A DNA stretch of 62,298 bases from Thalia democratica (Eukaryota): the NCBI GenBank assembly GCA_965202585.1, contig CBDBBG010000333.1:1-62298 (forward strand). The letters run 5' to 3'. Shown here in pieces: positions 1 through 62,298 of the stretch; the first letter of the stretch is position 1, and each line of letters opens with the position of its first letter. A program made the translations under genes and the position numbers. The notes below the pieces were generated by a model that searched no databases, was not told the origin of the DNA, and saw nothing but the letters and a program-made list of their open reading frames with translations.

Positions 1-1942
1 TATCTAGCTAGAGTTCCCTTCTTAACAGTTGCATAAAAAAAGTATAGTAGAGAAATTTGGCAAGCTAGGTATTTAATAAATAATGGGCTTTATAATTTGG
101 AAGGAAATATGTTTTTGATTCTTTATCACCACAAAGTTGATTAAGTATGTTTATTTGTGTTGTTGAGTTTAGTAGTCATTAGTAGCTTGTGTAATTAATT
201 GGTGATCCACCTAATCTTTAGATTTAAAAAGTACATAGCTTAAAACAAACAAGTATCGTCGTTTTGAGTTGTCTCATACATAGTTTAAAAAAGAGTTACA
301 AAAAATTGTAACAAGCTGTTCTTTTTTACCGTGGAATCATTTTGTAATTTGTCATAGCCACAGAAAAAATGAGTTCAACAAAACAAGTATGAGCTTTGTA
401 AGCAGAAAGATTATTTCAATTGTATGTTTGTTTTAAACAATCACTGTTGTCTACATTAGTTTGACTGTTCAACTTTTAAACAGTTTTTTATTGTTTCATT
501 TGCATTCTGATAAATAAAACTAATACTTATTTGACAATCAGACCTTAAACAAATATCATTGAGCATTTTTAGTATCAACGCAAAGTAAATTTTTCTTCTC
601 ATTTAATATAATGTCTTATTTAAGCATAAATTTTTAGTTAGTGACAGATTGATTTTTTTATTAAACTAACAACAAATATGTATTGAGTGTTTGAAAAACA
701 AGTTTACAAAGTAAAATGAACTAGAATAAGTTTTGTTTAAACAATAAGTTAAACAAGAAAATTCCCATTAAAAAACATTTTTACCTAACATTTAAATACT
801 AGTGAAGCAGAAAAACTTATTCTACATTATCAAAAGTAGTTTAAAATGTCAAGTAGAACTACAAAAACTGAAGTAAGTGTAACTAACTAGTAGAAATAAA
901 AACAGAGAAATTCAGTTTTAGAAAGTTTATTTAGAAGTTATTGAAATACACTAACTGTTACTTTTTACCAACACGCACAATGTAGATATAAATTTGTACA
1001 TTTTTTGTCGCTTAGTTTAAGCTTGTTTGACACTGTTTACTCGACATTAGTAGCTGCTTAAATCAACTGGTGGTCCTGATTACTTTAGATATGTAGAAAC
1101 ATAACTTTCAACAAACTACTAGAGTTGTTAAAGGTCAGTAAGTTGTCTCATATCTAGTTAAAACAAGTACCTTTTACTTTGAAAACTAGAATAATAAATT
1201 ACTTAAAAAAGTACAAGCAGCTACTTTTTTGTGTTTTACCAAGTTTCAACCAATGAGCTGGTTTGTTTTGTGTGTTTATGTTTTGAATTGAAAATGTTTC
1301 TTGAATATGCTAAACAGAAGTTAGCTTTGAAAGAAGGAATATGTTGTTTTACTTGAAAACACATCTGTAATTTTTTGTTTTGAACAACCATTTTTGTATT
1401 CATTTATGTATTCGTAACTTTTTAAAACGTGTTACATGGCTTCAATTGCAGTTAAGTTGATAAGAAGAACTCGTTTAAAAAGTTAAAGCTCGGTTGTGTT
1501 ACTAATAATCAACAACAACTTAAAATAAAGTTACAACTAAGTTTTTGCATGTTATAAGTGATATACATTTTTGTTTAAGAAGATGATACTTTTTTGTAAG
1601 CACTTATTTATTGAATGTTTCAACAGAACTTCAGCAAATGAATAAAAACAAGTGTTTTGTACAAAAAGTATTCAGATGAAAAATCTTACGGACAACAAAA
1701 TCAAGTTAGTTAAACATCTTTTACAAACCATTTGATTACAAGCACTACTACTGTTTTTAGACTAATGCAATGCTTTTTCTACAATATAACGAGTTACAAG
1801 TTTATAAAGTATTTGAAACAAAAAAAAAGTGTGTTCATTCAAGTATATGAGTTTTTAATTTACACAAATAAGAATTTATTTGTACTAAGCTTATATTCTT
1901 GTACTTTAAGTAAACATGAACAGCTGGTTCTATTCAAATGGT

Positions 1943-1958
1943 GGTCCTAAAAAGGACC
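1943..1958 (-). terminator. Histone 3' stem-loop of H2B (GGTCCT-TTTT-AGGACC-ACC); recurs in every unit
   Basis: 6-bp stem and 4-nt loop 13 nt past the stop codon; fits the SLBP-bound histone mRNA 3'-end consensus. Confidence 0.95.
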
Positions 1959-1971
1959 GGTTGTTTAGCGT

Positions 1972-2331
1972 TTATTTTGAGCTGGTGTATTTGGTAACAG
2001 CTTTAGTTCCTTCTGAAACTGCGTGCTTTGACAACTCGCCGGGGAGCAAGAGCCTGACAGCAGTTTGAATTTCGCGGCTGCTAACAGTTGACCTCTTGTT
2101 GTAATGAGCCAAACGTGAAGCCTCTGCTGCAATGCGCTCGAAGATGTCGTTGACAAATGAGTTCATGATTCCCATTGCCTTGCTGGAAATTCCGGTGTCG
2201 GGGTGCACTTGCTTCAAAACTTTGTACACGTAGATGCCAAAGCTTTCTTTGTTTCTCCTCCTTCGCTTCTTCTTGCCGTCGACCGGAGCGGTCTTGGCTA
2301 CTGACTTCTTCGCGCCTTTGGTTGCTGTCAT
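1972..2331 (-). CDS. H2B: Histone H2B (119 aa, MTATKGAKK...TKYTSSK), unit 1
   Basis: H2B fold motifs [23 protein letters not shown] and [15 protein letters not shown]; start placed at the ATG at 2329-2331, just downstream of the TATA box at 2363-2369. Confidence 0.96.
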
Positions 2332-2362
2332 GATGATGTGTGGACTTCTGTCTCGGCGCCGG

Positions 2363-2369
2363 TTTATAT
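2363..2369 (-). promoter_or_regulatory. TATA box of H2B (ATATAAA)
   Basis: ~32 nt upstream of the ATG at 2331. Confidence 0.8.
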
Positions 2370-2379
2370 CCTGAAAAAT

Positions 2380-2391
2380 TATGCAAATTAG
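2380..2391. promoter_or_regulatory. Octamer-containing 12-mer, H2B promoter (TATGCAAATTAG on plus; opposite orientation to the other three)
   Basis: Exact reverse complement of CTAATTTGCATA; contains the POU octamer ATGCAAAT. Confidence 0.8.
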
Positions 2392-2464
2392 CATAGTTCC
2401 GTACGCGAACGATAGCTGGTTTCTCTCACTTCACAATTCTCTCGTTTGTTGTAAATATTTTGGT

Positions 2465-2480
2465 GGTCCTGAAAAGGACC
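2465..2480 (-). terminator. Histone 3' stem-loop of H2A (GGTCCT-TTTC-AGGACC-ACC)
   Basis: Consensus stem-loop 14 nt past the stop codon. Confidence 0.95.
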
Positions 2481-2494
2481 TGGTTTTTTTTAAC

Positions 2495-2875
2495 TTAGGC
2501 TGACTTTTTTGAAGCGGTCTTCTTAGGCAATAGTACTGCCTGGATGTTTGGAAGAACACCACCTTGAGCAATTGTGACGCCTCCGAGAAGTTTGTTCAAC
2601 TCTTCGTCGTTGCGAATAGCTAGTTGCAAATGGCGAGGAATGATCCTGCTTTTCTTGTTGTCACGAGCAGCGTTACCGGCAAGCTCGAGCACTTCTGCGC
2701 TCAAGTACTCGAGAACGGCAGCCAGATAAACTGGAGCACCAGCTCCGACTCTTTGGCTGTAGTTGCCGGTGCGCAACAGGCGGTGCACGCGACCGACTGG
2801 AAACTGCAGTCCTGCACGGGAAGACCTGCTCTTCGGCTTAGATTTGAGTTTTGATCCTTTACCACGTCCTGACAT
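2495..2875 (-). CDS. H2A: Histone H2A (126 aa, MSGRGKG...KKTASKKSA), unit 1
   Basis: [29 protein letters not shown] and [13 protein letters not shown] motifs; start at the conserved MSGRGK; no C-terminal SQ motif. Confidence 0.97.
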
Positions 2876-2914
2876 TTTGTTGTTCGAATGATTGTGATGA
2901 TAGCTTGCACAGCT

Positions 2915-2921
2915 CAATATA
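2915..2921 (-). promoter_or_regulatory. Non-canonical TATA-like element of H2A (TATATTG)
   Basis: ~40 nt upstream of the ATG; a TCATTCG cap-site-like motif lies at 2885-2891. Confidence 0.5.
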
Positions 2922-2952
2922 CAACTCATACCTAACCGCGTCGAACAAAAAA

Positions 2953-2964
2953 CTAATTTGCATA
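2953..2964. promoter_or_regulatory. Octamer-containing 12-mer CTAATTTGCATA, H2A promoter
   Basis: Exact match shared by all four core-histone promoters. Confidence 0.8.
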
Positions 2965-3024
2965 TGTCATAGCTAATGCTTAATCTTGTCAAAAGTGTTG
3001 TAAAACTTTTATATTGAATTAGGT

Positions 3025-3040
3025 GGTCCTAAAAAGGACC
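3025..3040 (-). terminator. Histone 3' stem-loop of H4 (GGTCCT-TTTT-AGGACC-ACC)
   Basis: Consensus stem-loop 17 nt past the stop codon. Confidence 0.95.
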
Positions 3041-3057
3041 GGGTTTGCTAAAAGCGA

Positions 3058-3412
<355 letters not shown>

Positions 3413-3445
3413 CAAGCTGTTACGGACGCGTACGGTAACTACTAA

Positions 3446-3457
3446 CTAATTTGCATA
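3446..3457. promoter_or_regulatory. Octamer-containing 12-mer CTAATTTGCATA, H4 promoter
   Basis: Exact shared match. Confidence 0.8.
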
Positions 3458-3518
3458 CTCAAAAAAGTCTCTTAACTTACGTTCGGTTAAGTTTTTCTCA
3501 CTGTCAAGGTTTTAAGGT

Positions 3519-3534
3519 GGCCCTGAAAAGGACC
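3519..3534 (-). terminator. Histone 3' stem-loop of H3 (GGTCCT-TTTC-AGGGCC-ACC, one U-G wobble)
   Basis: Consensus stem-loop 15 nt past the stop codon. Confidence 0.95.
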
Positions 3535-3549
3535 GGTTTTAGCTAACGC

Positions 3550-4041
<492 letters not shown>

Positions 4042-4053
4042 CTAATTTGCATA
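4042..4053. promoter_or_regulatory. Octamer-containing 12-mer CTAATTTGCATA, H3 promoter
   Basis: Exact shared match. Confidence 0.8.
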
Positions 4054-4108
4054 TTTTCAACTTAGCATTGTTTTATGCATTTTGAGTTACGTTATATTTT
4101 GTTTGAGT

Positions 4109-4124
4109 GGTCCTGAAAAGGACC
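4109..4124 (-). terminator. Histone 3' stem-loop of H1 (GGTCCT-TTTC-AGGACC-ACT)
   Basis: Consensus stem-loop 17 nt past the stop codon, marking H1 as replication-dependent type. Confidence 0.95.
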
Positions 4125-4141
4125 TTGGGTAAAAGAACAAC

Positions 4142-4696
4142 TTATTTTTTACAGCTCTTCTTCTTGGATGCTTTTTTGGCTGCCGGCTTCTTCTTGGTTA
4201 CTTTCTTCTTCTTGCTTGCAGCTTTTTTAGATGCTGCCTTCTTAGGAGCGCACTTTTTAGCAGGTCGCTTTTTGGCTGCTGGTTTTTTTGCAGCCTTCTT
4301 GGGAGCACACTTCTTTTTTGGTTTTTTAGCTGGGGCCTTCTTTGCTGCTGGCTTTTTAGCTACTTTCTTTGTCCTCTTCTTGGGCCCAGCAGCTGGCATT
4401 GGAGCAAGCTTGAACGAGCCAGAAGCGCCTTTTCCAGTTGTCTGGAGAAAAGCACCTTTGGTCACGCCGCTGGTAAGTGCTCTCTTCAAGTGAGAATTGG
4501 AAGCTGTGAGGTCAAGCTTGTAGGTGTCCGCGATATACTTTTGTATCTTCTGGCGGGATGTACCTTTTCGTTCCTTCATTGCTCCAAGGGCAGAGCTAAT
4601 CATTTCCCTGTAAGTAGGGTGCTCTGCCTTCTTGGCGCTTGGTCTCTTGGAAGACCTGGCTGGCGCTGGTACTGCTGCTACTGCTGTGGTAGACAT
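4142..4696 (-). CDS. H1: Linker histone H1 (184 aa), unit 1
   Basis: Globular-domain motifs HPTYREMI, GTSRQKIQKYI and GKGASGSFKL; Lys/Ala/Pro-rich C-terminal tail; followed by a histone stem-loop. Confidence 0.95.
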   Translation of the reverse strand: MSTTAVAAVPAPARSSKRPSAKKAEHPTYREMISSALGAMKERKGTSRQKIQKYIADTYKLDLTASNSHLKRALTSGVTKGAFLQTTGKGASGSFKLAPMPAAGPKKRTKKVAKKPAAKKAPAKKPKKKCAPKKAAKKPAAKKRPAKKCAPKKAASKKAASKKKKVTKKKPAAKKASKKKSCKK

Positions 4697-6529
4697 GATG
4701 AATGAATATTAAAGCGACCAAAACGATACTTGCAAGAGTTACTGACTGTGACGAATTGACTGTTGAGCAGTTATGCTTTGCAAGGTACCTTTTACTTCTT
4801 AATATAAGCATTAGCATGTTTGTTTAAGACATATATGCTTATAAAAACTTAGTTGTCTTATTAAGAATGTTGAAAAAGTTCCAGTAAGAAAGAAACCATA
4901 TTTAACTTGTTCTAAAAGTAATTTTTTTAAAGCATTAGTTTGAAAAGTCCAGAAATAACAGCCTGTATCTTACAGCACACCTCTAAATACATTAAGAAAA
5001 ACATAAATGAAACAAAACATGTTAACACACTCCCGACTGAGTTTTCCTTTGCCGCTCACCTAAAGTAATAAAGTTTTAACAAAGCACAAGGTTTTTTTTT
5101 ACCTTAAACAAAATTTCATTATATCGATTTCATGGAGTTTTGTTAATCGTAAGTTCTATCAAGTATGTTCAAGTTAATTACAGTTTAAACTAATGTGTAA
5201 AAAGTAATTCCAAAAGAATAAAAGTGTTCATTTTTTTTAGCTTTACTGCTTATGATTACTCATAAGCAATGTACTCAAAACTTTTATTAAACAGACAACT
5301 AGATAGCTTTGTTGTTGCACATACTAGTAACTTACCTTACAACAATGTTTTCCAAACAACCTTTCAAAAACGTGCTGTACAGTAACTATGATGATACTTG
5401 TTTAAAGTTGTAAACTACATTTAAACACAAACTTTATTTTTCAGTGTGTATGAAAAACTAGTTTAAAAGATAAGTAGTTTAACATTCAATTAGTGTTTCA
5501 AACAACTGATTGAAGCTGTTATACAGTTTAAAAAATAACTGATGCAATTTTGCTCGTTAAACTTAAACCTTGATCAAACTAAGAACTTTAACTTTGCAGA
5601 TTTCAACCGAATAAAGTGTGCTGATAAAAGTGAACAAATGGATTTGGTTGTAAATTTTCCAAACAAAATAAAGTTAATTAAATTCAAAGAAGTAAATAAG
5701 TCGAAAAAGCTTATGAACACTAGCACTAAATTTGAACTTAAACAAAAGCTGATACCTTTTGGATGAAAAATTTTACGTAAAAAAAGAGGTTGGTTTATTT
5801 TTTAAGCAGCATTATATACAAAATAAAATCGAGTAAGAAAATCTAAATGAAAAAGTTTAGAAATAAGATTGACAAACTTAGTGTTTGAATAAAGCTTTGT
5901 TTACAATCAGCACTCATAACCTTTCAATCTATCTTTGAAACTTTTTAACTGGAAAATAATGCAAGTAAGTTTTTTTTTCAAACTTTGTTTTGTCACTTCT
6001 CATAAAGTTTTAAAGTCAGTCGAAACAACATAGAACAACTTACTACTTTCTTGAAACATATTTTGAAACAACAACAGTACTGTCTTTTAAAGTTTACGAT
6101 TGAAGTGCTTACCAAGTTAAACATGTGTTTTAACTGCTTTACTGCTAATAGTGATTTCTTAGTTTACTCAACCTAGATTAATCATAATGTTCTGTACCAT
6201 TGATTTCATTGACTAAATGTTTGCTTTTCAAAATTCGTAACTAGTTATCTCTAGCTTACTGTTAATGTAGTTAAAAACACAGCTTAGGATAAGTTACATT
6301 TTATTCTCGGATGTCGTTAAGAACATAGCTGTTGTAGCAATAACATATAAACTTGAAACAAAGTAACTGTTATCTTATTCAATTATAGACCATATAAAAC
6401 AAAGTATTTGCTTGATTCAAAGTTTTACATTGTTGTTTGCCTATTATGGAACTTGTACCATCACATAATAAGCTGTAAAAAAATGAAGGCTAAAAAAAGT
6501 TTTGGTTTCGCTTTGTCCAGTTTTTTCTT

Positions 6530-9203
6530 CTTCTTTAGATTTATAAAAACTACACAGCTTAAAGCAACAAGTTACAGTAATTTCAGTTTACTTATGTATA
6601 GCGTACATAAGGCTAACAAACAAGTGGTAACAAGTTTTTTGCTTCTTTTCTTTGTACCATGTTTTAGCTAATCAATTGGTTTATTTCATATGCTTGACAA
6701 GATTAGAAAGCTTAAATCAAGTAAGTAGATGTAAGCTTTGTAAAATAAAAGATTTGTTTATACAAGTTCATCATTTTATTAAGGTATTTTGTTTTGTAAA
6801 TTGTGTACTTGTTAATAGTGTTCTCTTTCTTTTGAACAATCGATGTTGTTTACATTTATGTGTTACACCAGTTTTGAATTGTTAAGCATGTTTCAGTTGT
6901 AGTTTAATTGTAATTGAACAGCATTTTTTAAGGACACTAAACATTGTTTGTTATTAACAGTTTAAAACGTTTTCAGTTAATAAGTCAAAGTTTTATTTTT
7001 ATTTCTGTTTAAGCGTACTATTTTCATTGAAAAATACAAATAGTTTTTACAGTGACGTAGGCACAGTATTTTTTTAATAAACTAAAAAACAAATGAAATA
7101 TTGAATTAAAAAATGTCCACAAAGTTAATGAGAATAAGTTTTATTTGGAAAAGAAAGTTAAAAGGAAAAAAGCCACGAAAAAGACACTCAAGTTAGTTAA
7201 AGCTTTTCACTAAGCATTCGATAATAGTAAGCAATAAAGTAAGGATTAGAGCAGTTATCTAGCTAGAGTTCCCTTCTTAACAGTTGCATAAAAAAAGTAT
7301 AGTAGAGAAATTTGGCAAGCTAGGTATTTAATAAATAATGGGCTTTATAATTTGGAAGGAAATATGTTTTTGATTCTTTATCACCACAAAGTTGATTAAG
7401 TATGTTTATTTGTGTTGTTGAGTTTAGTAGTCATTAGTAGCTTGTGTAATTAATTGGTGATCCACCTAATCTTTAGATTTAAAAAGTACATAGCTTAAAA
7501 CAAACAAGTATCGTCGTTTTGAGTTGTCTCATACATAGTTTAAAAAAGAGTTACAAAAAATTGTAACAAGCTGTTCTTTTTTACCGTGGAATCATTTTGT
7601 AATTTGTCATAGCCACAGAAAAAATGAGTTCAACAAAACAAGTATGAGCTTTGTAAGCAGAAAGATTATTTCAATTGTATGTTTGTTTTAAACAATCACT
7701 GTTGTCTACATTAGTTTGACTGTTCAACTTTTAAACAGTTTTTTATTGTTTCATTTGCATTCTGATAAATAAAACTAATACTTATTTGACAATCAGACCT
7801 TAAACAAATATCATTGAGCATTTTTAGTATCAACGCAAAGTAAATTTTTCTTCTCATTTAATATAATGTCTTATTTAAGCATAAATTTTTAGTTAGTGAC
7901 AGATTGATTTTTTTATTAAACTAACAACAAATATGTATTGAGTGTTTGAAAAACAAGTTTACAAAGTAAAATGAACTAGAATAAGTTTTGTTTAAACAAT
8001 AAGTTAAACAAGAAAATTCCCATTAAAAAACATTTTTACCTAACATTTAAATACTAGTGAAGCAGAAAAACTTATTCTACATTATCAAAAGTAGTTTAAA
8101 ATGTCAAGTAGAACTACAAAAACTGAAGTAAGTGTAACTAACTAGTAGAAATAAAAACAGAGAAATTCAGTTTTAGAAAGTTTATTTAGAAGTTATTGAA
8201 ATACACTAACTGTTACTTTTTACCAACACGCACAATGTAGATATAAATTTGTACATTTTTTGTCGCTTAGTTTAAGCTTGTTTGACACTGTTTACTCGAC
8301 ATTAGTAGCTGCTTAAATCAACTGGTGGTCCTGATTACTTTAGATATGTAGAAACATAACTTTCAACAAACTACTAGAGTTGTTAAAGGTCAGTAAGTTG
8401 TCTCATATCTAGTTAAAACAAGTACCTTTTACTTTGAAAACTAGAATAATAAATTACTTAAAAAAGTACAAGCAGCTACTTTTTTGTGTTTTACCAAGTT
8501 TCAACCAATGAGCTGGTTTGTTTTGTGTGTTTATGTTTTGAATTGAAAATGTTTCTTGAATATGCTAAACAGAAGTTAGCTTTGAAAGAAGGAATATGTT
8601 GTTTTACTTGAAAACACATCTGTAATTTTTTGTTTTGAACAACCATTTTTGTATTCATTTATGTATTCGTAACTTTTTAAAACGTGTTACATGGCTTCAA
8701 TTGCAGTTAAGTTGATAAGAAGAACTCGTTTAAAAAGTTAAAGCTCGGTTGTGTTACTAATAATCAACAACAACTTAAAATAAAGTTACAACTAAGTTTT
8801 TGCATGTTATAAGTGATATACATTTTTGTTTAAGAAGATGATACTTTTTTGTAAGCACTTATTTATTGAATGTTTCAACAGAACTTCAGCAAATGAATAA
8901 AAACAAGTGTTTTGTACAAAAAGTATTCAGATGAAAAATCTTACGGACAACAAAATCAAGTTAGTTAAACATCTTTTACAAACCATTTGATTACAAGCAC
9001 TACTACTGTTTTTAGACTAATGCAATGCTTTTTCTACAATATAACGAGTTACAAGTTTATAAAGTATTTGAAACAAAAAAAAAGTGTGTTCATTCAAGTA
9101 TATGAGTTTTTAATTTACACAAATAAGAATTTATTTGTACTAAGCTTATATTCTTGTACTTTAAGTAAACATGAACAGCTGGTTCTATTCAAATGGTGGT
9201 CCT
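6530..9203. repeat. Three diverged ~0.87-0.94-kb tandem sub-repeats in the spacer (D1 ~6530-7463, D2 ~7464-8334, D3 ~8335-9203); present in every unit
   Basis: Collinear shared blocks: CTTTAGAT at 6533/7471/8338; 22/26 match of 6831-6856 vs 7687-7712; TCAAGTTAGTTAAA at 7188 and 8956; TGGTG(A/G)TCC at 7455/8323/9194. Confidence 0.85.
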
Positions 9204-9226
9204 AAAAAGGACCGGTTGTTTAGCGT

Positions 9227-9586
9227 TTATTTTGAGCTGGTGTATTTGGTAACAGCTTTAGTTCCTTCTGAAACTGCGTGCTTTGACAACTCGCCGGGGA
9301 GCAAGAGCCTGACAGCAGTTTGAATTTCGCGGCTGCTAACAGTTGACCTCTTGTTGTAATGAGCCAAACGTGAAGCCTCTGCTGCAATGCGCTCGAAGAT
9401 GTCGTTGACAAATGAGTTCATGATTCCCATTGCCTTGCTGGAAATTCCGGTGTCGGGGTGCACTTGCTTCAAAACTTTGTACACGTAGATGCCAAAGCTT
9501 TCTTTGTTTCTCCTCCTTCGCTTCTTCTTGCCGTCGACCGGAGCGGTCTTGGCTACTGACTTCTTCGCGCCTTTGGTTGCTGTCAT
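9227..9586 (-). CDS. H2B: Histone H2B, unit 2
   Basis: Same translation as unit 1. Confidence 0.96.
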
Positions 9587-9749
9587 GATGATGTGTGGAC
9601 TTCTGTCTCGGCGCCGGTTTATATCCTGAAAAATTATGCAAATTAGCATAGTTCCGTACGCGAACGATAGCTGGTTTCTCTCACTTCACAATTCTCTCGT
9701 TTGTTGTAAATATTTTGGTGGTCCTGAAAAGGACCTGGTTTTTTTTAAC

Positions 9750-10130
9750 TTAGGCTGACTTTTTTGAAGCGGTCTTCTTAGGCAATAGTACTGCCTGGAT
9801 GTTTGGAAGAACACCACCTTGAGCAATTGTGACGCCTCCGAGAAGTTTGTTCAACTCTTCGTCGTTGCGAATAGCTAGTTGCAAATGGCGAGGAATGATC
9901 CTGCTTTTCTTGTTGTCACGAGCAGCGTTACCGGCAAGCTCGAGCACTTCTGCGCTCAAGTACTCGAGAACGGCAGCCAGATAAACTGGAGCACCAGCTC
10001 CGACTCTTTGGCTGTAGTTGCCGGTGCGCAACAGGCGGTGCACGCGACCGACTGGAAACTGCAGTCCTGCACGGGAAGACCTGCTCTTCGGCTTAGATTT
10101 GAGTTTTGATCCTTTACCACGTCCTGACAT
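9750..10130 (-). CDS. H2A: Histone H2A, unit 2
   Basis: Same translation as unit 1. Confidence 0.97.
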
Positions 10131-10312
10131 TTTGTTGTTCGAATGATTGTGATGATAGCTTGCACAGCTCAATATACAACTCATACCTAACCGCGTCGAA
10201 CAAAAAACTAATTTGCATATGTCATAGCTAATGCTTAATCTTGTCAAAAGTGTTGTAAAACTTTTATATTGAATTAGGTGGTCCTAAAAAGGACCGGGTT
10301 TGCTAAAAGCGA

Positions 10313-10660
<348 letters not shown>

Positions 10661-10804
10661 TTATATACAAGCTGTTACGGACGCGTACGGTAACTACTAA
10701 CTAATTTGCATACTCAAAAAAGTCTCTTAACTTACGTTCGGTTAAGTTTTTCTCACTGTCAAGGTTTTAAGGTGGCCCTGAAAAGGACCGGTTTTAGCTA
10801 ACGC

Positions 10805-11296
<492 letters not shown>

Positions 11297-11396
11297 CTAA
11301 TTTGCATATTTTCAACTTAGCATTGTTTTATGCATTTTGAGTTACGTTATATTTTGTTTGAGTGGTCCTGAAAAGGACCTTGGGTAAAAGAACAAC

Positions 11397-11951
11397 TTAT
11401 TTTTTACAGCTCTTCTTCTTGGATGCTTTTTTGGCTGCCGGCTTCTTCTTGGTTACTTTCTTCTTCTTGCTTGCAGCTTTTTTAGATGCTGCCTTCTTAG
11501 GAGCGCACTTTTTAGCAGGTCGCTTTTTGGCTGCTGGTTTTTTTGCAGCCTTCTTGGGAGCACACTTCTTTTTTGGTTTTTTAGCTGGGGCCTTCTTTGC
11601 TGCTGGCTTTTTAGCTACTTTCTTTGTCCTCTTCTTGGGCCCAGCAGCTGGCATTGGAGCAAGCTTGAACGAGCCAGAAGCGCCTTTTCCAGTTGTCTGG
11701 AGAAAAGCACCTTTGGTCACGCCGCTGGTAAGTGCTCTCTTCAAGTGAGAATTGGAAGCTGTGAGGTCAAGCTTGTAGGTGTCCGCGATATACTTTTGTA
11801 TCTTCTGGCGGGATGTACCTTTTCGTTCCTTCATTGCTCCAAGGGCAGAGCTAATCATTTCCCTGTAAGTAGGGTGCTCTGCCTTCTTGGCGCTTGGTCT
11901 CTTGGAAGACCTGGCTGGCGCTGGTACTGCTGCTACTGCTGTGGTAGACAT
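11397..11951 (-). CDS. H1: Histone H1, unit 2
   Basis: Same translation as unit 1. Confidence 0.95.
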   Translation of the reverse strand: MSTTAVAAVPAPARSSKRPSAKKAEHPTYREMISSALGAMKERKGTSRQKIQKYIADTYKLDLTASNSHLKRALTSGVTKGAFLQTTGKGASGSFKLAPMPAAGPKKRTKKVAKKPAAKKAPAKKPKKKCAPKKAAKKPAAKKRPAKKCAPKKAASKKAASKKKKVTKKKPAAKKASKKKSCKK

Positions 11952-14900
11952 GATGAATGAATATTAAAGCGACCAAAACGATACTTGCAAGAGTTACTGA
12001 CTGTGACGAATTGACTGTTGAGCAGTTATGCTTTGCAAGGTACCTTTTACTTCTTAATATAAGCATTAGCATGTTTGTTTAAGACATATATGCTTATAAA
12101 AACTTAGTTGTCTTATTAAGAATGTTGAAAAAGTTCCAGTAAGAAAGAAACCATATTTAACTTGTTCTAAAAGTAATTTTTTTAAAGCATTAGTTTGAAA
12201 AGTCCAGAAATAACAGCCTGTATCTTACAGCACACCTCTAAATACATTAAGAAAAACATAAATGAAACAAAACATGTTAACACACTCCCGACTGAGTTTT
12301 CCTTTGCCGCTCACCTAAAGTAATAAAGTTTTAACAAAGCACAAGGTTTTTTTTTACCTTAAACAAAATTTCATTATATCGATTTCATGGAGTTTTGTTA
12401 ATCGTAAGTTCTATCAAGTATGTTCAAGTTAATTACAGTTTAAACTAATGTGTAAAAAGTAATTCCAAAAGAATAAAAGTGTTCATTTTTTTTAGCTTTA
12501 CTGCTTATGATTACTCATAAGCAATGTACTCAAAACTTTTATTAAACAGACAACTAGATAGCTTTGTTGTTGCACATACTAGTAACTTACCTTACAACAA
12601 TGTTTTCCAAACAACCTTTCAAAAACGTGCTGTACAGTAACTATGATGATACTTGTTTAAAGTTGTAAACTACATTTAAACACAAACTTTATTTTTCAGT
12701 GTGTATGAAAAACTAGTTTAAAAGATAAGTAGTTTAACATTCAATTAGTGTTTCAAACAACTGATTGAAGCTGTTATACAGTTTAAAAAATAACTGATGC
12801 AATTTTGCTCGTTAAACTTAAACCTTGATCAAACTAAGAACTTTAACTTTGCAGATTTCAACCGAATAAAGTGTGCTGATAAAAGTGAACAAATGGATTT
12901 GGTTGTAAATTTTCCAAACAAAATAAAGTTAATTAAATTCAAAGAAGTAAATAAGTCGAAAAAGCTTATGAACACTAGCACTAAATTTGAACTTAAACAA
13001 AAGCTGATACCTTTTGGATGAAAAATTTTACGTAAAAAAAGAGGTTGGTTTATTTTTTAAGCAGCATTATATACAAAATAAAATCGAGTAAGAAAATCTA
13101 AATGAAAAAGTTTAGAAATAAGATTGACAAACTTAGTGTTTGAATAAAGCTTTGTTTACAATCAGCACTCATAACCTTTCAATCTATCTTTGAAACTTTT
13201 TAACTGGAAAATAATGCAAGTAAGTTTTTTTTTCAAACTTTGTTTTGTCACTTCTCATAAAGTTTTAAAGTCAGTCGAAACAACATAGAACAACTTACTA
13301 CTTTCTTGAAACATATTTTGAAACAACAACAGTACTGTCTTTTAAAGTTTACGATTGAAGTGCTTACCAAGTTAAACATGTGTTTTAACTGCTTTACTGC
13401 TAATAGTGATTTCTTAGTTTACTCAACCTAGATTAATCATAATGTTCTGTACCATTGATTTCATTGACTAAATGTTTGCTTTTCAAAATTCGTAACTAGT
13501 TATCTCTAGCTTACTGTTAATGTAGTTAAAAACACAGCTTAGGATAAGTTACATTTTATTCTCGGATGTCGTTAAGAACATAGCTGTTGTAGCAATAACA
13601 TATAAACTTGAAACAAAGTAACTGTTATCTTATTCAATTATAGACCATATAAAACAAAGTATTTGCTTGATTCAAAGTTTTACATTGTTGTTTGCCTATT
13701 ATGGAACTTGTACCATCACATAATAAGCTGTAAAAAAATGAAGGCTAAAAAAAGTTTTGGTTTCGCTTTGTCCAGTTTTTTCTTCTTCTTTAGATTTATA
13801 AAAACTACACAGCTTAAAGCAACAAGTTACAGTAATTTCAGTTTACTTATGTATAGCGTACATAAGGCTAACAAACAAGTGGTAACAAGTTTTTTGCTTC
13901 TTTTCTTTGTACCATGTTTTAGCTAATCAATTGGTTTATTTCATATGCTTGACAAGATTAGAAAGCTTAAATCAAGTAAGTAGATGTAAGCTTTGTAAAA
14001 TAAAAGATTTGTTTATACAAGTTCATCATTTTATTAAGGTATTTTGTTTTGTAAATTGTGTACTTGTTAATAGTGTTCTCTTTCTTTTGAACAATCGATG
14101 TTGTTTACATTTATGTGTTACACCAGTTTTGAATTGTTAAGCATGTTTCAGTTGTAGTTTAATTGTAATTGAACAGCATTTTTTAAGGACACTAAACATT
14201 GTTTGTTATTAACAGTTTAAAACGTTTTCAGTTAATAAGTCAAAGTTTTATTTTTATTTCTGTTTAAGCGTACTATTTTCATTGAAAAATACAAATAGTT
14301 TTTACAGTGACGTAGGCACAGTATTTTTTTAATAAACTAAAAAACAAATGAAATATTGAATTAAAAAATGTCCACAAAGTTAATGAGAATAAGTTTTATT
14401 TGGAAAAGAAAGTTAAAAGGAAAAAAGCCACGAAAAAGACACTCAAGTTAGTTAAAGCTTTTCACTAAGCATTCGATAATAGTAAGCAATAAAGTAAGGA
14501 TTAGAGCAGTTATCTAGCTAGAGTTCCCTTCTTAACAGTTGCATAAAAAAAGTATAGTAGAGAAATTTGGCAAGCTAGGTATTTAATAAATAATGGGCTT
14601 TATAATTTGGAAGGAAATATGTTTTTGATTCTTTATCACCACAAAGTTGATTAAGTATGTTTATTTGTGTTGTTGAGTTTAGTAGTCATTAGTAGCTTGT
14701 GTAATTAATTGGTGATCCACCTAATCTTTAGATTTAAAAAGTACATAGCTTAAAACAAACAAGTATCGTCGTTTTGAGTTGTCTCATACATAGTTTAAAA
14801 AAGAGTTACAAAAAATTGTAACAAGCTGTTCTTTTTTACCGTGGAATCATTTTGTAATTTGTCATAGCCACAGAAAAAATGAGTTCAACAAAACAAGTAT

Positions 14901-16481
14901 GAGCTTTGTAAGCAGAAAGATTATTTCAATTGTATGTTTGTTTTAAACAATCACTGTTGTCTACATTAGTTTGACTGTTCAACTTTTAAACAGTTTTTTA
15001 TTGTTTCATTTGCATTCTGATAAATAAAACTAATACTTATTTGACAATCAGACCTTAAACAAATATCATTGAGCATTTTTAGTATCAACGCAAAGTAAAT
15101 TTTTCTTCTCATTTAATATAATGTCTTATTTAAGCATAAATTTTTAGTTAGTGACAGATTGATTTTTTTATTAAACTAACAACAAATATGTATTGAGTGT
15201 TTGAAAAACAAGTTTACAAAGTAAAATGAACTAGAATAAGTTTTGTTTAAACAATAAGTTAAACAAGAAAATTCCCATTAAAAAACATTTTTACCTAACA
15301 TTTAAATACTAGTGAAGCAGAAAAACTTATTCTACATTATCAAAAGTAGTTTAAAATGTCAAGTAGAACTACAAAAACTGAAGTAAGTGTAACTAACTAG
15401 TAGAAATAAAAACAGAGAAATTCAGTTTTAGAAAGTTTATTTAGAAGTTATTGAAATACACTAACTGTTACTTTTTACCAACACGCACAATGTAGATATA
15501 AATTTGTACATTTTTTGTCGCTTAGTTTAAGCTTGTTTGACACTGTTTACTCGACATTAGTAGCTGCTTAAATCAACTGGTGGTCCTGATTACTTTAGAT
15601 ATGTAGAAACATAACTTTCAACAAACTACTAGAGTTGTTAAAGGTCAGTAAGTTGTCTCATATCTAGTTAAAACAAGTACCTTTTACTTTGAAAACTAGA
15701 ATAATAAATTACTTAAAAAAGTACAAGCAGCTACTTTTTTGTGTTTTACCAAGTTTCAACCAATGAGCTGGTTTGTTTTGTGTGTTTATGTTTTGAATTG
15801 AAAATGTTTCTTGAATATGCTAAACAGAAGTTAGCTTTGAAAGAAGGAATATGTTGTTTTACTTGAAAACACATCTGTAATTTTTTGTTTTGAACAACCA
15901 TTTTTGTATTCATTTATGTATTCGTAACTTTTTAAAACGTGTTACATGGCTTCAATTGCAGTTAAGTTGATAAGAAGAACTCGTTTAAAAAGTTAAAGCT
16001 CGGTTGTGTTACTAATAATCAACAACAACTTAAAATAAAGTTACAACTAAGTTTTTGCATGTTATAAGTGATATACATTTTTGTTTAAAAAGATGATACT
16101 TTTTTGTAAGCACTTATTTATTGAATGTTTCAACAGAACTTCAGCAAATGAATAAAAACAAGTGTTTTGTACAAAAAGTATTCAGATGAAAAATCTTACG
16201 GACAACAAAATCAAGTTAGTTAAACATCTTTTACAAACCATTTGATTACAAGCACTACTACTGTTTTTAGACTAATGCAATGCTTTTTCTACAATATAAC
16301 GAGTTACAAGTTTATAAAGTATTTGAAACAAAAAAAAAGTGTGTTCATTCAAGTATATGAGTTTTTAATTTACACAAATAAGAATTTATTTGTACTAAGC
16401 TTATATTCTTGTACTTTAAGTAAACATGAACAGCTGGTTCTATTCAAATGGTGGTCCTAAAAAGGACCGGTTGTTTAGCGT

Positions 16482-16841
16482 TTATTTTGAGCTGGTGTAT
16501 TTGGTAACAGCTTTAGTTCCTTCTGAAACTGCGTGCTTTGACAACTCGCCGGGGAGCAAGAGCCTGACAGCAGTTTGAATTTCGCGGCTGCTAACAGTTG
16601 ACCTCTTGTTGTAATGAGCCAAACGTGAAGCCTCTGCTGCAATGCGCTCGAAGATGTCGTTGACAAATGAGTTCATGATTCCCATTGCCTTGCTGGAAAT
16701 TCCGGTGTCGGGGTGCACTTGCTTCAAAACTTTGTACACGTAGATGCCAAAGCTTTCTTTGTTTCTCCTCCTTCGCTTCTTCTTGCCGTCGACCGGAGCG
16801 GTCTTGGCTACTGACTTCTTCGCGCCTTTGGTTGCTGTCAT
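16482..16841 (-). CDS. H2B: Histone H2B, unit 3
   Basis: Same translation as unit 1. Confidence 0.96.
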
Positions 16842-17004
16842 GATGATGTGTGGACTTCTGTCTCGGCGCCGGTTTATATCCTGAAAAATTATGCAAATTA
16901 GCATAGTTCCGTACGCGAACGATAGCTGGTTTCTCTCACTTCACAATTCTCTCGTTTGTTGTAAATATTTTGGTGGTCCTGAAAAGGACCTGGTTTTTTT
17001 TAAC

Positions 17005-17385
17005 TTAGGCTGACTTTTTTGAAGCGGTCTTCTTAGGCAATAGTACTGCCTGGATGTTTGGAAGAACACCACCTTGAGCAATTGTGACGCCTCCGAGAAG
17101 TTTGTTCAACTCTTCGTCGTTGCGAATAGCTAGTTGCAAATGGCGAGGAATGATCCTGCTTTTCTTGTTGTCACGAGCAGCGTTACCGGCAAGCTCGAGC
17201 ACTTCTGCGCTCAAGTACTCGAGAACGGCAGCCAGATAAACTGGAGCACCAGCTCCGACTCTTTGGCTGTAGTTGCCGGTGCGCAACAGGCGGTGCACGC
17301 GACCGACTGGAAACTGCAGTCCTGCACGGGAAGACCTGCTCTTCGGCTTAGATTTGAGTTTTGATCCTTTACCACGTCCTGACAT
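17005..17385 (-). CDS. H2A: Histone H2A, unit 3
   Basis: Same translation as unit 1. Confidence 0.97.
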
Positions 17386-17567
17386 TTTGTTGTTCGAATG
17401 ATTGTGATGATAGCTTGCACAGCTCAATATACAACTCATACCTAACCGCGTCGAACAAAAAACTAATTTGCATATGTCATAGCTAATGCTTAATCTTGTC
17501 AAAAGTGTTGTAAAACTTTTATATTGAATTAGGTGGTCCTAAAAAGGACCGGGTTTGCTAAAAGCGA

Positions 17568-17915
<348 letters not shown>

Positions 17916-18059
17916 TTATATACAAGCTGTTACGGACGCGTACGGTAACTACTAACTAATTTGCATACTCAAAAAAGTCTCTTAACTTACGTTCGGTTAA
18001 GTTTTTCTCACTGTCAAGGTTTTAAGGTGGCCCTGAAAAGGACCGGTTTTAGCTAACGC

Positions 18060-18551
<492 letters not shown>

Positions 18552-18651
18552 CTAATTTGCATATTTTCAACTTAGCATTGTTTTATGCATTTTGAGTTAC
18601 GTTATATTTTGTTTGAGTGGTCCTGAAAAGGACCTTGGGTAAAAGAACAAC

Positions 18652-19206
18652 TTATTTTTTACAGCTCTTCTTCTTGGATGCTTTTTTGGCTGCCGGCTTC
18701 TTCTTGGTTACTTTCTTCTTCTTGCTTGCAGCTTTTTTAGATGCTGCCTTCTTAGGAGCGCACTTTTTAGCAGGTCGCTTTTTGGCTGCTGGTTTTTTTG
18801 CAGCCTTCTTGGGAGCACACTTCTTTTTTGGTTTTTTAGCTGGGGCCTTCTTTGCTGCTGGCTTTTTAGCTACTTTCTTTGTCCTCTTCTTGGGCCCAGC
18901 AGCTGGCATTGGAGCAAGCTTGAACGAGCCAGAAGCGCCTTTTCCAGTTGTCTGGAGAAAAGCACCTTTGGTCACGCCGCTGGTAAGTGCTCTCTTCAAG
19001 TGAGAATTGGAAGCTGTGAGGTCAAGCTTGTAGGTGTCCGCGATATACTTTTGTATCTTCTGGCGGGATGTACCTTTTCGTTCCTTCATTGCTCCAAGGG
19101 CAGAGCTAATCATTTCCCTGTAAGTAGGGTGCTCTGCCTTCTTGGCGCTTGGTCTCTTGGAAGACCTGGCTGGCGCTGGTACTGCTGCTACTGCTGTGGT
19201 AGACAT
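18652..19206 (-). CDS. H1: Histone H1, unit 3
   Basis: Same translation as unit 1. Confidence 0.95.
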   Translation of the reverse strand: MSTTAVAAVPAPARSSKRPSAKKAEHPTYREMISSALGAMKERKGTSRQKIQKYIADTYKLDLTASNSHLKRALTSGVTKGAFLQTTGKGASGSFKLAPMPAAGPKKRTKKVAKKPAAKKAPAKKPKKKCAPKKAAKKPAAKKRPAKKCAPKKAASKKAASKKKKVTKKKPAAKKASKKKSCKK

Positions 19207-22200
19207 GATGAATGAATATTAAAGCGACCAAAACGATACTTGCAAGAGTTACTGACTGTGACGAATTGACTGTTGAGCAGTTATGCTTTGCAAGGTACCT
19301 TTTACTTCTTAATATAAGCATTAGCATGTTTGTTTAAGACATATATGCTTATAAAAACTTAGTTGTCTTATTAAGAATGTTGAAAAAGTTCCAGTAAGAA
19401 AGAAACCATATTTAACTTGTTCTAAAAGTAATTTTTTTAAAGCATTAGTTTGAAAAGTCCAGAAATAACAGCCTGTATCTTACAGCACACCTCTAAATAC
19501 ATTAAGAAAAACATAAATGAAACAAAACATGTTAACACACTCCCGACTGAGTTTTCCTTTGCCGCTCACCTAAAGTAATAAAGTTTTAACAAAGCACAAG
19601 GTTTTTTTTTACCTTAAACAAAATTTCATTATATCGATTTCATGGAGTTTTGTTAATCGTAAGTTCTATCAAGTATGTTCAAGTTAATTACAGTTTAAAC
19701 TAATGTGTAAAAAGTAATTCCAAAAGAATAAAAGTGTTCATTTTTTTTAGCTTTACTGCTTATGATTACTCATAAGCAATGTACTCAAAACTTTTATTAA
19801 ACAGACAACTAGATAGCTTTGTTGTTGCACATACTAGTAACTTACCTTACAACAATGTTTTCCAAACAACCTTTCAAAAACGTGCTGTACAGTAACTATG
19901 ATGATACTTGTTTAAAGTTGTAAACTACATTTAAACACAAACTTTATTTTTCAGTGTGTATGAAAAACTAGTTTAAAAGATAAGTAGTTTAACATTCAAT
20001 TAGTGTTTCAAACAACTGATTGAAGCTGTTATACAGTTTAAAAAATAACTGATGCAATTTTGCTCGTTAAACTTAAACCTTGATCAAACTAAGAACTTTA
20101 ACTTTGCAGATTTCAACCGAATAAAGTGTGCTGATAAAAGTGAACAAATGGATTTGGTTGTAAATTTTCCAAACAAAATAAAGTTAATTAAATTCAAAGA
20201 AGTAAATAAGTCGAAAAAGCTTATGAACACTAGCACTAAATTTGAACTTAAACAAAAGCTGATACCTTTTGGATGAAAAATTTTACGTAAAAAAAGAGGT
20301 TGGTTTATTTTTTAAGCAGCATTATATACAAAATAAAATCGAGTAAGAAAATCTAAATGAAAAAGTTTAGAGTTAAGATTGACAAACTTAGTGTTTGAAT
20401 AAAGCTTTGTTTACAATCAGCACTCATAACCTTTCAATCTATCTTTGAAACTTTTTAACTGGAAAATAATGCAAGTAAGTTTTTTTTTCAAACTTTGTTT
20501 TGTCACTTCTCATAAAGTTTTAAAGTCAGTCGAAACAACATAGAACAACTTACTACTTTCTTGAAACATATTTTGAAACAACAACAGTACTGTCTTTTAA
20601 AGTTTACGATTGAAGTGCTTACCAAGTTAAACATGTGTTTTAACTGCTTTACTGCTAATAGTGATTTCTTAGTTTACTCAACCTAGATTAATCATAATGT
20701 TCTGTACCATTGATTTCATTGACTAAATGTTTGCTTTTCAAAATTCGTAACTAGTTATCTCTAGCTTACTGTTAATGTAGTTAAAAACACAGCTTAGGAT
20801 AAGTTACATTTTATTCTCGGATGTCGTTAAGAACATAGCTGTTGTAGCAATAACATATAAACTTGAAACAAAGTAACTGTTATCTTATTCAATTATAGAC
20901 CATATAAAACAAAGTATTTGCTTGATTCAAAGTTTTACATTGTTGTTTGCCTATTATGGAACTTGTACCATCACATAATAAGCTGTAAAAAAATGAAGGC
21001 TAAAAAAAGTTTTGGTTTCGCTTTGTCCAGTTTTTTCTTCTTCTTTAGATTTATAAAAACTACACAGCTTAAAGCAACAAGTTACAGTAATTTCAGTTTA
21101 CTTATGTATAGCGTACATAAGGCTAACAAACAAGTGGTAACAAGTTTTTTGCTTCTTTTCTTTGTACCATGTTTTAGCTAATCAATTGGTTTATTTCATA
21201 TGCTTGACAAGATTAGAAAGCTTAAATCAAGTAAGTAGATGTAAGCTTTGTAAAATAAAAGATTTGTTTATACAAGTTCATCATTTTATTAAGGTATTTT
21301 GTTTTGTAAATTGTGTACTTGTTAATAGTGTTCTCTTTCTTTTGAACAATCGATGTTGTTTACATTTATGTGTTACACCAGTTTTGAATTGTTAAGCATG
21401 TTTCAGTTGTAGTTTAATTGTAATTGAACAGCATTTTTTAAGGACACTAAACATTGTTTGTTATTAACAGTTTAAAACGTTTTCAGTTAATAAGTCAAAG
21501 TTTTATTTTTATTTCTGTTTAAGCGTACTATTTTCATTGAAAAATACAAATAGTTTTTACAGTGACGTAGGCACAGTATTTTTTTAATAAACTAAAAAAC
21601 AAATGAAATATTGAATTAAAAAATGTCCACAAAGTTAATGAGAATAAGTTTTATTTGGAAAAGAAAGTTAAAAGGAAAAAAGCCACGAAAAAGACACTCA
21701 AGTTAGTTAAAGCTTTTCACTAAGCATTCGATAATAGTAAGCAATAAAGTAAGGATTAGAGCAGTTATCTAGCTAGAGTTCCCTTCTTAACAGTTGCATA
21801 AAAAAAGTATAGTAGAGAAATTTGGCAAGCTAGGTATTTAATAAATAATGGGCTTTATAATTTGGAAGGAAATATGTTTTTGATTCTTTATCACCACAAA
21901 GTTGATTAAGTATGTTTATTTGTGTTGTTGAGTTTAGTAGTCATTAGTAGCTTGTGTAATTAATTGGTGATCCACCTAATCTTTAGATTTAAAAAGTACA
22001 TAGCTTAAAACAAACAAGTATCGTCGTTTTGAGTTGTCTCATACATAGTTTAAAAAAGAGTTACAAAAAATTGTAACAAGCTGTTCTTTTTTACCGTGGA
22101 ATCATTTTGTAATTTGTCATAGCCACAGAAAAAATGAGTTCAACAAAACAAGTATGAGCTTTGTAAGCAGAAAGATTATTTCAATTGTATGTTTGTTTTA

Positions 22201-23736
22201 AACAATCACTGTTGTCTACATTAGTTTGACTGTTCAACTTTTAAACAGTTTTTTATTGTTTCATTTGCATTCTGATAAATAAAACTAATACTTATTTGAC
22301 AATCAGACCTTAAACAAATATCATTGAGCATTTTTAGTATCAACGCAAAGTAAATTTTTCTTCTCATTTAATATAATGTCTTATTTAAGCATAAATTTTT
22401 AGTTAGTGACAGATTGATTTTTTTATTAAACTAACAACAAATATGTATTGAGTGTTTGAAAAACAAGTTTACAAAGTAAAATGAACTAGAATAAGTTTTG
22501 TTTAAACAATAAGTTAAACAAGAAAATTCCCATTAAAAAACATTTTTACCTAACATTTAAATACTAGTGAAGCAGAAAAACTTATTCTACATTATCAAAA
22601 GTAGTTTAAAATGTCAAGTAGAACTACAAAAACTGAAGTAAGTGTAACTAACTAGTAGAAATAAAAACAGAGAAATTCAGTTTTAGAAAGTTTATTTAGA
22701 AGTTATTGAAATACACTAACTGTTACTTTTTACCAACACGCACAATGTAGATATAAATTTGTACATTTTTTGTCGCTTAGTTTAAGCTTGTTTGACACTG
22801 TTTACTCGACATTAGTAGCTGCTTAAATCAACTGGTGGTCCTGATTACTTTAGATATGTAGAAACATAACTTTCAACAAACTACTAGAGTTGTTAAAGGT
22901 CAGTAAGTTGTCTCATATCTAGTTAAAACAAGTACCTTTTACTTTGAAAACTAGAATAATAAATTACTTAAAAAAGTACAAGCAGCTACTTTTTTGTGTT
23001 TTACCAAGTTTCAACCAATGAGCTGGTTTGTTTTGTGTGTTTATGTTTTGAATTGAAAATGTTTCTTGAATATGCTAAACAGAAGTTAGCTTTGAAAGAA
23101 GGAATATGTTGTTTTACTTGAAAACACATCTGTAATTTTTTGTTTTGAACAACCATTTTTGTATTCATTTATGTATTCGTAACTTTTTAAAACGTGTTAC
23201 ATGGCTTCAATTGCAGTTAAGTTGATAAGAAGAACTCGTTTAAAAAGTTAAAGCTCGGTTGTGTTACTAATAATCAACAACAACTTAAAATAAAGTTACA
23301 ACTAAGTTTTTGCATGTTATAAGTGATATACATTTTTGTTTAAAAAGATGATACTTTTTTGTAAGCACTTATTTATTGAATGTTTCAACAGAACTTCAGC
23401 AAATGAATAAAAACAAGTGTTTTGTACAAAAAGTATTCAGATGAAAAATCTTACGGACAACAAAATCAAGTTAGTTAAACATCTTTTACAAACCATTTGA
23501 TTACAAGCACTACTACTGTTTTTAGACTAATGCAATGCTTTTTCTACAATATAACGAGTTACAAGTTTATAAAGTATTTGAAACAAAAAAAAAGTGTGTT
23601 CATTCAAGTATATGAGTTTTTAATTTACACAAATAAGAATTTATTTGTACTAAGCTTATATTCTTGTACTTTAAGTAAACATGAACAGCTGGTTCTATTC
23701 AAATGGTGGTCCTAAAAAGGACCGGTTGTTTAGCGT

Positions 23737-24096
23737 TTATTTTGAGCTGGTGTATTTGGTAACAGCTTTAGTTCCTTCTGAAACTGCGTGCTTTGACAAC
23801 TCGCCGGGGAGCAAGAGCCTGACAGCAGTTTGAATTTCGCGGCTGCTAACAGTTGACCTCTTGTTGTAATGAGCCAAACGTGAAGCCTCTGCTGCAATGC
23901 GCTCGAAGATGTCGTTGACAAATGAGTTCATGATTCCCATTGCCTTGCTGGAAATTCCGGTGTCGGGGTGCACTTGCTTCAAAACTTTGTACACGTAGAT
24001 GCCAAAGCTTTCTTTGTTTCTCCTCCTTCGCTTCTTCTTGCCGTCGACCGGAGCGGTCTTGGCTACTGACTTCTTCGCGCCTTTGGTTGCTGTCAT
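23737..24096 (-). CDS. H2B: Histone H2B, unit 4
   Basis: Same translation as unit 1. Confidence 0.96.
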
Positions 24097-24259
24097 GATG
24101 ATGTGTGGACTTCTGTCTCGGCGCCGGTTTATATCCTGAAAAATTATGCAAATTAGCATAGTTCCGTACGCGAACGATAGCTGGTTTCTCTCACTTCACA
24201 ATTCTCTCGTTTGTTGTAAATATTTTGGTGGTCCTGAAAAGGACCTGGTTTTTTTTAAC

Positions 24260-24640
24260 TTAGGCTGACTTTTTTGAAGCGGTCTTCTTAGGCAATAGTA
24301 CTGCCTGGATGTTTGGAAGAACACCACCTTGAGCAATTGTGACGCCTCCGAGAAGTTTGTTCAACTCTTCGTCGTTGCGAATAGCTAGTTGCAAATGGCG
24401 AGGAATGATCCTGCTTTTCTTGTTGTCACGAGCAGCGTTACCGGCAAGCTCGAGCACTTCTGCGCTCAAGTACTCGAGAACGGCAGCCAGATAAACTGGA
24501 GCACCAGCTCCGACTCTTTGGCTGTAGTTGCCGGTGCGCAACAGGCGGTGCACGCGACCGACTGGAAACTGCAGTCCTGCACGGGAAGACCTGCTCTTCG
24601 GCTTAGATTTGAGTTTTGATCCTTTACCACGTCCTGACAT
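24260..24640 (-). CDS. H2A: Histone H2A, unit 4
   Basis: Same translation as unit 1. Confidence 0.97.
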
Positions 24641-24822
24641 TTTGTTGTTCGAATGATTGTGATGATAGCTTGCACAGCTCAATATACAACTCATACCTAA
24701 CCGCGTCGAACAAAAAACTAATTTGCATATGTCATAGCTAATGCTTAATCTTGTCAAAAGTGTTGTAAAACTTTTATATTGAATTAGGTGGTCCTAAAAA
24801 GGACCGGGTTTGCTAAAAGCGA

Positions 24823-25170
<348 letters not shown>

Positions 25171-25314
25171 TTATATACAAGCTGTTACGGACGTGTACGG
25201 TAACTACTAACTAATTTGCATACTCAAAAAAGTCTCTTAACTTACGTTCGGTTAAGTTTTTCTCACTGTCAAGGTTTTAAGGTGGCCCTGAAAAGGACCG
25301 GTTTTAGCTAACGC

Positions 25315-25805
<491 letters not shown>

Positions 25806-25905
25806 CTAATTTGCATATTTTCAACTTAGCATTGTTTTATGCATTTTGAGTTACGTTATATTTTGTTTGAGTGGTCCTGAAAAGGACCTTGGGTAAAAGA
25901 ACAAC

Positions 25906-26460
25906 TTATTTTTTACAGCTCTTCTTCTTGGATGCTTTTTTGGCTGCCGGCTTCTTCTTGGTTACTTTCTTCTTCTTGCTTGCAGCTTTTTTAGATGCTG
26001 CCTTCTTAGGAGCGCACTTTTTAGCAGGTCGCTTTTTGGCTGCTGGTTTTTTTGCAGCCTTCTTGGGAGCACACTTCTTTTTTGGTTTTTTAGCTGGGGC
26101 CTTCTTTGCTGCTGGCTTTTTAGCTACTTTCTTTGTCCTCTTCTTGGGCCCAGCAGCTGGCATTGGAGCAAGCTTGAACGAGCCAGAAGCGCCTTTTCCA
26201 GTTGTCTGGAGAAAAGCACCTTTGGTCACGCCGCTGGTAAGTGCTCTCTTCAAGTGAGAATTGGAAGCTGTGAGGTCAAGCTTGTAGGTGTCCGCGATAT
26301 ACTTTTGTATCTTCTGGCGGGATGTACCTTTTCGTTCCTTCATTGCTCCAAGGGCAGAGCTAATCATTTCCCTGTAAGTAGGGTGCTCTGCCTTCTTGGC
26401 GCTTGGTCTCTTGGAAGACCTGGCTGGCGCTGGTACTGCTGCTACTGCTGTGGTAGACAT
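25906..26460 (-). CDS. H1: Histone H1, unit 4
   Basis: Same translation as unit 1. Confidence 0.95.
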   Translation of the reverse strand: MSTTAVAAVPAPARSSKRPSAKKAEHPTYREMISSALGAMKERKGTSRQKIQKYIADTYKLDLTASNSHLKRALTSGVTKGAFLQTTGKGASGSFKLAPMPAAGPKKRTKKVAKKPAAKKAPAKKPKKKCAPKKAAKKPAAKKRPAKKCAPKKAASKKAASKKKKVTKKKPAAKKASKKKSCKK

Positions 26461-29400
26461 GATGAATGAATATTAAAGCGACCAAAACGATACTTGCAAG
26501 AGTTACTGACTGTGACGAATTGACTGTTGAGCAGTTATGCTTTGCAAGGTACCTTTTACTTCTTAATATAAGCATTAGCATGTTTGTTTAAGACATATAT
26601 GCTTATAAAAACTTAGTTGTCTTATTAAGAATGTTGAAAAAGTTCCAGTAAGAAAGAAACCATATTTAACTTGTTCTAAAAGTAATTTTTTTAAAGCATT
26701 AGTTTGAAAAGTCCAGAAATAACAGCCTGTATCTTACAGCACACCTCTAAATACATTAAGAAAAACATAAATGAAACAAAACATGTTAACACACTCCCGA
26801 CTGAGTTTTCCTTTGCCGCTCACCTAAAGTAATAAAGTTTTAACAAAGCACAAGGTTTTTTTTTACCTTAAACAAAATTTCATTATATCGATTTCATGGA
26901 GTTTTGTTAATCGTAAGTTCTATCAAGTATGTTCAAGTTAATTACAGTTTAAACTAATGTGTAAAAAGTAATTCCAAAAGAATAAAAGTGTTCATTTTTT
27001 TTAGCTTTACTGCTTATGATTACTCATAAGCAATGTACTCAAAACTTTTATTAAACAGACAACTAGATAGCTTTGTTGTTGCACATACTAGTAACTTACC
27101 TTACAACAATGTTTTCCAAACAACCTTTCAAAAACGTGCTGTACAGTAACTATGATGATACTTGTTTAAAGTTGTAAACTACATTTAAACACAAACTTTA
27201 TTTTTCAGTGTGTATGAAAAACTAGTTTAAAAGATAAGTAGTTTAACATTCAATTAGTGTTTCAAACAACTGATTGAAGCTGTTATACAGTTTAAAAAAT
27301 AACTGATGCAATTTTGCTCGTTAAACTTAAACCTTGATCAAACTAAGAACTTTAACTTTGCAGATTTCAACCGAATAAAGTGTGCTGATAAAAGTGAACA
27401 AATGGATTTGGTTGTAAATTTTCCAAACAAAATAAAGTTAATTAAATTCAAAGAAGTAAATAAGTCGAAAAAGCTTATGAACACTAGCACTAAATTTGAA
27501 CTTAAACAAAAGCTGATACCTTTTGGATGAAAAATTTTACGTAAAAAAAGAGGTTGGTTTATTTTTTAAGCAGCATTATATACAAAATAAAATCGAGTAA
27601 GAAAATCTAAATGAAAAAGTTTAGAAATAAGATTGACAAACTTAGTGTTTGAATAAAGCTTTGTTTACAATCAGCACTCATAACCTTTCAATCTATCTTT
27701 GAAACTTTTTAACTGGAAAATAATGCAAGTAAGTTTTTTTTTCAAACTTTGTTTTGTCACTTCTCATAAAGTTTTAAAGTCAGTCGAAACAACATAGAAC
27801 AACTTACTACTTTCTTGAAACATATTTTGAAACAACAACAGTACTGTCTTTTAAAGTTTACGATTGAAGTGCTTACCAAGTTAAACATGTGTTTTAACTG
27901 CTTTACTGCTAATAGTGATTTCTTAGTTTACTCAACCTAGATTAATCATAATGTTCTGTACCATTGATTTCATTGACTAAATGTTTGCTTTTCAAAATTC
28001 GTAACTAGTTATCTCTAGCTTACTGTTAATGTAGTTAAAAACACAGCTTAGGATAAGTTACATTTTATTCTCGGATGTCGTTAAGAACATAGCTGTTGTA
28101 GCAATAACATATAAACTTGAAACAAAGTAACTGTTATCTTATTCAATTATAGACCATATAAAACAAAGTATTTGCTTGATTCAAAGTTTTACATTGTTGT
28201 TTGCCTATTATGGAACTTGTACCATCACATAATAAGCTGTAAAAAAATGAAGGCTAAAAAAAGTTTTGGTTTCGCTTTGTCCAGTTTTTTCTTCTTCTTT
28301 AGATTTATAAAAACTACACAGCTTAAAGCAACAAGTTACAGTAATTTCAGTTTACTTATGTATAGCGTACATAAGGGTAACAAACAAGTGGTAACAAGTT
28401 TTTTACTTCTTTTCTTTGTACCATGTTTTAGCTAATCAATTGGTTTATTTCATATGCTTGACAAGATTAGAAAGCTTAAATCAAGTAAGTAGATGTAAGC
28501 TTTGTAAAATAAAAGATTTGTTTATACAAGTTTATCATTTTATTAAGGTATTTTGTTTTGTAAATTGTGTACTTGTTAATAGTGTTCTCTTTCTTTTGAA
28601 CAATCGATGTTGTTTACATTTATGTGTTACACCAGTTTTGAATTGTTAAGCATGTTTCAGTTGTAGTTTAATTGTAATTGAACAGCATTTTTTAAGGACA
28701 CTAAACATTGTTTGTTATTAACAGTTTAAAACGTTTTCAGTTAATAAGTCAAAGTTTTATTTTTATTTCTGTTTAAGCGTACTATTTTCATTGAAAAATA
28801 CAAATAGTTTTTACAGTGACGTAGGCACAGTATTTTTTTAATAAACTAAAAAACAAATGAAATATTGAATTAAAAAATGTCCACAAAGTTAATGAGAATA
28901 AGTTTTATTTGGAAAAGAAAGTTAAAAGGAAAAAAGCCACGAAAAAGACACTCAAGTTAGTTAAAGCTTTTCACTAAGCATTCGATAATAGTAAGCAATA
29001 AAGTAAGGATTAGAGCAGTTATCTAGCTAGAGTTCCCTTCTTAACAGTTGCATAAAAAAAGTATAGTAGAGAAATTTGGCAAGCTAGGTATTTAATAAAT
29101 AATGGGCTTTATAATTTGGAAGGAAATATGTTTTTGATTCTTTATCACCACAAAGTTGATTAAGTATGTTTATTTGTGTTGTTGAGTTTAGTAGTCATTA
29201 GTAGCTTGTGTAATTAATTGGTGATCCACCTAATCTTTAGATTTAAAAAGTACATAGCTTAAAACAAACAAGTATCGTCGTTTTGAGTTGTCTCATACAT
29301 AGTTTAAAAAAGAGTTACAAAAAATTGTAACAAGCTGTTCTTTTTTACCGTGGAATCATTTTGTAATTTGTCATAGCCACAGAAAAAATGAGTTCAACAA

Positions 29401-30991
29401 AACAAGTATGAGCTTTGTAAGCAGAAAGATTATTTCAATTGTATGTTTGTTTTAAACAATCACTGTTGTCTACATTAGTTTGACTGTTCAACTTTTAAAC
29501 AGTTTTTTATTGTTTCATTTGCATTCTGATAAATAAAACTAATACTTATTTGACAATCAGACCTTAAACAAATATCATTGAGCATTTTTAGTATCAACGC
29601 AAAGTAAATTTTTCTTCTCATTTAATATAATGTCTTATTTAAGCATAAATTTTTAGTTAGTGACAGATTGATTTTTTTATTAAACTAACAACAAATATGT
29701 ATTGAGTGTTTGAAAAACAAGTTTACAAAGTAAAATGAACTAGAATAAGTTTTGTTTAAACAATAAGTTAAACAAGAAAATTCCCATTAAAAAACATTTT
29801 TACCTAACATTTAAATACTAGTGAAGCAGAAAAACTTATTCTACATTATCAAAAGTAGTTTAAAATGTCAAGTAGAACTACAAAAACTGAAGTAAGTGTA
29901 ACTAACTAGTAGAAATAAAAACAGAGAAATTCAGTTTTAGAAAGTTTATTTAGAAGTTATTGAAATACACTAACTGTTACTTTTTACCAACACGCACAAT
30001 GTAGATATAAATTTGTACATTTTTTTGTCGCTTAGTTTAAGCTTGTTTGACACTGTTTACTCGACATTAGTAGCTGCTTAAATCAACTGGTGGTCCTGAT
30101 TACTTTAGATATGTAGAAACATAACTTTCAACAAACTACTAGAGTTGTTAAAGGTCAGTAAGTTGTCTCATATCTAGTTAAAACAAGTACCTTTTACTTT
30201 GAAAACTAGAATAATAAATTACTTAAAAAAGTACAAGCAGCTACTTTTTTGTGTTTTACCAAGTTTCAACCAATGAGCTGGTTTGTTTTGTGTGTTTATG
30301 TTTTGAATTGAAAATGTTTCTTGAATATGCTAAACAGAAGTTAGCTTTGAAAGAAGGAATATGTTGTTTTACTTGAAAACACATCTGTAATTTTTTGTTT
30401 TGAACAACCATTTTTGTATTCATTTATGTATTCGTAACTTTTTAAAACGTGTTACATGGCTTCAATTGCAGTTAAGTTGATAAGAAGAACTCGTTTAAAA
30501 AGTTAAAGCTCGGTTGTGTTACTAATAATCAACAACAACTTAAAATAAAGTTACAACTAAGTTTTTGCATGTTATAAGTGATATACATTTTTGTTTAAAA
30601 AGATGATACTTTTTTGTAAGCACTTATTTATTGAATGTTTCAACAGAACTTCAGCAAATGAATAAAAACAAGTGTTTTGTACAAAAAGTATTCAGATGAA
30701 AAATCTTACGGACAACAAAATCAAGTTAGTTAAACATCTTTTACAAACCATTTGATTACAAGCACTACTACTGTTTTTAGACTAATGCAATGCTTTTTCT
30801 ACAATATAACGAGTTACAAGTTTATAAAGTATTTGAAACAAAAAAAAAGTGTGTTCATTCAAGTATATGAGTTTTTAATTTACACAAATAAGAATTTATT
30901 TGTACTAAGCTTATATTCTTGTACTTTAAGTAAACATGAACAGCTGGTTCTATTCAAATGGTGGTCCTAAAAAGGACCGGTTGTTTAGCGT

Positions 30992-31351
30992 TTATTTTGA
31001 GCTGGTGTATTTGGTAACAGCTTTAGTTCCTTCTGAAACTGCGTGCTTTGACAACTCGCCGGGGAGCAAGAGCCTGACAGCAGTTTGAATTTCGCGGCTG
31101 CTAACAGTTGACCTCTTGTTGTAATGAGCCAAACGTGAAGCCTCTGCTGCAATGCGCTCGAAGATGTCGTTGACAAATGAGTTCATGATTCCCATTGCCT
31201 TGCTGGAAATTCCGGTGTCGGGGTGCACTTGCTTCAAAACTTTGTACACGTAGATGCCAAAGCTTTCTTTGTTTCTCCTCCTTCGCTTCTTCTTGCCGTC
31301 GACCGGAGCGGTCTTGGCTACTGACTTCTTCGCGCCTTTGGTTGCTGTCAT
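30992..31351 (-). CDS. H2B: Histone H2B, unit 5
   Basis: Same translation as unit 1. Confidence 0.96.
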
Positions 31352-31514
31352 GATGATGTGTGGACTTCTGTCTCGGCGCCGGTTTATATCCTGAAAAATT
31401 ATGCAAATTAGCATAGTTCCGTACGCGAACGATAGCTGGTTTCTCTCACTTCACAATTCTCTCGTTTGTTGTAAATATTTTGGTGGTCCTGAAAAGGACC
31501 TGGTTTTTTTTAAC

Positions 31515-31895
31515 TTAGGCTGACTTTTTTGAAGCGGTCTTCTTAGGCAATAGTACTGCCTGGATGTTTGGAAGAACACCACCTTGAGCAATTGTGACGC
31601 CTCCGAGAAGTTTGTTCAACTCTTCGTCGTTGCGAATAGCTAGTTGCAAATGGCGAGGAATGATCCTGCTTTTCTTGTTGTCACGAGCAGCGTTACCGGC
31701 AAGCTCGAGCACTTCTGCGCTCAAGTACTCGAGAACGGCAGCCAGATAAACTGGAGCACCAGCTCCGACTCTTTGGCTGTAGTTGCCGGTGCGCAACAGG
31801 CGGTGCACGCGACCGACTGGAAACTGCAGTCCTGCACGGGAAGACCTGCTCTTCGGCTTAGATTTGAGTTTTGATCCTTTACCACGTCCTGACAT
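31515..31895 (-). CDS. H2A: Histone H2A, unit 5
   Basis: Same translation as unit 1. Confidence 0.97.
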
Positions 31896-32077
31896 TTTGT
31901 TGTTCGAATGATTGTGATGATAGCTTGCACAGCTCAATATACAACTCATACCTAACCGCGTCGAACAAAAAACTAATTTGCATATGTCATAGCTAATGCT
32001 TAATCTTGTCAAAAGTGTTGTAAAACTTTTATATTGAATTAGGTGGTCCTAAAAAGGACCGGGTTTGCTAAAAGCGA

Positions 32078-32425
<348 letters not shown>

Positions 32426-32569
32426 TTATATACAAGCTGTTACGGACGCGTACGGTAACTACTAACTAATTTGCATACTCAAAAAAGTCTCTTAACTTAC
32501 GTTCGGTTAAGTTTTTCTCACTGTCAAGGTTTTAAGGTGGCCCTGAAAAGGACCGGTTTTAGCTAACGC

Positions 32570-33061
<492 letters not shown>

Positions 33062-33161
33062 CTAATTTGCATATTTTCAACTTAGCATTGTTTTATGCAT
33101 TTTGAGTTACGTTATATTTTGTTTGAGTGGTCCTGAAAAGGACCTTGGGTAAAAGAACAAC

Positions 33162-33716
33162 TTATTTTTTACAGCTCTTCTTCTTGGATGCTTTTTTGGC
33201 TGCCGGCTTCTTCTTGGTTACTTTCTTCTTCTTGCTTGCAGCTTTTTTAGATGCTGCCTTCTTAGGAGCGCACTTTTTAGCAGGTCGCTTTTTGGCTGCT
33301 GGTTTTTTTGCAGCCTTCTTGGGAGCACACTTCTTTTTTGGTTTTTTAGCTGGGGCCTTCTTTGCTGCTGGCTTTTTAGCTACTTTCTTTGTCCTCTTCT
33401 TGGGCCCAGCAGCTGGCATTGGAGCAAGCTTGAACGAGCCAGAAGCGCCTTTTCCAGTTGTCTGGAGAAAAGCACCTTTGGTCACGCCGCTGGTAAGTGC
33501 TCTCTTCAAGTGAGAATTGGAAGCTGTGAGGTCAAGCTTGTAGGTGTCCGCGATATACTTTTGTATCTTCTGGCGGGATGTACCTTTTCGTTCCTTCATT
33601 GCTCCAAGGGCAGAGCTAATCATTTCCCTGTAAGTAGGGTGCTCTGCCTTCTTGGCGCTTGGTCTCTTGGAAGACCTGGCTGGCGCTGGTACTGCTGCTA
33701 CTGCTGTGGTAGACAT
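33162..33716 (-). CDS. H1: Histone H1, unit 5
   Basis: Same translation as unit 1. Confidence 0.95.
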   Translation of the reverse strand: MSTTAVAAVPAPARSSKRPSAKKAEHPTYREMISSALGAMKERKGTSRQKIQKYIADTYKLDLTASNSHLKRALTSGVTKGAFLQTTGKGASGSFKLAPMPAAGPKKRTKKVAKKPAAKKAPAKKPKKKCAPKKAAKKPAAKKRPAKKCAPKKAASKKAASKKKKVTKKKPAAKKASKKKSCKK

Positions 33717-36700
33717 GATGAATGAATATTAAAGCGACCAAAACGATACTTGCAAGAGTTACTGACTGTGACGAATTGACTGTTGAGCAGTTATGCTTTG
33801 CAAGGTACCTTTTACTTCTTAATATAAGCATTAGCATGTTTGTTTAAGACATATATGCTTATAAAAACTTAGTTGTCTTATTAAGAATGTTGAAAAAGTT
33901 CCAGTAAGAAAGAAACCATATTTAACTTGTTCTAAAAGTAATTTTTTTAAAGCATTAGTTTGAAAAGTCCAGAAATAACAGCCTGTATCTTACAGCACAC
34001 CTCTAAATACATTAAGAAAAACATAAATGAAACAAAACATGTTAACACACTCCCGACTGAGTTTTCCTTTGCCGCTCACCTAAAGTAATAAAGTTTTAAC
34101 AAAGCACAAGGTTTTTTTTTACCTTAAACAAAATTTCATTATATCGATTTCATGGAGTTTTGTTAATCGTAAGTTCTATCAAGTATGTTCAAGTTAATTA
34201 CAGTTTAAACTAATGTGTAAAAAGTAATTCCAAAAGAATAAAAGTGTTCATTTTTTTTAGCTTTACTGCTTATGATTACTCATAAGCAATGTACTCAAAA
34301 CTTTTATTAAACAGACAACTAGATAGCTTTGTTGTTGCACATACTAGTAACTTACCTTACAACAATGTTTTCCAAACAACCTTTCAAAAACGTGCTGTAC
34401 AGTAACTATGATGATACTTGTTTAAAGTTGTAAACTACATTTAAACACAAACTTTATTTTTCAGTGTGTATGAAAAACTAGTTTAAAAGATAAGTAGTTT
34501 AACATTCAATTAGTGTTTCAAACAACTGATTGAAGCTGTTATACAGTTTAAAAAATAACTGATGCAATTTTGCTCGTTAAACTTAAACCTTGATCAAACT
34601 AAGAACTTTAACTTTGCAGATTTCAACCGAATAAAGTGTGCTGATAAAAGTGAACAAATGGATTTGGTTGTAAATTTTCCAAACAAAATAAAGTTAATTA
34701 AATTCAAAGAAGTAAATAAGTCGAAAAAGCTTATGAACACTAGCACTAAATTTGAACTTAAACAAAAGCTGATACCTTTTGGATGAAAAATTTTACGTAA
34801 AAAAAGAGGTTGGTTTATTTTTTAAGCAGCATTATATACAAAATAAAATCGAGTAAGAAAATCTAAATGAAAAAGTTTAGAAATAAGATTGACAAACTTA
34901 GTGTTTGAATAAAGCTTTGTTTACAATCAGCACTCATAACCTTTCAATCTATCTTTGAAACTTTTTAACTGGAAAATAATGCAAGTAAGTTTTTTTTTCA
35001 AACTTTGTTTTGTCACTTCTCATAAAGTTTTAAAGTCAGTCGAAACAACATAGAACAACTTACTACTTTCTTGAAACATATTTTGAAACAACAACAGTAC
35101 TGTCTTTTAAAGTTTACGATTGAAGTGCTTACCAAGTTAAACATGTGTTTTAACTGCTTTACTGCTAATAGTGATTTCTTAGTTTACTCAACCTAGATTA
35201 ATCATAATGTTCTGTACCATTGATTTCATTGACTAAATGTTTGCTTTTCAAAATTCGTAACTAGTTATCTCTAGCTTACTGTTAATGTAGTTAAAAACAC
35301 AGCTTAGGATAAGTTACATTTTATTCTCGGATGTCGTTAAGAACATAGCTGTTGTAGCAATAACATATAAACTTGAAACAAAGTAACTGTTATCTTATTC
35401 AATTATAGACCATATAAAACAAAGTATTTGCTTGATTCAAAGTTTTACATTGTTGTTTGCCTATTATGGAACTTGTACCATCACATAATAAGCTGTAAAA
35501 AAATGAAGGCTAAAAAAAGTTTTGGTTTCGCTTTGTCCAGTTTTTTCTTCTTCTTTAGATTTATAAAAACTACACAGCTTAAAGCAACAAGTTACAGTAA
35601 TTTCAGTTTACTTATGTATAGCGTACATAAGGGTAACAAACAAGTGGTAACAAGTTTTTTGCTTCTTTTCTTTGTACCATGTTTTAGCTAATCAATTGGT
35701 TTATTTCATATGCTTGACAAGATTAGAAAGCTTAAATCAAGTAAGTAGATGTAAGCTTTGTAAAATAAAAGATTTGTTTATACAAGTTCATCATTTTATT
35801 AAGGTATTTTGTTTTGTAAACTGTGTACTTGTTAATAGTGTTCTCTTTCTTTTGAACAATCGATGTTGTTTACATTTATGTGTTACACCAGTTTTGAATT
35901 GTTAAGCATGTTTCAGTTGTAGTTTAATTGTAATTGAACAGCATTTTTTAAGGACACTAAACATTGTTTGTTATTAACAGTTTAAAACGTTTTCAGTTAA
36001 TAAGTCAAAGTTTTATTTTTATTTCTGTTTAAGCGTACTATTTTCATTGAAAAATACAAATAGTTTTTACAGTGATGTAGGCACAGTATTTTTTTAATAA
36101 ACTAAAAAACAAATGAAATATTGAATTAAAAAATGTCCACAAAGTTAATGAGAATAAGTTTTATTTGGAAAAGAAAGTTAAAAGGAAAAAAGCCACGAAA
36201 AAGACACTCAAGTTAGTTAAAGCTTTTCACTAAGCATTCGATAATAGTAAGCAATAAAGTAAGGATTAGAGCAGTTATCTAGCTAGAGTTCCCTTCTTAA
36301 CAGTTGCATAAAAAAAGTATAGTAGAGAAATTTGGCAAGCTAGGTATTTAATAAATAATGGGCTTTATAATTTGGAAGGAAATATGTTTTTGATTCTTTA
36401 TCACCACAAAGTTGATTAAGTATGTTTATTTGTGTTGTTGAGTTTAGTAGTCATTAGTAGCTTGTGTAATTAATTGGTGATCCACCTAATCTTTAGATTT
36501 AAAAAGTACATAGCTTAAAACAAACAAGTATCGTCGTTTTGAGTTGTCTCATACATAGTTTAAAAAAGAGTTACAAAAAATTGTAACAAGCTGTTCTTTT
36601 TTACCGTGGAATCATTTTGTAATTTGTCATAGCCACAGAAAAAATGAGTTCAACAAAACAAGTATGAGCTTTGTAAGCAGAAAGATTATTTCAATTGTAT

Positions 36701-38237
36701 GTTTGTTTTAAACAATCACTGTTGTCTACATTAGTTTGACTGTTCAACTTTTAAACAGTTTTTTATTGTTTCATTTGCATTCTGATAAATAAAACTAATA
36801 CTTATTTGACAATCAGACCTTAAACAAATATCATTGAGCATTTTTAGTATCAACGCAAAGTAAATTTTTCTTCTCATTTAATATAATGTCTTATTTAAGC
36901 ATAAATTTTTAGTTAGTGACAGATTGATTTTTTTATTAAACTAACAACAAATATGTATTGAGTGTTTGAAAAACAAGTTTACAAAGTAAAATGAACTAGA
37001 ATAAGTTTTGTTTAAACAATAAGTTAAACAAGAAAATTCCCATTAAAAAACATTTTTACCTAACATTTAAATACTAGTGAAGCAGAAAAACTTATTCTAC
37101 ATTATCAAAAGTAGTTTAAAATGTCAAGTAGAACTACAAAAACTGAAGTAAGTGTAACTAACTAGTAGAAATAAAAACAGAGAAATTCAGTTTTAGAAAG
37201 TTTATTTAGAAGTTATTGAAATACACTAACTGTTACTTTTTACCAACACGCACAATGTAGATATAAATTTGTACATTTTTTGTCGCTTAGTTTAAGCTTG
37301 TTTGACACTGTTTACTCGACATTAGTAGCTGCTTAAATCAACTGGTGGTCCTGATTACTTTAGATATGTAGAAACATAACTTTCAACAAACTACTAGAGT
37401 TGTTAAAGGTCAGTAAGTTGTCTCATATCTAGTTAAAACAAGTACCTTTTACTTTGAAAACTAGAATAATAAATTACTTAAAAAAGTACAAGCAGCTACT
37501 TTTTTGTGTTTTACCAAGTTTCAACCAATGAGCTGGTGTGTTTATGTTTTGAATTGAAAATGTTTCTTGAATATGCTAAACAGAAGTTAGCTTTGAAAGA
37601 AGGAATATGTTGTTTTACTTGAAAACACATCTGTAATTTTTTGTTTTGAACAACCATTTTTGTATTCATTTATGTATTCGTAACTTTTTAAAACGTGTTA
37701 CATGGCTTCAATTGCAGTTAAGTTGATAAGAAGAACTCGTTTAAAAAGTTAAAGCTCGGTTGTGTTACTAATAATCAACAACAACTTAAAATAAAGTTAC
37801 AACTAAGTTTTTGCATGTTATAAGTGATATACATTTTTGTTTAAAAAGATGATACTTTTTTGTAAGCACTTATTTATTGAATGTTTCAACAGAACTTCAG
37901 CAAATGAATAAAAACAAGTGTTTTGTACAAAAAGTATTCAGATGAAAAATCTTACGGACAACAAAATCAAGTTAGTTAAACATCTTTTACAAACCATTTG
38001 ATTACAAGCACTACTACTGTTTTTAGACTAATGCAATGCTTTTTCTACAATATAACGAGTTACAAGTTTATAAAGTATTTGAAACAAAAAAAAAGTGTGT
38101 TCATTCAAGTATATGAGTTTTTAATTTACACAAATAAGAATTTATTTGTACTAAGCTTATATTCTTGTACTTTAAGTAAACATGAACAGCTGGTTCTATT
38201 CAAATGGTGGTCCTAAAAAGGACCGGTTGTTTAGCGT

Positions 38238-38597
38238 TTATTTTGAGCTGGTGTATTTGGTAACAGCTTTAGTTCCTTCTGAAACTGCGTGCTTTGACAA
38301 CTCGCCGGGGAGCAAGAGCCTGACAGCAGTTTGAATTTCGCGGCTGCTAACAGTTGACCTCTTGTTGTAATGAGCCAAACGTGAAGCCTCTGCTGCAATG
38401 CGCTCGAAGATGTCGTTGACAAATGAGTTCATGATTCCCATTGCCTTGCTGGAAATTCCGGTGTCGGGGTGCACTTGCTTCAAAACTTTGTACACGTAGA
38501 TGCCAAAGCTTTCTTTGTTTCTCCTCCTTCGCTTCTTCTTGCCGTCGACCGGAGCGGTCTTGGCTACTGACTTCTTCGCGCCTTTGGTTGCTGTCAT
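38238..38597 (-). CDS. H2B: Histone H2B, unit 6
   Basis: Same translation as unit 1. Confidence 0.96.
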
Positions 38598-38761
38598 GAT
38601 GATGTGTGGACTTCTGTCTCGGCGCCGGTTTATATCCTGAAAAATTATGCAAATTAGCATAGTTCCGTACGCGAACGATAGCTGGTTTCTCTCACTTCAC
38701 AATTCTCTCGTTTGTTGTAAATATTTTTGGTGGTCCTGAAAAGGACCTGGTTTTTTTTAAC

Positions 38762-39142
38762 TTAGGCTGACTTTTTTGAAGCGGTCTTCTTAGGCAATAG
38801 TACTGCCTGGATGTTTGGAAGAACACCACCTTGAGCAATTGTGACGCCTCCGAGAAGTTTGTTCAACTCTTCGTCGTTGCGAATAGCTAGTTGCAAATGG
38901 CGAGGAATGATCCTGCTTTTCTTGTTGTCACGAGCAGCGTTACCGGCAAGCTCGAGCACTTCTGCGCTCAAGTACTCGAGAACGGCAGCCAGATAAACTG
39001 GAGCACCAGCTCCGACTCTTTGGCTGTAGTTGCCGGTGCGCAACAGGCGGTGCACGCGACCGACTGGAAACTGCAGTCCTGCACGGGAAGACCTGCTCTT
39101 CGGCTTAGATTTGAGTTTTGATCCTTTACCACGTCCTGACAT
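38762..39142 (-). CDS. H2A: Histone H2A, unit 6
   Basis: Same translation as unit 1. Confidence 0.97.
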
Positions 39143-39324
39143 TTTGTTGTTCGAATGATTGTGATGATAGCTTGCACAGCTCAATATACAACTCATACCT
39201 AACCGCGTCGAACAAAAAACTAATTTGCATATGTCATAGCTAATGCTTAATCTTGTCAAAAGTGTTGTAAAACTTTTATATTGAATTAGGTGGTCCTAAA
39301 AAGGACCGGGTTTGCTAAAAGCGA

Positions 39325-39672
<348 letters not shown>

Positions 39673-39816
39673 TTATATACAAGCTGTTACGGACGCGTAC
39701 GGTAACTACTAACTAATTTGCATACTCAAAAAAGTCTCTTAACTTACGTTCGGTTAAGTTTTTCTCACTGTCAAGGTTTTAAGGTGGCCCTGAAAAGGAC
39801 CGGTTTTAGCTAACGC

Positions 39817-40308
<492 letters not shown>

Positions 40309-40408
40309 CTAATTTGCATATTTTCAACTTAGCATTGTTTTATGCATTTTGAGTTACGTTATATTTTGTTTGAGTGGTCCTGAAAAGGACCTTGGGTAAA
40401 AGAACAAC

Positions 40409-40963
40409 TTATTTTTTACAGCTCTTCTTCTTGGATGCTTTTTTGGCTGCCGGCTTCTTCTTGGTTACTTTCTTCTTCTTGCTTGCAGCTTTTTTAGATG
40501 CTGCCTTCTTAGGAGCGCACTTTTTAGCAGGTCGCTTTTTGGCTGCTGGTTTTTTTGCAGCCTTCTTGGGAGCACACTTCTTTTTTGGTTTTTTAGCTGG
40601 GGCCTTCTTTGCTGCTGGCTTTTTAGCTACTTTCTTTGTCCTCTTCTTGGGCCCAGCAGCTGGCATTGGAGCAAGCTTGAACGAGCCAGAAGCGCCTTTT
40701 CCAGTTGTCTGGAGAAAAGCACCTTTGGTCACGCCGCTGGTAAGTGCTCTCTTCAAGTGAGAATTGGAAGCTGTGAGGTCAAGCTTGTAGGTGTCCGCGA
40801 TATACTTTTGTATCTTCTGGCGGGATGTACCTTTTCGTTCCTTCATTGCTCCAAGGGCAGAGCTAATCATTTCCCTGTAAGTAGGGTGCTCTGCCTTCTT
40901 GGCGCTTGGTCTCTTGGAAGACCTGGCTGGCGCTGGTACTGCTGCTACTGCTGTGGTAGACAT
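40409..40963 (-). CDS. H1: Histone H1, unit 6
   Basis: Same translation as unit 1. Confidence 0.95.
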   Translation of the reverse strand: MSTTAVAAVPAPARSSKRPSAKKAEHPTYREMISSALGAMKERKGTSRQKIQKYIADTYKLDLTASNSHLKRALTSGVTKGAFLQTTGKGASGSFKLAPMPAAGPKKRTKKVAKKPAAKKAPAKKPKKKCAPKKAAKKPAAKKRPAKKCAPKKAASKKAASKKKKVTKKKPAAKKASKKKSCKK

Positions 40964-43900
40964 GATGAATGAATATTAAAGCGACCAAAACGATACTTGC
41001 AAGAGTTACTGACTGTGACGAATTGACTGTTGAGCAGTTATGCTTTGCAAGGTACCTTTTACTTCTTAATATAAGCATTAGCATGTTTGTTTAAGACATA
41101 TATGCTTATAAAAACTTAGTTGTCTTATTAAGAATGTTGAAAAAGTTCCAGTAAGAAAGAAACCATATTTAACTTGTTCTAAAAGTAATTTTTTTAAAGC
41201 ATTAGTTTGAAAAGTCCAGAAATAACAGCCTGTATCTTACAGCACACCTCTAAATACATTAAGAAAAACATAAATGAAACAAAACATGTTAACACACTCC
41301 CGACTGAGTTTTCCTTTGCCGCTCACCTAAAGTAATAAAGTTTTAACAAAGCACAAGGTTTTTTTTTACCTTAAACAAAATTTCATTATATCGATTTCAT
41401 GGAGTTTTGTTAATCGTAAGTTCTATCAAGTATGTTCAAGTTAATTACAGTTTAAACTAATGTGTAAAAAGTAATTCCAAAAGAATAAAAGTGTTCATTT
41501 TTTTTAGCTTTACTGCTTATGATTACTCATAAGCAATGTACTCAAAACTTTTATTAAACAGACAACTAGATAGCTTTGTTGTTGCACATACTAGTAACTT
41601 ACCTTACAACAATGTTTTCCAAACAACCTTTCAAAAACGTGCTGTACAGTAACTATGATGATACTTGTTTAAAGTTGTAAACTACATTTAAACACAAACT
41701 TTATTTTTCAGTGTGTATGAAAAACTAGTTTAAAAGATAAGTAGTTTAACATTCAATTAGTGTTTCAAACAACTGATTGAAGCTGTTATACAGTTTAAAA
41801 AATAACTGATGCAATTTTGCTCGTTAAACTTAAACCTTGATCAAACTAAGAACTTTAACTTTGCAGATTTCAACCGAATAAAGTGTGCTGATAAAAGTGA
41901 ACAAATGGATTTGGTTGTAAATTTTCCAAACAAAATAAAGTTAATTAAATTCAAAGAAGTAAATAAGTCGAAAAAGCTTATGAACACTAGCACTAAATTT
42001 GAACTTAAACAAAAGCTGATACCTTTTGGATGAAAAATTTTACGTAAAAAAAGAGGTTGGTTTATTTTTTAAGCAGCATTATATACAAAATAAAATCGAG
42101 TAAGAAAATCTAAATGAAAAAGTTTAGAAATAAGATTGACAAACTTAGTGTTTGAATAAAGCTTTGTTTACAATCAGCACTCATAACCTTTCAATCTATC
42201 TTTGAAACTTTTTAACTGGAAAATAATGCAAGTAAGTTTTTTTTTCAAACTTTGTTTTGTCACTTCTCATAAAGTTTTAAAGTCAGTCGAAACAACATAG
42301 AACAACTTACTACTTTCTTGAAACATATTTTGAAACAACAACAGTACTGTCTTTTAAAGTTTACGATTGAAGTGCTTACCAAGTTAAACATGTGTTTTAA
42401 CTGCTTTACTGCTAATAGTGATTTCTTAGTTTACTCAACCTAGATTAATCATAATGTTCTGTACCATTGATTTCATTGACTAAATGTTTGCTTTTCAAAA
42501 TTCGTAACTAGTTATCTCTAGCTTACTGTTAATGTAGTTAAAAACACAGCTTAGGATAAGTTACATTTTATTCTCGGATGTCGTTAAGAACATAGCTGTT
42601 GTAGCAATAACATATAAACTTGAAACAAAGTAACTGTTATCTTATTCAATTATAGACCATATAAAACAAAGTATTTGCTTGATTCAAAGTTTTACATTGT
42701 TGTTTGCCTATTATGGAACTTGTACCATCACATAATAAGCTGTAAAAAAATGAAGGCTAAAAAAAGTTTTGGTTTCGCTTTGTCCAGTTTTTTCTTCTTC
42801 TTTAGATTTATAAAAACTACACAGCTTAAAGCAACAAGTTACAGTAATTTCAGTTTACTTATGTATAGCGTACATAAGGGTAACAAACAAGTGGTAACAA
42901 GTTTTTTGCTTCTTTTCTTTGTACCATGTTTTAGCTAATCAATTGGTTTATTTCATATGCTTGACAAGATTAGAAAGCTTAAATCAAGTAAGTAGATGTA
43001 AGCTTTGTAAAATAAAAGATTTGTTTATACAAGTTCATCATTTTATTAAGGTATTTTGTTTTGTAAACTGTGTACTTGTTAATAGTGTTCTCTTTCTTTT
43101 GAACAATCGATGTTGTTTACATTTATGTGTTACACCAGTTTTGAATTGTTAAGCATGTTTCAGTTGTAGTTTAATTGTAATTGAACAGCATTTTTTAAGG
43201 ACACTAAACATTGTTTGTTATTAACAGTTTAAAACGTTTTCAGTTAATAAGTCAAAGTTTTATTTTTATTTCTGTTTAAGCGTACTATTTTCATTGAAAA
43301 ATACAAATAGTTTTTACAGTGACGTAGGCACAGTATTTTTTTAATAAACTAAAAAACAAATGAAATATTGAATTAAAAAATGTCCACAAAGTTAATGAGA
43401 ATAAGTTTTATTTGGAAAAGAAAGTTAAAAGGAAAAAAGCCACGAAAAAGACACTCAAGTTAGTTAAAGCTTTTCACTAAGCATTCGATAATAGTAAGCA
43501 ATAAAGTAAGGATTAGAGCAGTTATCTAGCTAGAGTTCCCTTCTTAACAGTTGCATAAAAAAAGTATAGTAGAGAAATTTGGCAAGCTAGGTATTTAATA
43601 AATAATGGGCTTTATAATTTGGAAGGAAATATGTTTTTGATTCTTTATCACCACAAAGTTGATTAAGTATGTTTATTTGTGTTGTTGAGTTTAGTAGTCA
43701 TTAGTAGCTTGTGTAATTAATTGGTGATCCACCTAATCTTTAGATTTAAAAAGTACATAGCTTAAAACAAACAAGTATCGTCGTTTTGAGTTGTCTCATA
43801 CATAGTTTAAAAAAGAGTTACAAAAAATTGTAACAAGCTGTTCTTTTTTACCGTGGAATCATTTTGTAATTTGTCATAGCCACAGAAAAAATGAGTTCAA

Positions 43901-45493
43901 CAAAACAAGTATGAGCTTTGTAAGCAGAAAGATTATTTCAATTGTATGTTTGTTTTAAACAATCACTGTTGTCTACATTAGTTTGACTGTTCAACTTTTA
44001 AACAGTTTTTTATTGTTTCATTTGCATTCTGATAAATAAAACTAATACTTATTTGACAATCAGACCTTAAACAAATATCATTGAGCATTTTTAGTATCAA
44101 CGCAAAGTAAATTTTTCTTCTCATTTAATATAATGTCTTATTTAAGCATAAATTTTTAGTTAGTGACAGATTGATTTTTTTATTAAACTAACAACAAATA
44201 TGTATTGAGTGTTTGAAAAACAAGTTTACAAAGTAAAATGAACTAGAATAAGTTTTGTTTAAACAATAAGTTAAACAAGAAAATTCCCATTAAAAAACAT
44301 TTTTACCTAACATTTAAATACTAGTGAAGCAGAAAAACTTATTCTACATTATCAAAAGTAGTTTAAAATGTCAAGTAGAACTACAAAAACTGAAGTAAGT
44401 GTAACTAACTAGTAGAAATAAAAACAGAGAAATTCAGTTTTAGAAAGTTTATTTAGAAGTTATTGAAATACACTAACTGTTACTTTTTACCAACACGCAC
44501 AATGTAGATATAAATTTGTACATTTTTTGTCGCTTAGTTTAAGCTTGTTTGACACTGTTTACTCGACATTAGTAGCTGCTTAAATCAACTGGTGGTCCTG
44601 ATTACTTTAGATATGTAGAAACATAACTTTCAACAAACTACTAGAGTTGTTAAAGGTCAGTAAGTTGTCTCATATCTAGTTAAAACAAGTACCTTTTACT
44701 TTGAAAACTAGAATAATAAATTACTTAAAAAAGTACAAGCAGCTACTTTTTTGTGTTTTACCAAGTTTCAACCAATGAGCTGGTTTGTTTTGTGTGTTTA
44801 TGTTTTGAATTGAAAATGTTTCTTGAATATGCTAAACAGAAGTTAGCTTTGAAAGAAGGAATATGTTGTTTTACTTGAAAACACATCTGTAATTTTTTGT
44901 TTTGAACAACCATTTTTGTATTCATTTATGTATTCGTAACTTTTTAAAACGTGTTACATGGCTTCAATTGCAGTTAAGTTGATAAGAAGAACTCGTTTAA
45001 AAAGTTAAAGCTCGGTTGTGTTACTAATAATCAACAACAACTTAAAATAAAGTTACAACTAAGTTTTTGCATGTTATAAGTGATATACATTTTTGTTTAA
45101 AAAGATGATACTTTTTTGTAAGCACTTATTTATTGAATGTTTCAACAGAACTTCAGCAAATGAATAAAAACAAGTGTTTTGTACAAAAAGTATTCAGATG
45201 AAAAATCTTACGGACAACAAAATCAAGTTAGTTAAACATCTTTTACAAACCATTTGATTACAAGCACTACTACTGTTTTTAGACTAATGCAATGCTTTTT
45301 CTACAATATAACGAGTTACAAGTTTATAAAGTATTTGAAACAAAAAAAAAGTGTGTTCATTCAAGTATATGAGTTTTTAATTTACACAAATAAGAATTTA
45401 TTTGTACTAAGCTTATATTCTTGTACTTTAAGTAAACATGAACAGCTGGTTCTATTCAAATGGTGGTCCTAAAAAGGACCGGTTGTTTAGCGT

Positions 45494-45853
45494 TTATTTT
45501 GAGCTGGTGTATTTGGTAACAGCTTTAGTTCCTTCTGAAACTGCGTGCTTTGACAACTCGCCGGGGAGCAAGAGCCTGACAGCAGTTTGAATTTCGCGGC
45601 TGCTAACAGTTGACCTCTTGTTGTAATGAGCCAAACGTGAAGCCTCTGCTGCAATGCGCTCGAAGATGTCGTTGACAAATGAGTTCATGATTCCCATTGC
45701 CTTGCTGGAAATTCCGGTGTCGGGGTGCACTTGCTTCAAAACTTTGTACACGTAGATGCCAAAGCTTTCTTTGTTTCTCCTCCTTCGCTTCTTCTTGCCG
45801 TCGACCGGAGCGGTCTTGGCTACTGACTTCTTCGCGCCTTTGGTTGCTGTCAT
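45494..45853 (-). CDS. H2B: Histone H2B, unit 7
   Basis: Same translation as unit 1. Confidence 0.96.
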
Positions 45854-46016
45854 GATGATGTGTGGACTTCTGTCTCGGCGCCGGTTTATATCCTGAAAAA
45901 TTATGCAAATTAGCATAGTTCCGTACGCGAACGATAGCTGGTTTCTCTCACTTCACAATTCTCTCGTTTGTTGTAAATATTTTGGTGGTCCTGAAAAGGA
46001 CCTGGTTTTTTTTAAC

Positions 46017-46397
46017 TTAGGCTGACTTTTTTGAAGCGGTCTTCTTAGGCAATAGTACTGCCTGGATGTTTGGAAGAACACCACCTTGAGCAATTGTGAC
46101 GCCTCCGAGAAGTTTGTTCAACTCTTCGTCGTTGCGAATAGCTAGTTGCAAATGGCGAGGAATGATCCTGCTTTTCTTGTTGTCACGAGCAGCGTTACCG
46201 GCAAGCTCGAGCACTTCTGCGCTCAAGTACTCGAGAACGGCAGCCAGATAAACTGGAGCACCAGCTCCGACTCTTTGGCTGTAGTTGCCGGTGCGCAACA
46301 GGCGGTGCACGCGACCGACTGGAAACTGCAGTCCTGCACGGGAAGACCTGCTCTTCGGCTTAGATTTGAGTTTTGATCCTTTACCACGTCCTGACAT
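46017..46397 (-). CDS. H2A: Histone H2A, unit 7
   Basis: Same translation as unit 1. Confidence 0.97.
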
Positions 46398-46579
46398 TTT
46401 GTTGTTCGAATGATTGTGATGATAGCTTGCACAGCTCAATATACAACTCATACCTAACCGCGTCGAACAAAAAACTAATTTGCATATGTCATAGCTAATG
46501 CTTAATCTTGTCAAAAGTGTTGTAAAACTTTTATATTGAATTAGGTGGTCCTAAAAAGGACCGGGTTTGCTAAAAGCGA

Positions 46580-46927
<348 letters not shown>

Positions 46928-47071
46928 TTATATACAAGCTGTTACGGACGCGTACGGTAACTACTAACTAATTTGCATACTCAAAAAAGTCTCTTAACTT
47001 ACGTTCGGTTAAGTTTTTCTCACTGTCAAGGTTTTAAGGTGGCCCTGAAAAGGACCGGTTTTAGCTAACGC

Positions 47072-47563
<492 letters not shown>

Positions 47564-47663
47564 CTAATTTGCATATTTTCAACTTAGCATTGTTTTATGC
47601 ATTTTGAGTTACGTTATATTTTGTTTGAGTGGTCCTGAAAAGGACCTTGGGTAAAAGAACAAC

Positions 47664-48218
47664 TTATTTTTTACAGCTCTTCTTCTTGGATGCTTTTTTG
47701 GCTGCCGGCTTCTTCTTGGTTACTTTCTTCTTCTTGCTTGCAGCTTTTTTAGATGCTGCCTTCTTAGGAGCGCACTTTTTAGCAGGTCGCTTTTTGGCTG
47801 CTGGTTTTTTTGCAGCCTTCTTGGGAGCACACTTCTTTTTTGGTTTTTTAGCTGGGGCCTTCTTTGCTGCTGGCTTTTTAGCTACTTTCTTTGTCCTCTT
47901 CTTGGGCCCAGCAGCTGGCATTGGAGCAAGCTTGAACGAGCCAGAAGCGCCTTTTCCAGTTGTCTGGAGAAAAGCACCTTTGGTCACGCCGCTGGTAAGT
48001 GCTCTCTTCAAGTGAGAATTGGAAGCTGTGAGGTCAAGCTTGTAGGTGTCCGCGATATACTTTTGTATCTTCTGGCGGGATGTACCTTTTCGTTCCTTCA
48101 TTGCTCCAAGGGCAGAGCTAATCATTTCCCTGTAAGTAGGGTGCTCTGCCTTCTTGGCGCTTGGTCTCTTGGAAGACCTGGCTGGCGCTGGTACTGCTGC
48201 TACTGCTGTGGTAGACAT
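47664..48218 (-). CDS. H1: Histone H1, unit 7
   Basis: Same translation as unit 1. Confidence 0.95.
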   Translation of the reverse strand: MSTTAVAAVPAPARSSKRPSAKKAEHPTYREMISSALGAMKERKGTSRQKIQKYIADTYKLDLTASNSHLKRALTSGVTKGAFLQTTGKGASGSFKLAPMPAAGPKKRTKKVAKKPAAKKAPAKKPKKKCAPKKAAKKPAAKKRPAKKCAPKKAASKKAASKKKKVTKKKPAAKKASKKKSCKK

Positions 48219-51200
48219 GATGAATGAATATTAAAGCGACCAAAACGATACTTGCAAGAGTTACTGACTGTGACGAATTGACTGTTGAGCAGTTATGCTT
48301 TGCAAGGTACCTTTTACTTCTTAATATAAGCATTAGCATGTTTGTTTAAGACATATATGCTTATAAAAACTTAGTTGTCTTATTAAGAATGTTGAAAAAG
48401 TTCCAGCAAGAAAGAAACCATATTTAACTTGTTCTAAAAGTAATTTTTTTAAAGCATTAGTTTGAAAAGTCCAGAAATAACAGCCTGTATCTTACAGCAC
48501 ACCTCTAAATACATTAAGAAAAACATAAATGAAACAAAACATGTTAACACACTCCCGACTGAGTTTTCCTTTGCCGCTCACCTAAAGTAATAAAGTTTTA
48601 ACAAAGCACAAGGTTTTTTTTTACCTTAAACAAAATTTCATTATATCGATTTCATGGAGTTTTGTTAATCGTAAGTTCTATCAAGTATGTTCAAGTTAAT
48701 TACAGTTTAAACTAATGTGTAAAAAGTAATTCCAAAAGAATAAAAGTGTTCATTTTTTTTAGCTTTACTGCTTATGATTACTCATAAGCAATGTACTCAA
48801 AACTTTTATTAAACAGACAACTAGATAGCTTTGTTGTTGCACATACTAGTAACTTACCTTACAACAATGTTTTCCAAACAACCTTTCAAAAACGTGCTGT
48901 ACAGTAACTATGATGATACTTGTTTAAAGTTGTAAACTACATTTAAACACAAACTTTATTTTTCAGTGTGTATGAAAAACTAGTTTAAAAGATAAGTAGT
49001 TTAACATTCAATTAGTGTTTCAAACAACTGATTGAAGCTGTTATACAGTTTAAAAAATAACTGATGCAATTTTGCTCGTTAAACTTAAACCTTGATCAAA
49101 CTAAGAACTTTAACTTTGCAGATTTCAACCGAATAAAGTGTGCTGATAAAAGTGAACAAATGGATTTGGTTGTAAATTTTCCAAACAAAATAAAGTTAAT
49201 TAAATTCAAAGAAGTAAATAAGTCGAAAAAGCTTATGAACACTAGCACTAAATTTGAACTTAAACAAAAGCTGATACCTTTTGGATGAAAAATTTTACGT
49301 AAAAAAAGAGGTTGGTTTATTTTTTAAGCAGCATTATATACAAAATAAAATCGAGTAAGAAAATCTAAATGAAAAAGTTTAGAAATAAGATTGACAAACT
49401 TAGTGTTTGAATAAAGCTTTGTTTACAATCAGCACTCATAACCTTTCAATCTATCTTTGAAACTTTTTAACTGGAAAATAATGCAAGTAAGTTTTTTTTT
49501 CAAACTTTGTTTTGTCACTTCTCATAAAGTTTTAAAGTCAGTCGAAACAACATAGAACAACTTACTACTTTCTTGAAACATATTTTGAAACAACAACAGT
49601 ACTGTCTTTTAAAGTTTACGATTGAAGTGCTTACCAAGTTAAACATGTGTTTTAACTGCTTTACTGCTAATAGTGATTTCTTAGTTTACTCAACCTAGAT
49701 TAATCATAATGTTCTGTACCATTGATTTCATTGACTAAATGTTTGCTTTTCAAAATTCGTAACTAGTTATCTCTAGCTTACTGTTAATGTAGTTAAAAAC
49801 ACAGCTTAGGATAAGTTACATTTTATTCTCGGATGTCGTTAAGAACATAGCTGTTGTAGCAATAACATATAAACTTGAAACAAAGTAACTGTTATCTTAT
49901 TCAATTATAGACCATATAAAACAAAGTATTTGCTTGATTCAAAGTTTTACATTGTTGTTTGCCTATTATGGAACTTGTACCATCACATAATAAGCTGTAA
50001 AAAAATGAAGGCTAAAAAAAGTTTTGGTTTCGCTTTGTCCAGTTTTTTCTTCTTCTTTAGATTTATAAAAACTACACAGCTTAAAGCAACAAGTTACAGT
50101 AATTTCAGTTTACTTATGTATAGCGTACATAAGGGTAACAAACAAGTGGTAACAAGTTTTTTACTTCTTTTCTTTGTACCATGTTTTAGCTAATCAATTG
50201 GTTTATTTCATATGCTTGACAAGATTAGAAAGCTTAAATCAAGTAAGTAGATGTAAGCTTTGTAAAATAAAAGATTTGTTTATACAAGTTCATCATTTTA
50301 TTAAGGTATTTTGTTTTGTAAATTGTGTACTTGTTAATAGTGTTCTCTTTCTTTTGAACAATCGATGTTGTTTACATTTATGTGTTACACCAGTTTTGAA
50401 TTGTTAAGCATGTTTCAGTTGTAGTTTAATTGTAATTGAACAGCATTTTTTAAGGACACTAAACATTGTTTGTTATTAACAGTTTAAAACGTTTTCAGTT
50501 AATAAGTCAAAGTTTTATTTTTATTTCTGTTTAAGCGTACTATTTTCATTGAAAAATACAAATAGTTTTTACAGTGACGTAGGCACAGTATTTTTTTAAT
50601 AAACTAAAAAACAAATGAAATATTGAATTAAAAAATGTCCACAAAGTTAATGAGAATAAGTTTTATTTGGAAAAGAAAGTTAAAAGGAAAAAAGCCACGA
50701 AAAAGACACTCAAGTTAGTTAAAGCTTTTCACTAAGCATTCGATAATAGTAAGCAATAAAGTAAGGATTAGAGCAGTTATCTAGCTAGAGTTCCCTTCTT
50801 AACAGTTGCATAAAAAAAGTATAGTAGAGAAATTTGGCAAGCTAGGTATTTAATAAATAATGGGCTTTATAATTTGGAAGGAAATATGTTTTTGATTCTT
50901 TATCACCACAAAGTTGATTAAGTATGTTTATTTGTGTTGTTGAGTTTAGTAGTCATTAGTAGCTTGTGTAATTAATTGGTGATCCACCTAATCTTTAGAT
51001 TTAAAAAGTACATAGCTTAAAACAAACAAGTATCGTCGTTTTGAGTTGTCTCATACATAGTTTAAAAAAGAGTTACAAAAAATTGTAACAAGCTGTTCTT
51101 TTTTACCGTGGAATCATTTTGTAATTTGTCATAGCCACAGAAAAAATGAGTTCAACAAAACAAGTATGAGCTTTGTAAGCAGAAAGATTATTTCAATTGT

Positions 51201-52748
51201 ATGTTTGTTTTAAACAATCACTGTTGTCTACATTAGTTTGACTGTTCAACTTTTAAACAGTTTTTTATTGTTTCATTTGCATTCTGATAAATAAAACTAA
51301 TACTTATTTGACAATCAGACCTTAAACAAATATCATTGAGCATTTTTAGTATCAACGCAAAGTAAATTTTTCTTCTCATTTAATATAATGTCTTATTTAA
51401 GCATAAATTTTTAGTTAGTGACAGATTGATTTTTTTATTAAACTAACAACAAATATGTATTGAGTGTTTGAAAAACAAGTTTACAAAGTAAAATGAACTA
51501 GAATAAGTTTTGTTTAAACAATAAGTTAAACAAGAAAATTCCCATTAAAAAACATTTTTACCTAACATTTAAATACTAGTGAAGCAGAAAAACTTATTCT
51601 ACATTATCAAAAGTAGTTTAAAATGTCAAGTAGAACTACAAAAACTGAAGTAAGTGTAACTAACTAGTAGAAATAAAAACAGAGAAATTCAGTTTTAGAA
51701 AGTTTATTTAGAAGTTATTGAAATACACTAACTGTTACTTTTTACCAACACGCACAATGTAGATATAAATTTGTACATTTTTTGTCGCTTAGTTTAAGCT
51801 TGTTTGACACTGTTTACTCGACATTAGTAGCTGCTTAAATCAACTGGTGGTCCTGATTACTTTAGATATGTAGAAACATAACTTTCAACAAACTACTAGA
51901 GTTGTTAAAGGTCAGTAAGTTGTCTCATATCTAGTTAAAACAAGTACCTTTTACTTTGAAAACTAGAATAATAAATTACTTAAAAAAGTACAAGCAGCTA
52001 CTTTTTTGTGTTTTACCAAGTTTCAACCAATGAGCTGGTTTGTTTTGTGTGTTTATGTTTTGAATTGAAAATGTTTCTTGAATATGCTAAACAGAAGTTA
52101 GCTTTGAAAGAAGGAATATGTTGTTTTACTTGAAAACACATCTGTAATTTTTTGTTTTGAACAACCATTTTTGTATTCATTTATGTATTCGTAACTTTTT
52201 AAAACGTGTTACATGGCTTCAATTGCAGTTAAGTTGATAAGAAGAACTCGTTTAAAAAGTTAAAGCTCGGTTGTGTTACTAATAATCAACAACAACTTAA
52301 AATAAAGTTACAACTAAGTTTTTGCATGTTATAAGTGATATACATTTTTGTTTAAAAAGATGATACTTTTTTGTAAGCACTTATTTATTGAATGTTTCAA
52401 CAGAACTTCAGCAAATGAATAAAAACAAGTGTTTTGTACAAAAAGTATTCAGATGAAAAATCTTACGGACAACAAAATCAAGTTAGTTAAACATCTTTTA
52501 CAAACCATTTGATTACAAGCACTACTACTGTTTTTAGACTAATGCAATGCTTTTTCTACAATATAACGAGTTACAAGTTTATAAAGTATTTGAAACAAAA
52601 AAAAAGTGTGTTCATTCAAGTATATGAGTTTTTAATTTACACAAATAAGAATTTATTTGTACTAAGCTTATATTCTTGTACTTTAAGTAAACATGAACAG
52701 CTGGTTCTATTCAAATGGTGGTCCTAAAAAGGACCGGTTGTTTAGCGT

Positions 52749-53108
52749 TTATTTTGAGCTGGTGTATTTGGTAACAGCTTTAGTTCCTTCTGAAACTGCG
52801 TGCTTTGACAACTCGCCGGGGAGCAAGAGCCTGACAGCAGTTTGAATTTCGCGGCTGCTAACAGTTGACCTCTTGTTGTAATGAGCCAAACGTGAAGCCT
52901 CTGCTGCAATGCGCTCGAAGATGTCGTTGACAAATGAGTTCATGATTCCCATTGCCTTGCTGGAAATTCCGGTGTCGGGGTGCACTTGCTTCAAAACTTT
53001 GTACACGTAGATGCCAAAGCTTTCTTTGTTTCTCCTCCTTCGCTTCTTCTTGCCGTCGACCGGAGCGGTCTTGGCTACTGACTTCTTCGCGCCTTTGGTT
53101 GCTGTCAT
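52749..53108 (-). CDS. H2B: Histone H2B, unit 8
   Basis: Same translation as unit 1. Confidence 0.96.
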
Positions 53109-53271
53109 GATGATGTGTGGACTTCTGTCTCGGCGCCGGTTTATATCCTGAAAAATTATGCAAATTAGCATAGTTCCGTACGCGAACGATAGCTGGTTTC
53201 TCTCACTTCACAATTCTCTCGTTTGTTGTAAATATTTTGGTGGTCCTGAAAAGGACCTGGTTTTTTTTAAC

Positions 53272-53652
53272 TTAGGCTGACTTTTTTGAAGCGGTCTTCT
53301 TAGGCAATAGTACTGCCTGGATGTTTGGAAGAACACCACCTTGAGCAATTGTGACGCCTCCGAGAAGTTTGTTCAACTCTTCGTCGTTGCGAATAGCTAG
53401 TTGCAAATGGCGAGGAATGATCCTGCTTTTCTTGTTGTCACGAGCAGCGTTACCGGCAAGCTCGAGCACTTCTGCGCTCAAGTACTCGAGAACGGCAGCC
53501 AGATAAACTGGAGCACCAGCTCCGACTCTTTGGCTGTAGTTGCCGGTGCGCAACAGGCGGTGCACGCGACCGACTGGAAACTGCAGTCCTGCACGGGAAG
53601 ACCTGCTCTTCGGCTTAGATTTGAGTTTTGATCCTTTACCACGTCCTGACAT
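53272..53652 (-). CDS. H2A: Histone H2A, unit 8
   Basis: Same translation as unit 1. Confidence 0.97.
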
Positions 53653-53834
53653 TTTGTTGTTCGAATGATTGTGATGATAGCTTGCACAGCTCAATATACA
53701 ACTCATACCTAACCGCGTCGAACAAAAAACTAATTTGCATATGTCATAGCTAATGCTTAATCTTGTCAAAAGTGTTGTAAAACTTTTATATTGAATTAGG
53801 TGGTCCTAAAAAGGACCGGGTTTGCTAAAAGCGA

Positions 53835-54182
<348 letters not shown>

Positions 54183-54326
54183 TTATATACAAGCTGTTAC
54201 GGACGCGTACGGTAACTACTAACTAATTTGCATACTCAAAAAAGTCTCTTAACTTACGTTCGGTTAAGTTTTTCTCACTGTCAAGGTTTTAAGGTGGCCC
54301 TGAAAAGGACCGGTTTTAGCTAACGC

Positions 54327-54818
<492 letters not shown>

Positions 54819-54918
54819 CTAATTTGCATATTTTCAACTTAGCATTGTTTTATGCATTTTGAGTTACGTTATATTTTGTTTGAGTGGTCCTGAAAAGGAC
54901 CTTGGGTAAAAGAACAAC

Positions 54919-55473
54919 TTATTTTTTACAGCTCTTCTTCTTGGATGCTTTTTTGGCTGCCGGCTTCTTCTTGGTTACTTTCTTCTTCTTGCTTGCAGCT
55001 TTTTTAGATGCTGCCTTCTTAGGAGCGCACTTTTTAGCAGGTCGCTTTTTGGCTGCTGGTTTTTTTGCAGCCTTCTTGGGAGCACACTTCTTTTTTGGTT
55101 TTTTAGCTGGGGCCTTCTTTGCTGCTGGCTTTTTAGCTACTTTCTTTGTCCTCTTCTTGGGCCCAGCAGCTGGCATTGGAGCAAGCTTGAACGAGCCAGA
55201 AGCGCCTTTTCCAGTTGTCTGGAGAAAAGCACCTTTGGTCACGCCGCTGGTAAGTGCTCTCTTCAAGTGAGAATTGGAAGCTGTGAGGTCAAGCTTGTAG
55301 GTGTCCGCGATATACTTTTGTATCTTCTGGCGGGATGTACCTTTTCGTTCCTTCATTGCTCCAAGGGCAGAGCTAATCATTTCCCTGTAAGTAGGGTGCT
55401 CTGCCTTCTTGGCGCTTGGTCTCTTGGAAGACCTGGCTGGCGCTGGTACTGCTGCTACTGCTGTGGTAGACAT
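54919..55473 (-). CDS. H1: Histone H1, unit 8
   Basis: Same translation as unit 1. Confidence 0.95.
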   Translation of the reverse strand: MSTTAVAAVPAPARSSKRPSAKKAEHPTYREMISSALGAMKERKGTSRQKIQKYIADTYKLDLTASNSHLKRALTSGVTKGAFLQTTGKGASGSFKLAPMPAAGPKKRTKKVAKKPAAKKAPAKKPKKKCAPKKAAKKPAAKKRPAKKCAPKKAASKKAASKKKKVTKKKPAAKKASKKKSCKK

Positions 55474-58400
55474 GATGAATGAATATTAAAGCGACCAAAA
55501 CGATACTTGCAAGAGTTACTGACTGTGACGAATTGACTGTTGAGCAGTTATGCTTTGCAAGGTACCTTTTACTTCTTAATATAAGCATTAGCATGTTTGT
55601 TTAAGACATATATGCTTATAAAAACTTAGTTGTCTTATTAAGAATGTTGAAAAAGTTCCAGTAAGAAAGAAACCATATTTAACTTGTTCTAAAAGTAATT
55701 TTTTTAAAGCATTAGTTTGAAAAGTCCAGAAATAACAGCCTGTATCTTACAGCACACCTCTAAATACATTAAGAAAAACATAAATGAAACAAAACATGTT
55801 AACACACTCCCGACTGAGTTTTCCTTTGCCGCTCACCTAAAGTAATAAAGTTTTAACAAAGCACAAGGTTTTTTTTTACCTTAAACAAAATTTCATTATA
55901 TCGATTTCATGGAGTTTTGTTAATCGTAAGTTCTATCAAGTATGTTCAAGTTAATTACAGTTTAAACTAATGTGTAAAAAGTAATTCCAAAAGAATAAAA
56001 GTGTTCATTTTTTTTAGCTTTACTGCTTATGATTACTCATAAGCAATGTACTCAAAACTTTTATTAAACAGACAACTAGATAGCTTTGTTGTTGCACATA
56101 CTAGTAACTTACCTTACAACAATGTTTTCCAAACAACCTTTCAAAAACGTGCTGTACAGTAACTATGATGATACTTGTTTAAAGTTGTAAACTACATTTA
56201 AACACAAACTTTATTTTTCAGTGTGTATGAAAAACTAGTTTAAAAGATAAGTAGTTTAACATTCAATTAGTGTTTCAAACAACTGATTGAAGCTGTTATA
56301 CAGTTTAAAAAATAACTGATGCAATTTTGCTCGTTAAACTTAAACCTTGATCAAACTAAGAACTTTAACTTTGCAGATTTCAACCGAATAAAGTGTGCTG
56401 ATAAAAGTGAACAAATGGATTTGGTTGTAAATTTTCCAAACAAAATAAAGTTAATTAAATTCAAAGAAGTAAATAAGTCGAAAAAGCTTATGAACACTAG
56501 CACTAAATTTGAACTTAAACAAAAGCTGATACCTTTTGGATGAAAAATTTTACGTAAAAAAAGAGGTTGGTTTATTTTTTAAGCAGCATTATATACAAAA
56601 TAAAATCGAGTAAGAAAATCTAAATGAAAAAGTTTAGAAATAAGATTGACAAACTTAGTGTTTGAATAAAGCTTTGTTTACAATCAGCACTCATAACCTT
56701 TCAATCTATCTTTGAAACTTTTTAACTGGAAAATAATGCAAGTAAGTTTTTTTTTCAAACTTTGTTTTGTCACTTCTCATAAAGTTTTAAAGTCAGTCGA
56801 AACAACATAGAACAACTTACTACTTTCTTGAAACATATTTTGAAACAACAACAGTACTGTCTTTTAAAGTTTACGATTGAAGTGCTTACCAAGTTAAACA
56901 TGTGTTTTAACTGCTTTACTGCTAATAGTGATTTCTTAGTTTACTCAACCTAGATTAATCATAATGTTCTGTACCATTGATTTCATTGACTAAATGTTTG
57001 CTTTTCAAAATTCGTAACTAGTTATCTCTAGCTTACTGTTAATGTAGTTAAAAACACAGCTTAGGATAAGTTACATTTTATTCTCGGATGTCGTTAAGAA
57101 CATAGCTGTTGTAGCAATAACATATAAACTTGAAACAAAGTAACTGTTATCTTATTCAATTATAGACCATATAAAACAAAGTATTTGCTTGATTCAAAGT
57201 TTTACATTGTTGTTTGCCTATTATGGAACTTGTACCATCACATAATAAGCTGTAAAAAAATGAAGGCTAAAAAAAGTTTTGGTTTCGCTTTGTCCAGTTT
57301 TTTCTTCTTCTTTAGATTTATAAAAACTACACAGCTTAAAGCAACAAGTTACAGTAATTTCAGTTTACTTATGTATAGCGTACATAAGGGTAACAAACAA
57401 GTGGTAACAAGTTTTTTACTTCTTTTCTTTGTACCATGTTTTAGCTAATCAATTGGTTTATTTCATATGCTTGACAAGATTAGAAAGCTTAAATCAAGTA
57501 AGTAGATGTAAGCTTTGTAAAATAAAAGATTTGTTTATACAAGTTCATCATTTTATTAAGGTATTTTGTTTTGTAAATTGTGTACTTGTTAATAGTGTTC
57601 TCTTTCTTTTGAACAATCGATGTTGTTTACATTTATGTGTTACACCAGTTTTGAATTGTTAAGCATGTTTCAGTTGTAGTTTAATTGTAATTGAACAGCA
57701 TTTTTTAAGGACACTAAACATTGTTTGTTATTAACAGTTTAAAACGTTTTCAGTTAATAAGTCAAAGTTTTATTTTTATTTCTGTTTAAGCGTACTATTT
57801 TCATTGAAAAATACAAATAGTTTTTACAGTGACGTAGGCACAGTATTTTTTTAATAAACTAAAAAACAAATGAAATATTGAATTAAAAAATGTCCACAAA
57901 GTTAATGAGAATAAGTTTTATTTGGAAAAGAAAGTTAAAAGGAAAAAAGCCACGAAAAAGACACTCAAGTTAGTTAAAGCTTTTCACTAAGCATTCGATA
58001 ATAGTAAGCAATAAAGTAAGGATTAGAGCAGTTATCTAGCTAGAGTTCCCTTCTTAACAGTTGCATAAAAAAAGTATAGTAGAGAAATTTGGCAAGCTAG
58101 GTATTTAATAAATAATGGGCTTTATAATTTGGAAGGAAATATGTTTTTGATTCTTTATCACCACAAAGTTGATTAAGTATGTTTATTTGTGTTGTTGAGT
58201 TTAGTAGTCATTAGTAGCTTGTGTAATTAATTGGTGATCCACCTAATCTTTAGATTTAAAAAGTACATAGCTTAAAACAAACAAGTATCGTCGTTTTGAG
58301 TTGTCTCATACATAGTTTAAAAAAGAGTTACAAAAAATTGTAACAAGCTGTTCTTTTTTACCGTGGAATCATTTTGTAATTTGTCATAGCCACAGAAAAA

Positions 58401-60003
58401 ATGAGTTCAACAAAACAAGTATGAGCTTTGTAAGCAGAAAGATTATTTCAATTGTATGTTTGTTTTAAACAATCACTGTTGTCTACATTAGTTTGACTGT
58501 TCAACTTTTAAACAGTTTTTTATTGTTTCATTTGCATTCTGATAAATAAAACTAATACTTATTTGACAATCAGACCTTAAACAAATATCATTGAGCATTT
58601 TTAGTATCAACGCAAAGTAAATTTTTCTTCTCATTTAATATAATGTCTTATTTAAGCATAAATTTTTAGTTAGTGACAGATTGATTTTTTTATTAAACTA
58701 ACAACAAATATGTATTGAGTGTTTGAAAAACAAGTTTACAAAGTAAAATGAACTAGAATAAGTTTTGTTTAAACAATAAGTTAAACAAGAAAATTCCCAT
58801 TAAAAAACATTTTTACCTAACATTTAAATACTAGTGAAGCAGAAAAACTTATTCTACATTATCAAAAGTAGTTTAAAATGTCAAGTAGAACTACAAAAAC
58901 TGAAGTAAGTGTAACTAACTAGTAGAAATAAAAACAGAGAAATTCAGTTTTAGAAAGTTTATTTAGAAGTTATTGAAATACACTAACTGTTACTTTTTAC
59001 CAACACGCACAATGTAGATATAAATTTGTACATTTTTTGTCGCTTAGTTTAAGCTTGTTTGACACTGTTTACTCGACATTAGTAGCTGCTTAAATCAACT
59101 GGTGGTCCTGATTACTTTAGATATGTAGAAACATAACTTTCAACAAACTACTAGAGTTGTTAAAGGTCAGTAAGTTGTCTCATATCTAGTTAAAACAAGT
59201 ACCTTTTACTTTGAAAACTAGAATAATAAATTACTTAAAAAAGTACAAGCAGCTACTTTTTTGTGTTTTACCAAGTTTCAACCAATGAGCTGGTTTGTTT
59301 TGTGTGTTTATGTTTTGAATTGAAAATGTTTCTTGAATATGCTAAACAGAAGTTAGCTTTGAAAGAAGGAATATGTTGTTTTACTTGAAAACACATCTGT
59401 AATTTTTTGTTTTGAACAACCATTTTTGTATTCATTTATGTATTCGTAACTTTTTAAAACGTGTTACATGGCTTCAATTGCAGTTAAGTTGATAAGAAGA
59501 ACTCGTTTAAAAAGTTAAAGCTCGGTTGTGTTACTAATAATCAACAACAACTTAAAATAAAGTTACAACTAAGTTTTTGCATGTTATAAGTGATATACAT
59601 TTTTGTTTAAAAAGATGATACTTTTTTGTAAGCACTTATTTATTGAATGTTTCAACAGAACTTCAGCAAATGAATAAAAACAAGTGTTTTGTACAAAAAG
59701 TATTCAGATGAAAAATCTTACGGACAACAAAATCAAGTTAGTTAAACATCTTTTACAAACCATTTGATTACAAGCACTACTACTGTTTTTAGACTAATGC
59801 AATGCTTTTTCTACAATATAACGAGTTACAAGTTTATAAAGTATTTGAAACAAAAAAAAAGTGTGTTCATTCAAGTATATGAGTTTTTAATTTACACAAA
59901 TAAGAATTTATTTGTACTAAGCTTATATTCTTGTACTTTAAGTAAACATGAACAGCTGGTTCTATTCAAATGGTGGTCCTAAAAAGGACCGGTTGTTTAG
60001 CGT

Positions 60004-60363
60004 TTATTTTGAGCTGGTGTATTTGGTAACAGCTTTAGTTCCTTCTGAAACTGCGTGCTTTGACAACTCGCCGGGGAGCAAGAGCCTGACAGCAGTTTGA
60101 ATTTCGCGGCTGCTAACAGTTGACCTCTTGTTGTAATGAGCCAAACGTGAAGCCTCTGCTGCAATGCGCTCGAAGATGTCGTTGACAAATGAGTTCATGA
60201 TTCCCATTGCCTTGCTGGAAATTCCGGTGTCGGGGTGCACTTGCTTCAAAACTTTGTACACGTAGATGCCAAAGCTTTCTTTGTTTCTCCTCCTTCGCTT
60301 CTTCTTGCCGTCGACCGGAGCGGTCTTGGCTACTGACTTCTTCGCGCCTTTGGTTGCTGTCAT
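60004..60363 (-). CDS. H2B: Histone H2B, unit 9
   Basis: Same translation as unit 1. Confidence 0.96.
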
Positions 60364-60526
60364 GATGATGTGTGGACTTCTGTCTCGGCGCCGGTTTATA
60401 TCCTGAAAAATTATGCAAATTAGCATAGTTCCGTACGCGAACGATAGCTGGTTTCTCTCACTTCACAATTCTCTCGTTTGTTGTAAATATTTTGGTGGTC
60501 CTGAAAAGGACCTGGTTTTTTTTAAC

Positions 60527-60907
60527 TTAGGCTGACTTTTTTGAAGCGGTCTTCTTAGGCAATAGTACTGCCTGGATGTTTGGAAGAACACCACCTTGAG
60601 CAATTGTGACGCCTCCGAGAAGTTTGTTCAACTCTTCGTCGTTGCGAATAGCTAGTTGCAAATGGCGAGGAATGATCCTGCTTTTCTTGTTGTCACGAGC
60701 AGCGTTACCGGCAAGCTCGAGCACTTCTGCGCTCAAGTACTCGAGAACGGCAGCCAGATAAACTGGAGCACCAGCTCCGACTCTTTGGCTGTAGTTGCCG
60801 GTGCGCAACAGGCGGTGCACGCGACCGACTGGAAACTGCAGTCCTGCACGGGAAGACCTGCTCTTCGGCTTAGATTTGAGTTTTGATCCTTTACCACGTC
60901 CTGACAT
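60527..60907 (-). CDS. H2A: Histone H2A, unit 9
   Basis: Same translation as unit 1. Confidence 0.97.
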
Positions 60908-61089
60908 TTTGTTGTTCGAATGATTGTGATGATAGCTTGCACAGCTCAATATACAACTCATACCTAACCGCGTCGAACAAAAAACTAATTTGCATATGTC
61001 ATAGCTAATGCTTAATCTTGTCAAAAGTGTTGTAAAACTTTTATATTGAATTAGGTGGTCCTAAAAAGGACCGGGTTTGCTAAAAGCGA

Positions 61090-61437
<348 letters not shown>

Positions 61438-61581
61438 TTATATACAAGCTGTTACGGACGCGTACGGTAACTACTAACTAATTTGCATACTCAAAAAAGT
61501 CTCTTAACTTACGTTCGGTTAAGTTTTTCTCACTGTCAAGGTTTTAAGGTGGCCCTGAAAAGGACCGGTTTTAGCTAACGC

Positions 61582-62073
<492 letters not shown>

Positions 62074-62173
62074 CTAATTTGCATATTTTCAACTTAGCAT
62101 TGTTTTATGCATTTTGAGTTACGTTATATTTTGTTTGAGTGGTCCTGAAAAGGACCTTGGGTAAAAGAACAAC

Positions 62174-62298
62174 TTATTTTTTACAGCTCTTCTTCTTGGA
62201 TGCTTTTTTGGCTGCCGGCTTCTTCTTGGTTACTTTCTTCTTCTTGCTTGCAGCTTTTTTAGATGCTGCCTTCTTAGGAGCGCACTTTTTAGCAGGTC
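62174..62298 (-). CDS. H1: Histone H1, unit 9, 3' end only (truncated by window edge)
   Basis: Matches unit-1 positions 4142-4266. Confidence 0.93.
   Translation of the reverse strand, partial: PAKKCAPKKAASKKAASKKKKVTKKKPAAKKASKKKSCKK

Follow-up and report, generated by a model that had tools for sequence, protein, structure and literature searches.

The tandem histone array of Thalia democratica raises the question of what fills the long, AT-rich spacer behind each H2B gene, and how that spacer came to be there. We analysed a window of 62,298 bp (contig CBDBBG010000333.1, C342 in our numbering), which is a tandem array of histone quintets with a unit of 7255 bp (7246–7256 bp between neighbours). 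The window sequence does not contain any N. All five histone genes lie on the minus strand in the order H1, H3, H4, H2A, H2B, and a histone stem-loop is found 3′ of each gene of the quintet. The H2B spacer runs from 9226 down to 4697, where the next H1 starts, and thus comprises 4.53 kb at ~27% G+C. Elsewhere in the genome, which amounts to 802 Mb, histone arrays are found on C7, C8, C10, C167, C1248 and C1021. The first-pass annotation had proposed that this spacer contains three diverged, collinear copies of one segment, which we call D1, D2 and D3, and that these copies are in register with the 3′ end of H2B. The features on which the following argument draws are listed here.

4142–4696, minus strand: histone H1 coding sequence of the neighbouring unit, the boundary of the spacer (PF00538 relatives)
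4697–6529, minus strand: remainder of the spacer, from D1 to the H1 start, which could not be shown to consist of sub-repeats
6530–7467, minus strand: sub-repeat D1, 938 bp, farthest from H2B, its H2B-proximal end carrying a pseudo half stem-loop
7455–7463, minus strand: pseudo half stem-loop marking the D1/D2 joint (gene-strand sequence GGATCACCA), with a decayed downstream box to ~7432
7468–8335, minus strand: sub-repeat D2, 868 bp
8323–8331, minus strand: pseudo half stem-loop marking the D2/D3 joint (gene-strand sequence GGACCACCA), with a downstream box to ~8300
8336–9203, minus strand: sub-repeat D3, 868 bp, the true H2B 3′ flank, which continues into the real stem-loop
9174–9218, minus strand: real H2B 3′ stem-loop element (Rfam RF00032, 30.1 bits, E 1.8e-5), the stem-loop proper lying at ~9197–9214
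9227–9586, minus strand: histone H2B coding sequence, 119 aa plus stop
13785–16470, minus strand: D1–D3 block of the next unit, recurring every 7255 bp
21040–23725, 28294–30980, 35550–38226, 42797–45482, 50052–52737 and 57307–59992, minus strand: further D1–D3 blocks
1–1960, minus strand: partial D1–D3 block

Several independent comparisons confirmed that the three copies are homologous. Every sequence string quoted by the first-pass annotation was found at the position given for it. When the spacer (4697–9226) was compared with itself by blastn (word size 7, +1/–1), the strongest match paired 6826–7548 with 7682–8422 (85 bits, 60.6% identity over 794 columns), followed by 6532–6648 with 7470–7582 (62 bits, 71%), 6826–7222 with 8629–8991 (58 bits), 7672–8004 with 8617–8924 (45 bits) and 6642–6836 with 8479–8680 (42.5 bits). 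All of these matches are on the plus strand and collinear, with offsets of 856–945 and 1803–1837 bp, so the off-diagonals on which the proposal had been staked beforehand are present. In 60 dinucleotide shuffles of the spacer, the best self-match scored 33.1 ± 3.2 bits with a maximum of 44. Semi-global alignment of the copies from end to end gave z scores against dinucleotide shuffles of 17.1 for D1–D2, 11.3 for D1–D3 and 7.9 for D2–D3, again placing the real spacer far above its shuffled controls. A profile built from the alignment of D1, D2 and D3 recovered exactly three full-length matches per unit in nhmmer searches, at 6531–7466, 7469–8333 and 8338–9203. D1–D3 are therefore head-to-tail copies in the same orientation whose similarity exceeds chance, as self-blastn, profile and z scores of 7.9–17 agree.

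How far the copies account for the spacer was a separate matter. The proposal that the spacer grew from such copies held for 2.67 of its 4.53 kb (59%) and did not hold for the other 1.83 kb, which shows no reliable homology to them. Searching 4697–6529 with the D profile gave no match (best E 1.2), and semi-global alignment of this region with the D copies gave z scores of –0.3 to 1.5 apart from one match. That borderline match, 5411–5549 against 8024–8167, reached 44 bits, which equals the shuffle maximum, and a z of 3. Additional copies in 4697–6529 were accordingly rejected on the profile E of 1.2, the top blastn score of 44 bits and z scores mostly at or below 1.5; a set of five is seen solely in the related contig L013. 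Within this remainder, the H1-adjacent part at 4699–5191 is conserved in all relatives.

We then considered where the copies begin and end. Read on the gene strand, the genuine H2B element consists of two stem arms separated by a loop of four bases and followed by ACCA. The H2B-proximal ends of D1 and D2 consist of the 3′ half of this stem-loop plus ACCA, while D3 continues into the real stem-loop. The nine-base string GGACCACCA, comprising the 3′ arm and ACCA, occurs without mismatch at 8331 and with one mismatch at 7463. At up to one mismatch there are two such sites on the gene strand of the spacer against 0.03 expected, none of 300 shuffles reached two, and both sites coincide exactly with the D2/D3 and D1/D2 joints. 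The proposed register with the H2B 3′ end, with the last copy running into the real stem-loop, was thereby borne out; the right-hand ends of the copies, said to recur at 868–871 bp, do so at 868 and 870 bp.

The sequences around the joints indicate what was copied. Downstream of each pseudo half-stem lies a box of ~23 nt, and these boxes are closer to the real H2B flank of a distant relative, the metagenome contig L014, than to the slightly diverged H2B flank of their own unit. The box is common to the pseudo-copies here, to those of a second relative, L013, and to the real H2B flank of L014, and its match to the L014 flank is direct evidence that the copies descend from an H2B 3′ flank. The stretch shared with the real H2B 3′ end opens with the 3′ half of the stem-loop and extends downstream; upstream of the pseudo half-stems there is no likeness to the H2B 3′UTR or coding end (alignment p 0.14–0.5), and on these values a repeat unit reaching into either was rejected. 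Because homology starts at the 3′ half and is lacking upstream, the duplicated segment must have begun inside the stem-loop and run ~0.87 kb downstream. The two joints are also similar to one another (z 6), which fits descent of both from a single original joint; of the two, the D1-type joint at 7463 is the decayed one.

To place the duplication in time, the divergence between copies can be set against that between units. The spacers of the eight window units differ at 19 of 4520 columns and are 99.8% identical, whereas the sub-repeats within a unit are only ~56% identical to one another, so that old monomers are nested in a homogenised unit, as the two-level repeat described in the first-pass annotation requires. 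Arrays on C7 and C10 are 97–100% identical to the window, and the C8 array is 90% identical to it in the spacer and 94.6% in the genes. Every array variant examined across this range (90–100% identity) carries the same three copies, which were present in all eight window units and in all arrays on C7, C8, C10, C167 and C1248.

Relatives of the H1 gene were found in ocean metagenomes only, and the contigs bearing them (L013, L014–L019 and L024) served as our comparison set. L013 is 87% identical to the window in its genes and 72–83% in its spacer. In this contig D1 has the orthologue A_c3 (71% identity, clade support 100), D2 has the orthologue A_c2 (71–77%, clade support 100), and the orthologue of D3 adjoins H2B (75%). 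A maximum-likelihood tree (IQ-TREE) recovered three clades at 100% support, each uniting one of D1, D2 and D3 with the corresponding C8 copy and a single copy from L013. Path lengths in this tree were 0.78–0.99 substitutions per site between paralogues, 0.35–0.40 between orthologues and ~0.10–0.13 to the C8 array. Since each copy has its own orthologue in L013, the triplication clearly preceded the divergence from the L013 genome, and it is much older than the homogenised arrays of today. An old tandem duplication of the H2B 3′ flank, preceding homogenisation of the 7.25-kb unit, is thus supported by the flank homology, by the lack of homology upstream, by 99.8% identity between units against ~56% between copies, and by the presence of the same copies in all variants with orthologues of their own.

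The number of copies is not the same throughout the group. There are about two in L024 (unit ~6.13 kb), three here (7.25 kb) and five in L013 (contig 8.9 kb), the last recovered by the D profile as follows.

L013, profile copies: 7232–8028 (adjoins H2B), 8029–8411 + 11–216, 232–1077, 1146–1861 and 1960–2754

The second of these is split over the contig ends and was joined by assumption. Two extra copies in L013 pair in the tree (support 95) as sister to the D2 clade and are 84% identical to each other, for which reason we regard them as a later duplication. L024 is 94% identical to the window in its genes, and its spacer is 86% identical to that of the window array and 91% to the C8 type; its unit lacks the sequence corresponding to window 7754–8763, leaving a D3/D2 hybrid copy and D1. 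This two-copy form was not found in the present genome. The more distant L014–L019 have a unit of ~7.09 kb with one recognisable D copy adjoining H2B. Their H2B flank matches the D profile with E values of 1e-12 to 1e-14 (in L014 and L015 over profile positions ~420–878), and they bear a pair of 777–885-bp sub-repeats of their own. When the L014 spacer's own sub-repeats were compared with D through a broader profile, the sole significant match was the copy beside H2B, which had itself been included in that profile. On a smaller scale, some units on C10 carry a 155-bp piece of D2 (window 7825–7979) in three copies. Comparison with relatives thus showed a varying number of sub-repeats, whose gain and loss explains much of the variation in unit length. 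The description of the copies as a fossil layer stood insofar as they are old and decayed; it did not stand as a picture of a layer entirely frozen across the clade, given about two, three and five copies.

These data very probably reflect a nested two-level tandem repeat that is the neutral relic of an old duplication of the H2B 3′ flank, followed by unequal exchange and decay. The process would have started with a tandem duplication, by slippage or unequal exchange, whose breakpoints lay between the arms of the H2B stem-loop and ~0.87 kb downstream. At the joint created in this way, the 3′ half of the stem plus ACCA would directly adjoin the segment's far end. By unequal exchange, the common ancestor shared with the L013 relative would then have come to hold three or more copies, and a long period of decay would have brought the copies to ~56% mutual identity. 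Meanwhile the whole 7.25-kb unit, including the decayed copies, would have spread and been kept nearly identical by concerted evolution at the level of the unit, with occasional later deletion or re-duplication of copies in relatives. The data demonstrate directly the homology of the copies, their register with the stem-loop, the order of events in time, the confinement to histone arrays and the varying copy number; the molecular mechanism and the absence of function are inferences drawn from them. A palindrome or hairpin at the joint as the trigger of duplication was considered and rejected, as the DNA there folds no better than its shuffles.

Two other origins of the pattern have to be weighed against this account. 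Had the sub-repeats started out as satellite DNA, or as a non-autonomous mobile element inserted beside H2B and amplified there, their likeness to the stem-loop would be secondary; a monomer of ~0.87 kb and AT-richness are typical of satellites. However, a 32-nt motif from the D2 joint (up to 3 mismatches) has 83 sites in the 802-Mb genome, all of them at ~7.2-kb spacing, once per unit, inside the arrays on C7, C8, C10, C167, C342 and C1248. Likewise, among the best-scoring candidates, all matches to D-block DNA in its own genome are array copies, so that copies outside the arrays, as a transposable element or dispersed satellite would have, did not appear with this D2-specific motif or among those candidates. 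D3, moreover, is continuous with the real end of the H2B gene in every genome examined and orthologous to the H2B flank in every relative, and no coding relics were found in the spacer, all of which makes such an origin very unlikely. Chance likeness between stretches of low-complexity, AT-rich DNA might be suspected because identity is just ~55–60%, because Tandem Repeats Finder reported nothing, and because the peak of the k-mer offset histogram (867–942 bp) is, taken alone, merely near the 95% null. The silence of Tandem Repeats Finder is explained by a period above its limit and an identity too low for it. Against chance stand gapped alignments far above dinucleotide shuffles, matches that are collinear in all three pairs, and orthologues in other genomes that independently reproduce the three clades; we regard this explanation as refuted by the shuffle controls, alignment z scores and tree, and its probability as negligible.

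Whether the copies do anything today can be approached through the signals they carry. The pseudo-sites at 7463 and 8331 retain the 3′ arm and tail and lack the 5′ arm and loop, and so are not members of RF00032, which is defined by a 6-bp stem, a 4-nt loop and an ACCA or ACCCA tail. The Rfam Histone3 model matched neither of them in the spacer, finding the five real sites only even at E values up to 1. Folding of the joints was no better than that of shuffles (z –1.0 to +1.2), and a search for other structured RNAs in the spacer found none beside the histone stem-loops. The octamer TATGCAAATTAG occurs solely at the four core-gene promoters and is absent from the whole spacer, on which ground spacer promoters were rejected; a scan for sigma-70-type promoters, irrelevant here, gave a count below expectation. 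Relics of histone peptides were sought with all five histones by tblastn and not found (best E 0.2), and this result together with the lack of DNA homology upstream of the joints led us to reject histone pseudogene relics in the spacer. No sub-repeat holds an intact gene control signal of the kind found in rDNA spacers. The copies are most probably without function today: the pseudo-sites cannot form the stem-loop needed by SLBP, and promoter elements are missing from them.

One feature of the joints does bear on a functional alternative, in which the joint element is kept by selection, either for back-up termination of H2B read-through dependent on U7 or cleavage factors or as a repeated site for a histone-locus factor. 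The sub-repeats would then persist because they multiply this element, made up of the half stem-loop with ACCA, the box and, beyond the joint, the first ~40 bp of the next copy. Consistent with this, a block of ~90 bp spanning the joint is the top-ranked one for identity among paralogues (72.7%, compared with 54.3% outside it), shows slightly higher identity than the rest among orthologues (79.5% against 72.0%, within the top 8% of blocks), and contains the box that pseudo-copies here and in L013 share with the real H2B flank of L014. This excess, which a purely neutral model with copies of equal age would not predict, counts as a weak hint; it could reflect gene conversion acting locally, better alignment of a stretch poor in indels, or constraint of some kind. 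Selection on the joint nevertheless appears unlikely. The stem-loop was not rebuilt, with neither an Rfam match nor a fold at the pseudo-sites; compared segment by segment, orthologues are not regularly more similar at their ends (for D1 and A_c3, 58% and 72% at the ends against 73–83% in the middle); the D1-type joint has decayed; the number of copies is not constant, L024 having lost one and L013 gained two; and the identity of the window array to the C8 array stays roughly even over the length of the spacer. That the ~90-bp block is a conserved working element multiplied in the spacer, serving as a fail-safe termination or processing site or as a docking site for the histone locus body, is on this evidence improbable. 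If the block were such an element, the sub-repeats would correspond, in a histone array, to the enhancers or terminators of rDNA spacers.

Setting this probable relic beside known systems helps to define what kind of structure it is. Sub-repeats of the rDNA intergenic spacer (IGS), as in Xenopus and Drosophila, are usually many and similar to each other. They contain duplicated pieces of promoter or terminator, and the length of the IGS follows their number (PMC1215480). The histone spacer resembles this arrangement in having head-to-tail sub-repeats derived from a gene-flanking signal within a tandem gene array, in a copy number that differs between related species and sets the length of the unit, and in the homogenisation of that unit by concerted evolution. 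In contrast to the rDNA case, the duplicated piece is the 3′ flank of a Pol II histone gene whose signal is halved and non-functional, no promoter element was copied, and the copies are long (0.87 kb), few (three) and deeply decayed (~56%). Higher-order repeats of satellites likewise hold diverged monomers inside a homogenised larger unit. The two share old, diverged monomers within a larger unit that has been homogenised (99.8% against 56%), but here the larger unit is a gene quintet with a unique spacer part, and the monomers, which stem from the flank of a gene, fill just 37% of it. Length variants of histone units that arise by spacer insertion or duplication are also known, for example the 4.8- and 5.0-kb units of Drosophila. 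As in those variants, unit length here differs by duplication or deletion in the spacer while the genes stay constant, a process for which the 155-bp triplication on C10 is comparable; whereas those are single recent indels, the present case is an old array of several copies whose register follows a signal for 3′ processing. With members of RF00032, finally, the pseudo-sites share the 3′ arm, the ACCA tail and the downstream flank of the H2B element, and differ from them in having neither 5′ arm nor loop. In the literature available to us, including a 2026 review of histone gene organisation, we found no description of histone-spacer sub-repeats derived from a 3′ flank.

Taken together, the sub-repeats are an evolutionary relic of a known general kind and reveal no new mechanism or functional element. 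Their value is that they show, in a clear case that can be dated, how a tandem array's spacer gains and loses length. Because each decayed copy has its own orthologue in relatives, the copies act as internal markers, which can separate homogenisation at the level of the unit from turnover of the sub-repeats. The number of sub-repeats, in turn, explains much of the difference between the unit lengths of ~6.1, 7.25 and at least 8.9 kb among these relatives.

The spacers of the eight units in the window differ in length by more than 1 bp at one place only, a 9-bp deletion within the third sub-repeat, D3, of a single unit (about 37536-37544; unit 1 equivalent 8516-8524). Elsewhere in the same genome, some histone units on contig C10 carry three tandem copies of a 155-bp piece of the second sub-repeat, D2, and this triplication is a recent small duplication within an old sub-repeat:

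L023 (C10 units) 3080-3234, equal to window 7825-7979: the 155-bp D2 piece, at about 25.72 and 25.97-25.98 Mb of C10

In the non-repeat part of the spacer, 5411-5549 gave a borderline match to D2 8024-8167. This match, which scores 44 bits with z about 3 and is 65% identical across 147 alignment columns, could be the last remnant of another, older copy or could be due to chance.

A more distant relative, represented by the ocean-metagenome contigs L014 and L015, has its own pair of spacer sub-repeats of 777-885 bp, 64-69% identical and beginning about 0.7 kb behind H2B; no homology was demonstrable when this pair was compared with D1-D3. Its H2B 3′ flank also forms an imperfect palindrome of roughly 500 bp, 62% self-complementary and found in two independent contigs:

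L014 298-874 and 6606-7190: sub-repeat pair
L015 5468-5736 and 6249-6487: sub-repeat pair
L014 6091-6586: palindrome
L015 4952-5448: palindrome

Another related metagenome contig, L013, ends in a 370-bp palindrome (8568-8938, 72%) that may be an assembly artefact, and the window contains no counterpart of either palindrome.

Within the genes' own signals, the H3 stem-loop (window 10750-10794) scored 21.9 bits, far below the 30-34 bits of the other four histone stem-loops. Its 3′ arm reads GGGCC, placing a G-T wobble within the stem, and this variant is common to the window, L013 and L014. Scanning the window for the 12-nt octamer element TATGCAAATTAG returned 45 matches against 13 expected. 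The element lies 5′ of H2A, H4 and H3 (window 9587-11345; the same in every unit), with none upstream of H1 or anywhere in the spacer, and is inverted at H2B:

9635-9646, inverted orientation: octamer element upstream of H2B

The genome also holds a second histone array family, on contigs C8 (54.36-54.45 Mb), C1248 and C1021 (stretch L021), whose genes are 94.6% and whose spacer is about 90% identical to those of the window family. The closely related metagenome contig L024 is nearer to this C8-type family (91%) than to the window family (86%), and these identities suggest that the two array families may predate the species split from the source of L024.
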